Part shown: one piece after another, positions 1 to 64,000 of the stretch
Numbering within the stretch: the stretch's first letter is position 1
Layout: the number at the start of each line of letters is the position of its first letter
From: an uncultured bacterium
GTDB taxonomy: Bacteria > Patescibacteriota > Minisyncoccia > Phycocordibacterales > UBA9973
DNA length: 64,000 nucleotides
Assembly (NCBI GenBank): GCA_903894955.1
Contig: CAITSA010000028.1
Coordinates: forward strand, 8,495-72,494
Direction: 5' to 3'
Notes under the pieces: generated by a model
What the model was told of the DNA's origin: nothing
Seen by the model: the letters and a program-made list of their open reading frames with translations, nothing else
Database searches by the model: none
Program-made: the position numbers and the translations under genes

Positions 1-87
1 AAAATGGTCATTTTAAGATCACTAAATTCCCAGAAATTGTTAAAATGATAAAGAAGGATACAAAAGAATTAAATTAATTTAATTATT

Positions 88-624
88 ATGAAAATTGGAA
101 TAGGGTCAAAAAATAAAACGAAGGTAAATGCAGTTGTTGAATTATTGAAAGATTATCCGATGTTCAACGGTGCAGAAATTGAAGGAGTCGATGTAGCAAT
201 CGATGAATTTGGACATCCAAAAAGCTTAAAAGAAACCGTTGAAGGTGCTATAGGTCGCGCCAAGGAAGCTTTTAAAGGTCATGATTATGGCTTTGGAATT
301 GAAGGTGGATTAATGGAAGTTCCCTATTCAAAATCAGGCTATATGGAGGTAGCTGTTTGTGCCATCTTCGATGGCAAAGAAGTGCACCTTGGGCTTTCAG
401 AAGCCTGTGAATGGCCAAAAGAGGTCATAGACGGAATATTAAACAAAGGACTCGATGGTAGCCAAGCCATGAAAAAAGCTGGAATTACGGACCAAGACAA
501 AATCGGTGAACATAAGGGTTTTATCCACATAGTGACCAAAGGACGACTGGACAGAACTGGATACCATAAATCGGCCATCAGAATGGCCCTCATCCACTTA
601 GAAAATCCTGAACATTATAATTAA
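88..624 (+). CDS. inosine/xanthosine triphosphatase-like (non-canonical purine NTP phosphatase, YjjX/DUF84 family)
   Basis: 178 aa. N-terminal MKIGIGSKNKTK..VVELL and overall length/pattern resemble YjjX-type NTPases. Family-level assignment from memory. Confidence 0.55.
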   Translation: MKIGIGSKNKTKVNAVVELLKDYPMFNGAEIEGVDVAIDEFGHPKSLKETVEGAIGRAKEAFKGHDYGFGIEGGLMEVPYSKSGYMEVAVCAIFDGKEVHLGLSEACEWPKEVIDGILNKGLDGSQAMKKAGITDQDKIGEHKGFIHIVTKGRLDRTGYHKSAIRMALIHLENPEHYN

Positions 625-648
625 ATTCAAGACGCTAACACGATAACC

Positions 649-1086
649 TTATATAGCCTTTTCGGGTATTTCTTTGTTAGGGATATTTTTCTTAAAAATA
701 TGAGGAAAAGCCTTTATCATTTTATCCACTGATTCAGTATCTCCCATCATTCGCAGTGCTTCTACAAATAACTGTTTGTCACCCATCTGTCCGTGGTGAT
801 TTTGAGATCCTTCGGGCTTATCGTCCTCCCGCAACGTCACATATAATTTAACTCTTGGATCAAGAATATCTTCTTTTTCTATATTATGTAACTCAATGTT
901 TGCAATTCTTGCAATGTCCTTTGCATGTCCTTTAAATGTTTTATTAAATGTGGTTGCACTCTGGGCTCTTTCAAGGGCACTTTTACAATCTTGCTCATTA
1001 ATAATGCCACCTAGCCTTAGATATTGCTGGTAAGATTCTTCTTCTTTATTATGAGGCATTTCACAAGTATTAAAATTCATATTCAT
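649..1086 (-). CDS. hypothetical protein
   Basis: 145 aa ORF at the distal end of the minus-strand operon after pyrG. No recognisable motif. Confidence 0.4.
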   Translation of the reverse strand: MNMNFNTCEMPHNKEEESYQQYLRLGGIINEQDCKSALERAQSATTFNKTFKGHAKDIARIANIELHNIEKEDILDPRVKLYVTLREDDKPEGSQNHHGQMGDKQLFVEALRMMGDTESVDKMIKAFPHIFKKNIPNKEIPEKAI

Positions 1087-1115
1087 TTTCCTCGGACATA
1101 GCTCTCAGCCGTAGC

Positions 1116-2759
1116 TTACGAGCGAAGTTTTTTATTTATACAAGCCTTGGTGAAGGTAGTAAAAAGAGGATGTGGAACAAGAGGACGAGATTTAAATTCC
1201 GGATGAAATTGAGTTCCTAAATAAAATGGATGAACAGCTTTAGGTAATTCCGCTATCTCCATCAAAACTCCATTGGGAGACGTACCTGAGAAAACCAACC
1301 CAGCTTTTTCTAATACTGCAATATATTTCGTATTAACTTCATATCGATGACGATGACGTTCAGAAATTTTAGCTTTACTATATGCGCCCTTGGCAATACT
1401 TCCCTCTTTTAAATTGGCTGGATAAGCACCTAAACGCATACTGCCTCCATAATTTTTATTCTTTATTTTTTCAACTTGATCAGCCATCGTAGCGATAACT
1501 GGATCAGGAGTATTTAAATCAAATTCGGTAGAATTAGCCTGCTTTAAATTCAAAACATTCCTCGCATAAGCCAAAGTCATAATCTGCATACCTAAACAAA
1601 GTCCAAAATAAGGAATTTTATTACGTCGAGCGTAATCAGCCGCCAAGATCATGCCTTCTGTCCCACGCTTACCAAAACCTCCTGGTACTATAATACCATC
1701 CAATTCATCTAGCTCGCTTAATTTAGATTGATCCTTTTCATATTTTTCTGTATCAATCCATAAAATCTGGGGCTTATAATTTAGATTCCAAGATGCATGG
1801 TTGATCGATTCAATAACAGAAATGTAAGTATCTTTGCATGATTTTAAATTAAAATATTTTCCTACAATACCAATCCGAACTTCTTTTTTAATTTTTTTAA
1901 TTTTAGATGCCAGAGCAGTCCAATCTGATAAATCTTTATGGCGGGATGGCAAATTCATAGCCTTGAGTAAAACAGTGCCAAAATTTTCTTTTTCAAAATT
2001 AACCGGCACATCATAAATAGAATAAACATCTGGAGCTGAGATTATCCTCTCGATCGGCAAGCTACATACATTGCTAATAGTTCTTTTAATATCTGACGTA
2101 GCAGACTCTTCTGCTCGACAAATAACAAAATCTGGATTTAAACCTACTGAGTAAAGATCCGTAATAGCATGTTGAGTAGGTTTTGATTTTTGTTCACCCA
2201 AGAGAGTCGGTGTCAGTAAATAACTTATTAAAACAATAAAAACATCTTTAGGACTTTTTGATTTCATCATTCTCGCCGCCTCGAGAAAAGGAAGAAGTTG
2301 ATATTCCCCTACCGTCCCACCATATTCTATGATTGTAATTTCTGATTCATTCTTTTTCTGGCAAGCTTCAATGCGCCTGACTATTTCCTTTGGAATATCT
2401 GGATAAACTTCTACGTCTTCACCCCCGTATTCTAAATTTCTTTCTCTTTTGATAACTTCAGCATATACCTGCCCAGTAGTAATATAATTGTCACGTAAGC
2501 TAATTTGGTTTGTAAAACGTTCATAATTGCCAAGATCTTGATCGGCCTCTACTCCATCTTCTCCAACAAAAACTTCCCCATGTTCAGCGGGACGAATAGT
2601 GCCTGCATCGATGTTCACATACATATCGGCTTTCATATTGGCCACCTTGTAACCACGAGACTGTAATATTTTTCCAGTGGAAGAAGCAATAATTCCCTTA
2701 CCCACAGAAGACATAACACCCCCCACTACGAAAATATATTTTGTTTCTTTTTTTTGCAT
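1116..2759 (-). CDS. pyrG: CTP synthase
   Basis: 547 aa. N-terminal KYIFVVGGVMSSVGKGI synthetase domain plus C-terminal glutamine amidotransferase motif GLCLGMQ. Confidence 0.95.
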   Translation of the reverse strand: MQKKETKYIFVVGGVMSSVGKGIIASSTGKILQSRGYKVANMKADMYVNIDAGTIRPAEHGEVFVGEDGVEADQDLGNYERFTNQISLRDNYITTGQVYAEVIKRERNLEYGGEDVEVYPDIPKEIVRRIEACQKKNESEITIIEYGGTVGEYQLLPFLEAARMMKSKSPKDVFIVLISYLLTPTLLGEQKSKPTQHAITDLYSVGLNPDFVICRAEESATSDIKRTISNVCSLPIERIISAPDVYSIYDVPVNFEKENFGTVLLKAMNLPSRHKDLSDWTALASKIKKIKKEVRIGIVGKYFNLKSCKDTYISVIESINHASWNLNYKPQILWIDTEKYEKDQSKLSELDELDGIIVPGGFGKRGTEGMILAADYARRNKIPYFGLCLGMQIMTLAYARNVLNLKQANSTEFDLNTPDPVIATMADQVEKIKNKNYGGSMRLGAYPANLKEGSIAKGAYSKAKISERHRHRYEVNTKYIAVLEKAGLVFSGTSPNGVLMEIAELPKAVHPFYLGTQFHPEFKSRPLVPHPLFTTFTKACINKKLRS

Positions 2760-2766
2760 TACTTAT

Positions 2767-3690
2767 TTATTTATTTAAATATTTCCTAACCGCTAAAAAG
2801 CTAGAGATAATACCTAAACCTACGCCTGATAATAAAAGAATGGTGAAAATTTGAAAGAAATTTGAAATATAATAATCATACATATTGATTCCTAGAAAAT
2901 CAGTCATCTTGGCTCCAAACCAAGCCATTGCGGGCCAAAAAAGAATAACAGTAATAAAGGTCGCTACCATACCATAAATTGCACCTTCAATCATGAAAGG
3001 TCCTCGCACATGCATTTTCGAAGCACCCACGAGACGCATTACGCCAATTTCTTCTTTAGAAATAAAAATAGTTAACCGAATGGTGTTTAAAGTAATAATA
3101 ATAGAAAGAATAACAAAAAGTAGTGTTACTAGAAAACCAAGTTTTTGGGCACCGGAAATAATTGCATTTAATTTGTCGATCACGGATTTGTTTTGATAAT
3201 AATTTACTTTATCTATAATCGAAGCAGATCCGATCACTAAGGCATCGTCTGATTTCAAAAAATTCGCAATACTTTCATATTGAGAAACTTCTTTAGCTTT
3301 AACATTAAGATATGCGCCAAGAGGGTTGGTGCCTATTTCGTCCAGAGCTTGAATCGTCGGATAGTCACTAGAGTGACGGTCACGGAAATTTTTCAAGGCT
3401 TCGTCTGCACTAGTATAAGATACAGTGGCTACTTCTGGTAATCTTTCTAAGGAAGATTTTAAGGTCAAAATTTTATCCTCTGGTGCACTGGTAGTAAAAT
3501 AAATAGCCACGTCCACCTTGTCTTTTATTTGATTGAGAGAAAAATGCAAAACTGCTTGTAAAAGAATAATAATAGTAATGACACAGAGAGTGACTGTAAC
3601 CACCAGAACAGCTGCCCAAGAAACCAGTCCACTTCTTTTAAAGTTTAAAAATCCATTTTTTATAATTCTTTTGAATGCGATTAATGCCAT
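2767..3690 (-). CDS. ftsX: cell division permease FtsX
   Basis: 307 aa with 4 TM segments and FtsX-like C-terminal permease domain. Lies immediately downstream of ftsE. Confidence 0.85.
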   Translation of the reverse strand: MALIAFKRIIKNGFLNFKRSGLVSWAAVLVVTVTLCVITIIILLQAVLHFSLNQIKDKVDVAIYFTTSAPEDKILTLKSSLERLPEVATVSYTSADEALKNFRDRHSSDYPTIQALDEIGTNPLGAYLNVKAKEVSQYESIANFLKSDDALVIGSASIIDKVNYYQNKSVIDKLNAIISGAQKLGFLVTLLFVILSIIITLNTIRLTIFISKEEIGVMRLVGASKMHVRGPFMIEGAIYGMVATFITVILFWPAMAWFGAKMTDFLGINMYDYYISNFFQIFTILLLSGVGLGIISSFLAVRKYLNK

Positions 3691-3692
3691 AA

Positions 3693-3753
3693 GTTAGGTT
3701 CTAGTTTTTAGCTTCTAGGTTCTAGTAACTAATCACTAGTCACTAGCACCTAA
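3693..3753. repeat. CTAG-rich intergenic repeat, copy 1 (ttaggttctag...cactagtcactagcacctaa)
   Basis: Fills the ftsE-ftsX intergenic gap. Same motif family as 30095-30168 and 42278-42330. Confidence 0.6.
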
Positions 3754-3766
3754 TTATAATAGCATA

Positions 3767-4435
3767 TTATTTTCCATGTTTGGAATCTCTTATAATTTTC
3801 CCTTTTTCCATCGTAATCACTCTTTTCCCAATAGATTCAATAACTCCACGATTGTGCGTGGTCAAAATGACAGTCGTACCAAGATCATTTATTTTTTTCA
3901 AAATCTGAACTATCTCATGGGTGTTTACAGGATCCAGATTCCCCGTCGGTTCATCGGCTATGATGAGCTCTGGTTGATTGATGATGGCTCGCGCTATGGC
4001 CAGACGTTGCTGTTCACCCCCAGACATTTGATCGGGAAAATGATAAATTCTATTACTCAAATCAACTAGTTCCAAAACATGTGGAACGTCACTCCTTATC
4101 TCTTCTTCCGTTTTGCCAACAGCTTCCATGGCAAAAGCAATATTCTCATAAGCAGTTTTATTAGCCAGCAATCTATAATCTTGAAAGACAACGCCGATAC
4201 GACGACGCAGTTTAGTTAAATCTTTATTTTTTATTTCATTTACATTGACAGATTCAAAAAAAATCGTGCCGAGCGATGGCATTTCTTCTGCTAGAATCAT
4301 TTTTGTTAAAGTTGTTTTCCCAGCACCGGAATGTCCAACTACAGAGACGAATTCGCCAGTTTCAACCGCAAAAGTAACATCATCTAAGGCCGTGGCGTCC
4401 TTATAAATTTTTGAAACATTATTGAAGTAAATCAC
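3767..4435 (-). CDS. ftsE: cell division ATP-binding protein FtsE
   Basis: 222 aa ABC ATPase: Walker A GHSGAGKTT, signature LSGGEQQR, Walker B IIADEPTGNLD. Confidence 0.9.
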   Translation of the reverse strand: MIYFNNVSKIYKDATALDDVTFAVETGEFVSVVGHSGAGKTTLTKMILAEEMPSLGTIFFESVNVNEIKNKDLTKLRRRIGVVFQDYRLLANKTAYENIAFAMEAVGKTEEEIRSDVPHVLELVDLSNRIYHFPDQMSGGEQQRLAIARAIINQPELIIADEPTGNLDPVNTHEIVQILKKINDLGTTVILTTHNRGVIESIGKRVITMEKGKIIRDSKHGK

Positions 4436-4447
4436 TCCTCTATCTTA

Positions 4448-5356
4448 TCATAAATTCTTCTCAGCTTCAATGAAAATATCTAGCCCACCATTCAAAACTG
4501 CATCAATATTGGAAGTTTCCATGCCCGTCCGGTGATCTTTGACCATTTTATAAGGGTGCAGGACATAAGAACGGATCTGATTCCCCCATTCTATTTCAGT
4601 ATTTTTAGTTAATTTCAGACTTTCTTCCATACTTTCCTTGTCTGCTTCTGCTTTTTTGAAAATTTTTGCTAAAAGAATAGCCATGGCTCTCTCTCGATTT
4701 TGTTCTTGGGAACGTTCATTGGAGGCATGCACAGCTATCCCGGTAGGAATATGCACCAAACGAACTGCCGTTTCCCTTTTGTTTACATTCTGCCCCCCAG
4801 GACCGCCAGAGCGAGAATATTCTATTTTTAAATCAGCGGCCGGTATTACAAAATTCTTTTCTTCAAGTTTAGAAAATTTAGGCAAAACTTCCACCATGGA
4901 AAAAGAAGTGTGCCGTAATTTCTTTGCATCAAAAGGTGAAATTCTCACAAGACGATGGACCCCACTTTCATTCTTTAGTATTCCATAAGGTCCCTGCCTG
5001 CTTGCCAAAGCCTTGCTTTGGCAGATTTCAAAAGAAACATTCCTATATCCATTATGTTCATTTTTATTTTCATGAATAAAAAAAACTTTCCAACCTTTTT
5101 TGTTTATGTATTTTATATACATCGATAAAAGCATCGCTGAAAAATCTTCCGCATCATCCCCTCCTGCTCCAGAAATTATTGTGATGACAGCGTTGCCTTT
5201 GTCATACTTACCTATACCTTCTTTTTTTTCTTTCAATTCTGCTAATTCTTTCAATGTCGCCTGAGCTTTATTTTTATCACTCCAAAAGTCCGGAGTGCTC
5301 ATTTGCTCTTCTAAATTTTTTATTTGCTCATTAATATCATTTGTATCTTTGTCCAT
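4448..5356 (-). CDS. prfB: peptide chain release factor 2 (short N-terminus)
   Basis: GGQ motif ([11 protein letters not shown]) and RF2-specific SPF motif (VRISPF). No in-frame UGA/frameshift site at the 5' end. Carries an in-frame GC-rich palindromic insert at 4992-5024. Confidence 0.85.
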
Positions 5357-5367
5357 AATTTTTTACT

Positions 5368-5440
5368 GGAGCCGAGAATGGGAATCGAACCCATGTTCCT
5401 ACTTTACGAAAGTAGTGTTCTGCCACTGAACTATATCGGC
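5368..5440 (-). tRNA. tRNA-Thr (anticodon CGT)
   Basis: Cloverleaf read by eye on the minus strand: acceptor GCCGATA/TCTCGGC, anticodon loop TTCGTAA, T-loop TTCGATT, CCA encoded. Confidence 0.7.
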
Positions 5441-5442
5441 TT

Positions 5443-5500
5443 ATTTTTGGTGCTCTACTTCACCCCGCCTTGGCGGGGTAAGCTGAGCTACAACGGCAAT
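5443..5500 (-). pseudogene. tRNA 5'-half remnant (acceptor plus D-arm of a Thr-like tRNA) with a GC hairpin (ccccgccttggcgggg) inserted in the D-loop region
   Basis: Minus-strand reading GCCGTTGTAGCTCAGC..hairpin..GTAGAGCACC duplicates the first ~25 nt of the adjacent tRNA-Thr(GGT). No anticodon or T arm. Confidence 0.4.
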
Positions 5501-5515
5501 TAAGGTATCCACAAG

Positions 5516-5587
5516 AGCCGTTGGTGGGGATCGGACCCACGGTCTCGATATTACCAATATCGTGCTTTACCACTAAGCTACAACGGC
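5516..5587 (-). tRNA. tRNA-Thr (anticodon GGT)
   Basis: Acceptor GCCGTTG/CAACGGC, D-arm AGCTTAGTGGTAAAGC, anticodon loop TTGGTAA, T-loop region GGGTCCGATCCCC. CCA not encoded. Confidence 0.75.
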
Positions 5588-5712
5588 ATACCTAAATATA
5601 CTAGTGTATTTTGACTTATTTTGCAAAATAACTAGTACTGAAACAAAATAGACACAACAATCGTATCATAGTTATATAAGGTCGAATTAATAATATTAAT
5701 TTTAAAAAAATC

Positions 5713-6195
5713 ATGACACATAAAATGAAATTCGTTGTCCCTGCTGTAGCCTTGAGCTTATTGCTATCCACTGGAATTGCATTGGCTGATACTACTACTG
5801 GAACAGACACAACCACAGGAGCTACCACCACAGCTACAATAGCTACCAGAAAGGCATGTATCGCAACTGCTAAAACTGCACGTGTGGCTGCTGTTAAAAC
5901 AGCATCTGATACGGCAAAGTCAGCTAAGGCTGATGCAAAAACGACAAAAAGCACTGCTCTCGCTACTGCAAAAACGACTAGAGACGCTGCTCTAGTTGCT
6001 GCAAAAGCCAATACAGACAAAAAAGCAAAAGCTGCTGCTATAAAAGTTGCTAATGTTGCTTATAAAACTGCAATTAAGGCTGCTAATGTTGCTTATAAGG
6101 CATCCATCAAGAGTATTGCAACAACGCAAGCTGCTGCAGTTAAGTCTGCTTGGGCTGATTACGCAACAGCTGTGAAAGCTTGCCCTGCTAAATAA
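5713..6195 (+). CDS. small secreted Ala/Thr/Lys-rich low-complexity protein
   Basis: 160 aa with a signal-peptide-like N-terminus (MKFVVPAVALSLLLSTGIALA), internal VANVAYK repeats and a strong terminator directly downstream. Confidence 0.55.
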   Translation: MTHKMKFVVPAVALSLLLSTGIALADTTTGTDTTTGATTTATIATRKACIATAKTARVAAVKTASDTAKSAKADAKTTKSTALATAKTTRDAALVAAKANTDKKAKAAAIKVANVAYKTAIKAANVAYKASIKSIATTQAAAVKSAWADYATAVKACPAK

Positions 6196-6218
6196 ATAAT
6201 AAAAAATATTTAGTATAA

Positions 6219-6247
6219 AAAACACCCCTTAATGGGGTGTTTTTTAT
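6219..6247. terminator. bidirectional rho-independent terminator between convergent genes
   Basis: Hairpin acacccc-ttaat-ggggtgt flanked by an A-run and a T-run. Confidence 0.7.
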
Positions 6248-6267
6248 ATACTTAAAAATAAATTTTT

Positions 6268-6639
6268 TTAAATTCCCATAAGACGATATGAATTTATCTT
6301 TTTTCCAGTATAAATAACTCCCGCTAAACTTAAAAATGCAGACAAAACAAGCATCGGGGAAATGATTTCAAAAAAGCTTCCCCAAATCGTACTAAAAAAA
6401 GAAAAATCAAAATTAAATACTTCAAAAAAGTCTTGAACCATATCGGTAAATTCTGCATCAATTAATTTAGCATTGATGTGCCAAGCAACTACTATAAAAT
6501 TAAAGGCAAGTAAGAAAAAAACAATCACAAGAACTGGCTGTAATTTTTTATAATTAATCCTTTGCATCACAAACTGATGCATTCCTATTGGAACTTCCAC
6601 TAAGGAAATATTATTTAATTGTTCATCAATATTTTCCAT
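6268..6639 (-). CDS. putative membrane anti-sigma factor
   Basis: 123 aa, 2 TM. Immediately downstream of the ECF sigma factor gene. Assignment by synteny only. Confidence 0.4.
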   Translation of the reverse strand: MENIDEQLNNISLVEVPIGMHQFVMQRINYKKLQPVLVIVFFLLAFNFIVVAWHINAKLIDAEFTDMVQDFFEVFNFDFSFFSTIWGSFFEIISPMLVLSAFLSLAGVIYTGKKINSYRLMGI

Positions 6640-6644
6640 AATTT

Positions 6645-7196
6645 TTAAACTAAATAATTTTTTAATTTATCTTTCAATTGCTCTTTCCCCCTACTAATAT
6701 GTGTTTTAACTGTGTTAATAGGCATATCTAATATCTCTGCTATTTCCTGATATTGAAAGCCTTGTTGGTAATATAATAAAAGAACTTTTTTATATTCTTG
6801 ATTGATTTGTTCTAAGGCTTTATCTACATCAGAAACAAGACCCTCCTGAGGGTAATACGCCTTAAAAGAAAGGATTGTTTCATTGTCCGGATCGAGACTG
6901 ATTTCATTTTTTCTCTTTTTGCTTCGAAGAAAATCATACGCGGCATTCGTAGCAATAGTGAATATCCAAGTTTTAATATTTTTTTCTGGGTCAATAAGTT
7001 TACGATTTTTATAAACTTTTATAAAAGTTTCTTGAGTGACATCTTTTGCATTGGGTGAATTTTTTAATATCCGCAAGCAATAGTTATAAATCGCTTTTTC
7101 ATAAAAAGACAATATGTACTCAAAGGCCTCTAAATCACCTGATTTAGCACGAATTAAAATATTCTTGTCTATATTTTGTGTCTTTTCCATATACAA
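6645..7196 (-). CDS. RNA polymerase ECF-type sigma-70 factor
   Basis: 183 aa with sigma region 2 (TQETFIKVYKN...) and region 4 HTH (EIAEILDMPINTVKTHISRG). Confidence 0.85.
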   Translation of the reverse strand: MYMEKTQNIDKNILIRAKSGDLEAFEYILSFYEKAIYNYCLRILKNSPNAKDVTQETFIKVYKNRKLIDPEKNIKTWIFTIATNAAYDFLRSKKRKNEISLDPDNETILSFKAYYPQEGLVSDVDKALEQINQEYKKVLLLYYQQGFQYQEIAEILDMPINTVKTHISRGKEQLKDKLKNYLV

Positions 7197-7230
7197 TAAA
7201 TCCGCAAAACAACCTATAAATTTAATCGTG

Positions 7231-8175
7231 TTATTGGTTAGCTATTTTCTGTTTGAGCTTTTTGTTAAGCGCGACAAATTGTTTTATGCTTAGTCTCTTT
7301 TTACTCCAACCCTCAATTTCAATTTTATCTTTGTTGTCCCTAGGAAGAAGATGAAAATGCGCGTGAAAAACATATTGCATGGCCGCCCTACCATTATTAA
7401 GGAGTACATTATATCCTCCGTGATCACTCTCAAGGACTGCACCGATTTTCTGCACTACCATTAAAAGTTCTTTTAGGATTTTTGGCGGAATCTCGTGAAA
7501 ATAAATATATCTCTTTTTAGGTATTACTAAAATATGTCCATCTTCCTTCGAAGGAATACTAATAGACATGAAAGCCAGAGTATTAGGAGTTTCATAAAGT
7601 CTTATTACAGGAAACCCATTTCTGTGCTCTCTTTTCTTTAATCCTTTAGCAAAATCTTCAAAAAGATATACTCGCTCATTAATATTTTTAAAAAGTTTTG
7701 GAATACTATCATGAATATATTGTATAGTTCTATCAATTTTTCTCTCAACTCCTATTCGATTAGTGTCACAATCTTTCACTTCATCTTGTATATCCCAAAT
7801 AGAACTTTTCTCATCTTTAACTAGTTCGTTGAATAAAATTGCGTGCTGATAATTAAAATTGTTTTTTAAAACATCAACTTGATCTTGGGCCATAGCGATT
7901 ACAAGGTCAAATTTCTTTAATAGCAACTTATTTAATTTATGATGCGCACGATGAAGTTTTTTAACACCAAGAGCATTAAGATCAGCAATAACCTCAGGGT
8001 CAACTTTGTTATTATTTTTTTTCAATCCTGCTGAAAAAACATTCCAACCTTTTATATTGTGTTTATCAAGGTAATGTTTGAGAAGAAATTCGGCAGAAAA
8101 ACTTCTAAAAGTATTCCCGTTGCAAACGAAAAGCACTTTACGAATACTGAGTTTTGTTAATTTTTTTATTTTCAT
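7231..8175 (-). CDS. fusion protein: N-terminal low-molecular-weight protein-tyrosine phosphatase/ArsC-like domain plus C-terminal HIT-family hydrolase
   Basis: CX5R P-loop (VLFVCNGNTFRS) at the N-terminus. Histidine triad HAHFHLLPR near the C-terminus. Confidence 0.65.
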   Translation of the reverse strand: MKIKKLTKLSIRKVLFVCNGNTFRSFSAEFLLKHYLDKHNIKGWNVFSAGLKKNNNKVDPEVIADLNALGVKKLHRAHHKLNKLLLKKFDLVIAMAQDQVDVLKNNFNYQHAILFNELVKDEKSSIWDIQDEVKDCDTNRIGVERKIDRTIQYIHDSIPKLFKNINERVYLFEDFAKGLKKREHRNGFPVIRLYETPNTLAFMSISIPSKEDGHILVIPKKRYIYFHEIPPKILKELLMVVQKIGAVLESDHGGYNVLLNNGRAAMQYVFHAHFHLLPRDNKDKIEIEGWSKKRLSIKQFVALNKKLKQKIANQ

Positions 8176-8266
8176 ATTTGTATTATACCAGCTTTTACGT
8201 CAATTTAACCAGTAAAAAGACCTCTGTAAATTAAGGACAAAATGATGTACGATAAGGTAAGCAATA

Positions 8267-8905
8267 TTATTCAACCTTGTCTGTAATTAAAATATACACA
8301 GTTTTGTAAACTAAATACATAAAGATAGTGAAAATTAATACAAATAATGATGAAGTTCCTAGATGAGTAAATCTAGTCGAAACATAAAAAGAATCTTTTA
8401 TTAAATGAAGAGGGTTAACAAAGAGATCCCAGCTATTCCATCGTTCAAATCTTCCAAGGTACACTCCGAAGCTTGAAATAAAACAAATGGCTAAAATAAT
8501 AAGTTCAGAAAATAAATAACTTAGATGAGCTTTTAAATATTGATGAATACGAAAAAGAGAGAGCATACCCAGAAGCAAACCAATCCAACCAAAGAAAAAT
8601 AAAAGCAAACCGTCATACCATAACAATGATGGCAAACTGGAAACTAAATGCCACGCATCTGTTACTATATATGGGGCATTAGGAAAAAATAAAAACCAAA
8701 GAATAAAAATGGGGACAAAAAGATTTATGGACATATTTTTTTTAATAAAACATAAAGAGATTAGATAAGGTATCCAGGCTAAAAAGAGATTCCAGATCAA
8801 ATACAAGAGGTCAGTCGTACCCCACAGATCTAAGCGAGCAATATCAAAAACAATTACCACAACGGATACTACCATGAGTGCTTGGGTTATTTTACTCATT
8901 TTCAT
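8267..8905 (-). CDS. polytopic membrane protein (DUF1361-like; NAPY motif)
   Basis: 212 aa, about 6 TM, FPNAPYIVTDAWH motif. Confidence 0.45.
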   Translation of the reverse strand: MKMSKITQALMVVSVVVIVFDIARLDLWGTTDLLYLIWNLFLAWIPYLISLCFIKKNMSINLFVPIFILWFLFFPNAPYIVTDAWHLVSSLPSLLWYDGLLLFFFGWIGLLLGMLSLFRIHQYLKAHLSYLFSELIILAICFISSFGVYLGRFERWNSWDLFVNPLHLIKDSFYVSTRFTHLGTSSLFVLIFTIFMYLVYKTVYILITDKVE

Positions 8906-8972
8906 ACTTATATTGTACCAATTTTTTGAATTGATTGAAATAATATATTTCTAAGATATTATTTAGTTCTTG

Positions 8973-9046
8973 CGCGATCGACCGGACTTGAACCGGCAAC
9001 CTCTTCCGTGACAGGGAAGCGCTCTAACCAGTTGAGCTACGACCGC
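8973..9046 (-). tRNA. tRNA-Asp (anticodon GTC)
   Basis: Acceptor GCGGTCG/CGATCGC, anticodon loop CTGTCAC, T-loop TTCAAGT, discriminator G. Confidence 0.8.
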
Positions 9047-9095
9047 AATATTGCCATTATACATTAAATCGTATAATTTCAAAGAGTCTTTTTTG

Positions 9096-9169
9096 TGCCG
9101 ACGCCAAGAGTTGCACTTGGGACCTTCTCTTTATGAGTGAGATGCTCTAACTACCTGAGCTACGTCGGC
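9096..9169 (-). tRNA. tRNA-Met (anticodon CAT; elongator or Ile-lysidine type undetermined)
   Basis: Acceptor GCCGACG/CGTCGGC, anticodon loop CTCATAA. No initiator features. Confidence 0.65.
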
Positions 9170-9209
9170 ATAATAATAAATATAACAGAAAACTTATAAA
9201 AATAAAAGC

Positions 9210-9890
9210 TTATGCAATTTTTGATATATATTCTATAGCACCTAAGATTTTATTTCGTAAAGTTGTGCCTTTTCTTACTTTAACCCTTAAAATACCTTTA
9301 TACTTTTCTATGTTTTTCAAAGAAGCTTTTTTAAGATTCGTCTGAATATAAGTAGTTTTTGAAAATTGTTCTTTGGTAATACCTAAGAAGTTTATCCAAA
9401 AGGATTTTATATTATTTTCTTCTTTCCTAAAAAATTCATTCAAAGTAAGACGAAAGATAAGAGAATCTTTTTCCACATTCCATAATCCTAACCATTTAAA
9501 ATAAAAACGTATCATGTATGGATTACTGTTTGTAAACCCAAATTCACCATTTTCATATTTATAGCCTTCTCCCCAATACAATCCAAAACCAACCATTAAA
9601 ATATCTCTATCCGATAACGTACCTAAGGCTTTGATACCCTCTTGTCTTTGTAAAATATTTCTTTCAATTCTTTCTTTTCTCTTTAATTCAGAAAATCTTA
9701 AAAGACCCCTGACGGATTCTAGCTTTCCTTGTGTTTTTATTTTTTTTATTGCAGATTCAGTGAGAATCATGTCTTTACACCAAAAACTAAGAGTGGATTT
9801 TGTGACATTTAACTTTTTTGAAATATCACCTAAACTCATACCACTTTTCCGCATTTTTTTTGCTGTTTCTTTTACTTGTGGATAGTACAT
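9210..9890 (-). CDS. hypothetical DNA-binding protein (N-terminal HTH; possible degenerate LAGLIDADG-like GFGLYWGEGY segment)
   Basis: The ORF-track start at 9986 runs into AT-rich junk. The likely start is M33 at 9890 or M45 at 9854. HTH segment LGDISKKLNVTKSTLSFW. Confidence 0.4.
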   Translation of the reverse strand: MYYPQVKETAKKMRKSGMSLGDISKKLNVTKSTLSFWCKDMILTESAIKKIKTQGKLESVRGLLRFSELKRKERIERNILQRQEGIKALGTLSDRDILMVGFGLYWGEGYKYENGEFGFTNSNPYMIRFYFKWLGLWNVEKDSLIFRLTLNEFFRKEENNIKSFWINFLGITKEQFSKTTYIQTNLKKASLKNIEKYKGILRVKVRKGTTLRNKILGAIEYISKIA

Positions 9891-9966
9891 AAGGTATATT
9901 ATAACTAAGAGTGAGTACAAAAACAACTTGCGTATTTTAAAAATATAATATAAAATAATCTGTATA

Positions 9967-10278
9967 GCGGGGTAGAGAAGAGGCATCTCGTAAGGCTCAG
10001 CGGTATAAAATGGGCCCCCTCTTGGGAAACCTTGAGGTGAGCATTCGTCAAATTCGGAGAAATCCTCTCTGTTAATTAATAGAAGGACAATTCCGAGCTA
10101 AATTTTTTAACTTATGTTAAAAATAAATGTGTAGAGACTAGATGGCGAACTCCTTAATCTTTAAATTTATTTTTAGACAGGAGATGGTATAGTCCAGACC
10201 ACAAATTCAATTTGAAGCAGTGAAAACTGAAGTGGTAAAGCATAACCTTAAGACTCACGTTCGATTCGTGACCCCGCA
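9967..10278 (+). ncRNA. ssrA: candidate tmRNA (ssrA)
   Basis: About 312 nt GC-enriched non-coding stretch. The 5' GCGGGG pairs with 3' CCCCGC-A, and a canonical T-arm TCACG-TTCGATT-CGTGA lies immediately 5' of it. A possible tag reading frame GCA..taa tag is at 10041-10082. No G3:U70 pair seen. Confidence 0.4.
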
Positions 10279-10367
10279 ACTCTTCGTCGCAAAGCTCCTC
10301 AGAGTCTGCGACCGCTAGTATCTTTACGAAGAAGATACTGACGAAATATTAATGAGGAAGTAGAAAG

Positions 10368-11003
10368 CTAGATATAGCCATACTCATGAAAAATCTGCTC
10401 GTATAAAGCGATTACTCTTTTGGCTTCGTGTTGTGAAAGTTCAAAAGCTAAACCTTCATGGGCTATTCTGTTTCTAACAGTATGGACTTCCCAAGCTTTG
10501 GTCAGATTAGGAAAATTTTCTTGATTGGCTAATTTTAATCTATCACCTAAAGTTTCACCCCTAAAACCTAATTGATCCATCAAATTCTCCAGCATAGAGT
10601 CTGCCTCAATAATGGCAAGCTTCCAATCACTTGCATGTTGAGAAAACAGATAACTCAGGGTCTTGCTCCAACGTTCATTTTTTGAACCTCCGACTTCTTC
10701 ATGCAAATGTTTTTCATATTCAGCTTTATTGTGCGCATACTCCTCTATCTCATGTTTTAAATGCTTTTTTTCTTTAGCTCTGATTTCCAACAACCGAACG
10801 GCGGTATAACAAATTATTACCAAAAAAAACATGGCCAAAAAGAAAAGGGCTGTCTTCCCAAGATTTGTCACTTGTTCGCTAAAAATATAAGAAAAAAAAT
10901 TGTGAAGATAGGTAACCCCGTGATTAAATAAATATCCCGGATCAAAATATTTAGAATCAAAAAAGGAACCGGACAGCAAATTATTTTGATTGACTGTTTC
11001 CAT
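10368..11003 (-). CDS. hypothetical membrane-anchored protein with HEPN-like Rx4H motif (RNRIAH) in the C-terminal domain
   Basis: 211 aa. One TM segment (ALFFLAMFFLVIICY), then a coiled charged region and a C-terminal helical domain. Confidence 0.4.
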   Translation of the reverse strand: METVNQNNLLSGSFFDSKYFDPGYLFNHGVTYLHNFFSYIFSEQVTNLGKTALFFLAMFFLVIICYTAVRLLEIRAKEKKHLKHEIEEYAHNKAEYEKHLHEEVGGSKNERWSKTLSYLFSQHASDWKLAIIEADSMLENLMDQLGFRGETLGDRLKLANQENFPNLTKAWEVHTVRNRIAHEGLAFELSQHEAKRVIALYEQIFHEYGYI

Positions 11004-11047
11004 ATATAGTAAATTATACCCTGTAGCAGAATTTTTTCAAAATTCTG

Positions 11048-12484
11048 CTACAGGGCTATATTAGCCTCAAATTTCTTGCCAATTTCAAAGAGTAAATCCT
11101 CTGCCCCATGTGAGGCCATAAGTTGAATTCCAAGTGGTAATCTTTTTCCTGCCTGCGCAAGGTCTTCTATTTCCATGAAACCTGATGGTAAAGAAACAGC
11201 TGGCACGCCGACAAGGTTAGCGGTCACGGTAAAGATATCAGCTAAATACATAGAAAGTGGATCACTTTTCTCCCCTATTTTCCAAGCCGGAATGGGAGAG
11301 GTTGGTGTTAAGATTAAATCAACTTCAGAAAATAATTCTATAAACTCTTTTCTTAAAGCTATTCTGGCTTTTTGTGCCTTGCCATAATAAGCATCATAAT
11401 ATCCAGCCGAAAGCACGTAAGCGCCAAGTAAAATTCTTCTGCGAGTTTCCTTGCCAAAACCAGCGCCCTTGGTTAGTAAATAGTCTTCCAGTAAATTTTT
11501 ACCATCTTTATGCAAACCGTATCTTACTCCATCAAAACGAGCTAGGTTAGTTGAAACTTCAGCAAAATTAATAATGTAATATAGAGCTAGGCAATTTGGT
11601 AATTTAATATCTTTAATTTTATAACCTAAATTCTCAAAACTTTTTACTACTTCTTCAAAATTTTTCTTTATTTCAAGATTAATTCCTTCTTGATTTATCA
11701 AGTCCCAAGGTACACCAATAATTAATTCTTTTTTGAGAGAAATTTTCTCATAAAAGTTATCAGGAACACTAGTGCTGTCTAAGATATCGTTTCCTTTTAT
11801 GACATCAAATATAATTTGAGCATCTTCTGTCGTTTTAGTAATTGGCCCAATAACATCAAAAGATGATACTGCCGCGATAAGGCCATAACGAGAGACTCCC
11901 CCATAAGTAGGTTTCATTCCAACTACTCCACAAAAAGCAGCTGGGTGACGAACTGAGCCTCCAGTATCTGAACCTAAGGACGCCAATGCCATATTACTGG
12001 CCACGGCAACGGCTGAACCACCAGAAGTACCTCCAGGCACTCTATTGGTATCGTGAGGATTTTTGGTCACTCCATAGGCAGAATTTTCAGTCGAACTCCC
12101 TAAGGCAAATTCATCCATATTTGTTCGGCCCAGAAATACCGCTCCTTGTTTCTTCAACTTAATTATTGCAGTGGCGTCATAAGAAGCTGTATAATTTTCT
12201 AAAATTTTTGAGGCCGAAGAAACTTTTCTACCTTTGATTAAAATAACATCTTTAATGGCCAAAGGAATACCCAAAAGCGGAGATGAATCCCCTTTAGCGA
12301 TCCGCTCATCTGCCTCTTTTGCTTGATCTAACACATCATCATAGACTTCTAAATAAGCATTGAGTTCTTTGTTTTTCTTTTCAATCTCAGCTAAATAAGC
12401 TTTCGCTAAATCTACCGCGGAAAAAATTTTTCCATCAAGAGCCACTCTTGCTTTAGTGATAGTGAGAGTATCTAAATCAATCAT
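11048..12484 (-). CDS. gatA: Glu-tRNA(Gln)/Asp-tRNA(Asn) amidotransferase subunit A
   Basis: 478 aa with amidase signature GGSSGGSAVAVAS. Confidence 0.9.
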   Translation of the reverse strand: MIDLDTLTITKARVALDGKIFSAVDLAKAYLAEIEKKNKELNAYLEVYDDVLDQAKEADERIAKGDSSPLLGIPLAIKDVILIKGRKVSSASKILENYTASYDATAIIKLKKQGAVFLGRTNMDEFALGSSTENSAYGVTKNPHDTNRVPGGTSGGSAVAVASNMALASLGSDTGGSVRHPAAFCGVVGMKPTYGGVSRYGLIAAVSSFDVIGPITKTTEDAQIIFDVIKGNDILDSTSVPDNFYEKISLKKELIIGVPWDLINQEGINLEIKKNFEEVVKSFENLGYKIKDIKLPNCLALYYIINFAEVSTNLARFDGVRYGLHKDGKNLLEDYLLTKGAGFGKETRRRILLGAYVLSAGYYDAYYGKAQKARIALRKEFIELFSEVDLILTPTSPIPAWKIGEKSDPLSMYLADIFTVTANLVGVPAVSLPSGFMEIEDLAQAGKRLPLGIQLMASHGAEDLLFEIGKKFEANIAL

Positions 12485-12753
12485 AATATCTTTTTTACTT
12501 TTAAAAATCCATCTTGCGCATCAGGAAATTGTTTCACAATAAGTTCTGGGGAAAAATCACGTTGTTCTATCGTATCTTCCCGCCAAACATTGCGAACACC
12601 ATGTTCTGGTTCTGTGTCTTCAATTTTCATCTCTTCTATTTGTTTTACATAACCCAAAATACTATCCATGTCATGGAGTAAATCTCTTTTTTCATCTTCC
12701 GAGAGCTCAATTCTTGCAAGTTTTGCTAGGTTTTCTACATCTTTAATATCCAT
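12481..12753 (-). CDS. gatC: Glu-tRNA(Gln)/Asp-tRNA(Asn) amidotransferase subunit C
   Basis: 90 aa, LARIELSEDE... GatC-like. Overlaps the gatA start by 4 nt. Confidence 0.8.
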   Translation of the reverse strand: MDIKDVENLAKLARIELSEDEKRDLLHDMDSILGYVKQIEEMKIEDTEPEHGVRNVWREDTIEQRDFSPELIVKQFPDAQDGFLKVKKIL

Positions 12754-12798
12754 ATAAAAAGTATAACAAAAATAGTAAAAATATAAAAACTTATATTT

Positions 12799-13692
12799 TT
12801 ACCCCACTAGCGCTTTAATTCTTTCTTCTATTGGTGGATGAGTGGCAAAAAAACCACTGATTTTTTTACCCAATTTTGAACCTTTAGGATCAGCTATGTA
12901 GAGATGTGCAATAGCACTAGATTGATGAACCATTGGCTGGCTATATTGAGAAATTTTACGAAGCGCATTGGCTAGTCCTTCTGGATAGCGAGTAAGCAAC
13001 GCACCAGAAGCATCAGCTAGAAATTCGCGTTTTCTAGAAATAGCTAATTGAATCAAGATCGCGATTAGTGGAGCCAAGATAGATAGAATAATTCCAATAA
13101 TCATAAAAATAGCATTACTTCCCCCTTCATTGTCTCTACTTTTTCCTAAATTACCGAAAAATAAATTTCGCCTGAAAACATCTGCAATGATAGAAATAAA
13201 TCCTACAAGTACCACTACCACCGTCGAAAGCAACATGTCGCGATTGCCGACATGCGAAAGTTCATGCGCGATCACTCCCTCTAGTTCTGTTTTGTCTAAA
13301 ATACCAAGCAACCCAGTCGTTACTGCCACTACTGCATGTTCTTTGTTTCGCCCAGTAGCAAAAGCGTTCGGTGCATTGTCGGTAACAATATACACTTTAG
13401 GCATAGGAAGTCCGGCTGTAATAGCAAGGTTCTCAACAGTAGTATATAAATTAAAATTATCTTCTCTTTTGGCAATTTTGGCTCCAGCTAAAGTAAGAAC
13501 AATTTTATCTGAAAACCAATAGGAAAAAATATTCATTAAAATACTAAAAATAACAAAAAAATACAAAATATTCGGATTACCATAATAAAGACTAAAAGCC
13601 CAACCAAGGCCAATAACAACAATAAAAAATATTGACATTAGAAGCCAAGTTTTCATCACGTTCTTTGATTGTTCAGTATAAAGGTTTGTCAT
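12799..13692 (-). CDS. htpX: M48-family zinc metalloprotease HtpX
   Basis: HELSHVGNRD zincin motif, 4 TM segments. Confidence 0.85.
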   Translation of the reverse strand: MTNLYTEQSKNVMKTWLLMSIFFIVVIGLGWAFSLYYGNPNILYFFVIFSILMNIFSYWFSDKIVLTLAGAKIAKREDNFNLYTTVENLAITAGLPMPKVYIVTDNAPNAFATGRNKEHAVVAVTTGLLGILDKTELEGVIAHELSHVGNRDMLLSTVVVVLVGFISIIADVFRRNLFFGNLGKSRDNEGGSNAIFMIIGIILSILAPLIAILIQLAISRKREFLADASGALLTRYPEGLANALRKISQYSQPMVHQSSAIAHLYIADPKGSKLGKKISGFFATHPPIEERIKALVG

Positions 13693-13697
13693 GGTTT

Positions 13698-14759
13698 TTA
13701 TTTCTTCTGGGCTGAATTATAACTTTTAATTACCGATTGGATATATTCTCCCTTACAGCCGAGAGTTTGAATTTTATTTGGGTCAAGATTGTTTTCCACA
13801 AACAGGCCTAGGGTTCCATAAAAATATATTTGAATGGCATATTTACTCAAATCTGTTTTATCAGAAACACTAAACTGTGGAGTGGTAGGTTTAGTATTAT
13901 CTATTTCTTTAACAATATCAAGGGGGCATGAAATATACTGAAGAGCTAATTTTTTACCAGTAATATCTACCAAGGTACTGTCTTCTCCATAAGATAACTT
14001 AAAATCGCAAGCATTTTGTAATTTAATAATTTCAAAAACATTTGGAAAGAAATCATCTTTTAGAATACCCTTAGCGTTTTCACAATTTACAGCGCTAGCC
14101 CCCAAGCAAGAGAGTACAGGATTATTTTTATAAGTGGTAGGATCATCTAATTTAGGAGCCACACCTATTCCACAATCTTTAACTTTGGCCACTGGTTGCA
14201 TTACAGGAGTTTGGACTACTGCATTATTATCCAACGGTGCCTTATTTGTATTAAAAATTTTTCCAAAATCAAAAGCCGGCATTTTAAAAGAAGGAATATG
14301 GATATTTTTAAAACTATTTACTAATGAGTTCCAAGAATTGGTAGACAATTCTTGGGAGCTCTTAACTGAAGAATTCCAAAAATTAATTATTTGTGGTCGA
14401 TAAAAATACAAAGAAAATACACAAAACAACCCGATGATAATTAAAATTAAAATTTGCCAATTTAATTTTAATTTTAATTTTTGAGTTGGGGTTGGAGTTG
14501 GAGTTTCTGTCGTTGAAATTATTGGTTTTTCCAGCGTAGAGATATCTGGACCGAGTGCTGGAACAATTTCATCTTGTTTTTTTTGAAAAACAAGATTAGG
14601 GAGAACAATCCCTTGCATTGGAATTACAGTTCTAAAGGCTGCGCTTAAATCAGCCTCACTCCATTTACCACTAGAAATCAATGATTTGTAAATTTCTTCA
14701 CGAGTTTTGCCTTTAGAAATTTCTGTTCGTACATATTCTAAAATTTCTGGAGTAACCAT
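13698..14759 (-). CDS. hypothetical membrane protein (cytoplasmic N-domain, TPTPTPT linker, TM, Cys-containing extracytoplasmic domain)
   Basis: 353 aa ORF. No family recognised. Confidence 0.4.
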   Translation of the reverse strand: MVTPEILEYVRTEISKGKTREEIYKSLISSGKWSEADLSAAFRTVIPMQGIVLPNLVFQKKQDEIVPALGPDISTLEKPIISTTETPTPTPTQKLKLKLNWQILILIIIGLFCVFSLYFYRPQIINFWNSSVKSSQELSTNSWNSLVNSFKNIHIPSFKMPAFDFGKIFNTNKAPLDNNAVVQTPVMQPVAKVKDCGIGVAPKLDDPTTYKNNPVLSCLGASAVNCENAKGILKDDFFPNVFEIIKLQNACDFKLSYGEDSTLVDITGKKLALQYISCPLDIVKEIDNTKPTTPQFSVSDKTDLSKYAIQIYFYGTLGLFVENNLDPNKIQTLGCKGEYIQSVIKSYNSAQKK

Positions 14760-14770
14760 AAATTCAAAAA

Positions 14771-15322
14771 CTAGAACTTCACTTCAACGGGATTCTGGGC
14801 AACGTCGTTGTCAGGAAGATCAAAGAATTCCATTTTAGAGAAATTAAACATACCGGCAATAAGATTACCTGGAAAACTTTCAATAGAAATATTCAAATCT
14901 CGAACATTGATATTGTAGAATCTACGAGCAGCTTGAATTTTATTTTCTGTATCTGAAAGTTCGTTCTGGAGTGCCAAGAAATTCTGATTGGCTTTTAAAT
15001 CTGGATAAGCTTCGGCAATGGCAAAAACGGATTTCAAGGCTCCGGTAAGCATATTTTCTGCTTGTCCTTTATCTGCTAAATTACTTCCCGCACCCATCGC
15101 AACTGATCTCGCCTTAGTAACATTCTCAAAAGCGCTAGATTCGTGAGTAGCGTATCCCTTTACAGTATTTACTAAATTTGGAATTAAATCATATCGACGC
15201 TTCAACTGCACTTCAATATCCGCCCAAGCTTCTCTAGCTCGGTTACGAAGAGAAACAAAACGATTAAAAATAAAGATTAATAATAAAACTACAACTCCTA
15301 AAATTATTAAAAGATACATCAT
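14771..15322 (-). CDS. lemA: LemA family protein
   Basis: The true start is likely MMYLLIIL at 15322. The ORF-track start at 15358 is a TTG inside the MITE terminal repeat. Confidence 0.75.
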   Translation of the reverse strand: MMYLLIILGVVVLLLIFIFNRFVSLRNRAREAWADIEVQLKRRYDLIPNLVNTVKGYATHESSAFENVTKARSVAMGAGSNLADKGQAENMLTGALKSVFAIAEAYPDLKANQNFLALQNELSDTENKIQAARRFYNINVRDLNISIESFPGNLIAGMFNFSKMEFFDLPDNDVAQNPVEVKF

Positions 15323-15337
15323 ACTTGTATTGTAGCA

Positions 15338-15414
15338 CCCAGTAGTGAATTTTGGCAATGTGCTAGGGCACGTAAATTTTTTTAAAATTTACCTTGCCAA
15401 AATCTACTACTGGG
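15338..15414. mobile_element. 77-bp MITE copy A (21-bp TIR cccagtagtgaattttggcaa / ttgccaaaatctactactggg; flanking 5-bp direct repeat TAGCA)
   Basis: Near-perfect terminal inverted repeats. Target-site-duplication-like TAGCA at 15333-15337 and 15415-15419. A second copy is at 22533-22609. Confidence 0.7.
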
Positions 15415-15467
15415 TAGCACTTATTTCCCGTCTGCAAAAGCTAGGCTTTAGCATTACGGGCAGGTTT

Positions 15468-15512
15468 CTTCTGCCACTCTTCTACTAAGACCAGTAGTGG
15501 TAAGTCTAAGAA
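15468..15512. repeat. about 45-bp degenerate duplicate of the secF 3' end (ttctgccactcttctactaagacca...)
   Basis: About 87% identical to 16196-16240, which encodes the SecF C-terminus LLVLVEEWQKK. Confidence 0.5.
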
Positions 15513-15548
15513 AACGCCAGTAATAAGGACAGTCCTTGCTACTTTTTG

Positions 15549-16130
15549 CTATTCTTTTATTGCTTCAAGAATCATAGGAAGAAGAGAACTTGTTTTTTTC
15601 CCTGTACTTTCGTTCATGTCAAAAAACGCTGCGCTCCAAACAGACATTTCCTTTTCATCCAGAGTTATGGGGCGAGGTTCCGATGTTATTTTCAAACCAA
15701 CTTCATTTAAAACTTCCATTATATAATTAATACAAGCTTTTGTATCTACTATTATTATTTTCCCGTCTTTTTTTAAGACATTTTTTATATCTCTCATGAG
15801 TCTCGCGTATTTTTGTTTGTCTTCTTCAATAGTCGTTGAAGCTTCTTCTTTTGTGTTCAATTCTCCCATTAAAAAATTGGCACTCGCTTCACTAATTGTT
15901 CCTTCCAAAAATGGCAAATGGGAATCAATATCACTTTTCCAAATTATTGTATGTAAATTTTTAAGTTTTGAAGTTGAATTTTTGTTATTTGAAAGATTTG
16001 GAAATGGATCAAGTATAACAAAAGTTTTGTCTGGATTTTCTTTTGCCTTATTAAAAAGATACTCTCCTGTTCCGCCACCCACATCAATATGTATTTCTGG
16101 CTTTTGTGTTGGGATTAATTCGTTTCTCAT
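15549..16130 (-). CDS. small class I SAM-dependent methyltransferase
   Basis: 193 aa with motif I IDVGGGTGEY. Confidence 0.6.
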   Translation of the reverse strand: MRNELIPTQKPEIHIDVGGGTGEYLFNKAKENPDKTFVILDPFPNLSNNKNSTSKLKNLHTIIWKSDIDSHLPFLEGTISEASANFLMGELNTKEEASTTIEEDKQKYARLMRDIKNVLKKDGKIIIVDTKACINYIMEVLNEVGLKITSEPRPITLDEKEMSVWSAAFFDMNESTGKKTSSLLPMILEAIKE

Positions 16131-16161
16131 AATTTGATTATATTATTTGTGCGAGTTAAAA

Positions 16162-16186
16162 AATATCAAGGACTACCCTTGATATT
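16162..16186. terminator. rho-independent terminator after secF
   Basis: Hairpin aatatcaagg-actac-ccttgatatt with a T-run after it in both orientations. Confidence 0.6.
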
Positions 16187-16187
16187 T

Positions 16188-17090
16188 TTATTTTTTTTTC
16201 TGCCACTCTTCTACTAAGACCAAAAGTGGTGAGGCCAAGAAAATTGAAGAATATGTTCCAAAAAACATTCCAGCGGTAAGCATAAGAGCAAAATACCTTG
16301 TAGAAACAGGACCAAAGAAGAATAAGGCAAGTAACACCAAAATAACGGTCAATGATGTACAAATAGATCGGACATATGATTGCTCTAAGCTTTTACCAAC
16401 TATTTCACCAAAATTTATTTTAGCTATTGTGTTTTGATTTCTTAAATTTTCCCTGATTCGATCAAAAATAACTATCGTATCCGAAACAGAAAGACCTAAA
16501 ATAGTAAGAACTGCGACCACAAAAAGAGTATCGAGTTCTGCTCCATAATAATGAGAAAGTATCACAAACAATCCGACCGGTATCGCTACGTCATGTAAAA
16601 GTGTAATGATAGCAATGAGACCATATCTCCAAGAAGAAACTGGTTTAGAAACTTTTCTAAACGCAAAAGCAATAAAACAAATAATGGCCAAGGAAATTAA
16701 AATAATTGCCAAAATTGCTTTTCTGGTAAGTTCTTGACCAACTGTTGGTCCAACAGAATTAAAACTCATTTCCGTAAGAGGGTTATTGTTATTTAAAGAA
16801 AGTGTTTGTAATAAAGTGGTATGTTCCGAATCGCTCAAATCCCGAGTCTTAACAATATAACCAAAATCCCCTGTTGGCTGAAGAAGCACAGAACCGAAAC
16901 CAAGAGAAGCTAAAGACTTATCTAAAATGTCTTGAGCGGGACGCTCTGTTTTATAAACAACTTCCGTCAACGCTCCACCTTTAAAATCAATACCAACATT
17001 AAATCCAAAGACAAATAAAGAGAGGAGTGAAAGAGCGACCAAGACTACTGATATGCTAATGAATATTTTTTTGTATTTTATTATGAACAT
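16188..17090 (-). CDS. secF: protein-export membrane protein SecF
   Basis: 300 aa with SecF topology and motifs (GIDFKGG...). Confidence 0.85.
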   Translation of the reverse strand: MFIIKYKKIFISISVVLVALSLLSLFVFGFNVGIDFKGGALTEVVYKTERPAQDILDKSLASLGFGSVLLQPTGDFGYIVKTRDLSDSEHTTLLQTLSLNNNNPLTEMSFNSVGPTVGQELTRKAILAIILISLAIICFIAFAFRKVSKPVSSWRYGLIAIITLLHDVAIPVGLFVILSHYYGAELDTLFVVAVLTILGLSVSDTIVIFDRIRENLRNQNTIAKINFGEIVGKSLEQSYVRSICTSLTVILVLLALFFFGPVSTRYFALMLTAGMFFGTYSSIFLASPLLVLVEEWQKKK

Positions 17091-17133
17091 ATAAATTTAG
17101 TTATAAAGTTAAAAGTTTGTAAAGTTTGTAAAG

Positions 17134-18498
17134 TTATTTTGAGAGACCAGAATTAAATAAAAATCGAGCAACTTTTCCCTCTCCAATAAAACTAAATGCT
17201 CCTAGAAAAATTCTGGTAATAGTAATCGCGCTGAACATTGAGATGATAACTCCCAGTCCAAGGGTTAAAGCAAAACCTTTAATCAAAGATGTACCGAACC
17301 AAAAAAGAATAACCGCGGTGATAAAATTAGAAATATTTGAATCTCGAATAGAAAACCAAGCCCGAGAAAAGCCAGCAGAAATTGAATCATGGATACTTCG
17401 GCCAGAGCGCAATTCTTCTTTTATGCGTTCAAAAATAAGCACATTGGCGTCAACAGCTATCCCAATGGAAATTATAAACCCTGCGATCCCAGCCGCCGTT
17501 AAGGTGACAGGCATTAATTTGAAAAGCGCCAAGATGATAGAAATAAAAATACAAAGGGAAACGGTCGCGATTAATCCCGGCAAACGATATAAAAGAATAA
17601 GGAAAAGAGCCACCAATAAAAATCCAATGATAGCAGCCTTCACTCCGGCATTGACTGCGCTCTCTCCCAAAATAGCGCCAATGGTTTGAGTAGAAAGAAG
17701 AGTAATCGGCACAGGCAAAGCTCCAGAATTAAGTCTACCAACTAATAACTTTGCTTCAGTGGGAGTAAAACTACCAGAAATAACAGCTTGACCATTTGGA
17801 ATTTCTTCTCGAACAACTGGAGTAGAGATAGGAGCGCCATCTAAATAAATCGCTACCATTTTCCCCACGTTATTTTTAGTAATCTCTGCAAAGAGTTTCG
17901 TACCGACATCATTAAATTGCAAACTTACTTTTGGTTCACGAGTATTGGTATCAAATTCTAAAGTGGCTTTTTGTAAATATCGTCCAGTCAGCTCCGTGGA
18001 AACAAATTGAGGACTCGCATCCACGGTAACCTTGCCATTTTTATCAACTGTTGCATTCTGAGGAGTACCGGCAGGAGCTTCAGTTTTAAATTCAAGAAGC
18101 GGAGTTTGCCCGATCATCTCTATCGCTTGTTTAACATCAGTTACCCCAGGAAGATCAACTATTAACTGTTCTCCCGTTGCTCCAGAAACAAATCCACCAT
18201 GTTGCACTTGGACAACTGGCTCAGAAACTCCAAAAAGATTTATGCGTCTTTCAATTACATCACGAAGCGCATTCATTGAATCCCCAACTTGACCAGCTGG
18301 AACGGCAGAAATATCGGCTTTGTATATCAAATGGCTACCACCTGAGAGATCAAGCCCAAGACGAAAAGGATGATTTTTAAGAAATGAATAGGTAGTAGAA
18401 AAATTCTTGTTTAATCTAGGCTCAGATTTAAAAACAAAAAGGGCTATTCCCCCACCCAAAACAAGTATTATTAAAGCTAAAACTATTTTCTTCCACAT
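17134..18498 (-). CDS. secD: protein-export membrane protein SecD
   Basis: 454 aa, LGLDLSGGSHLIY periplasmic domain, C-terminal 6 TM. Confidence 0.85.
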   Translation of the reverse strand: MWKKIVLALIILVLGGGIALFVFKSEPRLNKNFSTTYSFLKNHPFRLGLDLSGGSHLIYKADISAVPAGQVGDSMNALRDVIERRINLFGVSEPVVQVQHGGFVSGATGEQLIVDLPGVTDVKQAIEMIGQTPLLEFKTEAPAGTPQNATVDKNGKVTVDASPQFVSTELTGRYLQKATLEFDTNTREPKVSLQFNDVGTKLFAEITKNNVGKMVAIYLDGAPISTPVVREEIPNGQAVISGSFTPTEAKLLVGRLNSGALPVPITLLSTQTIGAILGESAVNAGVKAAIIGFLLVALFLILLYRLPGLIATVSLCIFISIILALFKLMPVTLTAAGIAGFIISIGIAVDANVLIFERIKEELRSGRSIHDSISAGFSRAWFSIRDSNISNFITAVILFWFGTSLIKGFALTLGLGVIISMFSAITITRIFLGAFSFIGEGKVARFLFNSGLSK

Positions 18499-18561
18499 AA
18501 AGATAAGGATATTCTATACATTTTTAATAAAAAATGCAAATACTACAACAGGTGTAAATCA

Positions 18562-19140
18562 TTAATTTTTTCTTTTTAAGAATTCGGTAAAAAACGGAAT
18601 TAAAGATAATAATATTATGACCGCTGTTATTGGTAAAATATATTGATCGATGTTTTTGATTGAATTGCCTAAAAAGTATCCGCTAAAAATTACTGCAAAA
18701 GTCCACAAAAAACCACCTAAAACATTGTAAAAAATAAAGTTATTGTATTTCATTTTTCCTGCGCCGGCCAAGATCGGGGCAAAAGTTCTCACAATGGGCA
18801 CAAAGCGTGCTAATACTATTGTTTTCTTGCCATATCGTTCATAAAATTTAGCAGTTCTATCAAGATTGTTTTTGTTAAAGAAAAATGAGTTTGGTTTAGA
18901 AAAAATTCTTGGACCTAGTTTTTTACCTGTCCAATATCCAACATTATCTCCTAAAACTGCACAAATGAATGATCCAATAAACAAATAAAATATATTAAAA
19001 TATCCAGCCGAGGCTAAAAGTCCAGCACTAAATAAAAGAGAATCACCGGGGAAAAAGAAACCAAAAAAGAGCCCTGACTCAGCAAAGACGACAAAAAAAA
19101 TCCCCAAAAATCCTAAGCTTTCTAAAAATGAAAGAATCAT
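18562..19140 (-). CDS. DedA/VTT-family membrane protein
   Basis: FFVVFAESGLFFGFFFPGDSLLFSAG motif. Confidence 0.75.
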   Translation of the reverse strand: MILSFLESLGFLGIFFVVFAESGLFFGFFFPGDSLLFSAGLLASAGYFNIFYLFIGSFICAVLGDNVGYWTGKKLGPRIFSKPNSFFFNKNNLDRTAKFYERYGKKTIVLARFVPIVRTFAPILAGAGKMKYNNFIFYNVLGGFLWTFAVIFSGYFLGNSIKNIDQYILPITAVIILLSLIPFFTEFLKRKN

Positions 19141-19688
19141 TTAAGTTTACTAAAAAAATTAGTAAAGTAATGAGCTGTGTAAGCAATAATGAAACCTTCT
19201 ATAAAACCAGCTAAAATGTCCGCTGGGAAATGCACTCCGGAAACAACACGAGAAACACCAATAAGCAATGCGAAAAACATGAAGACATAGCCAATTTTTT
19301 TATTGGTATAAAATAGCGCAAAAGCTAAAGCCGAAGCAACAGCTGAATGTCCAGATGGAAAAGCAAATCCAGTCTCCGGAAAAAGCGGACGCACTTGCGA
19401 GAAAACAACGAACGGCCGAAGCACATGAAATATAATTTTGGCTATAAATTTATTAAAAAACCACGCAACAATCACAGACAAACTTGCTGGAACAAAATCC
19501 TTCCATCCGTTTCGAAATTCTTTAATCGGATTTCGAGATGGAAGAACTTTATAATTAAAAAGTAGAAAAATTCCAGCTGATATAATTGCTATATATATAA
19601 AATAAACAGCTAAAAAAATTATCAAACTATCAAAAATTTTTGACTGATGGGCTAAACTATAAAAAAAGAAAAAGATTGAGTTGTTCAT
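19137..19688 (-). CDS. PAP2-family lipid phosphatase
   Basis: PSGH and SRxxxGxHxxxD motifs (FPSGHSAVASA; SRVVSGVHFPADI). Confidence 0.75.
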   Translation of the reverse strand: MNNSIFFFFYSLAHQSKIFDSLIIFLAVYFIYIAIISAGIFLLFNYKVLPSRNPIKEFRNGWKDFVPASLSVIVAWFFNKFIAKIIFHVLRPFVVFSQVRPLFPETGFAFPSGHSAVASALAFALFYTNKKIGYVFMFFALLIGVSRVVSGVHFPADILAGFIEGFIIAYTAHYFTNFFSKLK

Positions 19689-20563
19689 TTTATATTCTTC
19701 GCTACGATTAATACATTACTAAGAAGCATCGCAACAGTGACTGGCCCCACGCCTCCGGGCACAGGCGATACATAACCTGCCACTTCCGAAACGGAATCTA
19801 AATCAATATCTCCTACAATACCAGCGCCGGACTCAGAAGTTCCTGCGTCAATTAAGATTGCACCTTCTTTTACCATATTACCTTTTATCAACTTCCCTTT
19901 CCCAGTAGCAGAAATAATAACATCAGCCTCTTTTAATCTTTTTATTCTTTCAGCTTCTTCTGTTTTTCTATCTATGACAAATGTTTCTAAATTTCTCGCA
20001 TTGAGTAATTTCCTAACTGGACGACCCACGAGTTCACCCTTGCCAATTATTATTATTTTTTTATCTTTCAAGTCTAAATTCAAGGAATCAAGTAAATGCA
20101 TACAAGCCAGAGCTGTAGGGAAAGTAATAGTAAAATCTCCCTGCCTACCTTGCCTACCGGCAGGCAGGCCGGGCAGGCAGGCATTGTAAAACTTTTCACT
20201 CGCGATATTTCCGAGACAATCCACATCAAGCTTCGAATCTATGGCATCTAATATACGCCTTTGGTCTAGCGATGCAGGCAATGGAAGTTGAACAATAATT
20301 CCGCACATATTTTCTACTTTATTTAAAATCTTTATTTCTTTAACTAAATCTTCAGTGGTAATACCCGAGGGAAAAGAAGCACTTTGGAATTTGATACCCA
20401 CTGACTCTGACATACGTGCTTTCATTCTTACATACTGGGCTGAGACAGGATCCTCCCCTACCAACACATCACAAAAAATCGGATTAAAAGAAAGTGTAGC
20501 TACTTCTTCTTTCACTTTGGCTAAAATTTCGTCTCGTATTTTTTTCCCATCAATTATTTTCAT
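19685..20563 (-). CDS. folD: bifunctional methylene-THF dehydrogenase/methenyl-THF cyclohydrolase
   Basis: 292 aa FolD-like throughout. Carries an in-frame GC-rich insert encoding LPGLPAGRQGRQG. Confidence 0.9.
   Translation of the reverse strand: MKIIDGKKIRDEILAKVKEEVATLSFNPIFCDVLVGEDPVSAQYVRMKARMSESVGIKFQSASFPSGITTEDLVKEIKILNKVENMCGIIVQLPLPASLDQRRILDAIDSKLDVDCLGNIASEKFYNACLPGLPAGRQGRQGDFTITFPTALACMHLLDSLNLDLKDKKIIIIGKGELVGRPVRKLLNARNLETFVIDRKTEEAERIKRLKEADVIISATGKGKLIKGNMVKEGAILIDAGTSESGAGIVGDIDLDSVSEVAGYVSPVPGGVGPVTVAMLLSNVLIVAKNIK
20138..20183. repeat. GC-rich CTGCC/GGCAG palindromic element inserted in-frame in folD
   Basis: ctccctgcctaccttgcctaccggcaggcaggccgggcaggcagg. About 70% GC in a roughly 30% GC gene. 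Confidence 0.7.
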
Positions 20564-20586
20564 AAATTAAATATTTCAAAAACTTA

Positions 20587-21717
20587 CTATACACCTAAAA
20601 ATTCATTCTTCATATCGTCCGGATGAACAGACCTAGAATATTTGCGCATCCCCATTAAAATACCCAATCCGGCAAATTCGGTTAATAAATGTGAACCACC
20701 ATAACTCATAAATGGGAGAGGAATACCGGTGACCGGCAAGAGCCCTAAATTCATACCTATATTGACGAAGATATGACTCATGAAAAAAATGGCAATACCC
20801 ATTCCAAAAAGTATTTCAAAATTAGAGGCTCCTAAAGAGGCAAAATAAAGAATTCTGCCAATAACAAGAACATAGAAAAGTAAAATCAAAGATGAGCCAA
20901 TGAAACCCCATTCTTCAGCATAAGCAGCAAAAATAAAATCAGACTGAGGAACTGGTAAAAATTTCAATCTTGACTGTGTTCCAAAACCCAAACCCTTGCC
21001 TGTCACTTGTCCAGAACCTACAGCAATGGTTGACTGAAATACATTGTACCCAGTTTTATGAATATCGGTCAAAGGATTTATAAAATTATAAATACGAGCT
21101 TTTTGATATGGGGCGAAAACAAAAAACCAAAGGGTGACAAAAATTAAAAGACCCGTCGCAAACACAGCCAACAAATGAACCTTAGAAATTCCAGAAACGA
21201 ACACCATCGCGAGCCAAATTAAAAATATAATCATCGCTGAGCCAAAATCCGGCTGAAGTAAAACTAAAATTAAGGGCACCAAAGCATAAAGTCCAGAAAT
21301 AAAAATATGTTTAAAATCTCTGATTTCCACATGTCGACGAGAAAAATACTTGGCTAAAACAAGCACTAATACCAATTTCATTACATCAACTGGCTGAAAA
21401 AAGAAAAAACCAAAATCCAACCAACTCTTGGCTCCATGCATGACGTGCCCTAAAACAATAAGTATCAACAGAATGAAGGACACAAAAAGAAACAAAAATA
21501 CCAATACATTGGTGCGTTTTAAAAAACGAAAATCAATAAAAGAAAAAATGAAAAAAACAATGAAAGAAATTAAAACCCAGATAATTTGCTTATTGAAAAA
21601 ATCACCTGCATTTTCAAGCGGAGTAAAAGACTTCATCGTCACGAGACCAGCCGCGATGATTGGAATAATAAAAGCAACCAACATCCAATCTATTCTTTTA
21701 AAAGCTTTTTCCGCCAT
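20587..21717 (-). CDS. SEDS-family peptidoglycan polymerase (FtsW/RodA)
   Basis: 376 aa, 10 TM, FtsW/RodA-like motifs. Confidence 0.8.
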   Translation of the reverse strand: MAEKAFKRIDWMLVAFIIPIIAAGLVTMKSFTPLENAGDFFNKQIIWVLISFIVFFIFSFIDFRFLKRTNVLVFLFLFVSFILLILIVLGHVMHGAKSWLDFGFFFFQPVDVMKLVLVLVLAKYFSRRHVEIRDFKHIFISGLYALVPLILVLLQPDFGSAMIIFLIWLAMVFVSGISKVHLLAVFATGLLIFVTLWFFVFAPYQKARIYNFINPLTDIHKTGYNVFQSTIAVGSGQVTGKGLGFGTQSRLKFLPVPQSDFIFAAYAEEWGFIGSSLILLFYVLVIGRILYFASLGASNFEILFGMGIAIFFMSHIFVNIGMNLGLLPVTGIPLPFMSYGGSHLLTEFAGLGILMGMRKYSRSVHPDDMKNEFLGV

Positions 21718-21722
21718 ATGAA

Positions 21723-22517
21723 TTATTGCAATCTAACAGATGAAATATCATAGATCGGAATTATTTCTTTGGCGACCACCTTGCCTGATAATGGCTCTGG
21801 CCAAGTGAAATTAATATCAGTATCTTGTAATGGATCAAGTTGATCCAAGAAGGTACGACTAGTAGAAATAGCATTTCCTTCTCCGTCATATAAAATCCCA
21901 ACTATGTTTACATTTGGGATAGTAAAAAGTGAATTATTTTTTATAGAAGCAGAAAGCTTGGGAGAGGTCGTCTCTCCTGAGAGTTGTATATTGGAAACCA
22001 AAACTTTTAACTGATTAATTTTCTCTTGCGACACTTGCTGCCATTGTGGTATTTTGTCTGTAAATTCAAAATCTGCATAAACAGGAATAGAATTCCCAAC
22101 ATCTATTCCTGGCTCAAAAACAGCAAAATTACCTCCCGGAGGAACAAAGGTGCTACCATCACGTTTGCCGATATAGACATGGTTCGCATCACGAAAAGTA
22201 AATCTATAATTTATATTTTCAATTACAGCGTTTTTATTGTGATTAACTAAATAAGCCACGGCATTATAACGTCCAGGTATAACCTTAAAAGGACGTGACC
22301 AGAGAATAGAAATCGCATCCATCTGATCCAAGCAAGCATTTAAACATGATCCTCCACAATCTATACCTGTTTCTGTACCGTTTTGTACACCATCCGAGCA
22401 AGTCGGTGCCTTGTTAAATTTAGGATAAAATATTAAAAATCCAAAAATAGAAAAAAATAAAATGAGAACCGCTACATAAAAAATTTGTCGCCTTAAAGCC
22501 CAAGAAGTAATTGCCAT
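21723..22517 (-). CDS. hypothetical secreted/membrane-anchored protein
   Basis: Likely real start MAITSW at 22517. The track start at 22553 is a TTG inside MITE copy B. Confidence 0.45.
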   Translation of the reverse strand: MAITSWALRRQIFYVAVLILFFSIFGFLIFYPKFNKAPTCSDGVQNGTETGIDCGGSCLNACLDQMDAISILWSRPFKVIPGRYNAVAYLVNHNKNAVIENINYRFTFRDANHVYIGKRDGSTFVPPGGNFAVFEPGIDVGNSIPVYADFEFTDKIPQWQQVSQEKINQLKVLVSNIQLSGETTSPKLSASIKNNSLFTIPNVNIVGILYDGEGNAISTSRTFLDQLDPLQDTDINFTWPEPLSGKVVAKEIIPIYDISSVRLQ

Positions 22518-22532
22518 AAAGATATAATAACA

Positions 22533-22609
22533 CCCCGTAGTAGATTTTGGCAATGTAAATTTTTTTTAAAATTTACGCACTTTGTGCTTTGCCAAAATTC
22601 ACTACAGGG
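22533..22609. mobile_element. 77-bp MITE copy B (inverted relative to copy A; flanking 5-bp direct repeat TAACA)
   Basis: TIR ccccgtagtagattttggcaa / ttgccaaaattcactacaggg. TAACA at 22528-22532 and 22610-22614. Confidence 0.7.
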
Positions 22610-22728
22610 TAACATGATTGATTTTCTTGAGCAAAGCAATCAAAAATGAGCCTAAATGAGTAAGAGCCCGAACATTTGCTTTTGACAAATGCCGGGCCCT
22701 AGAGATTTCGATTATTGGAGGTTAAATT

Positions 22729-22992
22729 TCAACCCCCTTTTCCTTTCCAAATGGGAACTATATTAACTAGTTCCCTGTTTCGCCAAGCTCTTTTAGCTCG
22801 ACGATGTTTTAAATTTTCACCCAACTTACCAAAAAGCTGGACAAATAGTTCGTCCAATTTAAAAGCAACAATAAATGCCATCCAAACCAGACCCCATTCC
22901 AACAATATGACCCCCTGAGACAGAGTGTCAAATTGCTCAATAACACAAATCAAAAAAAATAATGCCAGAACAAAGAAAATTCTTTTTTTCAT
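22729..22992 (-). CDS. small membrane protein, hypothetical
   Basis: Likely start MKKRIFFVLALFF. One TM segment then a basic C-terminal tail. Confidence 0.35.
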   Translation of the reverse strand: MKKRIFFVLALFFLICVIEQFDTLSQGVILLEWGLVWMAFIVAFKLDELFVQLFGKLGENLKHRRAKRAWRNRELVNIVPIWKGKGG

Positions 22993-23114
22993 AACATATC
23001 TCCTTTTTTTGTAGAACAACCATTGAGGGGATAAACCCCTTTTATTAGGGGAAATCCCCAAATCCTCTTCATGTGTATTATATCACACAAACTATAGAAA
23101 AGTCAAGCAAAATG

Positions 23115-25319
<2,205 letters not shown>

Positions 25320-25916
25320 TTAGTAAGTTTGCTTTATCTCTCGCGCCACACTATTAGCCGTCGGATTACAAGCATCAAGTGTGTCTCCTCCATTATTATA
25401 TCCATTGGAGGTAATAATGGTTGATGTTAATAATGTTTTATCCACTTTTATTTTTGCACAACCGTGTCCCTGAGAACCCAAACCTGACAGATTAAACATC
25501 CAAATTGGATCTGAATTGTCAACTGGGATATCACGACCAAGACATTGCATAGATCCAGTAGGAGGAGACACAAAAATAGTACTAGTTGATTTATCATTAA
25601 AAAGTGCGCATTCCCTGCCTGTGTCAGCGGCAAAGAAAGCTTCATTGGTATCCTTGGCAGAAGTACCAAATTTAATTTCGTTTAAGGCAATATTAGCTAT
25701 GCCTAAAGTAATGGATAAAATAATCGCTGAAAGTGTGACTGCAAAAAGTATTACAAACCCGGTAGTAGAGCTTGGCGATGTTTTAACTCTAGTTAAAACG
25801 TGCTTTACGCTTCGCCAAGTCTCACTACCGGGAAACCCAGAACGAAAGCCTTCGGCTTCGTACGGGACAAGTCCCCTTTTTAAAATATTAAGTTTTTTCG
25901 TAATTTTTGTAATCAT
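25320..25916 (-). CDS. pilin-like protein with very long N-terminal leader
   Basis: TTG|FVILFAVTLSAIILS hydrophobic pilin-type helix but no Glu at +5. GC hairpin (aagccttcggctt) in the leader-coding region. Confidence 0.5.
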   Translation of the reverse strand: MITKITKKLNILKRGLVPYEAEGFRSGFPGSETWRSVKHVLTRVKTSPSSTTGFVILFAVTLSAIILSITLGIANIALNEIKFGTSAKDTNEAFFAADTGRECALFNDKSTSTIFVSPPTGSMQCLGRDIPVDNSDPIWMFNLSGLGSQGHGCAKIKVDKTLLTSTIITSNGYNNGGDTLDACNPTANSVAREIKQTY

Positions 25917-25960
25917 GTTACTTGTAGGGTAATGAACTTCACTCTACTACATACCATATT

Positions 25961-26431
25961 CTAAATTTCTAAATTAAATAAATCTTCTGAAAAAGAAATA
26001 CTATAAGTACCAGAACCCTGAACCCAATTGACTTTTGAGGTAATAGTTACTTCATCATCACTAATTTTTGTCTTTGTAATTGTACGAGTAAAAGTAGAAT
26101 CATGATTAGGACAAGAACTATCATCTATGGAAAGAGTCACGAAATTACTCCAATTCTGGGCTGGGATTGTATCTGTATATAAAATATAATTATCACGAAT
26201 ATTTCTCACACACTCAATCCCCTCCTGGGCTAAATATGAAGCTACTATTTTCTGTTTAGCATAACTAATATCAGAAACACCAGACGCTAAAATTGATATC
26301 ATGCCCAAAATAGACATAGTAAAAATTGAAATAGCTACAAGCGTTTCTACTAAGGTGAATGCCCGCCTGTAAAAGCTATGCTTTAAGCATTGTGGGCAGA
26401 TTTGATTGTTTTTTTTAAAAAATAATTTCAT
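25961..26431 (-). CDS. type IV minor pilin/pseudopilin
   Basis: RRA|FTLVETLVAISIF with Glu at +5. Confidence 0.7.
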   Translation of the reverse strand: MKLFFKKNNQICPQCLKHSFYRRAFTLVETLVAISIFTMSILGMISILASGVSDISYAKQKIVASYLAQEGIECVRNIRDNYILYTDTIPAQNWSNFVTLSIDDSSCPNHDSTFTRTITKTKISDDEVTITSKVNWVQGSGTYSISFSEDLFNLEI

Positions 26432-26469
26432 TTCTTTATAACTTTATGAACTTTCAACTTTATAACTAC

Positions 26470-27144
26470 TTATATATCTATTTGTCTTTGAGACACGGAA
26501 GTTTGTAAAGAAAAAGGAGATGGAGAAGTAATATTGTTTAAATTTATTGTCCCAACTAATTTAATCGTAACAAAAGGTTGTTGGTGGTCTCCTGATCCAT
26601 CAGGATTAGGTGCCTCAGCACCTTTTACTGTAAAACTGGAATTTGCTGCATCAATATTTATTTCATCGGGGGTTAGTTGAACTGTCACTCCGTTAACTAT
26701 TTTAAAAATACTATTTTTACTGGAATCATTCGGATTGATACCTATGTAATAAACCCACTGACCAGTAAGAGAGGATTTAAAAGAAATTCCTCCTCCTTTA
26801 GTAGGAATGGTATTTATATTGCAACTACGAGGAGTAGTGGTAATAAGATCTGTATCACCTGAAAATATACAACGATAATCATATCCTGTCCTTAAATTTC
26901 TAGACATATCTTCCATAGTAAAATTTAAGTTATCTAGAATGGAACGCATGTCTTGTGATTTTTTTTGGAGTAAATTGGCATTCAATAATGTTCCAATGCC
27001 CGTTGTGATGATAATTATAAAAAGCGCAACGGCAATCATTGTCTCGATGAGAGTGTACCCGGTAGTGAATTTTTTTATCCCGTTAGAGATAGGAAATGCT
27101 TTGCATTTCCGTAGTGATATTAATTTAAGTAAAACTTTTAACAT
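26470..27144 (-). CDS. type IV minor pilin/pseudopilin
   Basis: KKFTTG|YTLIETMIAVALF with Glu at +5. 29-aa leader. Confidence 0.7.
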   Translation of the reverse strand: MLKVLLKLISLRKCKAFPISNGIKKFTTGYTLIETMIAVALFIIIITTGIGTLLNANLLQKKSQDMRSILDNLNFTMEDMSRNLRTGYDYRCIFSGDTDLITTTPRSCNINTIPTKGGGISFKSSLTGQWVYYIGINPNDSSKNSIFKIVNGVTVQLTPDEINIDAANSSFTVKGAEAPNPDGSGDHQQPFVTIKLVGTINLNNITSPSPFSLQTSVSQRQIDI

Positions 27145-27199
27145 AAACTTATTATTACATTAATATTTCCAATTACAAACTGTACGATCTCTAACGGGA

Positions 27200-27901
27200 T
27201 TAATTAATCTGCACTCTACCGGAAGGATATAATTTTACAAAAGCTGTTAATCCTTTAGGTGACATAATAGTTATTCTAACATAATCAGAACCAGTAAAGG
27301 GTAAAGATGATAGTGGACTACTTAAAAATTGAGCTCCTGAATCCGGCCGTCTAAAGGTTGTAGCAATAGAGGTAATCGTTACAGATGGAAAAGGTAAAGT
27401 ACAAGCAGTATTGCTACATTTTTCAATCTTAGATATGTAATTATTTTTAGTAATATTTATAGTGTTCAACAACTCACTACTACTGATGTCATAAGCACCA
27501 TTACTATTTAAATCAGCAAAATAAATAAATTGTTTTTGAGAAGCCGGTGTAGTCGTATCAAACAAAACTCCATAAGATGGTTTCCAATCTACAGCAGCAG
27601 AAGAATTCCATAGACCATTTAAAGATGATCTTTGCGCTTGAACGAATTTCAACGCAATATCATTAGCTAAATTTTTAATATCAACCTTAGCTTGAAAACT
27701 TCCATAATTAAAAATAGCCACAGAGGACAAAACAGCAAAAATACTCAGAACAACGATAAGCTCTACGTAAGTCATCCCGTTAGAGGTAGTCCCGTTAAAG
27801 GCCACGAGGGCTCGCAGTGACCTTCTGCCTTTAACGGGACGTTTTATAATATTTTTAAGTAAGAAATTTATCATCAAGTTATTATTTATTATTATTTCCA
27901 A
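27200..27901 (-). CDS. type IV minor pilin/pseudopilin
   Basis: TSNG|MTYVELIVVLSIF with Glu at +5. The leader region contains a perfect 14-bp inverted repeat at 27789-27840. Confidence 0.65.
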   Translation of the reverse strand: MEIIINNNLMINFLLKNIIKRPVKGRRSLRALVAFNGTTSNGMTYVELIVVLSIFAVLSSVAIFNYGSFQAKVDIKNLANDIALKFVQAQRSSLNGLWNSSAAVDWKPSYGVLFDTTTPASQKQFIYFADLNSNGAYDISSSELLNTINITKNNYISKIEKCSNTACTLPFPSVTITSIATTFRRPDSGAQFLSSPLSSLPFTGSDYVRITIMSPKGLTAFVKLYPSGRVQIN

Positions 27902-27934
27902 TTATAAACTATATGACCTCTAATGGGATCATCC

Positions 27935-28807
27935 CTAAAAAAGACCTAAGCCAAAAAGAAATACTAATGATGTACCTAAAACCAAATATGGAGCAAAAGG
28001 AATTTCGCTTTTCATCCCATATTTTTTATTAGACAGCGAAGCACTTCCTAGGCGGGAAAAAATAATCAAAGAAAGGCCAACGAGAGCCCCAATCCAAAAG
28101 GCAAAGACCAACCCATAGAGGGCAAAAGGAAAACCAAGCAACCACCCTAAGCTAATTGCAAGTTTTGCGTCCCCTAACCCCATCCATTTTCCAGCAGATA
28201 TCAACCAAAAAAAAGCAAAAGGGAAAGCCATGATTGGACCTATAAAAAATCCCAAAAGAGTAGGCAAATGTGGAGAAAAACTCAAATAACCTGCCTGCGC
28301 CCAGCCTGCGCTGGCAGGAAGCAGACCATCAATCTGCAAAAAGAATAAACCAGCCAAAGTTAAGATACCTAGAACTAAAGAAAGAATATCAGGAATTATT
28401 TTGTGTTTTAAATCATAAACTGCAATTACGACAAAAAGAGAGAAAACAACAGCATAATAAGCATAAGTGAAAGTAAAAGAAAGTGTATTCACGAAGAATA
28501 GGTCCTGAAATTTTAAAAACAAAAGAGCAAAAATAAAGCCAGTGATAAGTTCTACCAGTGGATACTGAAGCGATATTTTAGTTTTACAATTTTTACATCT
28601 TCCCCTCAATCCTAAGAAACTAAAAACGGGTATAAGTTCTAGCCAAGTAAGTTTATTTTGACAAGACATACATCCACTTCTTCCGCCGAAAGATTTCTGA
28701 GTATTTAAACGAAGAATGATGACATTTAAAAAGCTTCCAATAATTAGGCCAAGGATGAAGAAAATTGTTGTGAGAATAGTAATCATAAAACTTTTTAAGA
28801 ACCACAA
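27935..28807 (-). CDS. pilD: prepilin peptidase (A24 family)
   Basis: N-terminal Cys-x-x-Cys pairs, 8 TM, conserved Asp-containing regions. Carries an in-frame GC-rich insert at 28290-28326. Confidence 0.85.
   Translation of the reverse strand: MWFLKSFMITILTTIFFILGLIIGSFLNVIILRLNTQKSFGGRSGCMSCQNKLTWLELIPVFSFLGLRGRCKNCKTKISLQYPLVELITGFIFALLFLKFQDLFFVNTLSFTFTYAYYAVVFSLFVVIAVYDLKHKIIPDILSLVLGILTLAGLFFLQIDGLLPASAGWAQAGYLSFSPHLPTLLGFFIGPIMAFPFAFFWLISAGKWMGLGDAKLAISLGWLLGFPFALYGLVFAFWIGALVGLSLIIFSRLGSASLSNKKYGMKSEIPFAPYLVLGTSLVFLFGLGLF
28290..28326. repeat. GC-rich CTGCC/GGCAG palindromic element inserted in-frame in pilD
   Basis: cctgcctgcgcccagcctgcgctggcaggaagcag encodes LLPASAGWAQAGY. Confidence 0.65.
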
Positions 28808-29361
28808 ACAGAACCTAAAAGATCAGCATTTAATGTAGCTTGAGTATAAGCGTTTACATCACTAATTTCTTTTGCCACACCTGTAAAATCTACACACCAT
28901 GCTTTGGTCTTATCAGACTTTAATTGAACTGCGGTGGCCCAACCTTTACCACCGGCAGTTGAAATACACGAAGTTAAACCTCCCCCCGAGCTTTTAGCTG
29001 CAGCAATTTGTGAAGCAATGTTTGTTTCTCTGAAAATCTGCACTGCTGCTGAAGCTGCTGGACAAGTGGCCACAGTAAACGCTGAAGGAACAGTAGCAGT
29101 ACATGAACCACTATTAGCATAACATCCAAGTAAGCTATACTGTAATTCAGCTTCATTTCGAACACTGGCCAAATTTGCTTTTACCCCGGCATCGCCACCT
29201 TTTCCCCTTGCAGAGTCTAACGATACCATCACAACTGTTGCCAAAAGACCAATTATCGCAACCACAACCAAAAGTTCAAGCAATGTAAACCCGTTTCGCC
29301 TTCGGCAAGCGGAGGTGGAACTTTTTGAATATTTTGTAGTAAGCCCTTTTTTAAAATTCAT
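28795..29361 (-). CDS. type IV pilin
   Basis: RRNG|FTLLELLVVVAIIGLLATV with a 24-aa basic leader. Confidence 0.75.
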   Translation of the reverse strand: MNFKKGLTTKYSKSSTSACRRRNGFTLLELLVVVAIIGLLATVVMVSLDSARGKGGDAGVKANLASVRNEAELQYSLLGCYANSGSCTATVPSAFTVATCPAASAAVQIFRETNIASQIAAAKSSGGGLTSCISTAGGKGWATAVQLKSDKTKAWCVDFTGVAKEISDVNAYTQATLNADLLGSVCGS

Positions 29362-29429
29362 TTTTAGAAAAATTTATTAATAATAACAAGATCTTTTTAT
29401 ATAACATATTATATAACCTTTCAAATACA

Positions 29430-29456
29430 AAAACCACCCTTTTAGGGTGGTTTTTG
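29430..29456. terminator. rho-independent terminator after the major pilin gene
   Basis: accaccc-tttta-gggtggt between an A-run and a T-run. Confidence 0.7.
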
Positions 29457-29476
29457 TATAAAACATGACTAAGAGA

Positions 29477-29956
29477 TTACGGACAAGCTGTTACGGCATT
29501 AGCAGTATTAGCAGTAAGACCAGTTACTTGTTCTGATTTACCACCCGAATCAACACACCAACCTGTAGTATTAAGAGTTTTTAATACTGCTTCAATACCA
29601 TAAGCACTACCATCGGATGAAGTAGTGGCTGTAACTGTATTGCTTGAAGATTGAGCTGCGGCTGACAAACCAGCTTTCATTGTTGCATCAGCAAACAAAT
29701 CAGTACAACCAGTGAAAACAGAAGGGTTAGCGCTAGTAACAGTACAAGTGACGGCAGCAGCACTGTATTTATTATTGTTATCATAATAAATTGCGGCTTG
29801 GGCACGCATATTTGCTAAGTTTGCCTTAATAGCTGCATCAGAACCTTTTGAGCGCGCAGTATTCAATGACGCCAAAACAACTGAAGCTAAAATACCAATG
29901 ATGGCCACGACTACCAACAATTCGATTAATGTAAAACCTTTCTTTAGATTCTTCAT
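29477..29956 (-). CDS. pilA: type IVa major pilin
   Basis: MKNLKKG|FTLIELLVVVAIIGILASV canonical prepilin N-terminus. Own promoter-like region and terminator. Confidence 0.8.
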   Translation of the reverse strand: MKNLKKGFTLIELLVVVAIIGILASVVLASLNTARSKGSDAAIKANLANMRAQAAIYYDNNNKYSAAAVTCTVTSANPSVFTGCTDLFADATMKAGLSAAAQSSSNTVTATTSSDGSAYGIEAVLKTLNTTGWCVDSGGKSEQVTGLTANTANAVTACP

Positions 29957-29959
29957 AAT

Positions 29960-30060
29960 TTATAATTTTACCTAATAATAATCTCGCCTCTTCGGCGAGT
30001 CAGCCGACGAGGCTGATTCGACTTAATTTCTAATACGTTTATTATATCATAGGAATAATA
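29960..30060 (-). promoter_or_regulatory. putative pilA promoter (TTGCAT..TGATATAAT) plus structured 5' UTR with two GC hairpins
   Basis: Hairpins ctcgcc-tcttc-ggcgag and tcagcc-gacga-ggctga between the -10-like element and the ATG. Confidence 0.35.
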
Positions 30061-30094
30061 ATATATATGCAATTAAGTTATCCACAGGACAGAA

Positions 30095-30168
30095 TTAGGT
30101 TCTAGGTTCTAGGTTCTAGGTTCTAGAAATTCGCATTTTACTAGCTCACTAGCAACTAGAACCTAACT
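30095..30168. repeat. CTAG-rich intergenic repeat, copy 2 ((aggttct)x4 ... ctagctcactagcaactagaacctaa)
   Basis: Same family as copies at 3693 and 42278. Overlaps the pilC stop codon. Confidence 0.6.
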
Positions 30169-31371
30169 AATGCTCCCTGCCATATTATAAATTGGCATCA
30201 ATACAGAAACGAGCAAGATGCCTACCCCTAACCCTAAAACCACAATCATAATAGGCTCTATCAGCCCAACCAATGTATCAACGGCGTCATCCACTTCACG
30301 CCTGTAAAAATCAGCTAAGGTTTTTAAAATAGTTCCCAGAGCGCCGGTTTCTTCTCCTACTTGTATCATCTGCACTAAAATGCCAGGTATTTGGCCACTA
30401 TGTTTTCCAAATGCCGCCGAGAGAGACAACCCAGACTTTACTCCATCAGCCACATCTGTCAATATTTCTTTATATGACAAAGACCCCACGACTTGTCCAG
30501 TAATATCTATCGCTCGAATAATAGGAACTCCAGAGCTAAGCATCGTACTTAAGTTGTCTGTCATTCTAGAAAGATAAAGCTTTTTATATAAATTACCAAC
30601 AGCTGGGACAGAGAGTTTCAAACCATCAAGATACACTTTTCCTTTAGCGGTAGTGGACAATCTCCAAACCCAAATTCCTAAAAGCACTAAGAAAATCAAA
30701 ACAAAAAAACCGTAGTTAATAAATAAATTTGAAATTCCAATCACTATTTGAGTAAAAAATGGTGTTTCTTGACCAGAATCTAAAATAATGGCTGCAAGCT
30801 TTGGAATAACAACCACAAACATCAAAGTCATCACCACAAAGAAAGTAACAATAACAAAAGCCGGATAAATAAGCGCATTTTTAGTTTTAGAAGTAATAGA
30901 GTATTGGCGATCCAAATAATCTGCCAAATGTAAGAAAGTTTGATTAAGTTTCCCTGTCTCTTCGCCCACCTTTACCATATTGACATAAAAATCTGAAAAT
31001 ACATCTGGATGATGAGAGAGAGCGCCTGAAATAGAAACTCCGGCTTGAAGATCATCACTCACTTGAGCAAGTTTGCGCCCTAGAAGTTTGTTTTCGGTAT
31101 TAGTAGCTAGCATAGTAAAAGCTTTCAAGGCGGAAACTTGCGCCTCAAACAAAGTTGCAATTTGGCGAGAAAGAATCACCACGTCTTTCGTCTTGACTCT
31201 TTCAAAAAAAGAAATTTTTAAAAATGATTTATTGTCTCCTTCTTCTTTAATAGAAATAACAACCAGACCTCGTCGCTGAAGTCCACTGATTGCTATATCT
31301 CGACTGGGTGCATCAATTTCTCCTTCTTTGTTTACACCAGTATCATTTATCGCTTTATATTTAAATAACAT
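30163..31371 (-). CDS. pilC: type IV pilus inner-membrane platform protein PilC (GspF family)
   Basis: 402 aa, duplicated GspF domains, 3 TM. Confidence 0.85.
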   Translation of the reverse strand: MLFKYKAINDTGVNKEGEIDAPSRDIAISGLQRRGLVVISIKEEGDNKSFLKISFFERVKTKDVVILSRQIATLFEAQVSALKAFTMLATNTENKLLGRKLAQVSDDLQAGVSISGALSHHPDVFSDFYVNMVKVGEETGKLNQTFLHLADYLDRQYSITSKTKNALIYPAFVIVTFFVVMTLMFVVVIPKLAAIILDSGQETPFFTQIVIGISNLFINYGFFVLIFLVLLGIWVWRLSTTAKGKVYLDGLKLSVPAVGNLYKKLYLSRMTDNLSTMLSSGVPIIRAIDITGQVVGSLSYKEILTDVADGVKSGLSLSAAFGKHSGQIPGILVQMIQVGEETGALGTILKTLADFYRREVDDAVDTLVGLIEPIMIVVLGLGVGILLVSVLMPIYNMAGSIS

Positions 31372-31373
31372 AA

Positions 31374-32432
31374 TTAAATAAGACGCTCTAAGCCTTTTGG
31401 ATTAAGTGAGTATTCATAAGCGTTCTCAATAGAAATTTCTCCAGTCCGCACAAGCTCCATCAATGAATGGTTTAAGTCAATCATCCCAGATTCTGTGCCA
31501 GTTTCAATCACCACATCTATCTCGTGGGTACGTTTTTCACGAATTAAATTAGCCACCGCATTATTATTTAAAAGAAGTTCATAGGCTGGAATAAGTCCAC
31601 CCACAATCCTAGGAACAAGTCTTTGGGAAAAAATACCAAGCAAAGAAGATGAAAGCTGGGCGCGAATTTGGTCTTGTTGATTCCCTGGAAAAGAATCAAT
31701 GATTCTATCTATGGTTTGAGAAGCATTATTAGTATGAAGAGTTGAAAGAACAAGGTGCCCAGTCTCGGCTGCCGTTACAGCAGTCGCAATAGTTTCTGGT
31801 GTGCGCATCTCCCCAACCATAATAACATTCACATCTTCGCGAAAAACTTCTTTAAGAGCTACGTGAAAATCTTGAGTATCAATACCGACTTCACGCTGAT
31901 TAATGATGGATTTATTAGCTACGTAAACATGTTCAATCGGATCCTCAATAGTTATTATATGACGAGTCTGTTCACTGTTTATTAAATCAATCATAGCTGA
32001 TAAGGTGGTTGATTTACCTTGCCCAACAGGACCCACCACTAGAAAAAAACCTTGTTTTTTACGAGCTAGATCAGCCAAGATAGGAGGTAAATGTAATTGC
32101 TCTAATGTTTGAACCTTGGGCACTAATCGAAAAACCATATTAACCAAACCTTTTTGAAAAAAAGCATTACCACGAAGTCGCGCTTCTCCATGAAAATCAT
32201 AGGAAAAATCTGCTTCTTGACTTTCCTTAAATCTATCAATCTTTGTTTTATCTAATATTTCACCCAAAAATCCCCACAAATCTTCCTGAGTTAAAACTGG
32301 ATACTTAGCAAGAAAAATAAGCTCTCCAGCTACCCGAATAGCTGGCTTGCGGAGAGCGCCTAAATGTAAATCTGAACCATTTTCATTAATAACATTTAAG
32401 ATAAGATTTTCAAGTTCTTTTTTATAATCCAT
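31374..32432 (-). CDS. pilT: type IV pilus retraction ATPase PilT
   Basis: 352 aa, Walker A GPVGQGKST, Asp box, His box, AIRNLIRE-like motif (ANLIREKRTHE). Confidence 0.85.
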   Translation of the reverse strand: MDYKKELENLILNVINENGSDLHLGALRKPAIRVAGELIFLAKYPVLTQEDLWGFLGEILDKTKIDRFKESQEADFSYDFHGEARLRGNAFFQKGLVNMVFRLVPKVQTLEQLHLPPILADLARKKQGFFLVVGPVGQGKSTTLSAMIDLINSEQTRHIITIEDPIEHVYVANKSIINQREVGIDTQDFHVALKEVFREDVNVIMVGEMRTPETIATAVTAAETGHLVLSTLHTNNASQTIDRIIDSFPGNQQDQIRAQLSSSLLGIFSQRLVPRIVGGLIPAYELLLNNNAVANLIREKRTHEIDVVIETGTESGMIDLNHSLMELVRTGEISIENAYEYSLNPKGLERLI

Positions 32433-32817
32433 GGTTTTTTTCTAAAATTTTTATTACCTCATCAATAACTTCTGCTGGGGTAAAATTAGCTTTCGCTATA
32501 TAACCTGACACACCCAATCGATTACCTTCATCAATATCCTTTTGTTCGTTTTTATTGGACAAAATTATTTTTACACAATTTGGACATAATTTTTGTTCAT
32601 TTATTTTTGTTAACACTTCAAAACCATCCATCTCCGGCATAATTATATCAATCAAAAGAATATCCGGAGATAACCCATCTTTAAGTTTTTCTAAAGCATG
32701 AAGACCATTTGTGGCTGTATACACTTCAAAATTATTCTGGCTAAATTTAAGCGCATACATATCCAAAAGGAAACTATCGTCATCCACTATTAAAATTTTT
32801 CTTTTTTCACCTTCCAT
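32422..32817 (-). CDS. CheY-like response regulator receiver (stand-alone)
   Basis: 131 aa, DD..D..K receiver residues (ILIVDDDSFLL; LLIDIIMPEMDG). Confidence 0.8.
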   Translation of the reverse strand: MEGEKRKILIVDDDSFLLDMYALKFSQNNFEVYTATNGLHALEKLKDGLSPDILLIDIIMPEMDGFEVLTKINEQKLCPNCVKIILSNKNEQKDIDEGNRLGVSGYIAKANFTPAEVIDEVIKILEKNHGL

Positions 32818-32904
32818 CTCGTTAGAATTTATATTAACTATTAATATTCAACCACCATATCCCGTTTTCAACGTTTTTATTATACCATAAAATGTTTTGC
32901 AACT

Positions 32905-34647
32905 CTATTCATTATCATTGCTAAAATTATACACTTCCGTGAAAGGAATTATACCTTGAAGAGATTTGAACATTGCATCTTCTCTCATCATCAGCATTCC
33001 TTTACTGCGAGCCAATTTATAAATAGCTGCCTCGGTAGGATTTTTTAAAATTACTGCCTGCATTTCCTTGTCAATTTTAAACATTTCAAAAATAGCAATA
33101 CGTCCACGGGTACCAGAAGGACATTCAGCAGATGGCACAGTATCGTACATCTTGTCTCCAATGTTTGGCTTGAATTCGTCTGGTAAATCTTTCAGCTGAT
33201 CTTCTATTTGCTTTTTAACGCTTTCGCTGATAGGCATTTCTTTACGTGAAGTTGGATAAGTCATTCGAGCCAAACGTTGAGCAATCGAAACAATCAAAGT
33301 CGGTGCAATTAAATACGGGTCCACTCCCATATCAACTAAACGAGGAACTGCCCCAATGGCATTATTCGTATGGAGAGTTGAGAGCACTAAATGTCCCGTG
33401 AGAGCCGCCTGAATGGCAAGTTGGGCTGTTTCTTTATCACGAATCTCTCCGACCATAATAATGTCTGGATCTTGACGAAGAATTGAACGAAGCCCTGAAG
33501 CAAATGTATAACCAATCTCCGGCATCATTTGCGACTGATTAATGTCTGGCATATGGTACTCCACTGGATCTTCCAAGGAGACAATATTACTTTTTTCTTT
33601 ATCGAGCGCGTTCATCATTGAATAGAGAGTGGTTGATTTTCCAGACCCAGTCGGACCAGTAATTAAAATAAGCCCGTATGGTTTCTCGATTGATTCTTTT
33701 ATTATCTTTAAATTGGTTTCTGATAGACCTAATTGATCTAGGGGCTTCACTCCTTTTTCAGAATCTAAAATACGCATCACAACTTTTTCACCATAATAGG
33801 CTGGCATAGTGGAAACACGAAAATCAATTTTATGACCATCAATGTTTGTGCTGAAAGATCCGTCTTGAGGTTTGCGTTTCTCGTCCAATCTTAATTTGGA
33901 AAGAATTTTTATGCGGGCAACAATTCCGCTATAAACATTCGGTGGCAATATTATCGTAGTATGGAGTATTCCATCGACTCGAAAACGCACTTTAACTTTT
34001 TCACCTGTATATTCAATATGGATATCGGAAGCATTTCCCTCTATGGCATTGCGTAAAATAACTGCCACAATTTTTATCACTGGTGCATCTTCTACAATCT
34101 TTGCTTCAGCGCCTGCTTTTATGTTTTTAATTTCTTTGTTTAGATTTTCCTCATTGGCACTTTTGACCCCAGCTGTTTCTTCTTGATTTAATTCATCCAA
34201 AGCCTTTTCTACTTGACTCCCTAGACCTTTATAACTGTCCATCACACCTTCATAATCACTTTTAGAAATTAGAAAAATTTTAAAAGGAACACCAATTTTG
34301 GTAGAGATAAATTGTAAGGCGTCCATCGCTTGAATATTTTCTGGATCCAGCACCCCTACTTCCAATATTCCATCTTGTAATTTAATTGGTACAAAGTGAT
34401 AGTGAGTAGCCGAATCTTCTGAAATATATTTCAAGACGTCAAAAGACATTCCTTCAGAATTTATACTTTTTATCGGTATGCCTAAATATTCTCCTTTGGT
34501 TTCAAGAATTTTGTTTTCTGGAATACCAAATTCAATAAGTGTCTGCTCCACATCTCCGTCGTGTTCTTTTTGGGCACGACTCTTGATTTCGCCTATTTGG
34601 CTTTCATTGATTAAGCCTTTTTTAGATAATTCTTCTAAAAAACTCAT
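32905..34647 (-). CDS. pilB: type IV pilus assembly ATPase PilB (GspE family)
   Basis: 580 aa, N-terminal GspII-like domain, Walker A GPTGSGKST, tetracysteine motif. Confidence 0.9.
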   Translation of the reverse strand: MSFLEELSKKGLINESQIGEIKSRAQKEHDGDVEQTLIEFGIPENKILETKGEYLGIPIKSINSEGMSFDVLKYISEDSATHYHFVPIKLQDGILEVGVLDPENIQAMDALQFISTKIGVPFKIFLISKSDYEGVMDSYKGLGSQVEKALDELNQEETAGVKSANEENLNKEIKNIKAGAEAKIVEDAPVIKIVAVILRNAIEGNASDIHIEYTGEKVKVRFRVDGILHTTIILPPNVYSGIVARIKILSKLRLDEKRKPQDGSFSTNIDGHKIDFRVSTMPAYYGEKVVMRILDSEKGVKPLDQLGLSETNLKIIKESIEKPYGLILITGPTGSGKSTTLYSMMNALDKEKSNIVSLEDPVEYHMPDINQSQMMPEIGYTFASGLRSILRQDPDIIMVGEIRDKETAQLAIQAALTGHLVLSTLHTNNAIGAVPRLVDMGVDPYLIAPTLIVSIAQRLARMTYPTSRKEMPISESVKKQIEDQLKDLPDEFKPNIGDKMYDTVPSAECPSGTRGRIAIFEMFKIDKEMQAVILKNPTEAAIYKLARSKGMLMMREDAMFKSLQGIIPFTEVYNFSNDNE

Positions 34648-34770
34648 CCCGTTAGAAGCCGGTCACGGTCAGTCTACCGTAACCATGCCTTGTTATATTA
34701 TTAAATTTCATATTTTTTATATACATATTTTTTATCAAAACTGCCACAGTGAATTCTAGCGGGATTATCT

Positions 34771-35217
34771 TTATGGTTTGGTTGGAGTAGAAGGAGCGGG
34801 CGTAGTAGGTTGTATGGTAGTAGTAGGAGTAGTGGTGGTGGTGATGGTAATAGTAGGCAAAATAGCGTCATTGCCAAATTGAGCAAATGGATTTGGTCTA
34901 CCTTCAGTGCCATCTGGAATAAGGACGATACTAGAATCGTGCAAACTATTAAAAGCTGAATCAGAGAAAATAGCATCATCTAATTTTATATTTTTAATAT
35001 TAGAAAAGAGAGTGAGGAAATCTTTTGTACCTAAGGAATCTGTATTGGTCGTATTTGCTTCATTGTTAGAGGAACCATCGATGTTGGGTAAAGTAGCACT
35101 TGTTCCAGATGATACTAAATTAGCCTCTGGTGGAGATTGTTTTATAAAATAAATATAAATTAAAACAAAAGCTATAGCTATTACTGTAAATATAATGATG
35201 TTTTTAATTTTAGGCAT
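34771..35217 (-). CDS. pilus-cluster membrane-anchored protein with Thr/Pro-rich C-terminus (PilP/PilQ-accessory-like, unassigned)
   Basis: 148 aa, N-terminal TM, TTTTTPTTTIQPTTPAPSTPTKP tail. Confidence 0.4.
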   Translation of the reverse strand: MPKIKNIIIFTVIAIAFVLIYIYFIKQSPPEANLVSSGTSATLPNIDGSSNNEANTTNTDSLGTKDFLTLFSNIKNIKLDDAIFSDSAFNSLHDSSIVLIPDGTEGRPNPFAQFGNDAILPTITITTTTTPTTTIQPTTPAPSTPTKP

Positions 35218-35218
35218 A

Positions 35219-35824
35219 TTAATTTTTTAACCAATAAGTTTTAATTTTAAAATCATATTTATAAACTTCGGAAGAATTGGCTTTGGAAGTATTGTCAGCG
35301 CTGACCGGATTAGAAGAAAATTCAATTGAGGAAATATCTACAATTCTAAGATTACTTTCTAGGTCTTTGGTAAAATTAATAAAATTATCATAAGTCCCTG
35401 ACGTAGAAAATTCCAAATCAAAAACCCCATAATCTTTAGATGTCGCAACCGAACCACCTTGAACAACTGGTCCAGTGGTAGTCGCATTATTGGTATCTGC
35501 TTGCGTTACGTTATATTTTACATCTTTTAAAACCATTCCATAAGGTAAGGCTATTTGCCCTATCTCTAAAATCAAACGAACGTTATCAACATTCTCCGGT
35601 AAAAGTTTCTGTAATTTTGTTAAATTATCAGGATTAATTGCATTGTATTTAGCGGTTAATTTATCCCGTTCATTTTCAAACATTTTAGAATTATCAAGTG
35701 CGCTACTGTATGACGTCACCTCTGAATTCAACGCTGAAATATCATTGTAGATGGGATTAGTGAATAGAAAAAAGAAAGTGATAGCTATGACTATTAAAAA
35801 AGTTGGCATTAAAAATCTCATCAT
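35219..35824 (-). CDS. PilO-like pilus assembly protein
   Basis: 201 aa, one TM, coiled-coil, periplasmic domain. Position in the pilMNO module. Confidence 0.5.
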   Translation of the reverse strand: MMRFLMPTFLIVIAITFFFLFTNPIYNDISALNSEVTSYSSALDNSKMFENERDKLTAKYNAINPDNLTKLQKLLPENVDNVRLILEIGQIALPYGMVLKDVKYNVTQADTNNATTTGPVVQGGSVATSKDYGVFDLEFSTSGTYDNFINFTKDLESNLRIVDISSIEFSSNPVSADNTSKANSSEVYKYDFKIKTYWLKN

Positions 35825-35828
35825 AAAT

Positions 35829-36434
35829 TTAACTTTGAGCCATCAACGTTTGCTTATAATTAATAAAACTTGGATCAACTAAAAAATCTAAATCAAAAAG
35901 CACGTTACCACTATTGTCCAGCACTAAATTTGAAAAAACAGGATCAATTAAATTTTTATTTTTAGCAAACAAATCAGATTGCAATGCAATCGAACGATAG
36001 CCAATCGCCACTCCAGACATTTTTATGTTTACTACAGTCTTATTGTCTTTATCGGTTCCTAAATCATAACTGAATTTAGTAAAACGAACACTTTTCATAG
36101 TAATTTGTTCAAGCGCCTTAAAAATTGGAATGATGGTAGTGTGCTTAGATAAAATTTCACTGGAGGCACTCAAACGCTTGTCTAATGTTTGAAGTTCAGC
36201 TATTTTTGAAGGCTCAAAACGATTTTTAGCTAAACTTAAGGTATTGTCCAAGCTGGCAATCTTTTTTACTAACATTCCTTTATAAAAATAAAGTCCACCA
36301 GTGGCGACCAATATCGTGACTAAAGCAAAAATAGAGATAATCAGAAAAAAATTAACGGGACGCGCATAAGCAATACTCTCTTCTCTGAGCATCGGTTTTT
36401 TAGGTATAAATGACGTTTGAAAATTTTGTTCCAT
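35829..36434 (-). CDS. PilN-like pilus assembly protein
   Basis: 201 aa, short cytoplasmic N-terminus, one TM, coiled-coil. Confidence 0.5.
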   Translation of the reverse strand: MEQNFQTSFIPKKPMLREESIAYARPVNFFLIISIFALVTILVATGGLYFYKGMLVKKIASLDNTLSLAKNRFEPSKIAELQTLDKRLSASSEILSKHTTIIPIFKALEQITMKSVRFTKFSYDLGTDKDNKTVVNIKMSGVAIGYRSIALQSDLFAKNKNLIDPVFSNLVLDNSGNVLFDLDFLVDPSFINYKQTLMAQS

Positions 36435-36507
36435 TGTATTTAATTATATCATAAAACAAATTTTAATGAGGTAAATTGTGTATAACTTCAACGTTTGTAA
36501 AATTAAC

Positions 36508-36741
36508 CTAATCATTAAACCACTTTTTTGCCTCTATGCCCGACTGAAGAATGATACCTTTAAAAGTTCTAGGTTTAATTGATTTTTGACCATGAAAAGG
36601 AACGCAAACATTTCTTAAAATTCCTTTTTTGTAACCTATATAATAGTAATGACTTGCATTTGTGTAATTAAGCTTAAATCCATTTCTTTTTAGAAATAAC
36701 TCTATGTCTCTAAATGTCCAGTTTGATAATCTGTTTGACAT
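36508..36741 (-). CDS. hicA: HicA-family (YcfA-like) mRNA interferase toxin
   Basis: 77 aa. FLKRNGFKL..ASHYYY...VPFHGQKSIKPRTFKGIILQSGI matches the HicA fold signature. Confidence 0.6.
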   Translation of the reverse strand: MSNRLSNWTFRDIELFLKRNGFKLNYTNASHYYYIGYKKGILRNVCVPFHGQKSIKPRTFKGIILQSGIEAKKWFND

Positions 36742-37049
36742 TACACTTTTGAAAATCCATACATATTCACCACATAAGGAGACTTAATTGGTTTTGGAGA
36801 ATGAAGAATTGACCACAATTTTTCATATTCTGGGTCAGTAGTTTGATTTAATGATTGAAATCGTGAGCCTTTTATTTTTTTGGCTGATTGTATGTATCCA
36901 TCAACAGCCTGAAGCAAGTTAAAAAAAGCAAGTTTAGGATCATCACTTGATTCAATAATATTAAATTCTAAAGCAACAGCGTACCATGTATCACCGTCCT
37001 TAAAAACGATATGTCTAAATATGCCTTTTGTCGGTGTGTTCATAAACAT
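36741..37049 (-). CDS. hicB: HicB-like (UPF0150/RNase-H-fold) putative antitoxin
   Basis: 102 aa. VFKDGDTWYAVALEFNIIESSDD is typical of the HicB N-domain. Start overlaps the hicA... ATGA junction. Confidence 0.45.
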   Translation of the reverse strand: MFMNTPTKGIFRHIVFKDGDTWYAVALEFNIIESSDDPKLAFFNLLQAVDGYIQSAKKIKGSRFQSLNQTTDPEYEKLWSILHSPKPIKSPYVVNMYGFSKV

Positions 37050-37098
37050 AATATATCATAATTATCAAAATTTTGCACAATTATTGGAACAACTATAA

Positions 37099-37875
37099 TT
37101 AATCCCTAGGCTCTTTCAAATAAGGAATTAAATGAGAGGCTATAATAAAAAGAGAAGTTGAATATGAATGATAATCTTGCCTATCATACCCTTCTTTAAG
37201 TTTACCCGTACTATCGGAACCCATAGAACCTTCATATTGAGGTACTCTACCTAAAAAAGGATCATCTTTACAATAAGTTTTATCTGACCAGCGTTCTTTT
37301 ACACTCTTCTCCATAAATTTTATTTCATTAATGAGGACAAAATACCGATAAGTCCATTCACAAATACCAATCAATTTAGATAGTTGTTTATTTCTTTTGG
37401 CAACTTCTTTTAAATTTTTAAATAAATCATCTTTTGATTCTGTAAAAGTTTCTTGAGTTTGAGAATCAAAAACATCCCAGTCAGTTGGATCATCTGAAAG
37501 ATTTCGTTTTTCATCAAGCTCAATAAATTTTTGAAATAATTCTCTTACTTTTTGATTAATTCCAATATCTTTCGTTTTTTGAGTCAAGAAAGATAATTGA
37601 ATGCGTGACTCTACTGAATAATCGTACCGGTAACCTTTTTTAATTCCTTTTTGACTAAGTCTGTGATTATGGCCAATTGCATAAATAGTACCTACATCAT
37701 CTGGGTCTAATGCAAAAGGTTCAGATGTGAACTTTCTTACCTCGTCAATTGAAGAGTTTGGTTGAAGTAAGTCGCGTAAATGTTTTCTGTCTGTTCTTTT
37801 GGATTCTTTTTCCCAATCAATATAAACTTGCTCATTGACCTCTTGTTGACTTCCAATATTTTTTTTAAATTCCAT
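37099..37875 (-). CDS. hypothetical protein (unknown function, inserted in the pilus operon)
   Basis: 258 aa acidic protein. No family recognised. Confidence 0.4.
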   Translation of the reverse strand: MEFKKNIGSQQEVNEQVYIDWEKESKRTDRKHLRDLLQPNSSIDEVRKFTSEPFALDPDDVGTIYAIGHNHRLSQKGIKKGYRYDYSVESRIQLSFLTQKTKDIGINQKVRELFQKFIELDEKRNLSDDPTDWDVFDSQTQETFTESKDDLFKNLKEVAKRNKQLSKLIGICEWTYRYFVLINEIKFMEKSVKERWSDKTYCKDDPFLGRVPQYEGSMGSDSTGKLKEGYDRQDYHSYSTSLFIIASHLIPYLKEPRD

Positions 37876-37919
37876 AATTATTTATTAAATCAAATATAAA
37901 AAATAATCAAAGTTAGCAC

Positions 37920-39131
37920 TTATTGTAATTTGCGCAATGCTAAACCTAGGGCAACCGCAAATTCAGGACCAATCGTCAAAAGAACTTTTTCTAAAAATGC
38001 TGGAGCGCTAATCTTAGAAAAAGGATGGCCAATTTCTACCTCCGCTTGAAAATTACTTATAGCCACTTCTTGTAGCCCTTTCAAGAGAGAACCTCCACCG
38101 GTAAATATCACCTTGCTAATAGTCCGATTGTTTTTCTTTTCATATCCTAATAAGACGTTATTTGTTTCAGAAAAAATATAATCTATGTGCACTTTAATAA
38201 TATCCGCTAAACTTTTTTCCATTGGATTCCCGAAAAGACCGAAATCTTTTTTCATTTTTTCTGCTTCAGGGAAAGGAATGGAAAGAGATTTAGAAATAGA
38301 ACTAGATATATCAGCTCCTCCTCTTTCGATCGTGTGATAACTCTGAACCATGCCAAATTCAACAATGGAAAGCTTGGTACAAGATGCCCCGAAATCAATT
38401 AATAAAACTGGAGAAAGCTCGTGTTCAAAATTTGCCCGAATAGAAGAAAAAATTTCAATTTCAAAAAAGGAAGTTGCGAGCTTACAACCTGAAACAATCG
38501 AACGATATTTGGAGACTACGTCATTTTGGGTCGTGACGACTAAAATATTTGTTTTTTCTTCTGTTTTGACTGGAACATCTACAGTATTCATTTCCTCAAA
38601 AGAAGATTCCTTTTTCGGTATAATGAAATAATCAATGGACACTTCGGTGATTGGAACTGGAATATATTTACGAGCTTCGATGGGAACGATAGCGGCTATT
38701 TGATCTGGACTTATTTTAGGTGGAAGTTCAATGGTAAAAATTAAACTTGATTGAATGGGAATAGAAAAAGCCGGAGAATCACTAGTAACATCAGATTGCT
38801 TGAAGACTTCTTGTAAAGCTAAAACGACTTTTTCAATAGGCAGATTGGTGACACGTCCAGCCTCGAGATCAGCATAAGGACCAAGAGCTATCACTCCATA
38901 AGTTTCCAGGACGGCTTTGTTTCCCTTTTTTTTTATTTCAACTACTTTAATGGCACTCGAACCAATATCAACACCAATAGCTGAATCTCCAGACCCACCT
39001 ACAAATTTGTTAAAATCTGAAATAATATTTTTTAATGGATTATCCATTTGTGTTAATATTGTATCATAAATGAGATTTTTAAACACCATATTAGATATAG
39101 TTTTCCCCGTAAAATGTATGTTATGTAGCAA
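37920..39131 (-). CDS. pilM: type IV pilus assembly ATPase-fold protein PilM
   Basis: 403 aa actin/FtsA-like; IGVDIGSSAIKVVE phosphate-1 motif. Confidence 0.8.
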   Translation of the reverse strand: MLHNIHFTGKTISNMVFKNLIYDTILTQMDNPLKNIISDFNKFVGGSGDSAIGVDIGSSAIKVVEIKKKGNKAVLETYGVIALGPYADLEAGRVTNLPIEKVVLALQEVFKQSDVTSDSPAFSIPIQSSLIFTIELPPKISPDQIAAIVPIEARKYIPVPITEVSIDYFIIPKKESSFEEMNTVDVPVKTEEKTNILVVTTQNDVVSKYRSIVSGCKLATSFFEIEIFSSIRANFEHELSPVLLIDFGASCTKLSIVEFGMVQSYHTIERGGADISSSISKSLSIPFPEAEKMKKDFGLFGNPMEKSLADIIKVHIDYIFSETNNVLLGYEKKNNRTISKVIFTGGGSLLKGLQEVAISNFQAEVEIGHPFSKISAPAFLEKVLLTIGPEFAVALGLALRKLQ

Positions 39132-39732
39132 GACTGGAGTGGATTTATGTTTAGATTGCCTAAAAGAAGCACCAGGAGCAGAACGTGAAAGTGCTAAATG
39201 GATTTTCCCTCTATATGATTATCGTCATCCAACTATTAAAAAATCATTATGGCTTTTAAAATACAAAGGTAAAAAGAGATTGGCAAATATTTTTGCAGAA
39301 ATTATTTATGACAAAATTCTAGAAGAACTTTCAGAATTAAGTATCTTAGAAAATTTTGTTAAGCCAATTTTAATCCCCATTCCCCTTTCACCCAAGAGAT
39401 ATCGTGAGCGGGGATACAATCAAGCAGAATTGATTTGTAAAGAATTAATAAAAATTGATAATGCACGAAATAAAGAAATAAATTTCAGCTTAGAAAATAA
39501 TATTTTAATCAAAATAAAAGAAACTGAACATCAAGCACGCATTAAAAATAGAAACGTTAGATTGAAAAATCTAATTGGCTCATTTGCAGTGAAAAACAGT
39601 GAGTTAATAAAAAAGAGAAATATAATTTTGATAGATGACATCACCACCACTGGCGCAACTTTAAATGAAGCGCGAAAAATTTTAAAACAAGCTGGAGCCA
39701 GAAAGGTCATAGCGTTCACCGTCGCACACTAA
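39070..39732 (+). CDS. comFC: ComF family phosphoribosyltransferase-domain competence protein
   Basis: N-terminal double CxxC (CMLCSK...CLDC) and C-terminal PRTase motif ILIDDITTTGAT. Confidence 0.75.
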   Translation: MRFLNTILDIVFPVKCMLCSKTGVDLCLDCLKEAPGAERESAKWIFPLYDYRHPTIKKSLWLLKYKGKKRLANIFAEIIYDKILEELSELSILENFVKPILIPIPLSPKRYRERGYNQAELICKELIKIDNARNKEINFSLENNILIKIKETEHQARIKNRNVRLKNLIGSFAVKNSELIKKRNIILIDDITTTGATLNEARKILKQAGARKVIAFTVAH

Positions 39733-39800
39733 AATTTTACAAAAAAGGCAAAATGAAAACCCCAACAGCTAATTTTCATTTTGCTCGTTAGGGTTTTGGT

Positions 39801-39829
39801 GGACTGGTGCATCAATGTCGCACCAGTCC
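39801..39829. terminator. GC hairpin between convergent genes (putative terminator)
   Basis: ggactggtgc-atcaatgtc-gcaccagtcc. No clear U-run. Confidence 0.45.
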
Positions 39830-39843
39830 GATAAATTCGGGAG

Positions 39844-40401
39844 TTAATAATGATATTTATCATAATCCCTAACAGCATCTACCCTCATCCCGAGTTTACG
39901 ATAGTTGCGTTGATCGAGCCTATTGGTTTTCGCATCATAGACTACCAACACTGCCCACAACAAAATGAGTATGATTGTCGCAGCTATTTCCATCCAAGTG
40001 CCGTTCCAAAAAATAACCGGCAAAAGGGTGAGCCCTAGATAACACAATAAGGGCGCAATAAAAGCATGGTGATAGCGATCCCCCCATTGCTTAGGGCAAT
40101 CATGTGCCAACCATATAATGCCAATCAATGCACCCAAAGAACCGGCAACTTGGTGGTAATCCCAACCCTGCACGAACCAGGGCAATGACGCACCACGTTG
40201 CAATATTTCGGCGGCCATCAATCCAACGACCACCAATGCACCGTCACCTAATACTGCACTATATGATGTGTTATAGTACAGCCCTTCGTACCTATCACGA
40301 AGGATAAATAATACTCCCTGCGTAGCCATGTAAAGAATTAGCGCTGTTGCCCAAATCGGCAACGCTGTCAAAATGTAATAACTTCCATGCAAATTGTTCA
40401 T
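39844..40401 (-). CDS. polytopic membrane protein of unknown function; compositionally atypical (about 45% GC)
   Basis: 185 aa, 5-6 TM. GC content well above its flanks. Confidence 0.5.
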   Translation of the reverse strand: MNNLHGSYYILTALPIWATALILYMATQGVLFILRDRYEGLYYNTSYSAVLGDGALVVVGLMAAEILQRGASLPWFVQGWDYHQVAGSLGALIGIIWLAHDCPKQWGDRYHHAFIAPLLCYLGLTLLPVIFWNGTWMEIAATIILILLWAVLVVYDAKTNRLDQRNYRKLGMRVDAVRDYDKYHY

Positions 40402-40535
40402 TTGTTTCTCCTTTTCTCTTTTTTTATTTTGTTTTTATAGGCAAAATTATAAACTCCACCTTACTTTTCCTTATATAATATAACAGAAAAGAACCTGTTT
40501 GTCAATACTAAAGAAAACGTTAAAATACCCTATAA

Positions 40536-41108
40536 TTGTCCTTAATGAATGTAATTCAATTATTACTGACATATAAATATCTCATTTTAATCCCCCTTTC
40601 TATTATCGAAGGTCCAATAGTCGCGGTGATCTGCGGATTTTTGGTAACTCTTAACCTTTTAAATCTTCTCTTGGTTTATGTGATCTTGGTTATTGGCGAT
40701 GCCGTCGGGGATGGAATAATATATTACATTGGATATTCAGGGAAAAGATTCTTAAAATACTTTAGAATCACTGATGAAAAATTAGAAAAAGCAAAAACAT
40801 ATTTTAATGAGAACCATAAAAAAGCTATCATTGCATCTAAGCTTGTCCATGGAATAGGATTCACTGGGCTCGTGGCTGCTGGCGCATCACATGTACCATA
40901 TAAAAGATACTTCAAAACTTGCACGCTGATTTCTCTTATTCAATCTGCAATCATGTTAACAATTGGAATATTGTTTGGGCATGCTTATGAACAAATAGGA
41001 AAATATTTGGATTATTATGCAGCCGGAGTAAGTGTTATTGTTTTCGTTATAATATTATTTTTCATTATCCGTAAATATAAATTCGGAACTAATAAAACAA
41101 CCTTGTGA
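40536..41108 (+). CDS. DedA/VTT-family membrane protein
   Basis: 190 aa, DedA-like TM pattern (LILIPLSIIEGPIVAVICGF). Confidence 0.65.
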   Translation: MSLMNVIQLLLTYKYLILIPLSIIEGPIVAVICGFLVTLNLLNLLLVYVILVIGDAVGDGIIYYIGYSGKRFLKYFRITDEKLEKAKTYFNENHKKAIIASKLVHGIGFTGLVAAGASHVPYKRYFKTCTLISLIQSAIMLTIGILFGHAYEQIGKYLDYYAAGVSVIVFVIILFFIIRKYKFGTNKTTL

Positions 41109-42295
41109 ATAAAAATCCTAGAGAAAAATTAAGTATTGCGATGATCTGTGACCCGATTGGTAGTAACAAATCTGGGGTAGTTGTTTCTACTTTACGTTTT
41201 TCAAAATTACTAAAGGAACGCGGACATCATGTTATCTTTATCGCTGCACGATCACAAGAACACAAAGATCATAGTCATCATGACGGAGTGAAAGCTTATC
41301 GTTATCGTAGTCTTCCAGTTCCTAAAAGTGGTGGCTGGAATTTAGCTTTTCCAACAGTTAAAGAATTAAAAAAAGTTTTCCAAGAAGAAAAAATTAATGT
41401 AGTGCATATTCTTCTACCAATGACTGGCGCCATTGTCGCTATTAAGGCAGCCAAGGCATTAAATATAAAAATAGTGGCTCATTCTCATTCTCAGCCAGAA
41501 AATCTATTTATGGATATGCCGAAAATAATTCAACCCACCCTCGGTAAAATTTGGAATAAATATCTAGCTTGGATTTACGGAAAAGCAGAATTAATAATCT
41601 ATCCGACAGAATTTGGACGTCAACTCCTCCATCATTTAACTAAAAAAGACAAGAGCTCGACGGTTGTTTCTAACGGAGTAAATATTGAAAGATACAAAAT
41701 AAAAGAGGTGGGCGATTTTCATAGTCGATTTAATATTCCCAAAGATACCGTCAATATAATCTATGTCGGAAGACTTTATCCAGAAAAATCTGTTGATACC
41801 CTGATCAAAGCAGTTCCATATATTATTAAAGAAAATCCAAAAATACATGTAATGCTAGCCGGTGCCGGACACGTAAGACCAAAATTAGAAAAACTGGTAG
41901 ATAGTTTAAAAGTTAATAAACACGTTACCTTTTTGGGATTAGTGAGTGATGAAGATAAAATCTTGGCTTATAATGCCGGTGACATATTTATTTCACCATC
42001 CTTTGCAGAATTAGAAGGGATGACAGTTTTAGAAGCGATGGCTTGCGGTAAACCAATTATCGTCCCAGATGCGCAAATGAATGCGGCAAAATTTTTCATA
42101 GACAATAATGGATTTTTATTTGAAACTGAAAATCATAAAGATTTAGCAGAAAAAACTTTAAAATTAATCAATAATCCAGATTTAAGAAAAAAGCTCGGAG
42201 AAATTAGTTTAGCAAAAAGTAAAAATTATGCTATACATAAAAGTGTAGATTTATTAGAAGAAACTTATTATCAAGTATTAGGTTCTAGTTTCTAG
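41105..42295 (+). CDS. GT4-family glycosyltransferase
   Basis: 396 aa with the C-terminal E..E GT4 motif (EGMTVLEAMACGKPIIVPD). Confidence 0.85.
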   Translation: MNKNPREKLSIAMICDPIGSNKSGVVVSTLRFSKLLKERGHHVIFIAARSQEHKDHSHHDGVKAYRYRSLPVPKSGGWNLAFPTVKELKKVFQEEKINVVHILLPMTGAIVAIKAAKALNIKIVAHSHSQPENLFMDMPKIIQPTLGKIWNKYLAWIYGKAELIIYPTEFGRQLLHHLTKKDKSSTVVSNGVNIERYKIKEVGDFHSRFNIPKDTVNIIYVGRLYPEKSVDTLIKAVPYIIKENPKIHVMLAGAGHVRPKLEKLVDSLKVNKHVTFLGLVSDEDKILAYNAGDIFISPSFAELEGMTVLEAMACGKPIIVPDAQMNAAKFFIDNNGFLFETENHKDLAEKTLKLINNPDLRKKLGEISLAKSKNYAIHKSVDLLEETYYQVLGSSF

Positions 42296-42330
42296 GTTCT
42301 AGCACCTAGTCACTAGCAACTAGTAACTAA
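42278..42330. repeat. CTAG-rich intergenic repeat, copy 3
   Basis: ttaggttctagtttctaggttctagcacctagtcactagcaactagtaactaa. Supplies the last codons and the TAG stop of the GT4 gene. Confidence 0.6.
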
Positions 42331-42334
42331 TTAA

Positions 42335-43159
42335 ATGCAAGAACATATTTTTGAAAATAGAATATATTATCGAACTAATGAAAATAGACAAGACAGAATA
42401 ACTCTGGTATTTGTACATGGGGTTTCTGGTTCTTCTTCCGCTTGGCTTCCCTATGAAAAAATATTTGAAAATAAGTATAATGTTGTAACGGTTGATATAA
42501 GAGGACACGGTCTGTCAAAAAAATTCCCAAATTATTCTGATTATGAAGTCGAAAATTTTGCCCAAGACCTTCATGACTTAATTTCGTATTTAAAAATTTC
42601 AAAATTTGTTCTGATTAGCAACTCTTTTGCCGGACTGATTGCGCTCGAATATATAAAATTATGGAGAGAAACAGTCTCTGCCAATGTCTTCACCTCTCCA
42701 GAGATGTACCTACATGAAGGATTTTTGGCAAAAGTTATGCGAGTGCTTCTCGCCGCCCTAACAGGTATTATTAGTTTGTTACCATTTAATCCAAAACCTC
42801 GTGGCCATGTTGATTATAGTAAACACGTGAATTCAACTGATTGGAATATTAAAAGAAATTTGGCTGATATTAGAAACACCGGACTGCATGCGCATTTTTA
42901 CACTCTCAAACAATCACTTAACCCTAACCAAAAATATGACTTAGAAAAAATAAACGTGCCTACCCTAATCATGCATGGAGAAAAAGATTCAATGGTCCCA
43001 ATCAAAAATTCAATGAAGATGTCTGCGGAAATAAAAAATTCAGAATTTGTCAGTATCCCTAACGTGGACCACAATACCGCTCATAATGCGGTCAAAGAAA
43101 TGTCGCAAGCGATAGAGTTTTTTGTAGAAAAAAATAAAACAAAACTGTTGTTTTCTTAA
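42335..43159 (+). CDS. alpha/beta-fold hydrolase
   Basis: HGxxG oxyanion region (LVFVHGVSGSS) and nucleophile elbow SNSFAG. Confidence 0.8.
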   Translation: MQEHIFENRIYYRTNENRQDRITLVFVHGVSGSSSAWLPYEKIFENKYNVVTVDIRGHGLSKKFPNYSDYEVENFAQDLHDLISYLKISKFVLISNSFAGLIALEYIKLWRETVSANVFTSPEMYLHEGFLAKVMRVLLAALTGIISLLPFNPKPRGHVDYSKHVNSTDWNIKRNLADIRNTGLHAHFYTLKQSLNPNQKYDLEKINVPTLIMHGEKDSMVPIKNSMKMSAEIKNSEFVSIPNVDHNTAHNAVKEMSQAIEFFVEKNKTKLLFS

Positions 43160-43186
43160 AATTGCTTATTTGTTATACTTAATGAT

Positions 43187-43825
43187 ATGCAAAGTTATAA
43201 AACTCATTTCACTGATAAAAATTTCCTTATTGCTTTTTTGGGCGGTTTAATACTACTAGCAACAAGTCTAGTCGTTCAATTTTTTGTAAGTGGTTATGTC
43301 ACACGTGTTAGTAGTGGATCTGTCACTGACGTCATCCTCAGCAATACACGAGTCTATGATGTGGGTGGAATTTTTGTGTGGGGATCCGTAATTTTAACCA
43401 TTATTGGCATTGTGGTAATATTCAGACGACCAAACTATCTGCCATTTGTGATAAAAAGTGTTGCCACTTTTACCTTGATAAGATCATTTTTTGTAAGTCT
43501 CACTCACATTAGCCCTTTCCCTACCCATGCATTAATAGACTCAGCTTTTTTTGGGGGTGAAGCATTTCGTGGTATTTTCACCGGTAATGATCTTTTCTTT
43601 TCTGGGCACACTGGTATTCCCTTTCTTTTGGCTTTAATCTTTTGGGAAAATAAAACCCTCAGAATAGTTTTCTTGTCATTTTCTATTATGTTTGCGGTGG
43701 TAGTGCTCCTTGGGCATTTACACTATTCAATAGATGTTTTGTCGGCTTACTTTATCACCTTCACCATTTTCCATATTTGCCAAACATTATTCAAAAAAGA
43801 TTGGCAGTTATTTTTGAAAAAATAA
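43187..43825 (+). CDS. PAP2-superfamily membrane protein (PAP2_C/sphingomyelin-synthase-like motifs)
   Basis: FSGHTG and HYSIDVL motifs in a 6-TM protein. Confidence 0.45.
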   Translation: MQSYKTHFTDKNFLIAFLGGLILLATSLVVQFFVSGYVTRVSSGSVTDVILSNTRVYDVGGIFVWGSVILTIIGIVVIFRRPNYLPFVIKSVATFTLIRSFFVSLTHISPFPTHALIDSAFFGGEAFRGIFTGNDLFFSGHTGIPFLLALIFWENKTLRIVFLSFSIMFAVVVLLGHLHYSIDVLSAYFITFTIFHICQTLFKKDWQLFLKK

Positions 43826-43897
43826 TTTATCCCGTACTAAATTTTTGAGTAAAAACAATGACCACTATTAATAACAATTTAAAATTTTAGTACTGGG

Positions 43898-45118
43898 ATG
43901 AAACATTGTAAAGATTGTGAACCAGCCCAAGAAAGTCATTTTGTAGCATACACATCAGTAGTTTTGGGTTGGATAGATGAGCCATTTTTTGACTTAATGG
44001 AGCGTCTTTTCAAAAATACTGCTGAGATAATTTCCGACAAAATAACTCTACCCTTTTTTAATCTGATGGTTTTTCTAAAATTAGGATATTTTTCTTTCAA
44101 GCCTGACGAAAAAGATACTTGGAGAACAAAGTGTTTTTGGGATGAAGCAATTCGGCGCGGAATAAAAATGCGTGAATTTCACTTGGGTCCGATTAAAGAT
44201 GGCTTTGTGGCAGAATACAAAAACCCACGCCAAGGCGGGGCAAGTAAAACAATAACTTTTGATGGTCTGCCTCGCTCAGGATTTAAAGAATCCCCTGCTC
44301 TAAAATGGATGGACAATAAAGGCATAATGAAAACAAAATTTTTGAAAGAAGGTTTACCGGTAGCAGGGGGCGGAGTAGCTTTTACTAAAAGGCAAGCATT
44401 AAAAATTTTCAATAATATACAAAAAAACAAAAAGAGACCGGTGATTACGAAACCAAATTTAGGTTCTCGGAGCCGACATACAACGATTCACATCAACACT
44501 AGGGAAGATTTATTGATTGGTTTCAAAAAAGCAAAGAAACTTTCTCCGCTGGTGGTTATTGAAGAAGAACTTCGTGGAGATCTTTTTCGTGGAACATTAA
44601 TTGGAGGTAAATTAGTCGGAGTAGTAAAACGCGACCAACCACAAGTTGAAGGTGATGGAAGGGAAACAGTTGAACAGTTATTGGAAATAGAAAACAAAAG
44701 ACCCGAGCGGAATGGTCCAATTTTCCATAAAATAATTATAGACAAAGAAGCAGAAATGGAATTAAAAAGACAAAATGTAAAATTAGACGAGGTAATAGAA
44801 AAAGATAAAGTGGTAACATTTTCCCAAAAAACAAGTCGGGGTTGTGGAGGCACCACCACTGAAGTCACCAATATCGTGCATCCTGATAATGTAGAAATGT
44901 TAGAGCATGTCGCTAAATTTTTAGCTGACCCACTTATTGGAGTAGATTTCATTATTGAAGATGTCACCAAATCATGGAAGGAGGAACAGCATTGTGGAAT
45001 AATAGAATGCAATAGTTTGCCCTTTATAGATTTGCATCATTATCCACTTTTTGGGAAGCCCAACAACGTCGCTGGAAAACTTTGGGATTTGGTTTTACCA
45101 GAATCTAAATTAAAATAA
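43898..45118 (+). CDS. ATP-grasp-fold ligase-like protein with N-terminal CxxC
   Basis: 406 aa. ATP-grasp-like VVIEEELRGDLFRGTLIGGKLVGVVKR and C-terminal GVDFIIED...IIECNSLP. Confidence 0.45.
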   Translation: MKHCKDCEPAQESHFVAYTSVVLGWIDEPFFDLMERLFKNTAEIISDKITLPFFNLMVFLKLGYFSFKPDEKDTWRTKCFWDEAIRRGIKMREFHLGPIKDGFVAEYKNPRQGGASKTITFDGLPRSGFKESPALKWMDNKGIMKTKFLKEGLPVAGGGVAFTKRQALKIFNNIQKNKKRPVITKPNLGSRSRHTTIHINTREDLLIGFKKAKKLSPLVVIEEELRGDLFRGTLIGGKLVGVVKRDQPQVEGDGRETVEQLLEIENKRPERNGPIFHKIIIDKEAEMELKRQNVKLDEVIEKDKVVTFSQKTSRGCGGTTTEVTNIVHPDNVEMLEHVAKFLADPLIGVDFIIEDVTKSWKEEQHCGIIECNSLPFIDLHHYPLFGKPNNVAGKLWDLVLPESKLK

Positions 45119-45122
45119 AATA

Positions 45123-45611
45123 TTATTTTAACGTAATTTCAGACTTTGGATCAAAAGCATTTGGATCCATTTTGAGATGAGAAATACATTTTTCTTGAAC
45201 CACAAAATCTCCCAAGAATTTCAAAAAGTCTTCTGTTTTATCCACCTCTCCTTTTTCTTCTATGTGCTCTAGAGGATGAGCTTCTGGGGTAAATTCAAAA
45301 TGCCCACAAATTTCTCCATCTTTGTAAACTCGCAAATGATATTGATCTTGAAAATCAGTTAATTTTCTCCAACTTAAAACTTGGTCTTCGTCTATCCATG
45401 CGATGAAATGATTACCAAAAGCCCATTTCTCATTCAAGTGGCGCTTAAGTTCTTCTAAGGTCTTATGGGGAGCAAGCCAGCCAAGATGATATTTCTGCCT
45501 CCCCTTTTTATGCCAGATAATTCCAATCTTTAAAAGAAATTGCCTAGCTGGCAAAAAGAAACGATAAATGAAATGCCAAATTTTCTGTTTTACTTTATCT
45601 TCTGGGGTCAT
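45123..45611 (-). CDS. hypothetical protein
   Basis: 162 aa. No family recognised. Confidence 0.4.
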   Translation of the reverse strand: MTPEDKVKQKIWHFIYRFFLPARQFLLKIGIIWHKKGRQKYHLGWLAPHKTLEELKRHLNEKWAFGNHFIAWIDEDQVLSWRKLTDFQDQYHLRVYKDGEICGHFEFTPEAHPLEHIEEKGEVDKTEDFLKFLGDFVVQEKCISHLKMDPNAFDPKSEITLK

Positions 45612-45639
45612 AATTTTCTTTTTCTTAATATCATAGAAC

Positions 45640-46341
45640 CTAATGATTAATAAAATTTAAAAACAATATTGGGACTAGTGGATAATACATTAAATTACCC
45701 AAATACTTAGACCACTTAGATTGCACTAAAGTATTTTGAGTTATTATTATACTACCTTTCTCTATTTCATCCTCGTTAATATCGCCTAATTCTGTAACTA
45801 AATAGTTTTGGTTTTGAGAATCAATTCCACCAAAGTTAAAAACTCTCAATATGGGTAATTTTTGACCCGCTTTTACTTTGTGTATTGTGATAATATCATC
45901 AGACGACACAGTTGCACTATCTACAATTTTTATTAATGACAAGGAGTCGTCTTTTAAAAAATTATCTAATTGTTCTTGTTGTTCTTGTGTAGGTTTATTT
46001 ATATAAATATTCTTTTCATCAACAAAAGAACCACTTCCATCACTAAAACTTTCATACAAGCCATCTTTCTGTATTTCTACAGATACTCCAGACTTTAATA
46101 TAGGAAAAACAAATGAATTTTTGTATATTGTAAGATTAATTATTATGCAGACGATAATAAAAATAATAGTAGCTATGCCATATTTAATATTTCTTTTAAA
46201 AGAGAGCAGTATAAGAATAAACATGAATGGTACAGACATCCAAAAACGAGTTGTACCAACATTAAAAGCTCCTCCGAGTGAAAATAATATTGAAATAATA
46301 ATAAATGAGATATTTATTATATTTTTTGATTGTTTCTGCAT
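45640..46341 (-). CDS. hypothetical membrane protein (3 TM plus C-terminal soluble domain)
   Basis: Likely start MQKQSKN at 46341. The longer track ORF overlaps the upstream gene. Confidence 0.4.
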   Translation of the reverse strand: MQKQSKNIINISFIIISILFSLGGAFNVGTTRFWMSVPFMFILILLSFKRNIKYGIATIIFIIVCIIINLTIYKNSFVFPILKSGVSVEIQKDGLYESFSDGSGSFVDEKNIYINKPTQEQQEQLDNFLKDDSLSLIKIVDSATVSSDDIITIHKVKAGQKLPILRVFNFGGIDSQNQNYLVTELGDINEDEIEKGSIIITQNTLVQSKWSKYLGNLMYYPLVPILFLNFINH

Positions 46342-46417
46342 GTTTTTATAAACTATGAATTTATTTTCATACCTAATTCTTGGCGGAGAGAGAGGTGCGA
46401 AGTTGGAACCACTTTCC

Positions 46418-47194
46418 TTAGGTAAGCGGTGTTGGGATAAAACCCTCTTCATCGACCTTGTCCCCTACTTTAAACGTTCCATTGATAAAATTAAGTGATT
46501 CTCTAATTTCTTTTTCAGCCTTTATCCTATCCAAGTCACTTAAATCTTTACTCAATGGTGTTTCAATAATTTTCCTTATGTTTTCAACAGCCCTATCAAA
46601 TTTTTTAGGCATATGCCTAACTAGCCATTTAACATTATGCAAAAGGGCTACATCCCCTTTGTTCAAATACAAATCTGTATCTACTAAATAAATCTCAGGT
46701 TTTTCATCTCCCTTTTTGGTGCCATAAATATATTGCGATTCACTATTTAAATCAGCTAAATGAGCATCTTTGCTATTTAATTTATCTAAATAATATTTAG
46801 AAATTGAAACATATAAATCCTCAAGTTTCATCAAAAAATCTGGCGTTTTTTCTGCTTTTTCTAAAGCTACTCCATTAATTTTGTCGGTAACAATATAAAC
46901 TGTATCTTTGTTTTCTTCATTTTTATCAATGATTATTTTTGATGGAACTTTAATATTATAGTCTGTTTGTATTTCTTGAAATAATTTTTTACCTAAATCT
47001 ATTACAATATTAGGCTTTGCCATATTGTTATACCTATCTTCTAGTTCTTCAAAGCTATCAATTCTTATTACTTTACTAGAGTCATTATCAAATTGATAAA
47101 ATTTCCTTGTAGTGTCTCCAGTATTTAAGTCGCTCGGTACTAATTTTGAGTACAAACGGGATTGTCCTTTTTCTATGTGCATATTTTCCTTCAT
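46418..47194 (-). CDS. hypothetical protein, possible atypical kinase-like fold
   Basis: 258 aa. HLADLN and YLVDTDLY resemble the catalytic loop/DFG region of APH/Kdo-type kinases. Weak. Confidence 0.35.
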   Translation of the reverse strand: MKENMHIEKGQSRLYSKLVPSDLNTGDTTRKFYQFDNDSSKVIRIDSFEELEDRYNNMAKPNIVIDLGKKLFQEIQTDYNIKVPSKIIIDKNEENKDTVYIVTDKINGVALEKAEKTPDFLMKLEDLYVSISKYYLDKLNSKDAHLADLNSESQYIYGTKKGDEKPEIYLVDTDLYLNKGDVALLHNVKWLVRHMPKKFDRAVENIRKIIETPLSKDLSDLDRIKAEKEIRESLNFINGTFKVGDKVDEEGFIPTPLT

Positions 47195-47217
47195 ATTTTA
47201 ATTATATCAAATCTGTG

Positions 47218-47304
47218 CGGAGAGAGAGGGATTCGAACCCTCGGTCCTTTTAAAGGGACGACAGTTTAGTAAACTGTTGGTTTAAACCACTCACCCATCT
47301 CTCC
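47218..47304 (-). tRNA. class II (long variable arm) Ser-type tRNA with anticodon loop TTACTAA (apparent anticodon ACT)
   Basis: Acceptor GGAGAGA/TCTCTCC, discriminator G73, anticodon stem ACAGT/ACTGT, variable arm GTCC-cttt-aaaa-GGAC, T-loop TTCGAAT. Confidence 0.55.
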
Positions 47305-47386
47305 TAAACTTAAAGAGAGTATACCACAAAAAAATGAAAAAATAGTACTAATATGCTAAAGTAATTAAGTTCTTAAAGTATAGAAT

Positions 47387-47475
47387 GGAGCCGTGTCAGA
47401 GCGGTCTAACGTACCTCTTTGCTAAAGAGGCAGGGGCTTCAAAACCCCTCGGCGGTTCGAATCCGCCCGGCTCCG
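47387..47475 (+). tRNA. tRNA-Ser (anticodon GCT)
   Basis: Acceptor GGAGCCG/CGGCTCC, discriminator G73, anticodon loop TTGCTAA, variable arm GGGG-cttcaaaa-CCCC, T-loop TTCGAAT. Confidence 0.8.
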
Positions 47476-47485
47476 CAGATTATTT

Positions 47486-47933
47486 CTACAATATCTCTAC
47501 TTCGTCGGAGGTTCTTTTTACTGGATGCTGTCCGAATTCTCCACGCATAGTAGAAACTACTTTCCCTTGATAGGATGGCTTTGCTTGTGATGCTTGTCTT
47601 ACATCGAGTGACGCCTGAATAACTGGCATTGATATATTTTCTCGTATCCCAGCTTCGACTGTCCATGCCCCTTCCCCAGTACTGGAAGCTTTGCCTGATA
47701 TTTCATTTAAATCTTTCCCATATTTTTTATATCCATCACTCATCCATGAAACCAAACTAGAAGTAATCACACTTCCATGCGAATACACGTCCGTAATTTT
47801 TACAAGATCTAAATTAAATTCTTTTGAATGTCTCATGAGATCAAAGCCTTCTGCGATAGCTTGCATCATTCCATGTTTAACAAGCGAAAAACCATGTTTT
47901 TACCCATTTTTCCAAGCCCAATATATCCTATTT
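47486..47933 (-). pseudogene. gnd: 6-phosphogluconate dehydrogenase remnant (N-terminal 25 codons, frameshift/internal deletion, then C-terminal domain)
   Basis: MKKEIGYIGLGKMGKNMVF (NAD-binding GxGxxG) terminates after 25 codons. A different frame continues as MMQAIAEGFDLM...6PGD C-terminal domain. About 170 central residues are missing. Confidence 0.6.
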
Positions 47934-47955
47934 CTTTTTTCATATATTTATTTTG

Positions 47956-48909
47956 TTAAGAAATAAGCTTTTTAAATTCTTCCACCATTGGCACTTGCTC
48001 AGGTTCTAATCCGTATTGAACTGCTGTATAGTAAGAAACCCAATCTGCTAAAAGAAGTGAGGAGAAGATTTTATGCCAAATATCTTTTTCTTGAAGTTCA
48101 AAAGTTTCAACTGGCAACCCGCGGTCTTTGTATAATTTTTCCGTCACTACCATTCTTTTCAAAACTTTTGGATTATCTTTTATGTCTCTTAGAATGAGAA
48201 AATAGAATTTGTTGCACAATTCTTTTATATCAAAACCGTTTATTTCATTATGGTTTAATTCCGGAAAAACATTGTAAAAAGCGGGAATTTTGCCGGTTTC
48301 ATTTAATTTTATTTTCCAAATATAGGCCAAGAGTGAGTTATGATTTGAAGCATAAATAATAGGAACATAATTCCTCATTTTTTCCGCTAATATTTTTCCT
48401 TCTTTCTCATAATCCATCGGGTTCAAAGCTGTTGCCAGAACGCTCATTTTTTTTAATTCTTCTTCTTCCCCGATAAATTTAAGAAAAGCCCTAAGAGAAA
48501 AACCAAGAGCCATCCGAGGCTGAATTCTAGTATCTGGTAATTGTATATAAGGAACATTATTTTCTTTTGCTAATTTTAATAACTCACCGCCAATCGAGAT
48601 TGCCGCCATGGCCAAATTTTTGTCTTTGGCTTCATGAAAAGCTTCAATCACTTCTTCTGTGTTGCCAGAGTAAGAACTTAAAATAATCAGTTTATTTTTT
48701 AATTTTTCTATCGAGAATTCCGGTAATCCATAGTCACGGCGAACATCGATATCAAGATCTGGCCTGAGTTTTTTTAATAATTCTGCGGCGTGACCGGACC
48801 CACCCATACCAACAACTACAAAACTTGTTTTTTTTACAAAATTTTCCTGATTCCCAATCTCTGGTTCATAAGAAAATTGTTTATTAAAATTCTTTATTTC
48901 TTCGTACAT
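47956..48909 (-). CDS. SIS-domain bifunctional phosphoglucose/phosphomannose isomerase
   Basis: 317 aa. VVVGMGGSGHAAELL SIS motif and archaeal-type PGI/PMI layout. Confidence 0.65.
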   Translation of the reverse strand: MYEEIKNFNKQFSYEPEIGNQENFVKKTSFVVVGMGGSGHAAELLKKLRPDLDIDVRRDYGLPEFSIEKLKNKLIILSSYSGNTEEVIEAFHEAKDKNLAMAAISIGGELLKLAKENNVPYIQLPDTRIQPRMALGFSLRAFLKFIGEEEELKKMSVLATALNPMDYEKEGKILAEKMRNYVPIIYASNHNSLLAYIWKIKLNETGKIPAFYNVFPELNHNEINGFDIKELCNKFYFLILRDIKDNPKVLKRMVVTEKLYKDRGLPVETFELQEKDIWHKIFSSLLLADWVSYYTAVQYGLEPEQVPMVEEFKKLIS

Positions 48910-48912
48910 GAA

Positions 48913-49305
48913 TTAGCTTTTCTTTTTGGCTTCACGAACGGCCTTTTTAACTATTTTATTTGCTCCTTTTAATTCACTTTTCATTTTGTCTGCAAAAGCT
49001 TTGATATCTTTTTCGTGCAATTTATATTGTTTAGCATAATTTGAAGATACAACATCTATTGCTTTATAATAAAGAGGAGGGGTAACTTCTTTTGCCCTCT
49101 TAATTTCTTTCTCTACTTCTTTTTTCATCTTTTCCATCAACACCTTCGCTTTCTTTTGATGAGCTTTAGCTTTAGGTCCTAGAAAATAATATGCTCCTGC
49201 CCCTAAGGCCGCCATCCCAGCTACTCCTGCTACTATTTTCCCACCCGACATTCCCTTTTTTATACTTATCTTTTTTTTCATATAATTTTGATTATACGAA
49301 ATCAT
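48913..49305 (-). CDS. hypothetical Lys-rich protein with N-terminal TM (YtxH-like?)
   Basis: 130 aa. Confidence 0.35.
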   Translation of the reverse strand: MISYNQNYMKKKISIKKGMSGGKIVAGVAGMAALGAGAYYFLGPKAKAHQKKAKVLMEKMKKEVEKEIKRAKEVTPPLYYKAIDVVSSNYAKQYKLHEKDIKAFADKMKSELKGANKIVKKAVREAKKKS

Positions 49306-49344
49306 GCCGCGCAGTCGTCCATTAAAGCGTGGCGTTAATTATTA

Positions 49345-49617
49345 TTAATCTTTTCGACTTTTTCTTTTTTTCTTAAAAAGAAAATTGAATACTGCACTAT
49401 CTCTTATGTCATCAAGCATTTCTCTAGTAGTATCACCAATATTGTCTATGTCTTTTTCTACTCTATCTATAATCCTTAAAAAGGTTTTGGTGGCACGAAT
49501 AAGAAAAAATAAAAAGATAGCGACCAAAATCCACAAAAGGACAAAGCCGATTGAAGATATAAAGAAAAAAACTTGTGACTGTAAAAGTGTATCCATAAGA
49601 TGAATTATATCACACAT
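49345..49617 (-). CDS. small membrane protein (DUF948-like?)
   Basis: 90 aa, one TM plus a charged tail. Confidence 0.35.
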   Translation of the reverse strand: MCDIIHLMDTLLQSQVFFFISSIGFVLLWILVAIFLFFLIRATKTFLRIIDRVEKDIDNIGDTTREMLDDIRDSAVFNFLFKKKRKSRKD

Positions 49618-49658
49618 TAAGAATAGTAAATATACTTAAAAAGCCGTATAATTCAAAG

Positions 49659-51836
49659 ATGGAATTAGGTGATAAATTAGAGGAAAAATTTCGTCTCGAT
49701 ATAAATCAAAAAAAAGCCTTGCATAGGTTAAAGATTTTTTCTGTGGCAGATTTACTTGGGCACTTCCCTGTTCGTTATAGCGATATTAGTGAGATAAAAA
49801 ATATCGCAGAATTAATTCCTGGTGACCTAGCGACAGTTTATGGCAAAGTCTCAAAATTAAAAACTAAAAAAGCTTTTCACTCAAAAATACCAATGGCCGA
49901 AGGTGAAATCGAAGATCTATCCGGTGCAATAAAAATAACTTGGTTTAATCAAGCATACCTCGCAAAAATGATTAAAAATGACGAGAATGTAAAATTAACT
50001 GGCAAAGTCACTCAAGGAAAGAACGGCATTTATTTAGCCAATCCAGAATTTGAAAAATTGCCTTCTATGCCAATAGATATGCACGACACCCTTTTCAAGA
50101 GAGATGGTACAAAAAATACTGGTTTTTCTTATCCAATTTATACAGAAACTCGAGGCATCACTTCTAAATGGTTTTATCATGCGCTTGAAAAAATATTCAA
50201 AGAGCATACTTTGGATAATTTAGAAGATTATATTCCAGATGATATTTTAAAAAAATATCACTTACCTACTTTAAAAACATCCCTTGTTTGGATTCACAAA
50301 CCAAAAAACAAAGATGATGCACAATCTGCACGCAAAAGATTCGCTTTTGAGGAAGTTTTTTGCATTCAACTAGAACGCCAACATGATAAATTTGAATATA
50401 GGAAAAATAAATCTTTTCAAATCAAAAAAGAGACGAAAGAAGTGCAAAATTTTTTAAAACGTTTTCCTTTTGAACCAACGAATTCACAGAAAAAATCAAT
50501 TGAAATAATATTAAACGACATGGAAAGAAATTTCCCAATGTCTCGTTTATTAGAAGGCGATGTTGGAAGCGGTAAAACAGCAGTAGCAGCGACAGCTAGC
50601 TACCTTACAGTACAACAAAGACCTCTCAACAAGGAAGGCAAAATTCAAACCTTTGGAAATTTACAAGTAGCCTATATGGCACCAACAGAAATCCTTGCTA
50701 CGCAACACTTTGAATCATTTATAGAATATTTTAAGCATTTACCAATTAATATTGGTTTGATCACTGGATCCGGCTGCAGAAAATTTCCTTCAAAATTAAA
50801 TCCGAATGGCTGGACCACTATTTCTCGCCCTCAACTTTTAAAATGGGTAGCAAATGGAGAAATACCAATTTTAATCGGCACCCATGCACTTATTCAAAAA
50901 ACTGTAAAATTTAAAAATCTAGCTTTAGTAGTGATAGATGAACAACATCGCTTCGGCACAATGCAAAGAAGAAAGTTGGTGAGGAAGGACAACATCGCCC
51001 CACACCTACTCTCGATGACAGCTACTCCAATCCCCCGTACACTCGCACTTACAATCTATGGAGATTTAGATTTATCACTTCTTGATGAAATGCCCGCTGG
51101 TAGAAAAGAAATAATTACAGAAATAATTACCCCCAACAAAAGAGAAAATACTTATGAAAAAATAAAACTCGAACTAAAAGCTGGTAGACAACTCTATGTA
51201 ATTTGTCCAAGAATTTTTGAAGCAGATCCTGAAAAAGAATTGGCCCTTAATGTGAAATCAGCCGAAGCTGAAGCCAAGATATTAAAAAAGGGAGTTTTCA
51301 AAGAATATGAGATAGGAATATTGCATAGCAAAATGAGTAAAGAAAAAAAAGAAGAAGTGATGCAGAATTTTACTTTGGGGAAAATAAATATCTTGTGCGC
51401 AACTTCGGTAGTGGAAGTTGGGGTCAATGTACCTAATGCGACAGTAATAATAATTGAGGGAGCAGAACGTTTCGGACTCGCCCAATTGCACCAACTCCGT
51501 GGACGGGTCATCCGAAGCTCGCATCAAGCATATTGTTATATTTTTGCAGAAGCAAAAAGCGAGAAAACAATAGCTCGATTAAAAGCTTTAAAAACTGCAA
51601 AAAATGGTTTCAAATTAGCTGAACTAGACCTTACCCTTCGTGGTTCTGGTGGACTCGGAGGCACAAAACAATGGGGTATTACCGATCTTGGAATGGAAGC
51701 TATAAAAAATATAAAAATGGTCGAAGCCGCCCGTGCTGAAGCTATTCATCTAATAGGAGAAGACCCAGAGCTCACTAAATATCCCTTACTAAAAGCTAAA
51801 GTAAAACAAAAAACATCTGAATTCCACTTTGAATAA
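49659..51836 (+). CDS. recG: ATP-dependent DNA helicase RecG
   Basis: 725 aa, wedge domain, helicase motifs (GDVGSGKT; DEQHRFG), C-terminal helicase domain. Confidence 0.9.
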   Translation: MELGDKLEEKFRLDINQKKALHRLKIFSVADLLGHFPVRYSDISEIKNIAELIPGDLATVYGKVSKLKTKKAFHSKIPMAEGEIEDLSGAIKITWFNQAYLAKMIKNDENVKLTGKVTQGKNGIYLANPEFEKLPSMPIDMHDTLFKRDGTKNTGFSYPIYTETRGITSKWFYHALEKIFKEHTLDNLEDYIPDDILKKYHLPTLKTSLVWIHKPKNKDDAQSARKRFAFEEVFCIQLERQHDKFEYRKNKSFQIKKETKEVQNFLKRFPFEPTNSQKKSIEIILNDMERNFPMSRLLEGDVGSGKTAVAATASYLTVQQRPLNKEGKIQTFGNLQVAYMAPTEILATQHFESFIEYFKHLPINIGLITGSGCRKFPSKLNPNGWTTISRPQLLKWVANGEIPILIGTHALIQKTVKFKNLALVVIDEQHRFGTMQRRKLVRKDNIAPHLLSMTATPIPRTLALTIYGDLDLSLLDEMPAGRKEIITEIITPNKRENTYEKIKLELKAGRQLYVICPRIFEADPEKELALNVKSAEAEAKILKKGVFKEYEIGILHSKMSKEKKEEVMQNFTLGKINILCATSVVEVGVNVPNATVIIIEGAERFGLAQLHQLRGRVIRSSHQAYCYIFAEAKSEKTIARLKALKTAKNGFKLAELDLTLRGSGGLGGTKQWGITDLGMEAIKNIKMVEAARAEAIHLIGEDPELTKYPLLKAKVKQKTSEFHFE

Positions 51837-51837
51837 A

Positions 51838-52395
51838 TTATTTATAATCCGGCTTGATTTCTTCTGCGCCTTCTAAGTGACTCGCAATCCTAGCTAAAGC
51901 ATAAAGCAAACTCGAAAGTCTATTAAGGTAAGACAAGGTTTCGTCACTTACCACAACCTGCCCTTCTTCTTTTGCTTCAACCACTCGCCTTTCTGCACGT
52001 CTTACCAATGTACGTGCAAAATCAAAAGTTGCCCCTAACTCGGTTGAGCCAGAAATAAAAAAATTCTTAATCGGTGGTAGAATTTTTTCAATTTCATCAA
52101 CCATTTTCTCAACTCTATTTACTTTTTCTATATCAATAGACAAAGTCGCTCCAGCAATCTCTGCCTGCACTATAAATAAATTTTGTTGAATCTCTAAAAT
52201 AAGATCAGAAAAATTTATTTTTTCACCCTTAATTTCAAAAGTTTTTTCTTTGGTTCTAGCCCGAGCCAAACCCAAAAAAGAATTAGTCTCATCAAGCGCA
52301 CCTAAGGCTTCCGCTACTATCGAGTTCTTAGAAATACTCTGATCACATCCAAAAGTTTTAGTCGTACCCTTGTCTCCTTTTTTTGTGTATAACAT
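51838..52395 (-). CDS. PduO-type ATP:cob(I)alamin adenosyltransferase
   Basis: MLYTKKGDKGTT... conserved PduO/MMAB N-terminus. 185 aa. Confidence 0.8.
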   Translation of the reverse strand: MLYTKKGDKGTTKTFGCDQSISKNSIVAEALGALDETNSFLGLARARTKEKTFEIKGEKINFSDLILEIQQNLFIVQAEIAGATLSIDIEKVNRVEKMVDEIEKILPPIKNFFISGSTELGATFDFARTLVRRAERRVVEAKEEGQVVVSDETLSYLNRLSSLLYALARIASHLEGAEEIKPDYK

Positions 52396-52529
52396 AATCT
52401 TATATATTATAAATTTATTTAAAATATCAACGTTTCTTCGGTACGGATTTTTTTCTGGTGAAAAAAATCCTGAAGTTCTCGGCTCGACAGCCTACGAAAC
52501 CCCTGCGAAAAGTTATATTTTAAAGAAAT

Positions 52530-54824
52530 TTAAATCTCACAAACACCGGAAACGCAAGCGAATTCTTTGGCTCCAGTAGTATTGTCTGTTGCTTCATATT
52601 GAGAAAGTTTCGAGAAATCAATTTTGCCGATAGCTTTCGTTCTCCTCTCGTATTCCTCTTTGGTAATTGCCTCATAGGGAGCTAGTTGATAAACGTGTTC
52701 TGAACGTGGAAGGAAGGAAAGCCCACCAATGGAATCCCAGTTTTCATAGACAAAATTGCCAACCGCAAGCCATTCTTCTGGTCCGACATAAATAGTGGCC
52801 GATGGATTGTGTTCCACGAAATGTTCTTTGAGCCGTTTCCATTCTGTTATTAAATCCAAGGCAGAAACTTCATCTTTGAAAATTGCTCCAGCTGGTGCTT
52901 TAACTGGAAATTCTAAAACAAAAGTAGTGGCCAGTGCTTCGGATTGACCAACTTCTGGTAAACATGGCACCCCTTGATCCCGAGCCATTTGAAGCAATGT
53001 ATCAGTGTGAGAAATACGTACTCGGCGAATAAAGTATGGAGCGTACCAAGGATGCATACCTGAACCAACACCTAAAAGCTGTCCAGAATTACCGTGAGGT
53101 TTTACGCAAGTGATAGCGGTAGAAGGATTGATTCCAAAACGCTTGGCATACTTTTTATTTGTTTCAATAGAATCAATTCGAAGAATGTCGAGTACTTTAT
53201 CGTCTCGAATAATTTGATTATCATAATAACCAGTTAGGGACACTCCGAGCAATCTTTCATTTTCACAATTTTCTTTCCATTTCTTTGAAAGATAGCCAAA
53301 ATTGGTTAAAGTGGATTGATAAGTTCCAAGCAAAGTTGCTAATTCCATTTTTCTTTTTAATGTTTCAGCTGTGTCCTTTGGACGAATCACAATACTAGTT
53401 AAATTACAAAATTGTCTGGAACGCAAATAAATTTCTCCGCAAGGATTCATGCCCATTTGCCTCTCATCTTTGATAGCCGCCCAACGACGCGCTGGCACTT
53501 GCTTCTCTAGTCCTGCTCTGTTAAAAATTCCACGTTCTCCAGACTTAGACTTTACTAAAGCAGTCCACTCATTTAAAAATTCTTCAGCCGAAGGCTTGGA
53601 ATTATAAACAGCAGAATTATTGGCCATACTGCGTTGTCCTTCCGTTAAATAAAATTGTCCTTTCTTGGCATCTCGCATTTCAGTGTCTTCTAATTCAGAA
53701 AGAGAGATAAGAGCACTGCGTCGTACTCCACCTGCCACCACAATCATTCCAATCTGACAGATAATGTCATGCATGTCTAAGTTAGAAAGTCGACGACCTT
53801 GTTTAGCTAAAATTTTACGTCTAGCAAATTCCATAAGATCCATCAATGGTTGAGGTCCAGAAGCTCGTCCACCAGCCACTTCCAAGCGCGCACCAGCTGG
53901 TCGAATACGTGAATAATCAAATTTCACATCTTTACCATCAAACCAAGAATTTAAGCCGAACACAAAAGCGTCCGCCCATCCTTCTTTACTATCTGCCACA
54001 ACATGAACGGCTGGTTTTTCTTTTAATTGTTTTTTAATCTGTGGAAATTGTTGAACATTCTCCCACTCAACCGCAAAACCCAACCCTGCCCCACACATTG
54101 AAATATACATAATTTCTCCTAAATCTTGAGTACAGGTAGGAGCGACATAGGAGCAATTATAGGCCCAAACATTTGAATTTCGACAAGCCTTACCTGAAGA
54201 CCACAAAAGACGCATAGAAGGGCAAATATCTTGATTTAAGATGGCTTCTCGAACATCTGTATATTCTTTGACTGTAAGTTTATTCCCAAGGTTCTCTTTC
54301 ATATAGGCCATATAGCGATCAACGGCCTCGATCCAAGTCTCCCTGCGACCTAACTCTGGAACCCATCTCGAATAAAATTGATAAAAAATATATTCTGAAT
54401 AAGGACTATAAAAATATTTACTAGATTCTTCTACGGCTAGTCTCACTGTTTCTGATACTGGTCCGAAAACTGCCCGAAGTTCTGAACGCTTACTACGATA
54501 AAGAATGTATTTTTTAGCAGTTTCAGTAAAGCCATTTTTCATTAATTCTTTTTCCACCAAATCTTGAACCATTTCAACCGTCGGTAAAAATTTTGCTCCT
54601 TTGTGTATAGAAATTAACTCAGATTGAAGTTTTAAAAGATTTTTAAAAACATGACTGGCTATGGTGTAAGATTCTGACTCTCCTCCTTCCTCTGTTACCT
54701 CAAAAGCTCTAAAGACAGCTCGAGCAACTCTTTCTAAATCTAAAGGAACAACTTCTCCAGTTCTTCTACGAATTGATTTAATTTTTTTCAATTCACTTTT
54801 TAAAATTTTTTCTGCTTTTTTCAT
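52530..54824 (-). CDS. nrdJ: class II (adenosylcobalamin-dependent) ribonucleotide reductase
   Basis: 764 aa with N-terminal ATP-cone-like region and RNR catalytic core with the cysteine triad. Monomeric NrdJ-like length. Confidence 0.8.
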   Translation of the reverse strand: MKKAEKILKSELKKIKSIRRRTGEVVPLDLERVARAVFRAFEVTEEGGESESYTIASHVFKNLLKLQSELISIHKGAKFLPTVEMVQDLVEKELMKNGFTETAKKYILYRSKRSELRAVFGPVSETVRLAVEESSKYFYSPYSEYIFYQFYSRWVPELGRRETWIEAVDRYMAYMKENLGNKLTVKEYTDVREAILNQDICPSMRLLWSSGKACRNSNVWAYNCSYVAPTCTQDLGEIMYISMCGAGLGFAVEWENVQQFPQIKKQLKEKPAVHVVADSKEGWADAFVFGLNSWFDGKDVKFDYSRIRPAGARLEVAGGRASGPQPLMDLMEFARRKILAKQGRRLSNLDMHDIICQIGMIVVAGGVRRSALISLSELEDTEMRDAKKGQFYLTEGQRSMANNSAVYNSKPSAEEFLNEWTALVKSKSGERGIFNRAGLEKQVPARRWAAIKDERQMGMNPCGEIYLRSRQFCNLTSIVIRPKDTAETLKRKMELATLLGTYQSTLTNFGYLSKKWKENCENERLLGVSLTGYYDNQIIRDDKVLDILRIDSIETNKKYAKRFGINPSTAITCVKPHGNSGQLLGVGSGMHPWYAPYFIRRVRISHTDTLLQMARDQGVPCLPEVGQSEALATTFVLEFPVKAPAGAIFKDEVSALDLITEWKRLKEHFVEHNPSATIYVGPEEWLAVGNFVYENWDSIGGLSFLPRSEHVYQLAPYEAITKEEYERRTKAIGKIDFSKLSQYEATDNTTGAKEFACVSGVCEI

Positions 54825-54828
54825 GTTT

Positions 54829-55425
54829 TTAAATTATTTTAGGATTAAGAGTGTCAAGAGTAGGAAATAATTTCTTTTTCCTACCTACCAGCAGGTGAAT
54901 CTTTTTCTTAATCAAAAAATTATAAATAACGGGACTCAATGTATAGGCAAGAACAACATTACCAAGTAAATGGAAAAAAGTAAATGGGATTTGCCCAATC
55001 AAAGATCCAAAAAATGATTGATGAAAAAATATAGGACCAACTGTCAACCCAGTCAATGCATCAAAAAAGAGTGTCCCCAAAATCGCAAACCGTACATAAC
55101 TCCATTTGTCTGCTTTTCCCTTAGAGGCAACTCTACCTTTGGCGGAAAAATAACTGGCAGACCAGAAACCAATTATTCCATAAGCTAAAGTGGTAAAAAA
55201 AGTCTGTATTCCTAGTGTCCCAGTGATGACATCGTAAAGTAAAATACTTGAAACAGCAAAAGAGAAACCAATAAGTGCTCCGTAAGCTTTACTGAAAGGC
55301 ATCAAGGTCGCCATAATGGGTTCAATATTAGGAGCGCGAAAAGGTATAAGTCGAATCAGTAAACATAAAACAAGGGCTGCGGTGATTTTGAAATAATTTT
55401 TTTCTTTCGCGTCCATGAAGACCAT
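54829..55425 (-). CDS. polytopic membrane protein, possible ECF-transporter S component
   Basis: 198 aa, 5-6 TM. Immediately downstream of nrdJ and the PduO adenosyltransferase, which suggests a cobalamin-related substrate. Confidence 0.35.
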   Translation of the reverse strand: MVFMDAKEKNYFKITAALVLCLLIRLIPFRAPNIEPIMATLMPFSKAYGALIGFSFAVSSILLYDVITGTLGIQTFFTTLAYGIIGFWSASYFSAKGRVASKGKADKWSYVRFAILGTLFFDALTGLTVGPIFFHQSFFGSLIGQIPFTFFHLLGNVVLAYTLSPVIYNFLIKKKIHLLVGRKKKLFPTLDTLNPKII

Positions 55426-55535
55426 TATACACGAAAACGGTCATCTAATGTACAGTGGATAACTCAATTTATTTAACATTTTTAAGAGAAAATTATTCTA
55501 AACACATAAAAGAAAATAAGACAAGACAAGATTTC

Positions 55536-55692
55536 GTAGAATAGTCCAGAAACATAACTTTTGCAGGGGTTTCGAGCGCGACGGCGCGAGAATTTCAAAA
55601 TTTTTGATTCTGCGGAATCATGTCGCGTAAGTCCTTATAACGCGACTAAAAAATTTGTACCGGAAAAAGTTATATTTCTGGACTATTTTATG
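55536..55692. repeat. about 155-bp element bounded by 26-bp inverted repeats (TARAATAGTCCAGAAAYATAACTTTT) with a GC-rich hairpin core
   Basis: Left arm 55536-55561, right arm 55667-55692. Core contains gtcgcgt..acgcgac and gagcgcgacggcgcgag hairpins. No obvious target-site duplication. Confidence 0.45.
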
Positions 55693-57332
55693 GCCGGCAA
55701 CTCTATATAGAAAGTGGAACCCTTGCCTGCTCCTTCAGATTCTACCCAAACACGCCCTTTATGAGCTTCTGCGATTAATTTTACCGTATAGAGCCCATAA
55801 CCCGTACTATCCACATTTACCTTAACGGAATCTTTACCTCGCCCCCCCTCGGTGAATAAATTCTTTTTATCTTCTTCGGTGATACCTATCCCTGTGTCTT
55901 TAATAGAAAAGATGACTAAACCATTCCCGCCCTCATGAAGCTCGGTAATTATTTTCCCTTCTTTTGTATATTTAATAGAATTTTCAATTAAATTACTAAC
56001 CGCTTCTTTAAGCCAGAAAGTATCCCCTAGCACATTACAAACACTGTCGTTTATGCCTGTTTCCAATTTCAATCCTTTAGCCTCTATTCCAATTTTCTTA
56101 TCATTAATAGTTTGCAAAACCACGTCTTTAAAATCAATTTTCTGCATATCATATTTAATTGTTCCATTTTGCATATTAGCCACATTCAATACCAAATTAA
56201 CTGTTTGAATGCCATTGTTATCAAACTCCAAACCTTGTTCAGCTCTTTTCTTAATTTCTTCAGAAATTTCCCCAAAGGTACCGTCCAACATTCCCGCAAA
56301 AAGTAATTTCATGCGAGTAAAAGAACCTTTCACTTTGTGAGTAACGAGATGCACGAGGCTTTCCCTCTCCTTAAGTAATTTTTCAAGATTAATATTAAGT
56401 TTTGCTAATTCTTCTTTCTGTGCAATTTCTTTTTTGACACTTCTGTTTATGAAAAGCCCAAGTCCTGCAGAAATCACAAGTGTAATAGCAGTGAGAATTT
56501 TATTTACATCACTTTGAATAAAGAAAAATTCTGAACCAACAAGTGCAATAAGCCCCCAAGTTAGTGCTTGAGTTGCGAGAAGTTTTACGTTAAAAGTTTT
56601 GAATTCAACTATAAGGATGCTGATATAAATCATAAATATTACCATACCAAAAAGTCCATATAATTCAATTCCTGAATTTGGCAACCATCCTATTTTTGTA
56701 AGATAAGTTGCTAAAAATTCCATTCCAAAAAAAGAAAAAATGAAAAGTTCAATTCCTATTCCCATAAGAACAATTTGTTTTTTAAAATCAGATGTTATGG
56801 TTCGGTATTTTTTAATAAGCAAAATCAATATCCAAACCATAGCCAAAATACCGAGCGAGGTTCCGTAAATTTTGAACGGGAGAAACTCAAAATCAAAGGC
56901 ATCGCAATTTGTTATATTAAAACCGCTTATATTAAAATTAGTAGTCGCTAAAATTAAAATAGGGGCAAGTAATGTTAAAAAAATAATTTTTAAACGAAAC
57001 TCCACATCTTTTTTTTCAAGAAAAACATAAATAAAATAAATACAAAATATAGCAATAAAACCAAGAATCAAACTGTAAAATGGCCAAATAAAAGCCATTA
57101 AACCTCCATCATTACCCGCCCACACAATAAGCGTTGTAAAAGTCCAGAGTGAAAAAAGAATCGCAATTAAAAAGAGAAGACGGTTTAATAAAAGATGTTT
57201 TCCGTTCCAGAAAATATAAAAACCAAACAAAAGAGCTATAACAGTTGCTGGAATTTGAGCATAGTACAATAACGCTGGAACATCATGAGAGAATAAAAGA
57301 AATATTGGTTTTGGATATAAATAACAAATCAT
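55683..57332 (-). CDS. membrane sensor histidine kinase
   Basis: 549 aa, about 9 N-terminal TM, HisKA (LVTHKVKGSF) and HATPase_c (N, G1 DTGIGI, G2 GTGYGL) boxes. Confidence 0.8.
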   Translation of the reverse strand: MICYLYPKPIFLLFSHDVPALLYYAQIPATVIALLFGFYIFWNGKHLLLNRLLFLIAILFSLWTFTTLIVWAGNDGGLMAFIWPFYSLILGFIAIFCIYFIYVFLEKKDVEFRLKIIFLTLLAPILILATTNFNISGFNITNCDAFDFEFLPFKIYGTSLGILAMVWILILLIKKYRTITSDFKKQIVLMGIGIELFIFSFFGMEFLATYLTKIGWLPNSGIELYGLFGMVIFMIYISILIVEFKTFNVKLLATQALTWGLIALVGSEFFFIQSDVNKILTAITLVISAGLGLFINRSVKKEIAQKEELAKLNINLEKLLKERESLVHLVTHKVKGSFTRMKLLFAGMLDGTFGEISEEIKKRAEQGLEFDNNGIQTVNLVLNVANMQNGTIKYDMQKIDFKDVVLQTINDKKIGIEAKGLKLETGINDSVCNVLGDTFWLKEAVSNLIENSIKYTKEGKIITELHEGGNGLVIFSIKDTGIGITEEDKKNLFTEGGRGKDSVKVNVDSTGYGLYTVKLIAEAHKGRVWVESEGAGKGSTFYIELPAIK

Positions 57333-57790
57333 TTATTATTGTTTGTATTATCTTGTAATGTCGTGTCAACATTTAAAGAATCCGGATTATTTTCATCACC
57401 TTGGGTATCTGATTTTTTGACACTGGAGGTGCATTCTTCATCCCCAGTTTTTGTTTTTTCATCACAAAATGTTATAGAGCAATCGCGATCATTTAGTAAA
57501 CAAACGTTTGCGTTTTCGCAATCTGTAATATCTACACCACATTCCGTAAACAAATCAGGTTCATACTTTTGCATTTTGGTATAGTAATATTCTGTTGTGC
57601 AGGCGTCGTCTTCACAACCGATAAAACACTTTTCCACGGCTTGATCACACACGCCCTCATATCCTACTAAATAATCATACTTAATCATGAAACGGTAATA
57701 AGAAAATCCTCCGCTAATAATAACAGCTATTATTAAAATATAAGGGAAAAAATGTTTGCGAAAATGTTCAACGATAGTTTTATTTTTCAT
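57329..57790 (-). CDS. Cys-rich membrane-anchored protein, co-transcribed with the histidine kinase
   Basis: 153 aa, one TM, about 16 Cys in the extracytoplasmic part. Stop overlaps the kinase start. Confidence 0.4.
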   Translation of the reverse strand: MKNKTIVEHFRKHFFPYILIIAVIISGGFSYYRFMIKYDYLVGYEGVCDQAVEKCFIGCEDDACTTEYYYTKMQKYEPDLFTECGVDITDCENANVCLLNDRDCSITFCDEKTKTGDEECTSSVKKSDTQGDENNPDSLNVDTTLQDNTNNNK

Positions 57791-57835
57791 TTGTTGCTTT
57801 TAGTATAACAAAGATAAACTGTTTTGTGAATAAAT

Positions 57836-58750
57836 TTATGAAACAAACAACAAATACGTGCCTATTCCTGTTATACAAATAGCAATAATTTTAGGCCATA
57901 GATGTTTTGCCCCTATTTTCTCAACTGATATTTTTGGGAAAAAGATTGTTAAAAATATTCCTATAGCTAGCACAAAAACTGGTTGGAAAGAATCTGTTAA
58001 TAGAACAAGTGCTACGGGAGCCATCATATATGTGAATGCAAAAATGATATTGCCAAACACATAGAAAGCCTCATTTAAAAGATTAAACGACAAAATTGTT
58101 TTGGAATTATTTTTTATGGCCAGCAAAAAGTCTTCTCGATACGAGCGAACAAATATAAATATTATGATTCCGACTATAAATATTGTTAGATTTTCCCAAC
58201 AAAGTGATCTTACGACATTCTCTTTAAGTGCGACCATTTTTAATACTGTATCACCAGCCGCCCAAAAAAAAGCAGCACCAAGCATGGGTAGAATTACTTT
58301 TCGGCGAAGTTTAAACCTATTGTCTATATCTATCTCAAAAGAGATTATGGTGGATCCAAAAATCACTAACACCATAGCTATTAATTGCAATCTGGTTAGT
58401 GTTTCCCCTAAAATTAAATATCCCAATACACAGGCAAATACAGGCACTAATTGGTAAAATATAATTACAACTGATGCCTCATCGTGTTTTAAAGCTATTA
58501 AATAAAACCACAGCACTAATAAATGAAATATGGCTACTATCACTAAAACTAATATATTGCTTAAGCTAACATTAAACATAGACCGGTCAACTAAAAACAG
58601 AAACGGGATAGCTAAAATAGAGAAAAGAGCAGAAAAAAGAAAAAGCGCACCAATTCCACCTTTAAAATATTTTTCTAGAATTATTTTATCTAAATGATTT
58701 GTGCAAGCGTAGAAAAATGTGCCAAGCAAAGCTATAAAAAACCAAGTCAT
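57836..58750 (-). CDS. EamA/DMT-family transporter
   Basis: 304 aa, 10 TM, duplicated EamA-like halves. Confidence 0.7.
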   Translation of the reverse strand: MTWFFIALLGTFFYACTNHLDKIILEKYFKGGIGALFLFSALFSILAIPFLFLVDRSMFNVSLSNILVLVIVAIFHLLVLWFYLIALKHDEASVVIIFYQLVPVFACVLGYLILGETLTRLQLIAMVLVIFGSTIISFEIDIDNRFKLRRKVILPMLGAAFFWAAGDTVLKMVALKENVVRSLCWENLTIFIVGIIIFIFVRSYREDFLLAIKNNSKTILSFNLLNEAFYVFGNIIFAFTYMMAPVALVLLTDSFQPVFVLAIGIFLTIFFPKISVEKIGAKHLWPKIIAICITGIGTYLLFVS

Positions 58751-58764
58751 AATTATATAATATA

Positions 58765-59670
58765 CTATTTATTAATAAGGGAAACCTTGTACTTTTTTAA
58801 AAAATTTACTGGGCAATAACTCATTTTTGATTTCCTTAAATTCTTAATACCTAAATCCTGTTCCCAATTATAGTATTTAACCCTCTTCTTATCTAATGAT
58901 TTTGCTTCCTCCCAGTTTAATATGTCATAAATTGCCGAATGATGTTTAATATTTGCTTTTGAAAAATGAGCAATTGCATAGTCTCGTGAAATAATTTCGT
59001 ATGCAGTAAACCCAATAAGCTGGTTGTCTTTATACAATGACACAATTTCTATATTTTTATCTTTTATCTCAAGAAATCTTTCAAATGCCTTGTATTCATT
59101 TAATCCAAAATGGTTGTCTATGTTTTTATTTATTGCCCATTTTTTGAACATTTTTTTGCTTTCATCTTTTTGTATTTCCCCTATGGAAGAAATTTTTACT
59201 AAATAATCAGGGTGTAATTTTAAAAATTTCTCTATACCTTTACTCGATTTGTGCTTAGACCATTTATGCATACTACTCAAGTCTTCTGTAGAATAAATAT
59301 AGTCATGGGAATCTAGGTCGGGCAAAATCTGAAATTCCAATTTACTTAAAATATTTGCTACCTCTTCGGGAATCAATCTTAATGAATCTTCTTGATAATT
59401 TTCTTTAGAAAAGATGATTAGTTTATGAGCAGTTTCTGGTATTTTATTTTCTCCAATAAACAAGATATATGGTTTATTGGTAACATAGTCTGTAAAACGA
59501 ACCACAAGATTATTATTCAAAACAGAAATACGTATTTCTCCTTTTGTATCCCATGACCACATAGACACAAAATTAAAATCAGAATATGGTGGAAATTTGG
59601 AAGTAAACTTTTCTATATCTTTTTTGTCTGAAAGTTCTAATTTTTTAAATTCTGGAAATTCTGGAAGCAT
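58765..59670 (-). CDS. hypothetical protein (possibly DUF2156/LPG-synthase C-terminal-like GNAT-fold)
   Basis: 301 aa. Weak resemblance only. Directly downstream of the AdoMetDC-like gene. Confidence 0.3.
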   Translation of the reverse strand: MLPEFPEFKKLELSDKKDIEKFTSKFPPYSDFNFVSMWSWDTKGEIRISVLNNNLVVRFTDYVTNKPYILFIGENKIPETAHKLIIFSKENYQEDSLRLIPEEVANILSKLEFQILPDLDSHDYIYSTEDLSSMHKWSKHKSSKGIEKFLKLHPDYLVKISSIGEIQKDESKKMFKKWAINKNIDNHFGLNEYKAFERFLEIKDKNIEIVSLYKDNQLIGFTAYEIISRDYAIAHFSKANIKHHSAIYDILNWEEAKSLDKKRVKYYNWEQDLGIKNLRKSKMSYCPVNFLKKYKVSLINK

Positions 59671-59674
59671 ATAA

Positions 59675-60061
59675 TTAAATTATATTTTCTGCTGGATACT
59701 TTGTGCCCCGCTTAATGCAATTAGTTTCAACGTCGGACAACCTAAAGGTTTCAGTAAAATAATCAACAATTTTTTGCGTATCCATGCCATTCTTACAAGA
59801 ATAAACGTCAGCACTTATGAAACGACGTTTAGGAAAAGTATGTAACGATATGTGACTTTCTGCAATTATTACAAATCCACTCCATCCTCCTGGGTCATTT
59901 ATTTCATTATCAGGAGCTAAAATAACCATTGGCTCAGAAAGCATTTTCATACCAAGTTTTTTTGGTAAATCAGACAATACGAAAAAAACTGTTTCTTTAT
60001 TATTTAAAAGTTCAGGATCGCCTCCATATCCGTCAATTGTTATATGTTCACCGAATTGCAT
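59675..60061 (-). CDS. speH: S-adenosylmethionine decarboxylase proenzyme (SpeH type, pyruvoyl-dependent)
   Basis: 128 aa. ESHISLHTFP self-cleavage/active-site motif. Confidence 0.75.
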   Translation of the reverse strand: MQFGEHITIDGYGGDPELLNNKETVFFVLSDLPKKLGMKMLSEPMVILAPDNEINDPGGWSGFVIIAESHISLHTFPKRRFISADVYSCKNGMDTQKIVDYFTETFRLSDVETNCIKRGTKYPAENII

Positions 60062-60942
60062 AGTTTTTTGTTGAGTTTACCTACTCTTTGCCAACACAAA
60101 CCATTGTAACATAACAATAAAATTTGTGAATAGGGTCGGAACTAAACATCTATCAGACCCTAACCTCTCATTTTCCAAATATTTAATTCTTGAGAAATTT
60201 TAATTTCATTATGTTTTTCCCATTTCATAGATGCTTCTTTTACAAGCATATCGGTGTTATCCATTCCCCTTGCGTGGGATAGGACATAGGAAATATACAG
60301 ATTTTTTCTTTCTTCTCTTTGTGTTTTTGTTTCTGGCATTTTTACGCGAATTGTTAATAAAATTAAATTTTCTACCTAATATCTAATCAGAGGACAATAA
60401 CAAAGATATCTCTATATTATGATAAGAAATAAAAAACTTTATAAATTATTTTTAATGTTTGTTAAAACCTTCCCCAGACAAGATAATAATATCTAATGTG
60501 ACTAAACTGTGATATCCCCTTTCCATCGTGCCTGAAGTGCATATCTTTATTTGACTATGTCCATGTTTATTATTCAAAAAATCTAAATCCGTGTTTTTAT
60601 TGTAGCATACAAAAAATATATTACAAAAAAAATTGAAAGAAAATTTCCTTAAATACGAACTTTTTTATAGATTTTTAAGCCTCATTAAAACATGGAGCAA
60701 AAAACACTGACACGTTTTTTAATTTATTGCTCAGAAAAAGTAAACCAAAAAAAATGCCAATTCAATTTTTTTAAAATTAGGAAATGTTGGAATCATAAAA
60801 TTTAGAAACAAGATAGCCATCGGCTATATTTACTATTGCCCACAAAAACGGAGCGACTAAAGCTATAAAAAACCATTGCATAAAATAAAGTATAACATAC
60901 CTATTAAATTCATGAATATTATCATGTCCGCCATATGTATGT

Positions 60943-62046
60943 ATGTGCACATTCCCCGGGAAACTTGTAAATTTATTAATAATGTGGCATAATGCACCAA
61001 TTATGAATAATTCATTAAGCTATAAGCTTAAATGCATAAATGAAGACTTCCAGGTAACAGAAGTGTCTTTAATGCCATCTTTTGTTTTAAAAGGTCCACG
61101 TAAATTTACTTATATTTGGCTTCAAAAATCAGGATTTACAACATTTGAAGTTTTGGAACAAATTAAGGATTTTTTTGAACTTTCGTTTGAGGACGTTTGC
61201 TGTCAGGGATTAAAAGATGAAGAAGCAATTACAGAACAACTCATTTCCGTAAAAAAAATTTTAAATGAAAAAAAGATAAAGGCATTTAATAAAAAGAGCA
61301 CTTTTAAAAACAAATTCTCAAAAATAAAATACATAATGGGTTATGGTGAAAAGCCTTTGAAGGAAAGAGCTCTTCACGGTAATGCCTTTAAGATTGTGGT
61401 AAGAAATATCAATTCTGCATTAGCTGATAATCTTTTAAACTATATCAATAATCATAAACAACTCTACTTTATTAATTACTACGACAATCAGCGATTTGGA
61501 ATGCCTGGTGGTCCATATAATACTCATTTGATTGGTAAGGCCATAGTAAAAAATAATTGGAAGCAAGCATATGAACAGTTAAAAATCACTAACAACATAA
61601 CTCAAAATGTTAAATTAAAAACCAAAAATATTACTGATTATAAAAAAGTATTTAAATCCATTAATCCCCAAAAGGTTTCGTTCTTTGTCTCTGCTTATAA
61701 TAGTTTTTTATGGAATGCTCAAGCTTCTTTGGTGGTTAAAAAATGTACCCAAAGTAAAAATTATTTATTTGAAAATGTTGGGCAATTACATTTACCAACT
61801 GATTATCTCTTTCAATGTCCTTACATTTATGAAGCTGGAGGACATGAACTCATTACAGAAAACTTTTCAGTTCAATCAAAAGCAAATAAGAGAAATCTTT
61901 TAGTTGCCACTAATGTGTATGCTCACGATTTAGAACCAGATGAACTTCATAAAAATAAAAAGAAAATAACCCTTTCGTTTTATTTACCGACTGGAAGTTA
62001 TGCTACAATGATTGTTAAGCAATTATTTTTAAAATTAAAAATATAG
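60943..62046 (+). CDS. truD: tRNA pseudouridine synthase TruD/Pus7 family
   Basis: NYYDNQRFGMPGG motif characteristic of TruD. Start may be MNNSLSYK at 61003. Confidence 0.7.
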   Translation: MCTFPGKLVNLLIMWHNAPIMNNSLSYKLKCINEDFQVTEVSLMPSFVLKGPRKFTYIWLQKSGFTTFEVLEQIKDFFELSFEDVCCQGLKDEEAITEQLISVKKILNEKKIKAFNKKSTFKNKFSKIKYIMGYGEKPLKERALHGNAFKIVVRNINSALADNLLNYINNHKQLYFINYYDNQRFGMPGGPYNTHLIGKAIVKNNWKQAYEQLKITNNITQNVKLKTKNITDYKKVFKSINPQKVSFFVSAYNSFLWNAQASLVVKKCTQSKNYLFENVGQLHLPTDYLFQCPYIYEAGGHELITENFSVQSKANKRNLLVATNVYAHDLEPDELHKNKKKITLSFYLPTGSYATMIVKQLFLKLKI

Positions 62047-62049
62047 AAA

Positions 62050-62670
62050 TTGATGGATAAAAATATAGAAATTGAAATACGTGGCCCTTTATCAAAAAAA
62101 GAATTTGATAATTTGGTGAAATTTTTCGAAAAAAAAGGAACAAAAACTTCAGAAAAAGATAGAGTTTTAATTGACTACTCTACTTTTCTAGAAGGTGGAG
62201 TTGAAAAAAGAAAGAAAGATATACGGCTAAGAGTCACTAATGGTATTCCTGAAATTATTGTTAAGGTTGGTGAATGGGGAGGAACTGAACAGCGAAAAGA
62301 ACTTTCTGCTTTTACTAAACCAGGTGAATTTGATACTCTAGTTGAAATTTTTGGTGAACTTGGATTTGTTAAAGGAATGTTATGTGTAAGAAAAAGTAAA
62401 GTCTATGAATATAAAAAAGTTGAATTTGCATTAGTAGAAGTACCTGGACATAGTTATTATTATGAAGCGGAAAAAATGGCAAACAATAAAGAAAATGGTG
62501 GTGAATTAATTAAAGAAATTGAAAATGTTTGCAAGGAGCTTAAGCTTAATATTTTTAATAAGAAACAATTTTTTGAATACATAGATAAACTAAATAAAGA
62601 AACTAACGAAATTTTTGATTATAAAAATTACACTCCTAATTATTTTAAAAATAGATTTAACCTAAAGTAG
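62050..62670 (+). CDS. CYTH-domain protein (CyaB/triphosphate tunnel metalloenzyme family)
   Basis: IEIEIRG (ExExK-type) N-terminal motif, DIRLRV strand, 206 aa. Confidence 0.7.
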   Translation: MMDKNIEIEIRGPLSKKEFDNLVKFFEKKGTKTSEKDRVLIDYSTFLEGGVEKRKKDIRLRVTNGIPEIIVKVGEWGGTEQRKELSAFTKPGEFDTLVEIFGELGFVKGMLCVRKSKVYEYKKVEFALVEVPGHSYYYEAEKMANNKENGGELIKEIENVCKELKLNIFNKKQFFEYIDKLNKETNEIFDYKNYTPNYFKNRFNLK

Positions 62671-62671
62671 A

Positions 62672-62704
62672 AACAGGCGACTGGGTTAACCCCGGTCGCC
62701 TGTT
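62672..62704. terminator. GC hairpin between convergent genes (putative terminator)
   Basis: aacaggcgac-tgggttaaccccg-gtcgcctgtt, perfect 10-bp stem. Confidence 0.5.
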
Positions 62705-62729
62705 GTGGTGATGATGTGTTGTAAAACCA

Positions 62730-62975
62730 TCAGCCATGATGACCTCGCACGAAGACTTTCCCTCGGATAATCTTGTGTGCTGGTCGATTATGAATAATGG
62801 CGTGTCTAGCGAACTCCTGCCCGCAATGAGGACACTTGAGGTCGCCCTTAGTGAAATCTTCCGATATCATATCAACGTAACACTTTATGAGCATACCTCC
62901 GCCTTCCTTTTTGTAGCGGTAAAGCATGGTTTGGCACTTGGCACAGTGCACTGCGATTGTATATGTTTTTCCCAT
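62730..62975 (-). CDS. small zinc-ribbon protein (two CxxC pairs)
   Basis: 81 aa, CAKC...CPHC. GC-richer than the window average. Confidence 0.45.
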   Translation of the reverse strand: MGKTYTIAVHCAKCQTMLYRYKKEGGGMLIKCYVDMISEDFTKGDLKCPHCGQEFARHAIIHNRPAHKIIRGKVFVRGHHG

Positions 62976-62984
62976 AAAAACCTC

Positions 62985-64000
62985 CTAGAATGACGCCTTA
63001 ATGGCATTGAATTTTGGAGGACATACTCCAACACAGGCGTTGCACGAAATGCAGTTGTTGCTGATGACCGCCAATGCGTTCTTGTCCACACGGCGAACCA
63101 TTGAAAGAGCATTAAATGCACAGGATTGAATACAAATTCCGCAACCTGCACATCTCTCTTCAATCACAACTGGACGAGGCGAAGAAAACTGGTGTTCATC
63201 CATTTTCTTGAACGTGAGTCCAATGAGATCGTTGATTGAATCATATTTTGGATTCTCAACAAAAAATCTCTGCAAACCAGCCGTAATTTTTCGAAAAACT
63301 GTCGGGCCCTTAAGCGCAGGTGCAGTATAAAGTTGAACTGCACTTGCCCCCGCCATCAGCATCTGAATTACATTATCGGCAGTGAAAATTCCACCACAAC
63401 CGACAACTGGGATTCTAAGTGTCTCGGAAAGTTGATGTACGCACCACAGAGCGATAGGGAAAATTGCTTTTCCTGTCACTCCACCACCACCACCCTTGAT
63501 TCCAAGTTTCGGTTTGGTAGTTTTAGTATCGATCAACATTCCTGGACCGATGCTATTTGTACAGACGACTACATCAGCTCCTAGCTCTTCCGCTTGCTTA
63601 GCCATCGGGATCAGCAGATTCGAATACGACAGCTTGATCCAGATCGGTGTTTTTGTCACACCACGCACTCTTTTCATCAATTGTTCTAGATGAAGTAAGT
63701 CAACATTCAAGTTTCCATGTAGTGCTCCAGAATGCGAACACGAGATGTTAATTTCAAAAGCGTCAACACTCATCTCGTCAAAGACTTGAAAAAGATAACA
63801 ACAGCTATCTAAGTCACGACCTGAAAGCGAGATAATGATTGGGCAGCCAGTCTCTTTGACCTGACGTATGCCGTGATCTTGCCAATCCGTCCACGGTTTT
63901 TCGTTTCCCCATTCGCAGTTGAGCATACTGTCTGTATCGAAAATTGCATAGCGTGGAGACGTAATCCTTGAACGTTCTGGTGGAACATGTTGCTTGAGTG
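62985..64000 (-). CDS. dihydroorotate-dehydrogenase-family flavoprotein fused to a C-terminal 2x[4Fe-4S] ferredoxin domain (PreA/DPD-like); 5' end lies beyond the window
   Basis: The frame stays open to position 64000 (upstream residues QHVPPERSRITSPRYAIFDTDSMLN match the DHOD N-region). C-terminal CAGCGICIQSC...CISCNACVGVCP. Confidence 0.7.
   Translation of the reverse strand, partial: LKQHVPPERSRITSPRYAIFDTDSMLNCEWGNEKPWTDWQDHGIRQVKETGCPIIISLSGRDLDSCCYLFQVFDEMSVDAFEINISCSHSGALHGNLNVDLLHLEQLMKRVRGVTKTPIWIKLSYSNLLIPMAKQAEELGADVVVCTNSIGPGMLIDTKTTKPKLGIKGGGGGVTGKAIFPIALWCVHQLSETLRIPVVGCGGIFTADNVIQMLMAGASAVQLYTAPALKGPTVFRKITAGLQRFFVENPKYDSINDLIGLTFKKMDEHQFSSPRPVVIEERCAGCGICIQSCAFNALSMVRRVDKNALAVISNNCISCNACVGVCPPKFNAIKASF

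Follow-up and report, generated by a model that had tools for sequence, protein, structure and literature searches.

Patescibacteria (CPR) are uncultured bacteria whose very small genomes are regarded as poor in mobile DNA. Several kinds of short repeats and mobile ends are known from other bacteria. The Correia elements (CREE/NEMIS) are 100–155 bp long, with 26-bp terminal inverted repeats (TIRs), a TA duplication and an IHF site, and occur in hundreds of near-identical copies in Neisseria alone. The Rickettsia palindromic elements (RPE), of ∼100–150 bp, can lie in frame in coding genes and be translated; they are not known for placement at promoter edges. REP elements, for which the tetranucleotide GTAG is reportedly typical, and the IS200/IS605-type enzymes make no target duplication. 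Outward −35 boxes in the ends of insertion sequences (IS1, IS2, IS30, IS257, ISAba1 and others) form hybrid promoters with a resident −10. IS1380 elements make 4–5-bp duplications, and ISEcp1 is an example of promoter donation. The piggyBac transposon has CCC tips and a TTAA duplication, and the IS1380 elements are its prokaryotic relatives (PMC10813416).

We analysed a stretch of 64,000 nucleotides (the window) from an uncultured bacterium of the Patescibacteriota, in which a preliminary description had noted a 77-bp repeat in two copies, A and B. Very probably, both are recent insertions of a ∼65–90-bp non-autonomous fold-back DNA transposon (MITE) that is widespread in Patescibacteria. To our knowledge, its arm sequence matches no IS. 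A literature search returned no paper linking MITEs with Patescibacteria/CPR, none with the arm sequence, and none relevant on Parcubacteria palindromic repeats or on leaderless combined with Patescibacteria. The element is a new MITE family, unusual in its placement at promoter edges, in the outward −35 boxes on both tips and in an interior that is free in sequence and kept in structure.

Results

Two copies of one architecture

Copies A and B were confirmed to share one 77-bp architecture in opposite orientations, as follows.

15333..15337: target-site duplication (TSD) of copy A, left, TAGCA (TGCTA on the gene strand; single TGCTA in relative L153)
15338..15414 (+): copy A, 77 bp, with a GTGAA-type arm at 15338-15358 and a GTAGA-type arm at 15394-15414
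15338-15358: left arm of copy A, CCCAGTAGTGAATTTTGGCAA, then T
15360-15371: GC mini-hairpin of copy A, GTGCTAGGGCAC
15372-15392: AT hairpin of copy A, GTAAATTTTTTTAAAATTTAC, then C
15394-15414: right arm of copy A, TTGCCAAAATCTACTACTGGG
15415..15419: TSD of copy A, right, TAGCA, read from the sequence
22528..22532: TSD of copy B, left, TAACA (TGTTA on the gene strand; single TGTTA in relative L155)
22533..22609 (−): copy B, 77 bp, with a GTAGA-type arm at 22533-22553 and a GTGAA-type arm at 22589-22609
22555-22576: AT hairpin of copy B
22577-22587: GC mini-hairpin of copy B
22610..22614: TSD of copy B, right, TAACA, read from the sequence

The near-perfect 21-bp TIRs reported earlier are 21-nt arms, CCCNGTAGTRRATTTTGGCAA, present in both A and B and complementary at 19/21 positions; the ends of the element read CCCNGTAGTRRA...TYYACTACNGGG. 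The arms of A and B have a fixed G.T/A.C double mismatch and, when the copies are aligned in opposite orientations, position 4 is their sole difference. The internal palindromes were also found in each copy, as a GC mini-hairpin and an AT hairpin, and the mini-hairpins of A and B differ by compensating changes (GTGC..GCAC versus GCAC..GTGC). Folding of A and B on both strands gave −35 to −42 kcal/mol (z = −7.5 to −8.7), and the predicted fold is a long stem bearing two hairpins. The arm pattern has four matches within the window, where shuffled sequence would give 0.02.

Further relatives in the window

The following relatives of A and B were observed in the window.

25758..25832 (−): copy C, 75 bp, with variant arms CCCGGTAGTAGAGCTTGGCGA / TCGCCAAGTCTCACTACCGGG, the changes being matched in both arms, and AAA/AAA flanks
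11019..11055: minimal relative of 37 nt that consists of the arms alone, CCCTGTAGCAGAATTTT..AAAATTCTGCTACAGGG
27058..27073 (+): remnant of a solo arm, CCCGGTAGTGAATTTT, within the leader of pilin-like ORF 26470..27144 (..GIKKFTTG/YTLIETM)
43830..43897: 68-nt diverged relative (tentative member of the family), with arms TCCCGTACTAAATTTT / AAATTTTAGTACTGGGA, filling the space from ORF 43187..43825 to the ATG of ORF 43898..45118

Copy C contributes 25 codons (PGSETWRSVKHVLTRVKTSPSSTTG) in frame to the leader of pilin-like ORF 25320..25916, immediately ahead of the G/F processing site. Pilin-like homologues were found both without this insert (P0244, P0249) and with it (P0260, P0290, P0357). The minimal relative adjoins the TATAAT-N9-ATG of ORF 10368..11003 and contains the stop codon of ORF 11048..12484. 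The 64 kb contain three clear copies and three to four relatives, and all three copies are absent from relative L158; such multiple, polymorphic copies are a mark of MITEs.

In L158, a ∼70-nt palindrome, TCCCGTATTAAATTTT...AAAATTTTAGTACTGGGA, lies at 10807-10873 between the ORF 21723 homologue and the ATG of rodA. It is of the same variant type as window 43830-43897 and ends GGGA/TG at the start codon. The window (21718-21722) and relative L156 are without it, which constitutes a presence/absence polymorphism.

Empty sites in close relatives

Relatives of the source organism were reached via LemA homologues. Empty sites, to which the preliminary description had tied its transposon reading, are present and clean in close relatives for both A and B. 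Copy A is missing in relatives L153, L147, L149, L151 and L158. In L153, whose LemA is 95% identical, the secF tail and a flank matching the left flank in the window near base for base lead into a single TGCTATAAT-aaaagt-ATGATG without the element. Copy B is missing in L155/L158 and in L156, with flanks that otherwise match; in L155 (ORF 21723 protein 87% identical) the sequence ...tttttgattgctttgctcaagaaaatcaatcaTGTTAttatatctttATGGCAATT equals the window flanks of B with one TGTTA. The empty site of copy C in L158 reads TCGGGG/TTCGTA, and a 20.8-kb syntenic stretch of L158 is without A, B and C. Relative L152 (LemA 96% identical) has a differing 36-nt stretch from TGCTATACT to the ATG and gives no clean empty site.

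Because the empty sites hold one pentamer between matching flanks, A and B are real transpositions with 5-bp target duplications, and the perfect flanking repeats noted earlier, TAGCA for A and TAACA for B, are true TSDs. As L153, L155 and L158 are empty, A, B and C are all insertions with real TSDs (5 bp for A and B, 3 bp for C), single copies of which remain in the relatives: TGCTA in L153, TGTTA in L155 and TTT in L158. Copies A and B are therefore recent insertions of a small mobile element.

A family widespread in Patescibacteria

The earlier expectation of further copies was borne out not only by the relatives in the window but also by arm-pattern scans, which gave 38 loci in species-representative genomes (chance expectation ∼4 by our own estimate) and 103 in metagenomes, 141 in total. 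All taxonomically labelled loci are in Patescibacteria MAGs, with two MAGs carrying the label 'bacterium' alone. The labels include Paceibacterota, Nomura-, Zambryski- and Kaiserbacteria, plus TPA bins labelled Saccharibacteria. Viral contigs, scanned twice, held zero arm-pattern loci. The element family is widespread in Patescibacteria, with few copies per genome by the exact arm pattern (1–3 loci per MAG).

Scripted pairing of the arms defined 144 elements of 37–128 nt (mode 75), 119 of them unique with flanks and representing ∼83 independent sites. They have the size and non-coding nature of MITEs, with no ORF of their own. The 21-nt TIRs, 19/21 complementary, are conserved over the 144 elements. 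Minimal arms-only forms occur at loci L006, L033, L078 and L107, as at window 11019-11055, and nested or tandem insertions at L001, L016 and L043.

Exact flanking repeats of 3–5 nt were observed for 80 of the 119 elements, against ∼8.6 expected with shuffled partners. TSDs of 4 nt are the most frequent (n = 35), followed by those of 5 nt (n = 30) and 3 nt (n = 15), a range that is loose for a single enzyme. Their pattern is mostly T(N)2-3A: 5-nt TSDs have T at position 1 in 19/20 and A at the last position in 20/20, and the 4-mers are chiefly TTGA/TCAA. These data bear on whether the element could be a static conserved regulatory palindrome, never mobile, whose flanking repeats are coincidental promoter sequence. 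Its adjacency to promoters and the occupation of the same promoters in several lineages (see below) would fit such a palindrome. However, the varied flanking repeats and the nested and tandem insertions do not, and a static operator is refuted by the clean one-pentamer empty sites with matching flanks for A, B and C; we give this reading practically no chance.

The invariant part of the family is the arm pair, CCCNGTAGTGAATTTTGGCAA at one end and CCCNGTAGTAGATTTTGGCAA at the other, with an arm conservation of ∼95%. The arm not used for ascertainment has 0–2 mismatches in 129/144 elements. One arm is of the GTGAA type and the other of the GTAGA type, which accounts for the fixed G.T plus A.C double mismatch in the stem; this GA versus AG difference is fixed in 44 and 46 of 48 arm pairs. 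The CCC/GGG tips are kept in at least 43/48 arm pairs at each of three terminal positions. The arms also co-vary, with 10/21 paired stem positions altered on both sides compared to 3.6±1.1 in shuffles.

A REP/REPIN-like element moved by a RAYT (Y1 HUH transposase) via a single-stranded hairpin is very improbable in the light of the variable TSDs, which are proven by empty sites and which IS200/IS605-type enzymes do not make. Its points of agreement are the GTAG in each arm, the whole element forming a hairpin whose arms co-vary around a fixed internal mismatch, and the conservation of the arms in situ. Nevertheless, the arms are not self-palindromic REP units, the inner hairpins are mutually unrelated and the window showed no RAYT-like gene.

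The interiors have no common sequence, yet 58/80 fold as exactly two adjacent hairpins (mean z = −2.5), and the two inner hairpins of an element are unrelated to each other. Could the element act as a structured RNA, its three-way junction (a long stem plus two hairpins) ending the upstream transcript at its 3′ side and serving there as a terminator or insulator, an exonuclease block or an RNase III site, or else forming a small RNA? The very stable folds on both strands, the two-hairpin interior kept despite free sequence, the co-varying arms and the usual location between co-directional genes are consistent with this proposal. On the other hand, elements occur in both orientations, and the position-4 C.A mismatch falls on either strand regardless of gene direction, so that there is no strand preference. 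No T-run follows the stem (TGCTA.. or TTGAC.. is found instead), and the scanner gave a weak internal terminator-like match for A but none for B; a GC hairpin with a T-run is already present at the gene upstream of B, whether the element is there or not. Furthermore, Rfam 15 at gathering and permissive thresholds gave sub-threshold miRNA-hairpin noise alone, and some copies are within coding leaders. Taken together, a structured RNA appears improbable. As intrinsic terminators, A and B were rejected for want of a GC hairpin followed by a T-run.

At four loci (L024, L028, L053 and L100), a conserved family member adjoins a gene that by eye resembles 5S rRNA. The same element appears nested there in what is left of an older arm (flank TTTCACTACGGGG).

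Search for a partner transposase

In agreement with the preliminary description, which had noted no transposase in the window, none was found by Pfam/NCBIfam on 46 ORFs, those outside the stretch syntenic with L158, or among the precomputed Pfam calls for L158. An autonomous partner was sought in ∼0.9 Mb around the copies, where no arm pair 0.5–6 kb apart encloses an ORF. Arm pairs 140–6000 nt apart at the 141 loci and in the window were chance or unrelated pairs alone, and looser CC.GTAGTR ends 500–4000 nt apart gave the same outcome. The ends and duplications (CCC/GGG tips, 4–5-nt T..A duplications) are of the kind seen in IS1380/piggyBac elements.

An element-borne −35-like hexamer and predicted hybrid promoters

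Each arm bears a TTGCCA that points outward and lies 15 nt from the tip; combined with a TGnTA duplication, it gives TTGCCA-N18-TAnnnT. Two hybrid promoters are predicted in this way.

15329..15358 (−): predicted hybrid promoter of lemA; TTGCCA at 15358..15353, 18-nt spacer, TG at 15337..15336, resident −10 TACAAT at 15334..15329
22524..22553 (−): predicted hybrid promoter of ORF 21723..22517; TTGCCA at 22553..22548, 18-nt spacer, TG, −10 TATTAT at 22529..22524

In lemA, the −10 is followed after 6 nt by the true ATG (15322..15320), where LemA homologues start, and TGnTAnAAT-N6-ATG is kept in the empty orthologous sites. In ORF 21723..22517 there are also 6 nt from the −10 to the ATG (22517..22515). 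A consensus scanner called both promoters independently, as TTGCCA-18-TACAAT and TTGCCA-18-TATTAT, each scoring 10/12 with TG. The empty allele of B has the promoter TTGCTC-N17-TATTAT, which suggests that the insertion displaced the ancestral −35 and substituted the element's own. Donation of a −35 is a consensus-based prediction, and extended −10 promoters may need no −35. The spacing to the −10 is 15–16 nt in the class with a −10 at the junction. The MITE reading of the first description held, but it had overlooked that the target pentamers are the start of an extended −10 and that its TTG start is an outward −35-like hexamer.

Start codons of lemA and ORF 21723

The element had been said to make ORF callers extend both downstream proteins with the peptide MPK(F/S)TTGCY. 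The extensions occur for both genes in a mechanical ORF list, whereas in the deposited record only lemA is extended: public annotation has LemA in its 195-aa TTG form (P0002; other callers give 183 aa, P0001) and the ORF 21723 protein in its 264-aa ATG form (P0121). MPKxTTGCY is missing from the orthologues of LemA, which have 182–183 aa and begin M(M)YLLIILG, and from those of the 21723 protein (260–264 aa). In other genomes, longer LemA calls translate the conserved TGCTAYAAT as '..CYN..', preceded by prefixes that are unrelated. At both 15358 and 22553, the TTG forms the opening triplet of the TTGCCA hexamer. As it is upstream of the −10 and of the predicted transcription start, it should be off the mRNA, which makes MPK(F/S)TTGCY an annotation artefact in these two genes; the TTG would be in frame with them by accident. 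The artefact does not extend to the whole family, since the arm peptide (PGSE.W...LPKSTTG) is also found within real tmk N-termini and prepilin leaders.

At the tmk 5′ end of loci L106, L108, L113 and L115, AAA-flanked family members of 69 or 75 nt lie in frame after codons 5–7 and are open throughout (PGSEFWQ...LPKSTTG). In the ligA gene of the window, an in-frame 105-nt palindrome at 24419-24523 (28-nt arms, 96% complementary) has GTAGTGAAATTTTC in common with the MITE arms; it is absent in a relative, where ligA encodes 691 aa versus 732 aa here. GC-rich palindromes (CCTGCCTACCTTGCCTACCGGCAGGCAGG-like) are also in frame in folD (20140-20170; 292 aa here versus 282 aa in L158) and in a 13-residue ligA segment, both being housekeeping genes of an AT-rich genome.

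Placement at promoter edges

Read outward across the flanks of the family, TGnTAnnnT starts at offset 0 from the tip in 43/238 flanks and in at most one flank at each of the offsets 1–17. A second peak at offset 20 comes from flanks opening with TTGACA-like hexamers (the −35 class). At 58 of the 83 independent sites the element adjoins a promoter element exactly, and the sites divide by junction as follows.

Extended −10: n = 24
−10: n = 9
−35 with a −10 at 15–19 nt: n = 19
TTGnn alone: n = 6
None of these: n = 25

The junction of the surviving copies falls with single-base precision on the TG of an extended −10 or on the initial T of either a −10 or a −35 TTGACA; a rarer placement is in frame within dispensable 5′ coding sequence. 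As the tips abut promoter elements, the target duplication is the first 4–5 bases of such an element. An ATG is found 6–9 nt after the −10 in 37/43 cases, and leaderless mRNAs are therefore implied.

The same promoters have been struck in different lineages: that of lemA again in L076, and that of the ORF 21723 homologue again in L031 (in the opposite orientation) and L057. Such promoters are occupied in distantly related lineages and vacant in close relatives (L031 compared to window B; L076 compared to window A). At the extended −10 sites the GTAGA arm is proximal in 18 versus 6 independent sites (p = 0.023), copy A being in the minority orientation. Where one arm alone survives, it is always the promoter-proximal one. 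The genes downstream are heterogeneous and have no common theme.

The window has 13 sites (e.g. 8190, 8920, 12768, 36451, 47209 and 49612) with TGnTAnnnT-5–9 nt-ATG in which the ATG opens an ORF of at least 60 codons. Judged from these motifs, a sizeable share of the window genes may use extended −10 promoters and leaderless mRNAs.

Conservation of the arms at orthologous sites

Arm identity is 96–99% in five groups of orthologous sites, compared to 61–76% for the flanks (including 5′ coding sequence) and mostly 50–72% for the interiors, a comparison that is biased because the loci were ascertained by exact arm match. The constraint on arms and interior hairpins exceeds the expectation for a purely selfish, decaying MITE, although some promoters have probably been struck more than once. 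Conservation of the arms could arise from purifying selection (exaptation) or from young copies re-inserting at hot-spot promoters. All members of the 'MQTK' group have intact arms and a decayed left target repeat, while in the ruvX group the TSDs are intact. Decayed target repeats in one group favour selection; intact repeats and the empty sites of close relatives favour repeated insertion.

Exaptation, which is compatible with a MITE origin, would place the arms under host-level purifying selection as a portable promoter/operator module: either a site for a conserved, possibly transposase-derived, protein near many promoters, or an obligatory −35/UP-like module. We know of no protein that binds the arms. 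Besides the identity values and the 'MQTK' group, the promoter-proximal position of all solo arms, the fixed GA versus AG difference between left and right arms and the orientation bias at the extended −10 point to such a role. However, the ascertainment biases the comparison of arms and flanks, the intact TSDs of the ruvX group argue for young insertions, the downstream genes lack a common theme, and promoters that are filled in distant and empty in close lineages, one of them in the opposite orientation, fit recurrent young insertion. On balance we consider exaptation a possible but rather doubtful addition to the MITE reading.

Other features of the window

ORF 15549..16130 (193 aa, with weak methyltransferase Pfam hits) is part of an insertion into the 3′ end of secF (window 15465-16243), which is bounded by a ∼50-nt duplication (15465-15514 versus 16194-16243, 88%). 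In L153 and L158 the secF tail is uninterrupted (EEWQKKPARNTKA*) and without this ORF. A second direct repeat (27159-27200 versus 27888-27929), in a pilin-like cluster, matches the secF duplication in its 729-nt spacing and probably reflects gene paralogy. A group I intron match (80 bits) is located at 9988-10216 (+), near tRNA genes; the adjoining ORF 9210..9986 (−), of 258 aa, has sub-threshold N-terminal HTH hits and a LAGLIDADG-like motif, GFGLYWGEGYK. ARAGORN called a tRNA-Ser with anticodon ACT at 47217-47304 (−), beside a divergent tRNA-Ser(GCT) at 47387-47476 (+). Intergenic short tandem repeats of the TAGGTTCTAG / CACTAGNAACTAG type are present at 3688-3756, 30089-30170 and 42279-42347, and an unrelated inverted repeat with 31-nt arms, 87% complementary and 92 nt apart, at 55537-55690.

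Discussion

We propose that the MITE is mobilised in trans by a putative DDE-type transposase making 4–5-nt staggered cuts, for which the CCC...GGG tips, the T..A TSDs and the empty sites, all reminiscent of piggyBac/IS1380, are the guide. Since neither an autonomous element nor a transposase in the window was found, the transposase family and the cut-and-paste chemistry are inferred only. Insertion at TGnTA would rebuild TTGCCA-N18-TAnnnT even where the old −35 has been cut away, as in copy B. A rebuilt promoter would make such insertions tolerable or useful, and insertions at these positions may persist by keeping or improving promoter function.

The single-base precision upstream of the −35, at places where any nearby T..A should do, hints that the enzyme itself prefers promoter edges. 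It is conceivable, but in our estimate unlikely, that the transposition machinery reads sigma-70-type hexamers or DNA distorted by RNA polymerase and inserts at the upstream edge of the −35 or extended −10, the arms being kept as a −35/operator module that is possibly bound by a domesticated transposase. If insertion did read promoters, the placement would not be due to survivorship, and the family would be a mobile promoter-rewiring system across Patescibacteria and a possible case of promoter-directed integration in bacteria.

In practical terms, the family offers a cheap marker for real promoters and leaderless gene starts where transcript mapping is absent. Its filled and empty alleles are a natural series of promoters in which the −35 may have been swapped for an element-borne one. 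The arm TTG is a recurrent source of start-codon mis-annotation, and the family also yields in-frame insertions in proteins.

Compared to known systems, the likeness to piggyBac/IS1380 is in the CCC...GGG tips, the 4–5-nt T..A duplications, the footprint-free empty sites and the ends predicted to be able to drive a downstream gene. The family differs in TSDs that range over 3–5 nt and in a target that is not TTAA. REP/BIME/REPIN sequences are likewise extragenic, hairpin-forming repeats with GTAG that are conserved across strains; however, target duplications are found here and none for REP. The RPE are also palindromic repeats of a reduced genome that can lie in frame and be translated, which here would apply to the prepilin leader, the tmk N-termini and perhaps ligA. 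They are longer, though, and unrelated in sequence, and most copies of our family are intergenic.

The Correia elements are, like this family, short bacterial MITEs with hairpin-folding TIRs that lie next to genes, and their ends have promoter hexamers that make or modify the promoter of a neighbour. A Correia element was rejected as an identity for the copies since both TSDs and arm sequence differ. The elements described here are 65–90 bp long, with unrelated TIRs, 3–5-nt T..A duplications, highly variable interiors, few copies and an exact position at promoter hexamers. Finally, as in the hybrid promoters formed at IS ends, an outward −35-like hexamer near the tip joins a resident −10. What is an occasional outcome for a full IS is here the standard context of a 75-bp element, with the hexamer on both tips.

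Follow-up and report, generated by a model that had tools for sequence, protein, structure and literature searches.

Very short GC-rich palindromes inserted in frame into genes of a Candidatus Nomurabacteria genome: probable REP-like repeats tolerated as translated loops

How do GC-rich palindromes of a few tens of nucleotides come to lie within the coding sequences of a genome of low GC content, and to persist there as translated sequence? The question is raised by a stretch of 64 kb from a Candidatus Nomurabacteria genome (Paceibacterota, CPR, as assigned through its closest loci)—hereafter the window, by which we mean the whole stretch—with a GC content of 34.7%, and not the roughly 30% given in a preliminary description of this DNA, and a coding density of 91%. 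That description had proposed a single family of palindromes in folD, ligA, pilD, and prfB; the palindromes do lie at the positions it gave or within a few bases of them (Table 1), and the peptides it quoted are correct. Three of those loci—folD, ligA, and pilD—are genuine CCTGCC…GGCAGG palindromes, which elements we term family A; the prfB insert is a different hairpin having a 9-nt half-site in common with them, and a further copy, in gatA, had been overlooked. For comparison we used the syntenic locus of the nearest sequenced relative (L005), of which 34 kb were searched and about 28 kb could be aligned to the window. The reading that we favor, at a probability of about 0.6, is that these are REP-like selfish palindromes tolerated as translated loops.

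Table 1. Palindromic and hairpin-forming features of the 64-kb window.
Feature	Gene or location	Positions	Strand	Description
Family A	folD	20140..20181	-	42 nt, encodes ACLPGLPAGRQGRQ; two nested/duplicated 21-nt units: outer CCTGCCTGCCCGG..TAGGCAGG, inner CCTGCCTGCCGGTAGGCAAGG
Family A	ligA	24638..24678	-	palindrome of 41 nt, net insertion of 39 nt vs L005; outer unit CCTGCCTGC..CGGCAGGCAGG, inner 21-mer CCTGCCTACCGGACAGGCAGG
Family A	pilD (prepilin peptidase, Pfam A24)	28290..28318	-	29 nt; net +33 nt including 7 nt nearby
Degenerate family A	gatA (Pfam Amidase)	11148..11162	-	CCTGCCTGCGCAAGG, the 18-mer minus 3 nt
prfB insert	prfB (RF2)	4993..5023	-	hairpin TGCCAAAGC-AAG-GCTTTGGCA (5003-5023) plus half-site GCAGGCAGG (4993-5001)
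P-type element	type IV pilin-like gene, leader peptide	26362..26400	-	39 nt, …ICPQCLKHSFYRRA/FTLVE
P-type element	intergenic	15427..15464	-	CCTGCCCGTAATGCTAAAGCCTAGCTTTTGCAGACGGG
REP doublet CAAGGAC(G/C)GTCCTT, not family A	ligA	24934..24974	-	39-nt insertion vs L005
Third copy of the ligA-doublet REP		15525-15538		
Long hairpin, not family A	ligA	24420..24522	-	~84-nt insertion vs L005
82-nt MITE		22528-22614		target-site duplication TGTTA
82-nt MITE		15333-15420		target-site duplication GTGCTA

The pattern CCTGCC-N(0-30)-GGCAGG occurs at three loci in the window (five overlapping matches), with 0.01 expected from 100 dinucleotide shuffles; for a looser family A pattern the chance expectation is 0.04. 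The basic unit is a palindrome of 18-21 nt with stems of 7-9 bp, as in the 18-mer CCTGCCTGCGCAGGCAGG; some units, that 18-mer among them, are perfectly symmetrical and have no loop, and composites of 29-42 nt have fold energies of -22 to -37 kcal/mol. The elements contain 74-81% GC versus about 35% in the window background, and the folD and ligA inserts each consist of two nested units with duplicated arms. The 18-mer is free of stop codons in all frames, and the 21-mer contains one stop codon, in one frame only; the inserted peptides are rich in Pro, Ala, Gly, Arg, and Gln because CCTGCC/GGCAGG is so read in any frame. Hairpin stability is equal on the sense and antisense strands (72 versus 68), without any bias toward the mRNA strand, which equality points to a symmetry of the DNA rather than of the mRNA; and a search of Rfam placed a known RNA family at none of the elements. 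All four family A copies of the window (folD, ligA, pilD, gatA) are intragenic, and all the near-exact copies in relatives fall within ORFs; since the coding density is 91%, such a placement is what random insertion would be expected to give.

Relative to L005 the folD insert appears as a clean gap of 42 nt, with 34/40 and 35/40 identical positions in the flanks; it is missing from 115 of 120 homologues, including FolD proteins of 92-94% amino-acid identity to that of the window. Across this region the FolD peptide reads KFYNACLPGLPAGRQGRQGDF. The preliminary description had foreseen a surface loop, and the AlphaFold model of FolD is compatible with one: within a confident structure (mean pLDDT 91.8) the sole segment below 50, and the only disordered loop, comprises residues 132-141, inside the insert, a segment that the solved FolD structures do not have. 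Of the 82 LigA sequences compared (that of the window, those of 80 related loci, and a duplicate), only the window's has the family A insert. That of pilD, a clean in-frame gap in the alignment with L005, adds LPASAGWAQAG to a loop that connects predicted membrane segments; among 74 PilD sequences it is present only in the window and in L151, 72 of the 73 others being without it, and between those two the insert is identical at 27/27 nt versus 68% for the genes overall. The gatA copy, a window-specific net insertion of 15 nt in frame, encodes part of DLAQAG between flanks with 36/40 and 32/40 identical positions. The stability of the RNA hairpins, for which the preliminary description had suggested a folding test, was confirmed in folD (-36 kcal/mol, z -4.9) and ligA (-37.3 kcal/mol, z -3.5), but was weaker in pilD (z -1.4) and not significant in prfB (z -0.7).

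The polarity of the differences is uniform. Over the approximately 28 kb of synteny, every strongly hairpin-forming indel is on the side of the window—family A (four copies), the REP doublet, the hairpins of 84 nt and of prfB, an intergenic CCCCGCC hairpin, and the two 82-nt MITEs—and none comparable is on that of the relative, whose own specific indels show no comparable folding; the 34 kb searched in the relative contained no family A copy. At eight sites within ORFs the net length difference is 42, 39, 39, 84, 33, 24, 21, or 15 nt, always a multiple of three, and no insert introduces a stop codon in the frame used; the three intergenic inserts measure 82, 82, and 56 nt. The earlier statement that all copies are multiples of three accordingly holds for the net insertions versus the closest relative (42, 39, 33, and 21 nt), though not for the spans then quoted (46, 44, and 37 nt). 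The boundaries of family A are ambiguous by 1 nt at folD, and at the other sites no target-site duplication is found. Judged by these alignments, with clean gaps in L005 and empty sites in nearly all homologues, the family A copies are lineage-specific in-frame insertions and not conserved loops, as the preliminary description had supposed. Within 90% protein clusters, which had one or two members, we found no presence/absence variants.

Since chimeras of MDA or of assembly can give rise to palindromes and the source is a metagenome-assembled genome, chimeric palindromic junctions were weighed as an explanation, one that the preliminary description had itself put forward as a possible refutation; but FolD with the insert is found, as exactly the same protein, on at least eight contigs from six sample accessions, with differing contig-naming styles, and in four independently assembled contigs that were read the 42 nt of insert DNA are identical. 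Moreover, the window RF2 with its insert is present on 5 contigs, related copies occur in many independent MAGs, and the reading frame is kept in every case, so that an artefact of assembly or amplification has, in our estimation, a practically negligible probability.

The prfB insert stands apart. It replaces QGRNA with a net gain of seven amino acids (21 nt), and its resemblance to family A is limited to the 9-nt half-site. In the nearest RF2 (P0122/L211, 91% identity) the site is empty; L212 has the same hairpin, with GGTGGGCATG versus AGCAGGCAGG in the window, and the hairpin is common to other RF2 orthologues that have no CCTGCC/GGCAGG ends. From these sequences the insert is a doubtful or diverged relative, and no clear member, of family A. 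Some GC-rich hairpin is present at one and the same site in about half of the 120 RF2 orthologues; these hairpins are mutually unrelated in sequence. The "PAKAG" inserts of RF2, considered as family A on the basis of their peptides, were ruled out by their DNA, CCCCGCTAAGGCGGGG.

Family A itself extends beyond the window. The exact 18-mer is found in folD of L006, in truB of L202, and in an aminoacyl-tRNA synthetase anticodon-domain gene of L151; the 21-mer has an exact copy in folD of L010, the reverse complement of which insert is exactly the inner unit of the ligA insert in the window. The density is about one copy per 16 kb in the window versus about one per 700 kb over 1.4 Mb of relatives. 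On the strength of these sequence matches, family A is a dispersed repeat family, present in other Nomurabacteria, too, within non-homologous genes. In viral contigs with a GC content of 31-73% the same 18-, 20-, and 21-mers occur, which occurrence hints at a host range well beyond the CPR; a BLAST search of the ligA element against plasmids gave chance-level matches in high-GC bacteria only. The recurrence of identical 18- and 21-nt sequences at unrelated loci and in different genomes also bears on whether the palindromes were made de novo at each site, through template switching, snap-back synthesis, or expansion of CCTG/CAGG tetranucleotides. Such an origin would be in keeping with the arms, which resemble (CCTG)n/(CAGG)n and are duplicated in folD and ligA, with the perfect symmetry of the 18-mer, and with hot spots that hold many different hairpins; but the arms are not copied from the flanks, and their GC content is foreign to a 35% background, so that, together with the shared sequences, we regard de novo formation as very unlikely.

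Related to family A is a second element, the P-type, with the consensus ends CCTGCCCGC…GCAGGCGGG, which differ from those of family A by one base per arm. The copy in the pilin leader of the window has the near-consensus ends TCTGCCCAC…ACAGGCGGG, and the pilin leaders of L146, L150, L172, and L181 contain the same element at the same place. When translated in a different frame, the P-type gives rise to PARNA…AGG inserts in TruB (L140), LigA (L198), and FolD (P0016, P0049). The orientation of the P-type is that of the host gene in 14 of 15 in-ORF matches, which near-uniformity would fit a strand-specific, single-strand (HUH-type) integration. The intergenic copy has a degenerate orthologous counterpart in the relative (L005 14337-14374, equivalent to the L211 1315-1352 site). 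Insertions recur in pilin leader peptides and at one turn of RF2.

What makes family A unusual is the repeated insertion at an identical nucleotide across separate lineages. In folD it occupies the same nucleotide in three or more separate clades of Paceibacteria, each with sister sequences that have an empty site, and its four inserts there differ from one another (18 nt, 18 nt with one mismatch, 21 nt, and 42 nt); in pilD the same loop is occupied in two non-sister lineages. Our literature searches found no comparably short element inserted at one fixed nucleotide in separate lineages. Random transposition alone does not explain either this recurrence in folD or the 27/27 identity in pilD, and three further readings address it.

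If the hairpins were functional cis-elements under selection, in DNA or in mRNA—for instance sites bound by a conserved protein, signals for ribosome pausing or mRNA stability, or signals of the uptake type—the 27/27 nt retained in pilD between genes of 68% identity, the four lineages with family A at a single folD nucleotide, the hairpin-bearing site in about half of the RF2 orthologues, and the agreement of the P-type with the orientation of its host gene would all be anticipated. Against such a function, the elements are missing at every site in the closest relative and in the great majority of orthologues, the stability of the sense strand is not favored, the hairpins of the RF2 hot spot are unrelated in sequence, the nested duplications and the gatA copy with its 3-nt deletion look like decay rather than maintenance, and the density, both in the window and in the relatives, is far below that of uptake signals; we therefore consider selection for a cis-function improbable. 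We deem equally improbable that alleles already bearing the inserts had spread among Nomurabacteria by natural transformation and short-patch homologous recombination instead of by repeated transposition. The window does encode a type IV pilus/competence cluster (PilB, PilC, PilT, PilM, PilO, PilD, pilins, and a ComFC-like protein), and an exchange of alleles would account for an identical folD position in three clades with empty sisters, for the two non-sister pilD lineages, and for an identity of the pilD insert far above that of its flanks; but the flanking bases contain no co-converted tract, the four folD inserts are unlike each other, and non-homologous genes—ligA, gatA, truB, and the synthetase gene—are out of the reach of recombination, so that a transposition-like step would still be required. 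As a third possibility, somewhat less doubtful than these two though still tentative, family A and the P-type, with their shared 9-nt ends, might together constitute a site-preferring, or "homing", mini-palindrome; if that were true, an element of about 20 nt would integrate under the guidance of structure or sequence, or else would spread between species by transformation-driven gene conversion.

A mobilizing enzyme for family A was sought in the window and elsewhere. RAYT-like Y1 genes (with HFH as the HUH motif, and YIHLNP) were found in nine related loci, in seven of which the gene is flanked on both sides by a locus-specific palindrome of 17-27 nt; family A flanks none of the nine, at which either other palindromes or none were detected. 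The RAYT-like gene of L008, a candidate partner in being near a folD insert, was rejected, its flanking REP being TAGCTAGGTCTTGCCTAGCTA and not family A. The 64-kb window contains no transposase or HUH gene according to Pfam (about 50 ORFs) and to tblastn with two and then eight RAYT-like proteins; in 120 viral loci no RAYT gene lies beside family A, and a pattern combining the REP with a RAYT motif had no match in viral contigs. In metagenomes that pattern retrieved a single locus, present in four of them, where a truncated RAYT gene has CCTGCCTAGGAAGGCAGG (CCTGCCT-AGGA-AGGCAGG) 27 nt upstream of its ATG. The link is suggestive but weak and could be a coincidence, in that 0.1-1 such cases are estimated to arise by chance because there are thousands of RAYT/REP types. 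The 18-mer contains no GTAG, the 21-mer has it at the top of the stem and not at an end, and the flanks of nine family A copies reveal no common tag.

The window does contain an element with known RAYT-associated kin: the core of the REP doublet in ligA (fold -21.7 kcal/mol, z -4.6) is that of the palindromes that flank the RAYT-like genes of L190 (GCAAGGACAGTCCTTGC), L158, and L185. A further ligA insert, the 84-nt hairpin, has 22-nt arms (CACAAAAGAAGTAGTGAAATTT / AAATTTCACTACTTCTTTTGTG) and a minimum free energy of -38.9 kcal/mol. The 82-nt hairpins were considered as REPINs and rejected as such, since they have target-site duplications of 5-6 nt.

To account for the observed polarity of insertion, the family relationship, the dispersal to non-homologous genes and genomes, the in-frame lengths, and the location of the insert in a FolD loop, we would propose that very short REP-like repeats entered this genome after its split from the nearest sequenced relative, a period in which other palindromic repeat families would have likewise arrived. 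Copies with a length in multiples of three in structurally tolerant places—the disordered loop of FolD, the beta-turn of RF2, the inter-helix loop of PilD, and the cleaved leaders of the pilins—would leave the gene functional, and would consequently persist and be translated; the forms of about 40 nt would result from the insertion or duplication of one unit at the center of another. From its distribution, family A is probably mobile or selfish; and it may move as single-stranded hairpins through the action of a RAYT-like transposase of the HUH/Y1 type, the gene for which would lie elsewhere in the genome or in the community.

According to Di Nocera et al. (2013; PMC3733652), REPs are short stem-loops with stems of 5-13 bp, often as dimers that fold into larger hairpins, and their abundance differs among related genomes; intragenic GTAG- or CGTC-tagged REPs are translated in frame in genes for DNA ligase, tRNA pseudouridine synthase B, and tRNA synthetases; and recB of two Xanthomonas species contains different REPs at about the same site. 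As in the REP/RAYT "REPtrons", sister Nomurabacteria have RAYT-like genes with cognate palindromes, of which type the REP doublet in ligA is an example; and family A, too, is a short stem-loop palindrome. Unlike REPs, which are predominantly extragenic, family A is intragenic at all four of its sites in the window, has no consistent terminal GTAG/CGTC tag, consists of units at or below the short end of REP sizes with nested rather than side-by-side composites, and was found to flank none of the nine RAYT-like genes. The phyla named for GTAG repeats in the consulted passages of that paper (PMC3733652) do not include the Patescibacteria/CPR.

The likeness to Rickettsia palindromic elements drawn in the preliminary description is apt as regards selfish intragenic palindromes. 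RPE-1 to RPE-10 are palindromic repeats situated in frame in housekeeping genes that are unrelated to one another, within a small and AT-rich genome, with peptide segments compatible with the fold and function of the protein, and are read as selfish DNA (PMC10969869). In-frame insertion into unrelated genes, missing from their orthologues, is common to both, but RPEs measure about 100-150 bp, encode a conserved peptide, and occur in Rickettsia alone, whereas family A is GC-rich with far shorter units and presumably has no sequence in common with them. Short GC-rich mobile hairpin repeats in an AT-rich genome are also known as the GC clusters of yeast mitochondria (GC42; PMC4478555) and the RHEs of sponges (PMC2800124). 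These likewise are sporadic among close relatives and comprise several families, with clusters that merge and a hairpin that is conserved though the loops vary; but they are organellar and for the most part lie between genes, with AG reported as their target dinucleotide, and their mechanism is unknown or proposed to be RNA-mediated, so that, with sequence and host unrelated to family A, the comparison is one of analogy only. With bacterial MITEs, finally, family A shares a non-autonomous, hairpin-forming, and dispersed nature, but it is several-fold shorter, has no target-site duplication, and has ends that make up essentially the whole element.

Literature searches on these palindromes, on CPR with in-frame palindromes, and on CPR with RAYT/REPIN found no relevant description. 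The contribution lies in scope, the phylum and the family both being new, and not in principle, the phenomenon being documented in Rickettsia, Opitutus, and proteobacteria.

The CPR/Patescibacteria are commonly viewed as having streamlined genomes, and their proteins bear lineage-specific insertions. Part of that load of insertions can stem from the in-frame invasion of genes by palindromic repeats of very small size, with several inserts possible per conserved gene, as in ligA with its three independent ones. Such repeats would be a concrete source of new loop sequence for reduced genomes and a reason for caution in the annotation and phylogenomics of CPR proteins; and their recurrence at the same site of FolD makes it possible to test by what means palindromes so short select a target.

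We read the CCTGCC…GGCAGG palindromes of the window, hereafter family A, as putative REP-like selfish elements, four copies of which (in folD, ligA, pilD, and gatA) are present in these 64 kb. The palindromes placed by the preliminary description in folD, ligA, and pilD were all found as described: the pattern CCTGCC-N(0-30)-GGCAGG occurred at 3 loci in the window versus 0.01 expected, and a looser two-arm pattern recovered the same 3 loci versus 0.04 in shuffles. Hairpin stability upon RNA folding was borne out for folD and ligA (-36 and -37 kcal/mol, respectively; well beyond shuffled controls), was weaker for pilD, and failed for prfB, whose fold was not significant versus those controls. 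An assembly artefact, through which the elements might have vanished upon re-assembly, is excluded because the exact FolD protein with its insert occurs on at least eight contigs, listed for six sample accessions, and the insert DNA of 42 nt is identical in all four contigs read.

That these segments are lineage-specific insertions and not conserved loops was confirmed by comparison of FolD, LigA, and PilD orthologues and by DNA gaps in the best relative: a clean 42 nt at folD, 39 nt at ligA, 26 + 7 nt at pilD, and a net 15 nt at gatA. The FolD site is empty in 115 of 120 homologues, and the sister sequences P0003 (94%) and P0002 (92%) there read KFYN|GDFTI; the ligA insert is unique to the window among 82 LigA sequences, and that of pilD is limited to the window and locus L151 among 74 PilD sequences. 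In the FolD AlphaFold model (mean pLDDT 91.8) the sole segment predicted below 50, residues 132-141, lies inside the insert, which segment is absent from solved FolD structures. The net differences within ORFs (42, 39, 39, 84, 33, 24, 21, and 15 nt; intergenic inserts measure 82, 82, and 56 nt) are each a multiple of three, so that the frame is kept as originally claimed, which argues that the in-ORF palindromic segments would be translated.

The basic unit of family A is visible in the orthologous folD inserts of three other genomes (Table). The 42-nt insert of the window folD consists of two such 21-mers, one nested in the other; in ligA an outer CCTGCCTGC…CGGCAGGCAGG encloses an inner 21-mer, which in reverse complement matches the L010 folD unit exactly. 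In gatA the 18-mer lacks three bases (CCTGCCTGCGCAAGG). No frame of the 18-mer contains a stop codon, and the inserts make use of all three (ACLRRQ, LPAQAG, PA…); the Pro/Ala/Gly/Arg/Gln composition of the peptides is simply CCTGCC/GGCAGG translated.

The prfB copy had been assigned to the same family, which assignment did not hold: its core hairpin, TGCCAAAGC-AAG-GCTTTGGCA, common to the RF2 of locus L212 and of the homologues P0124-P0126, is different, and only the adjacent GCAGGCAGG, where L212 has GGTGGGCATG, resembles family A. We therefore regard that copy as a putative separate or strongly diverged element. It occupies the RF2 turn FEIxG|K-NAYG, by our reading a beta-turn without extra residues in E. 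coli RF2, and that turn is an insertion hot spot, at which about half of 120 Paceibacteria orthologues (P0121-P0240) carry inserts of 4-30 residues, among them unrelated hairpins such as CCCCGCTAAGGCGGGG; the two inserts from outside the window that were read at the DNA level are unrelated GC-rich hairpins. Some of the insert peptides appear nested (P0141, P0177). Hairpins of the form CCCCGC-loop-GCGGGG, near-identical to the one upstream of prfB, also occur within RF2 in L213 and in several places in L138, L142, L170, and L172.

The window has 34.7% GC, and ORFs, mostly on the minus strand, cover about 91% of it; in a species-level genome collection the closest loci all belong to metagenome-assembled genomes of Candidatus Nomurabacteria/Paceibacterota (Patescibacteria, CPR). 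The best relative, contig JBAYLA010000001.1 (loci L005, L133, and L211), is syntenic with positions 86-28794, with 84-89% nucleotide identity across most of the longer blocks. Throughout this 28-kb alignment the strongly folding indels are all on the window side—the family A copies, a doublet and a long hairpin in ligA, the prfB hairpin, an intergenic hairpin, and two MITEs—which pattern would represent a burst of palindromic DNA in the window lineage. The ligA gene alone holds three independent inserts (family A, the ~84-nt hairpin, and the 39-nt REP doublet). The absence of the MITEs from the relative, together with their clean 5-6 nt target-site duplications (TGTTA and GTGCTA), points to recent activity of a duplication-generating, probably cut-and-paste, transposase for which the window has no gene. 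Rfam also detects a group I intron (RF00028, 80 bits) beside tRNA genes, within a ~1.3-kb stretch unaligned to the relative; the adjoining ORF, without a Pfam match, is possibly a homing endonuclease.

Table. Palindromic elements and accompanying features in the window and in loci (L) of other genomes.
Feature	Sequence or size	Position	Context
Family A unit	CCTGCCTGCGCAGGCAGG, 18 nt	L006	folD insert
Family A unit	CCTGCTTGCGCAGGCAGG	L008	folD insert
Family A unit	CCTGCCTGTCCGGTAGGCAGG, 21 nt	L010	folD insert
RF2 hot spot		window 4993-5023	prfB
Hairpin	CCCCGCCAAGGCGGGG	window 5463-5478	intergenic, upstream of prfB; window-specific
ORF	258 aa	window 9210-9986 (-)	adjoins intron
Group I intron		window 9988-10216 (+)	
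Hairpin	~84 nt, 22-nt arms	window 24420-24522	ligA; window-specific
REP doublet	CAAGGAC(G/C)GTCCTT, 39 nt	window 24934-24974	ligA; window-specific
REP, third copy	CAAGGAC(G/C)GTCCTT	window 15525-15538	
Hairpin MITE	82 nt, arms CCC(T/A)GTAGTGAATTTTGGCAA	window 22528-22614 and 15333-15420	
P-type	CCTGCCCGCAATGC…GCAGGCGGG, 39 nt	window 26362-26400	pilin leader; ends at Gly of G|FTLVE
P-type		L146 6058-6096 and 8891-8929; L150 8922-8960; L172 9435-9473; L181 8352-8390	type IV pilin leaders
Other palindrome family	TCCGCCnAAGGCGGATCCGCCTnnGGCGGA	L146 7054-7081; L170 7358-7390; L150 7074-7109; L154 17803-17837	in ORFs
RAYT-like genes		L008 6916-7637; L212 14786-15537; L158, L185, L190, L191, L201, L144, L147	

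Near-exact family A copies are rare among the relatives (1.41 Mb from 80 related species), being found in L151, L195, and L202; L202 has the exact 18-mer within truB, and L151 has it within a gene for an aaRS anticodon-binding domain. A related element, the P-type (CCTGCCCGC-AATGCTTAAAGCATAGCTTTT-GCAGGCGGG), has the ends of family A but for a single base in each arm, and its orientation is that of the host gene in 14 of 15 in-ORF matches. Read in one frame it yields PARNA…AGG inserts in TruB (L140), LigA (L198), and FolD (P0016, P0049); in another, ACPQCLKHSFCRRG directly before the G|FTLVE cleavage site in the pilin leaders of five genomes, the window included. Since pilin leader peptides are removed by PilD, those leaders would constitute a safe landing site. 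Another palindrome family, encoding SAQGGSA(S/F)GG, occupies in L146 and L170 the very PilD loop that in the window and in L151 is taken by family A, with further copies (L150, L154, and a second in L146) in ORFs. Among the 120 matching IMG/VR contigs listed (loci L011-L130, e.g., L022, L069, L078, and L122), of 31 to 73% GC, the perfect 20-mer CCTGCCTGCCGGCAGGCAGG occurs at least 13 times, the 18-mer at least 7, and the 21-mer at least twice, some contigs having 3-4 copies within ~1.2 kb, so that the motif extends beyond the CPR.

Family A lies at the identical folD nucleotide in four lineages, which fall in three separate clades of the neighbor-joining tree and have empty sister sequences, FolD also tolerating insertions at other sites; likewise, the pilD insert is identical in 27 of 27 nt between the window and L151, in genes that are 68% identical, while closer relatives are without it. 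Such recurrence could reflect repeated targeted insertion, a transfer of inserts between species through recombination, or selection on the hairpin. Different genes have no common target motif, the flanks are without co-conversion, and hairpin stability has no sense-strand bias (72 versus 68). The recurrence is unusual and deserves follow-up.

As to the mobilization of REP-like palindromes, RAYT-like Y1 transposase genes, with HFH as the HUH motif and YIHLNP as the tyrosine motif, were detected in nine related loci (7 of 80 ~22-kb ligA loci, plus L008 and L212), and are thus common in Nomurabacteria. In NCBIfam they match "REP-associated tyrosine transposase" best, at a score under the curated cut-off, and in Pfam they match Y1_Tnp. 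Seven of the nine have their own locus-specific palindrome of 17-27 nt on both sides, the classic layout of the known REPtron; for the CPR we came across no publication that mentions RAYT/REP systems. The ligA doublet of the window shares its core with the REPs that flank these RAYTs in L190, L158, and L185, so that in this clade REP-type elements do insert into genes in frame. Family A itself flanks none of the nine genes, has neither a terminal GTAG/CGTC tag nor target-site duplications at its copies, and no transposase was found in the 64-kb window. In a targeted metagenome scan one truncated RAYT was preceded by CCTGCCTAGGAAGGCAGG, which pairing, RAYT/REP types being many, could by our estimate be due to chance, so that the link of family A to RAYTs is only suggestive. 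We infer that an HUH enzyme encoded elsewhere probably moves family A in the form of a single-stranded hairpin.

Di Nocera et al. (2013; PMC3733652) already describe REPs within genes as translated inserts, for instance in genes for tRNA synthetases and for tRNA pseudouridine synthase B and in that for the DNA ligase of Opitutus terrae. Their REP dimers encode 20-30 residues, and two species of Xanthomonas have different REPs at roughly one and the same site of recB. The classic in-frame insertions are the RPEs (PMC10969869), and the GC clusters of yeast mitochondria (PMC4478555) are analogous to family A as a family of GC-rich hairpins in an AT-rich genome. We found no account in the literature of such elements in the CPR, or of these sequences. 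Of the likeness to RPEs initially proposed, the in-frame intragenic palindromes stand as real, but the kind had already been described in the form of intragenic REPs and RPEs; the finding is real and well supported, and adds to that known kind a new family and a new phylum.

Follow-up and report, generated by a model that had tools for sequence, protein, structure and literature searches.

Toxin–antitoxin (TA) modules are said to move between genomes as mobile selfish cassettes. In the classical HicAB and HicBA systems—those of B. pseudomallei (6g1c), Y. pestis (HicA3B3, 4p78) and S. pneumoniae (HicBA, 5yrz)—a PF07927-type HicA with a loop histidine is paired with a HicB protein whose C-terminal RHH or HTH domain autorepresses the operon. 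The Class 1 and Class 2 hicBA modules described by Gerdes (bioRxiv 10.1101/2023.12.08.570793 / PMC10865869) are, according to that paper, without experimental analysis, and their regulation is left open. In Class 2, hicB precedes hicA and the two genes overlap, suggesting translational coupling; HicA spans 60–85 aa, and HicB, with 57–94 aa, has no identifiable DNA-binding domain (DBD) and adopts a β-β-β-α-β partial RNase H fold.

The locus described here lies in a 64,000-nucleotide stretch of DNA (the window, meaning the whole stretch analysed) from a Nomurabacteria-type CPR bacterium. Our main reading, to which we assign a probability of roughly 80%, is that the pilM/pilN spacer of this organism harbours a lineage-specific insert of ~1.42 kb, made up of a hicBA cassette and an unrelated 258-aa gene. 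What had looked like an interrupted pilus operon becomes, on this reading, a DBD-less hicBA cassette plus one unrelated gene lodged in a tolerant spacer, with the upstream element of pilN intact—an insertion of an ordinary kind with one curious passenger.

Gene content and borders of the insert

The original prediction described three same-strand genes interrupting a pilM–pilN–pilO module that is otherwise contiguous, and both the ORFs (37099–37875, 36741–37049 and 36508–36741, minus strand) and their nature as an insertion were confirmed. On one side of them lies pilM (37920–39047, minus strand), encoding the type IV pilus actin-like ATPase (TIGR01175, 9e-42; PF11104, 8e-35). The mechanically called ORF reaches a TTG at 39131; the likely true start is the ATG at 39047, which yields a protein of 375 aa—the length of PilM in the relatives—and is preceded, at a distance of 10 nt, by the extended −10-like motif TGATACAAT. 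On the other side, separated from pilM by 1,485 nt, is a 201-aa pilN-like gene (35829–36434, minus strand), the product of which has an N-terminal hydrophobic stretch resembling a single membrane helix and is 55–79% identical across 16 relatives, where it occupies the same place after pilM. Since no PilN profile of Pfam or NCBIfam was matched, the gene was assigned only by position, gene order and conservation. It is followed by pilO (35219–35824, minus strand), which matches PF04350 (1.9e-5; 25.3 bits, cut-off 22) and is syntenic in the relatives. The intervening genes, encoding proteins of 258, ~100 and 77 aa on the same strand as the pilus genes, all appear to be real: the 77-aa product exceeds the Pfam cut-off for HicA, the ~100-aa family comprises homologs in more than 317 clusters with dN/dS values of 0.02–0.09, and the 258-aa protein has full-length relatives (E 1e-30 to 7e-19) as well as a confident predicted fold.

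The borders of the insert were placed at 36493–37916 (minus strand), i.e., from the pilM stop to a conserved element upstream of pilN, with blastn synteny to the 16 relatives stopping at ~37916–37899 and restarting at ~36492–36487. A comparison of pilM–pilN spacing among relatives, which had been proposed as a check, shows the insertion to be lineage-specific: the spacer measures 22–121 nt in 12 of the 16 syntenic relatives (PilM 65–82% identical), and none of the 16 carries any of the three genes at this locus (tblastn, E below 1e-3), which speaks against the three genes being conserved pilus components across the lineage.

The HicA toxin and its HicB-like partner

The hicA gene (36508–36741, minus strand) encodes a 77-aa protein that aligns with PF07927 over profile positions 1–58 of 58 (E 7.9e-10; 39.1 bits, cut-off 27) and also matches phrog_353, annotated as 'toxin' (2e-7); the proposed membership in the HicA family is therefore sound by Pfam's own cut-off. 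His31, as part of an S-H loop motif, and a VPFH motif are invariant in five cassette HicAs and align with the HicA-family structure 1whz, with His31 of the window protein falling on the GGH histidine of that structure. In the HicA of B. pseudomallei, toxicity depends on two residues of the corresponding loop, Gly22 and His24, and a G22C mutant is non-toxic (PMC3969222). While the loop histidine is common to the classical toxins and the window protein, the glycine is not: its equivalent is Ala29, with alanine in four of the five cassette HicAs and glycine in the one from L001. Judged by its sequence, the 77-aa protein would be a ribosome-independent RNase acting through the conserved loop His31. 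For the three proteins of the insert, the sole match among the PADLOC profiles of anti-phage defence systems was a weak one between HicA and PDC-S18 (E 0.014).

The adjacent hicB-like gene was called as a 102-aa ORF at 36741–37049; because the family alignment begins at MNTP, its true start is placed at the ATG at 37043, giving a 100-aa protein (36741–37043, minus strand). Neither the protein itself, nor 39 family members, nor a family profile gave any match in Pfam, NCBIfam, PHROG, PADLOC or PDB sequences. The AF2 model (pLDDT 86.1, pTM 0.79) displays a β-β-β-α-(α)-β topology, with elements E10–18, E21–26, E31–35, H38–58, (H73–82) and E93–101. Its best structural match in the PDB is the N-terminal domain of a classical HicB (6g1c; Foldseek probability 0.99, TM 0.55/0.65), at a weak E-value of 0.046, and Foldseek also lists the HicB-type or antitoxin entries 3kwr, 4p78, 5yrz, 3k6q and 2yzt, each with an individually weak structural E-value. 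Residues ~59–92 form an invariant, conserved extra loop and helix outside the canonical HicB fold. The single domain and this inserted helix fill the 100 aa, and no DNA-binding domain was detected in the AF2 model or by Foldseek. The earlier description of an RNase-H-fold HicB lacking a DNA-binding domain thus stands by virtue of the predicted fold—a partial RNase H fold—and the constant hicA partner, with no sequence profile behind it; the profile searches suggested as a check on all three proteins supported HicA (PF07927) and left HicB and the 258-aa protein without a match.

Homologs of the HicB-like protein, 72–94% identical, occur on metagenome contigs labelled as Patescibacteria, with the exception of one cluster labelled Ferruginibacter. 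Both cassette genes are under purifying selection (dS 0.6–2.7), hicA at dN/dS values of 0.13–0.22 and the hicB-like gene evolving more slowly. For a type II TA pair, slower evolution of the antitoxin than of the toxin is unusual.

Class and distribution of the hicBA cassette

Lacking a DNA-binding domain in its HicB-like protein, the pair fits the Class 2 hicBA modules already on record, among which it belongs to a strongly conserved subfamily found across the CPR. The order of hicB followed by hicA, the overlap of the genes, the predicted partial RNase H fold and a HicA of 77 aa all agree with that class (Gerdes, PMC10865869). The overlap had been given as ATGA in the original prediction, which proved wrong: the junction reads TAATG, with one base shared (36741). 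The HicB-like protein, in contrast, lies marginally outside the Class 2 length range at 100 aa, its greater length being due to the invariant extra loop and helix between α1 and β4, and it further differs from Class 2 (Gerdes) in escaping the HicB-type profiles of Pfam and in being more conserved than its toxin. A single domain with an inserted helix and no DNA-binding domain excludes the classical HicB classes, whose C-terminal RHH or HTH domain has no counterpart here, and agrees with Classes 1 and 2.

In each of the four other contexts inspected (L001, L002/L003, L007 and L008), the HicB-like homolog has a PF07927 gene immediately downstream, the remaining neighbours being unrelated; some of these contexts are mobile-element regions with ArdC, resolvases and methyltransferases. 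DNA similarity among the cassettes covers only positions 37063–36508 (blastn) and ends ~36 nt downstream of the stop of the 258-aa gene. A third conserved gene upstream of the other cassettes was considered and rejected, as the upstream neighbours—nucleoside deoxyribosyltransferase-like, DUF5666-like, DUF3892 and HTH_3 genes—are mutually unrelated.

We propose that hicBA would constitute a compact, self-contained type II TA cassette of ~556 bp. Its HicB-like protein may neutralise HicA by direct binding through the partial RNase H fold and, having no DNA-binding domain, would probably not exert transcriptional autorepression. Expression of the cassette appears to start from a putative extended −10 promoter of its own and to yield a leaderless mRNA, hicA being putatively coupled to hicB translation via the TAATG overlap. 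A CPR-wide HicB subfamily that is missed by Pfam, carries an invariant extra segment and evolves more slowly than its toxin provides a good test case for how Class 1 and Class 2 HicB proteins are regulated without a DNA-binding domain.

The conservation of the 100-aa partner across its clusters, exceeding that of the toxin, also raises the question of whether the two genes form a pair that has been domesticated and conserved in the CPR for RNA processing or regulation rather than an addictive TA system. Such a role would accommodate the invariant non-canonical insert of the HicB-like protein and the alanine in place of Gly22 in HicA, as well as the assessment of 1whz (TTHA1913), a solved HicA homolog, as likely non-toxic (PMC3969222); it would also agree with the result that the HicB-like protein has no matches in plasmids (PLSDB) or phages (INPHARED) and its family none in IMG/VR. 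We nevertheless consider domestication very unlikely, given that the pair shows the patchy, context-free distribution—mobile-element regions included—that typifies TA cassettes rather than housekeeping genes, is missing from the orthologous locus of each of the 16 close relatives, keeps the catalytic histidine invariant and shares gene order and overlap with Class 2 hicBA. The preferred reading is that of a TA cassette.

The 258-aa protein and its genomic contexts

The first gene of the insert (37099–37875, minus strand) encodes a hydrophilic, highly charged protein (GRAVY −0.94) that had been described as acidic; with a pI of 6.27 and 45 D+E against 43 K+R, it is not. The AF2 model (pLDDT 83.6, pTM 0.85) is all-α, and the conserved motifs of the family include the invariant residues D85 and S87. 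The family is very rare. An exhaustive search recovered 13 members among 1.84 billion representatives, four of them full-length at 31–35% identity, whereas a word-indexed search returned the protein itself only; a profile search through the word index gave known members only, and a metagenome scan with a five-sequence alignment revealed four loci. No match was obtained in Pfam, NCBIfam, PHROG, PADLOC or PDB sequences, with family profiles and single members tried as well, nor among phages (INPHARED), and the model had no fold match in the PDB or BFVD, including none to HTH, RHH or other DNA-binding folds. The family spans CPR bacteria and archaeal-type genomes, with no detectable structural relatives and a new-looking fold.

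That the three genes might form an accessory module had been put forward as an alternative to a hitchhiking cassette. In such a tripartite arrangement, the 258-aa protein would supply a regulator, chaperone or sensor otherwise missing for the DBD-less HicB, the regulation of which is otherwise left unexplained, and the shared strand, the tight packing (a gap of 49–55 nt between the 258-aa gene and the hicB-like gene) and the joint presence of the three genes in all near-identical contigs of the organism would be in keeping with it. The wider contexts, however, tell the units apart: none of the four other hicBA contexts contains a gene of the 258-aa family, and none of the approximately nine other contexts of that family contains hicBA. 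Together with a cassette similarity that ends short of the 258-aa gene, a promoter-like motif for each unit and a 258-aa model that resembles no DNA-binding fold, these observations make a tripartite module extremely unlikely. Because the similarity is confined to the cassette and the other family contexts are without hicBA, comparison of the DNA and protein sequences indicates that the insert holds two independent passengers—the hicBA cassette and the 258-aa gene, whose product would be a second, cytosolic, all-α passenger unrelated to hicBA.

A different possibility is that only hicBA is selfish cargo, and that the 258-aa protein assists actin-fold ATPases (PilM or MreB) as an accessory factor restricted to the lineage. 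Among about six bacterial contexts that are informative, three adjoin a gene for such an ATPase: in the window, the 258-aa gene lies 44 nt downstream of pilM; in L041/L042, a family member is located ~1 kb from a pilMNO cluster in divergent orientation (pilO checked); and in L045, another sits directly downstream of mreB, overlapping holB. A cytosolic, confidently folded protein with conserved motifs would suit this role, and the position after pilM would then be functional, not accidental. The family may conceivably be an undescribed one, confined to ultra-small CPR and archaeal-type (probably DPANN-like) genomes and acting with PilM/MreB, as these contexts might suggest, but we rate this as quite unlikely. 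Few contexts are involved, and the association was noticed only post hoc; the 16 relatives with an orthologous pilMNO locus do not have the gene there, and other family members are found next to an rpoD-like gene, a POR gene, archaeal ribosomal or RNase P genes, or Fic/DUF234. We thus retain the 258-aa gene as an independent passenger.

Promoter-like elements and transcription units

Extended −10-like motifs of the type TGnTAnAAT are positioned 6–8 nt ahead of the ATG of the 258-aa gene, the hicB-like gene and pilN. For the 258-aa gene, the motif is TGATTTAAT (37884–37892, minus strand), 8 nt upstream of the ATG, which represents a putative leaderless-type promoter. For the hicB-like gene, TGATATATT (37050–37058, minus strand) lies 6 nt upstream of the ATG at 37043 and falls within the ~20 nt of upstream DNA that is common to other cassettes, the similarity of which begins at 37063. 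The third motif (36451–36443) belongs to the conserved pilN-upstream element (36440–36490, minus strand), a putative pilN promoter that reads AGTTATACACAATTTACCTC...TGATATAAT, followed by 8 nt and the ATG; the insert has left this element unbroken on its downstream side, and 13 of the 16 relatives have it too. A generic scan for sigma-70 promoters and terminators gave results not above chance in this AT-rich DNA, and its terminator component found no terminator-like site within the insert. The conserved TTATACACA upstream of pilN was also considered as a DnaA box and this reading was dropped, as the window has six matches where 3.35 are expected, which form no cluster and give no evidence for an origin.

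Since the conserved promoter-like element of pilN comes after the insert, the latter is probably situated between transcription units and not inside one. The pilus genes, too, are probably left undisturbed, given that pilN retains a promoter-like element of its own. The suggestion that a TA cassette had hitchhiked into a highly expressed operon accordingly survives in part: the insertion of a TA cassette is upheld, and the location is revised to a spacer upstream of the pilN promoter-like element.

The pilM/pilN spacer as a landing site

Insertions are tolerated in the pilM/pilN spacer, a permissive landing site where relatives have independently acquired other selfish DNA. Different cargo was found there in five of the 17 genomes—the window with its hicBA cassette and 258-aa gene, L011 with an IS200-like transposase, L025 with a DUF559 gene and a 101-aa ORF, L023 with 340 nt of additional sequence, and L017 with a palindromic element—although the spacer is normally under 125 nt. 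Four of the five insertions fall after the pilM stop and ahead of the conserved element that precedes pilN. A search for structured RNA in the insert and in the 340-nt insert of L023 gave nothing near the Rfam thresholds. The insert of the window carries no transposase or integrase gene (Pfam, PHROGs) and no convincing terminal repeats, so it does not qualify as an autonomous mobile element; no mobility gene or terminal repeat was found that accounts for movement of the cassette, and the flanks common to the cassettes amount to only ~20 nt of promoter-like sequence.

The accumulation of selfish genes at chromosomal intergenic hot spots is a general phenomenon, and the present case resembles it in that different small selfish genes occupy the same orthologous spacer of related genomes. 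It differs in that the spacer is short and located inside a CPR type IV pilus cluster, and in that it is neither a tRNA-linked nor an integrase-linked island, with no recombinase associated. As a comparative data set, the pilM/pilN spacer insertions of Nomurabacteria-type genomes could inform how mobile cargo is accommodated in streamlined genomes.

The recurrence of differing cargo, mostly within the same interval, could also point to a targeted integration site with site-specific recognition of, e.g., the conserved AGTTATACACAAT element. A 20/26 direct repeat at the flanks of the window insert, linking the region upstream of the 258-aa gene with the pilN-upstream region, would agree with targeting. 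Yet no common mechanism links the cargoes (a Y1 transposase, a DUF559 gene, a TA cassette and a palindromic element), and no integrase, att-like repeat or common junction sequence was found. Moreover, the cluster has no other non-coding gap of appreciable size, such that tolerance alone explains the recurrent insertions. We therefore regard a targeted site as unlikely and favour a spacer that merely tolerates insertions.

The direct repeat itself was matched by 0.8% of shuffles and by none of 40 other upstream regions. Its interpretation as a target-site duplication or terminal repeat was rejected, since a shared promoter architecture explains it better: the TGATTTAAT motif forms part of the repeat, and motifs of the TGnTAnAAT type recur at other first-in-unit genes, with spacings of 6–10 nt being enriched (15 of 45 matches).

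Genomic context of the pilM–pilN insertion

Every gene that the original prediction placed between pilM and pilN was found at its coordinates by ORF listing. The locus, in a window of 34.7% GC (AT-rich), lies on the minus strand and comprises pilM (37920-39131; TIGR01175, 9e-42; PF11104, 8e-35), a 258-aa ORF (37099-37875), a HicB-like ORF of 102 aa (36741-37049), a 77-aa HicA ORF (36508-36741), a 201-aa pilN-like gene (35829-36434)—assigned by position and conservation, with no match to a PilN profile—and pilO (35219-35824; PF04350, 1.9e-5). A PilM scan of species-representative genomes returned 17 close relatives with PilM proteins 65-82% identical to that of the window, the nearest of them at this locus being labelled Candidatus Nomurabacteria, Patescibacteria or "Saccharibacteria" MAGs. 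According to tblastn mapping, comF followed by divergent pilM-pilN-pilO-P148-pilB is an arrangement kept in 16 of the 17, and the orthologous locus of all these 16 lacks the genes for HicA, the HicB-like protein and the 258-aa protein, so that the three are not conserved with the pilus genes across the lineage. Moreover, the pilM-pilN spacer measures 22-121 nt in 12 relatives versus 1,485 nt in the window. The central claim of an inserted HicA/HicB-type pair is right, and the proposed comparison of spacings agrees with it.

The synteny breakpoints (blastn) fall just past the pilM stop (~37916-37899) and, on the other side, at ~36492-36487. The latter, right-hand breakpoint coincides with the start of a pilN-upstream element (AGTTATACACAATTTrCTTC...TTTTGTAATATAAT) that 13 of the 16 relatives share and that is intact in the window at 36490-36440; the insert therefore sits between the pilM stop and the promoter-like element of pilN. 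This spacer, upstream of the promoter-like element, is the sole sizeable non-coding gap of the cluster.

Other cargo occupies the same junction in four relatives. In a Nomurabacteria MAG (L011), a 226-aa IS200-like Y1 transposase was detected (7208-7888; PF01797, 1e-7), and L025 carries a 101-aa ORF of no assigned family together with a DUF559 endonuclease-like protein (482-1325; PF04480, 1.5e-21). L023 holds 340 nt of 41% GC (2829-3167), in which neither a convincing ORF nor an Rfam family was recognised, and L017 has a palindromic element of ~90 nt at the pilN start codon (7226-7320). The latter displays perfect inverted ends of 13-14 nt (ATCCCGTTAGAAAT / ATTTCTAACGGGAT), with an apparent duplication of TGGA on either side; a 12-mer from its end (CCCGTTAGAAAT) is also intergenic in L014, L024 and L041/L042, and the element is possibly one copy of a MITE-like or REP-like repeat scattered through CPR genomes. 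The spacer might be read as a targeted integration site, but its cargoes are mechanistically unrelated and present neither a recombinase nor a common junction. We therefore favour a permissive gap that acts as a recurrent landing site.

The pilN-upstream element also holds TTATACACA (36477-36485), as do the corresponding regions of the relatives L009-L025—in some of them as TTATGCACA, and in L009 as two copies in tandem. The sequence fits the DnaA-box consensus TTATNCACA. It was rejected as evidence for a replication origin, as the six DnaA-box matches in the window (3.35 expected) are neither enriched nor clustered; the site is probably bound by a regulator or part of the promoter.

A compact hicBA pair

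The 77-aa protein matches PF07927 across the whole profile (39.1 bits; cut-off 27 bits) as well as a PHROG "toxin" family. His31 (within an N-A-S-H motif) and a VPFH motif are invariant among the five cassette HicAs aligned, and the profile built from these proteins places His31 opposite the histidine of the GGH motif in 1whz, a HicA-family structure. The equivalent loop of Burkholderia pseudomallei HicA is G22-S23-H24, where mutants G22C and H24A are non-toxic (PMC3969222). The cassette HicAs retain the His and Ser, whereas four of the five have Ala in place of Gly22—a caveat to the comparison. By sequence, the 77-aa protein is a HicA with putative toxicity.

Profile searches recovered HicA and failed for its partner, which no sequence method recognises: Pfam, NCBIfam, PHROGs and PADLOC returned nothing, none of the 39 aligned members gave a match when scanned against Pfam, and PDB sequences yielded no hit whether queried with the protein alone or with its family profile. 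More than 317 homologs (72-94% identity) were found, nearly all on metagenome contigs labelled Patescibacteria. One cluster, P0030 (80% identical), lies on an 85-kb contig labelled Ferruginibacter sp. (Bacteroidota), reflecting either a binning error or transfer outside CPR. All 38 aligned homologs begin MNTP, so that the real start is ATG 37043 and the protein has 100 aa; the predicted ORF stands, its length of 102 aa does not. The junction with hicA was likewise misread as an ATGA overlap: it is GTG TAA TG, i.e., TAATG, with one shared base (36741).

An AlphaFold2 model built on the homolog alignment was confident (pLDDT 86.1, pTM 0.79), with the topology beta(10-18)-beta(21-26)-beta(31-35)-alpha(38-58)-[loop plus alpha 73-82]-beta(93-101). 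The top Foldseek hit in the PDB was the HicB N-terminal domain from B. pseudomallei (6g1c; probability 0.99, TM 0.55/0.65, E 0.046), and 3kwr, 4p78 (HicB3), 5yrz (a Streptococcus pneumoniae toxin-antitoxin complex), 3k6q and 2yzt were also listed. For this predicted model, the matches are mutually consistent although each E-value is weak. Gene context lends strong support to the proposed HicB-like identity: a PF07927 gene lies directly 3' of the homolog in every other context examined, while the remaining neighbours all differ—ArdC, methyltransferases and RadC in L001, resolvases in L002, CTP synthase and a DUF8173 gene in L007, and MacB and AdoHcyase in L008. The blastn similarity of the DNA to other cassettes (L008, 84%; L007, 81%) is limited to 37063-36508, from ~20 nt 5' of the hicB-like start up to the hicA stop, and the cassettes have nothing else in common beyond these limits.

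As originally proposed, the HicB-like protein lacks a DNA-binding domain, for which 100 aa leave no space; the pair therefore fits the Class 2 of Gerdes, defined by hicB-hicA order, a b-b-b-a-b HicB without this domain, overlapping genes and a HicA of 60-85 aa, and described as prevalent and experimentally unanalysed as of that paper (PMC10865869). Particular to the HicB-like protein is its length of 100 aa, marginally outside the 57-94 aa of that paper, owing to an invariant insert between alpha1 and beta4 (G61, R63, L67, N68, Q69, E74, Y75, W79, S84, S90, P91). Its dN/dS is 0.02-0.09 versus 0.13-0.22 for HicA (dS 0.6-2.7), i.e., the antitoxin-like protein evolves more slowly than the toxin. 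In type II pairs, the usual order is the opposite, the antitoxin being the faster.

The pair in the insert hence belongs to an already described kind, and HicAB is reported from ultra-small groundwater prokaryotes (PMC9938205). What is new is limited to a CPR subfamily of HicB that is unusually conserved and escapes Pfam, the rare family of the 258-aa gene, whose predicted fold is unmatched, and, on a small comparative scale, a pilus gene cluster with a recurrent insertion site.

The 258-aa gene

The 258-aa protein had been called acidic, a description at odds with its pI of 6.27 and its 45 D+E versus 43 K+R residues; its GRAVY is -0.94. A word-indexed search retrieved nothing beyond the protein itself, which is present on six contigs of the same organism, and an exhaustive HMMER search of 1.84 billion representatives gave a family of 13 proteins, four of them full-length (31-35% identity, E 1e-30 to 7e-19). 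AlphaFold2 predicted a confident all-alpha fold despite the shallow alignment (pLDDT 83.6, pTM 0.85), and searches of the PDB and BFVD gave no matching structure (all query-normalised TM-scores <0.25).

Family members were located upstream of an rpoD-like gene (L034), beside a POR gene (L040), between a pilMNO cluster and guaA in divergent orientation (L041/L042), in the order murA-mreB-X-holB-frr-rseP-proS (L045) and, in L038/L039, with a DUF234 ATPase gene on one side and a Fic gene on the other. None of these other contexts has hicBA, so that the suggested three-gene accessory module is unsupported; judged by its contexts, the 258-aa gene is a passenger separate from hicBA. In three of the ~6 informative bacterial contexts, the family adjoins a gene for an actin-fold ATPase (PilM in two, MreB in one), but this adjacency was spotted post hoc in a small sample, and we consider it improbable that the family acts together with such ATPases.

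Distant members of ~190 aa (L037, 84-659; L047, 1243-1827) lie in archaeal-type housekeeping neighbourhoods (GINS, L44e, S27e and eIF2alpha, or PheRS and RNase P p30), likewise free of hicBA. CPR bacteria and archaeal-type genomes, the latter probably DPANN-like, thus appear to share the family.

Promoter-like motifs and neighbouring genes

An extended -10-like motif lies directly 5' of each of three units: the 258-aa gene (TGATTTAAT plus 8 nt before the ATG), hicB-like (TGATATATT plus 6 nt before ATG 37043) and pilN (TGATATAAT plus 8 nt before the ATG). The motif has the same place in other hicBA cassettes. Across the window, such motifs (TGnTAnAAT) occur 6-10 nt 5' of starts, e.g., at 47209, 8920, 8190, 15337 and 22532, before the first-in-unit ATGs 47194, 8905, 8175, 15322 and 22517, and also before that of comF (39070); 15 of the 45 motif-to-ATG distances within 0-40 nt are 6-10 nt. 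This spacing suggests that leaderless mRNAs are common in the organism, and that the 258-aa gene, hicB-like and pilN would form leaderless-type transcription units, each with its own putative promoter. No terminator-like site was found inside the insert. A generic sigma-70 scan did not exceed chance, so that these promoters are ones we infer. A 20/26 direct repeat flanking the insert would then reflect resemblance between promoter-like sequences, and not a duplication.

When called mechanically, pilM (TTG 39131, 403 aa) runs into the divergent comF-like gene (39070-39732, plus strand). The true pilM start is likely ATG 39047, giving 375 aa, the same length as PilM of the relatives; it is preceded by the extended -10-like motif, here TGATACAAT plus 10 nt. 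With TGTTAATAT plus 10 nt before comF ATG 39070 on the opposite strand, pilM (if started at 39047) and comF would have back-to-back promoters within ~25 nt. Finally, a 185-aa multi-pass membrane ORF on the minus strand (39844-40401) gave nothing significant in Pfam (best E 0.23) and, at 46% GC versus a background of 33-35%, looks compositionally foreign.

Follow-up and report, generated by a model that had tools for sequence, protein, structure and literature searches.

The locus raises the question of whether a bacterium can keep a serine tRNA in which wobble position 34 is an encoded adenosine, and which codons such a tRNA would read. For the Ser/Arg and Phe/Leu split boxes, a 2021 review described A34 as "universally missing" (PMC8007984), and its absence has been taken as evidence of an ancient decoding constraint (PMC8007984; 10.64898/2026.05.15.725136). 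A preliminary description of the window, by which we mean the whole 64-kb stretch of DNA that was analysed, pointed to a serine-type tRNA with the apparent anticodon ACU and considered it either an unusual isoacceptor or a pseudo-tRNA. The intact fold, the covariation and the conserved ACT anticodon reported below speak for the isoacceptor; the pseudo-tRNA was not upheld.

The tRNA gene, its strand and its partner

ARAGORN called a tRNA-Ser with the anticodon (act) at positions 47217-47304 on the minus strand. With a gathering score of 29, the Rfam tRNA model RF00005 matched 47218-47304 of the same strand at 59 bits (E=3.2e-10, with the whole window as search space). The 5' end of this class II tRNA-Ser(ACU) lies at 47304 and G73 at 47218. 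The RNA begins with GGAGAGA-UG-GGU-GAGUGGUUUAA-ACC-A-ACAGU-UUACUAA-ACUGU and ends with an 18-nt variable arm-GAGGG-UUCGAAU-CCCUC-UCUCUCC-G73; a CCA was not encoded in the gene. Its sequence forms a canonical cloverleaf with a 7-bp acceptor stem (GGAGAGA/TCTCTCC), a 3-bp D stem (GGT/ACC), a 5-bp anticodon stem (ACAGT/ACTGT) and the T arm GAGGG-TTCGAAT-CCCTC, including a T loop of the form GTTCGAATC. The anticodon loop TTACTAA has 7 nt, with U33 and a purine at position 37. According to the sequence and the Rfam alignment, the anticodon arm (stem ACAGU/ACUGU, loop U32 U33 A34 C35 U36 A37 A38) occupies 47261..47277 on the minus strand. The anticodon ACT (A34 C35 U36) itself occupies 47268..47270, where it was placed by ARAGORN at gene position 35 and where the plus strand reads AGT. 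The long variable arm of 18 nt was located by Rfam and the fold at 47243..47260, also on the minus strand; its stem (GUCC/GGAC) has 4 bp and its loop 8 nt. Such an arm is the hallmark of class II tRNAs, which include tRNA-Ser. The cloverleaf was the minimum-free-energy fold of the tRNA, with -31.7 kcal/mol and a z-score of -3.2, and 0 of 200 shuffles equalled it.

The class II body with G73 and a long variable arm, as noted in the preliminary description, was thus recovered by ARAGORN, by the Rfam model and in the sequence, and ARAGORN and the sequence agreed with its 5-bp stem around TTACTAA and its placement of ACT at positions 34-36. The anticodon arm is palindromic, and software confirmation of strand and anticodon had been advised; ARAGORN and Rfam gave the minus strand, ACT and a 7-nt loop. 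Neither program called a tRNA on the plus strand at 47217-47304. The sole Rfam match of the plus strand at this site was RF04351, whose 58 bits fall short of its gathering score of 68. The RF04351 consensus resembles the reverse complement of the 3' half of tRNA-Ser(ACU), and we take it to be the reverse complement of plastid trnS-GCU. Since the plus strand was without a tRNA call and its sub-threshold RF04351 match represents the tRNA read backwards, the strand is settled as minus and the opposite-strand reading of the palindromic arm was rejected. The identity elements of the E. coli seryl-tRNA synthetase (SerRS) are G73, G1-C72, G2-C71 and A3-U70, and all of them are present in the sequence of tRNA-Ser(ACU). 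The tRNA-Ser(ACU) at 47217-47304 is a real gene.

A partner tRNA-Ser(GCU) with a weak D stem was found at 47387..47476 on the plus strand (ARAGORN; Rfam tRNA 42.7 bits). The two genes had been described as convergent, which is wrong. The ACT gene runs from 47304 to 47217 and the GCT gene from 47387 to 47476, so that their 5' ends face each other across a divergent spacer of 82 bp at 47305..47386 (ARAGORN coordinates). The ACT tRNA was merely 62% identical to the neighbouring GCT tRNA, and it was therefore rejected as a recent duplicate of its neighbour. A strict sigma-70 scan returned nothing within the 82-bp spacer, and two boxes were seen by eye when spacers were compared. One extended -10 promoter-like box, TGGTATACT, is located at 47318..47326 on the minus strand, about 13 nt upstream of the ACT tRNA, and a second, TGCTAAAGT, at 47354..47362 on the plus strand, about 25 nt upstream of the GCT tRNA. 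Many related spacers had the motif TGnTATACT at a constant distance ahead of the ACT tRNA, and in related spacers TGYTARAGT was conserved upstream of the GCT tRNA. This conservation suggests that both boxes are putative extended -10 promoters.

The window encodes PyrG, GatA, SecD, LigA, RecG, type IV pilus proteins and a B12-dependent ribonucleotide reductase. The best matches of a nearby PGI-like protein came from MAGs of Paceibacterota and Patescibacteria. Homologues of a 162-aa neighbour were about 70-86% identical, and their named sources were Candidatus Nomurabacteria or Paceibacterota. An exact-protein look-up of the adjacent 258-aa ORF gave no identical protein on record. The window is a chromosomal piece from Patescibacteria of the Nomurabacteria/Paceibacterota type. 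A megablast search of the locus against phages gave no match, and with core bacterial genes on its flanks a prophage origin of the ACT tRNA was rejected; the gene was part neither of a phage array nor of a prophage.

Conservation among relatives and origin of the tRNA body

Four related loci were found via the neighbouring proteins, independently of the tRNA sequence, and all of them carry the ACT/GCT pair. The ACT tRNA of L001, a Paceibacterota MAG, differs from that of the window at 2 of 88 nt. The other three were L408 (GCA_003484005.1), L409 (a groundwater metagenome contig) and L413 (GCA_964524305.1), in which the anticodon stem has changed to GCGGU/ACCGC and the loop UUACUAA with its ACT is retained. 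The preliminary description had advised a look at the anticodon of relatives and had named a displaced anticodon, a low score or a plain GCT in relatives as signs against its call. All four relatives keep ACT, not GCT, at the locus, the anticodon was where it had been placed and the score was high.

The metagenome scan used the anticodon arm of the window with ACT fixed as its pattern. Among the 120 matches listed, at least 109 loci had an ARAGORN tRNA-Ser(act), representing at least 90 distinct sequences, in which the anticodon stem is invariant as a consequence of the pattern used. RecG, the reductase and PGI are among the window proteins that have counterparts of 60-98% identity on many of these contigs, showing that the contigs are relatives and not unrelated matches. 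Of the 61 listed metagenome loci that had at least 700 bp of flank on each side, 40 had a GCT gene no more than 600 bp away from the ACT gene. Over all metagenome loci listed, divergent ACT-GCT pairs were the commonest (at least 42 cases), the others being tandem. In related loci the spacers most often measured about 70-120 bp. The ACT/GCT pair was encountered repeatedly among Nomurabacteria/Paceibacterota assemblies, and ACT is conserved in them.

The fold was examined in an alignment of 92 sequences. Standard pairs were formed by 99.8% of the stem cells, and 0.2% were unpaired. Compensatory double changes were present at 14 of 24 pairs, including 4 of the 4 pairs of the variable-arm stem (helix 4). 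None of 500 shuffles reached any of the five covariation measures, and pairing fell to 30-57% in slid registers. The G1-C72 pair was identical in 92 of the 92 family members and the G2-C71 and A3-U70 columns in 91 of 92.

The same arm as in the window, AACAGUUU-N-CUAAACUGUC, was found in viral contigs with G34 in 92 tRNA-Ser genes and with A34 in one. One viral GCT tRNA, L201, was 85% identical to the window ACT tRNA, and besides base 34 the 5' halves of the two differ at just two bases of the D loop. The identical arm with G34 and the identity to L201 indicate that the window gene is a G34A derivative of a GCU-type tRNA; its anticodon is ACT on a body homologous to tRNA-Ser(GCU). When the anticodon was masked, nearly every ACT tRNA had another ACT tRNA as its nearest neighbour, suggesting that the G34A change is old and inherited within lineages. 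Sporadic recent cases of G34A also exist. The ACT tRNA of L343 shared 98% identity with a GCT tRNA of viral origin and had mismatches in the acceptor and D stems.

Codon meaning, decoding and the phage copies

Within the ORFs of the window, AGT was used 254 times and AGC 92 times, in line with the dominance of AGU over AGC that the preliminary description had expected. AGA was the commonest Arg codon, with 216 occurrences. Codon meaning was assessed by aligning the proteins of the window with their homologues, encoded by 170 ORFs of related loci. The AGA codons of the window aligned with Arg in 72% and with Lys in 16%, mostly with CGN, AGG or AAA codons, and Ser was not among the six commonest residues, its codons being all but absent. 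AGT aligned with Ser in 61%, mostly with AGC and TCN codons. As AGA aligned with Arg and AGT with Ser, the genetic code is standard here. A reassignment of AGA to Ser, which would suit an ICU anticodon, was ruled out by the alignment of AGA with Arg and Lys codons in the homologues. A tRNA-Ser reading AGA would be harmful, and the earlier warning that an inosine-bearing form would misread AGA as Ser is valid for this genome.

We consider it probable, at about 70%, that tRNA-Ser(ACU) is a functional isoacceptor that arose by a G34-to-A change from tRNA-Ser(GCU) and is selectively kept in Nomurabacteria/Paceibacterota as a reader of AGU. We infer its expression, serylation, A34 state and codon range as follows. 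Transcription of the tRNA would be driven by a conserved extended -10 promoter of its own and would diverge from that of tRNA-Ser(GCU). SerRS would presumably charge it via the long variable arm, G73 and the pairs G1-C72, G2-C71 and A3-U70. AGU would then be read by a Watson-Crick pair between A34 and U3. By analogy with E. coli, where a different tRNA body was used, A34 is most likely unmodified, or at least not inosine. An orthogonal ACU tRNA in E. coli read AGU at 9.4% and AGG at 0.36%, with AGC and AGA below detection, no inosine was detected in the ACU anticodon, and TadA was highly specific for the ACG loop (PMC11066159). An unmodified A34 would lead to almost exclusive reading of AGU and leave AGA and AGG to Arg; we propose that the GCU partner is kept because the ACU tRNA does not read AGC. 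An engineered Ser-tRNA(ACU) increased the fitness of E. coli and was among few such split-box A34 tRNAs to do so, a gain credited by its authors to a low likelihood of mistranslation (10.64898/2026.05.15.725136). Unmodified A34 can read beyond U in other contexts (cited in PMC11066159; also 10.64898/2026.05.15.725136).

Deamination of A34 by a TadA-type enzyme, giving an ICU anticodon that would read AGU, AGC and also AGA, appears unlikely. The loop differs from that of the TadA substrate tRNA-Arg(ACG) mainly at base 36, which is U here and G in the substrate loop U33-A34-C35-G36, and the related loop of the Xanthomonas phage XaC1 tRNA reads CUACUAA. Directly beside the ACT/GCT pair of a distant ACT-bearing metagenome contig, L307, lies an ORF of the TadA family, so that deamination is possible in some lineages; the NCBIfam TadA model gave this ORF 73.8 bits, short of its cut-off of 150. 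An engineered split-box Phe-tRNA(AAA) in E. coli was inferred to become I34 (10.64898/2026.05.15.725136). However, ICU would put Ser at AGA, which is the commonest Arg codon and aligns as Arg, and would render the GCU partner redundant, yet this partner is conserved next door. E. coli TadA, very specific for the ACG loop, left ACU unmodified (PMC11066159). TadA and PP-loop (TilS-like) motifs were absent from the 64-kb window, and a TadA-like ORF was present at only one of the ACT-bearing cellular loci examined. A lineage without TadA is not claimed, as the window lacks the motif but L307 has the TadA-family ORF.

ACT-bearing tRNAs were also frequent in phages. A viral scan (IMG/VR) for class II tRNAs with the loop UUUACUAAA gave tRNA-Ser(act) in 119 of the 120 matches listed. 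Counting the window and L001 copies, the viral ACT set held at least 91 distinct sequences. Most viral ACT tRNAs sit inside phage-type tRNA arrays, on contigs separate from the bacterial ones, and the ORFs beside two of them matched PHROG families. When base 34 was left open, the first 120 matches listed comprised 89 GCT, 28 ACT and 3 CCT. The three CCT matches were discarded, none of them being a serine-type tRNA, and the ratio of 28:89 applies to one loop and T-loop context. Roughly a quarter of the phage AGY-type tRNA-Ser genes carry A34 among the matches listed in this one loop context. Of the deposited phage genomes, that of Xanthomonas phage XaC1 matched the window tRNA best, with a tRNA-Ser(ACT) of 79.5% identity (OR258281.1, 305983-306070). 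XaC1 was the only cultured phage found with ACT. Ten cultured-phage tRNA-Ser genes resembling a common viral ACT tRNA all carried TGA or GCT and none carried ACT. The 11:24 pair is G:C in the window tRNA and C:G in most phage ACT tRNAs. The ACT gene of XaC1 was annotated merely as tRNA-Ser.

These phage copies bear on a further explanation, by which the ACT variant serves mainly to escape toxins or anticodon nucleases that recognise tRNA-Ser(GCU) by its G34, rather than to supply a codon reader, and has spread from phages to bacteria or in the reverse direction. For the window gene this is quite unlikely. It would agree with the abundance of tRNA-Ser(ACT) in phage arrays in both scans, with the finding that just one ACT-bearing viral stretch among the matches listed also has GCT, and with the closeness of the XaC1 tRNA. 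AGT:AGC usage did not separate the carriers, as it was 1.63 in ACT-bearing and 1.49 in GCT-bearing AT-rich phage loci, and codon usage was therefore discarded as the sole driver of ACT carriage. It has been proposed that phage tRNAs dodge tRNA-targeting defences of the host by changes in the anticodon loop (PMC10264068). Against this, the bacterial ACT copies lie in the chromosomal core with conserved promoter boxes and neighbours and not in prophages, and they form a coherent family that is distinct from most phage ACT families. A nuclease targeting tRNA-Ser(GCU) was not found in this analysis, and we know of none. A role in defence evasion is conceivable for the phage ACT copies. A decaying duplicate, a recent G34A mutant of tRNA-Ser(GCU) that forms a pseudo-tRNA, or a sequencing error is highly improbable, and the pseudogene option appears effectively refuted by the sequence evidence: L343 is a sporadic case of this kind and split-box A34 tRNAs were merely sporadic in GtRNAdb surveys (10.64898/2026.05.15.725136), but the window tRNA combines a high score with an intact cloverleaf and is no pseudo-tRNA, ACT occurs on over 100 independent contigs, compensatory changes affect 14 pairs and 0.2% of cells are unpaired, ACT was retained where the anticodon stem had diverged (L408, L409 and L413), and a conserved promoter-like box lies upstream.

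Comparison with known systems

Across 4047 bacterial genomes in GtRNAdb, split-box A34 was absent or sporadic and always accompanied by a G34 tRNA (10.64898/2026.05.15.725136). A set of A34 tRNAs was reported absent from phages (10.64898/2026.05.15.725136). The rarity of A34 in bacteria, as stated in the preliminary description, therefore holds for the genomes of that survey (10.64898/2026.05.15.725136) but not for this uncultured lineage and the phage contigs, where it was common. Being lineage-wide, structurally selected and frequent in phages, the bacterial ACT family fits the rule of an accompanying G34 tRNA and contradicts "absent" and "sporadic". We found no paper describing tRNA-Ser(ACU) in Patescibacteria or phages; the literature covered was incomplete, and an earlier mention is possible. 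The natural, maintained tRNA-Ser(ACU) is a previously unrecognised exception to the absence of A34. Lineage-wide in these bacteria and frequent in phage arrays, it provides a natural counter-example. We suggest tentatively that A34 is not forbidden in the Ser/Arg box and serves a dedicated AGU reader across Nomurabacteria/Paceibacterota, with about a quarter of the phage AGY-type tRNA-Ser likewise. It can now be tested whether A34 is left unmodified, how misreading of AGA and AGG is avoided and why the Ser AGY box is permissive. The finding also concerns annotation, in which ACT genes such as that of Xanthomonas phage XaC1 are labelled plain 'tRNA-Ser'.

The closest known relative is the bacterial, phage and plastid tRNA-Ser(GCU) of the E. 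coli serV type. It shares the class II body, G73 and the long variable arm, and the T arm and acceptor end of the window tRNA are near-identical to the RF04351 consensus read backwards. The two differ in base 34, with G34 expected to read AGU and AGC and A34 expected to read AGU only. Unlike a plain tRNA-Ser(GCU), the window ACT tRNA coexists with a separate GCU tRNA built on another body.

Mycoplasma tRNA-Thr(AGU) and other natural A34 tRNAs resemble the window tRNA in the encoded A34, which is presumed unmodified, and in the AT-rich reduced genome. A34 is likewise encoded and lineage-conserved in the window tRNA. The Mycoplasma-type A34 tRNAs serve four-codon boxes, in which it does no harm to read more than U (as cited in PMC11066159), whereas the window ACU anticodon belongs to the split Ser/Arg box AGN, in which reading of AGA or AGG would lead to Arg-to-Ser errors. 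The family-box A34 tRNAs of AT-rich bacteria are also lineage-wide and derived by G34A, but they replace the G34 tRNA, while the box of the window tRNA is split and the G34 partner is retained (10.64898/2026.05.15.725136). Among A34 tRNAs, tRNA-Leu(AAG) was reported to be I34-modified in Oenococcus and Streptococcus (10.64898/2026.05.15.725136). As an alternative to an unmodified base, an undescribed modification of A34 may confine tRNA-Ser(ACU) to U.

The tRNA-Ile(UAU) of Mycoplasma mobile and 'Ca. Spiroplasma holothuricola' is similar in that a "missing" anticodon is used for direct reading in a reduced genome, without modification of the anticodon (PMC5861454). It differs in codon box and in base 34. 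A tRNA-Ile(TAT) was present in at least nine related ACT-bearing metagenome loci, and tRNA-Ser(ACU), tRNA-Ile(UAU) and tRNA-Arg(GCG) together may form a wobble-modification-poor decoding system in these bacteria.

The engineered ACU tRNAs of E. coli have the same anticodon (Schmitt et al. 2024, PMC11066159; Raval et al. 2026, 10.64898/2026.05.15.725136). They were AGU-selective, without detectable inosine and neutral to beneficial in fitness (PMC11066159; 10.64898/2026.05.15.725136). They were made in the laboratory, either on the body of an M. jannaschii tRNA-Tyr or from a mutated native E. coli tRNA-Ser gene, whereas the tRNA-Ser(ACU) of the window is natural.

The tRNA-Ser pair and its neighbourhood

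The strand antisense to tRNA-Ser(ACT) matched Rfam family RF04351, named 'Plastid-psbl-rps4 3UTR RNA', at window positions 47218-47269 (+) with 58 bits, compared to a gathering score of 68. The consensus of this family corresponds to the 3' half of tRNA-Ser(ACT) read backwards. RF04351 can therefore give false matches at tRNA-Ser genes. The divergent partner, tRNA-Ser(GCU) at 47387-47476 (+), reached just 42.7 bits with the Rfam tRNA model and was absent from the results of the whole-window Rfam gathering search. Its D stem is very weak, consisting of U10.U25, C11-G24 and A12.C23. The unusual D arm was kept throughout the family, with better-pairing D-stem variants (GGA/TCT) in some members.

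Next to the partner, a gnd-like ORF of 127 aa (47486-47869, minus strand) held the C-terminal 6PGD domain alone. In the Paceibacterota MAG locus L001, the gnd-like gene was full-length (6976-7908, 310 aa) and included the NAD-binding domain. The divergent tRNA-Ser pair was also oriented oppositely relative to the PGI gene in the two loci. The shortened ORF, taken together with the inversion of the pair, suggests that the DNA at the tRNA pair was locally rearranged or partly deleted.

A group I intron in tRNA(CAT)

A tRNA(CAT) gene at window positions 9966-10280 (+) was split by a group I intron of 243 nt (9998-10240, plus strand), inserted after U33. The intron was supported by a match to Rfam RF00028 at 9988-10216 with 80 bits, and ARAGORN detected the split gene solely with the intron option switched on. 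Splicing yields a tRNA of 72 nt with an A1xA72 mismatch topping the acceptor stem. Judging from this mismatch, the tRNA looks initiator-like.

tRNA genes of phages

Xanthomonas phage XaC1, a cultured jumbo phage, encodes a tRNA-Ser with the anticodon ACT, the loop CUACUAA and an encoded CCA (L161 1501-1588, corresponding to OR258281.1 305983-306070). It is annotated in OR258281.1 as 'tRNA-Ser' only. Several phage tRNA arrays with Ser(ACT) or Ser(GCT), in L051, L164 and other viral loci, also contained a tRNA with the anticodon CTA. ARAGORN labelled it tRNA-Pyl; by its anticodon, it would be an amber suppressor. Some of these arrays carried tmRNA genes, and tRNA-Gly(ACC), a further A34 tRNA, was present in at least three viral loci.

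A TadA-family ORF and rare anticodons in other contigs

In the metagenome locus L307, a deaminase ORF of the TadA family with the motif HAE...SCPMC (about 5932-6400, minus strand) adjoined the tRNA-Ser pair, comprising tRNA-Ser(GCT) at 6508-6599 and tRNA-Ser(ACT) at 6802-6890. Against the NCBIfam TadA model it reached 73.8 bits, under the cut-off of 150. No other TadA-family match was found among all the cellular loci examined.

Contigs with the ACT/GCT pair and one related Patescibacteria contig yielded two further unusual tRNAs. Among the matches listed, tRNA-Ile(TAT) was found in L288, L304, L306, L315, L340, L348, L354, L368 and L382. tRNA-Arg(GCG) was located at L331 5486-5560 and at the edge of the L002 contig. 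The presence of both tRNAs is a hint that these bacteria may decode their codons with a small set of wobble modifications, possibly after loss of TilS or TadA. A review counts the anticodons UAU (Ile) and GCG (Arg) among those normally missing in bacteria (PMC8007984).
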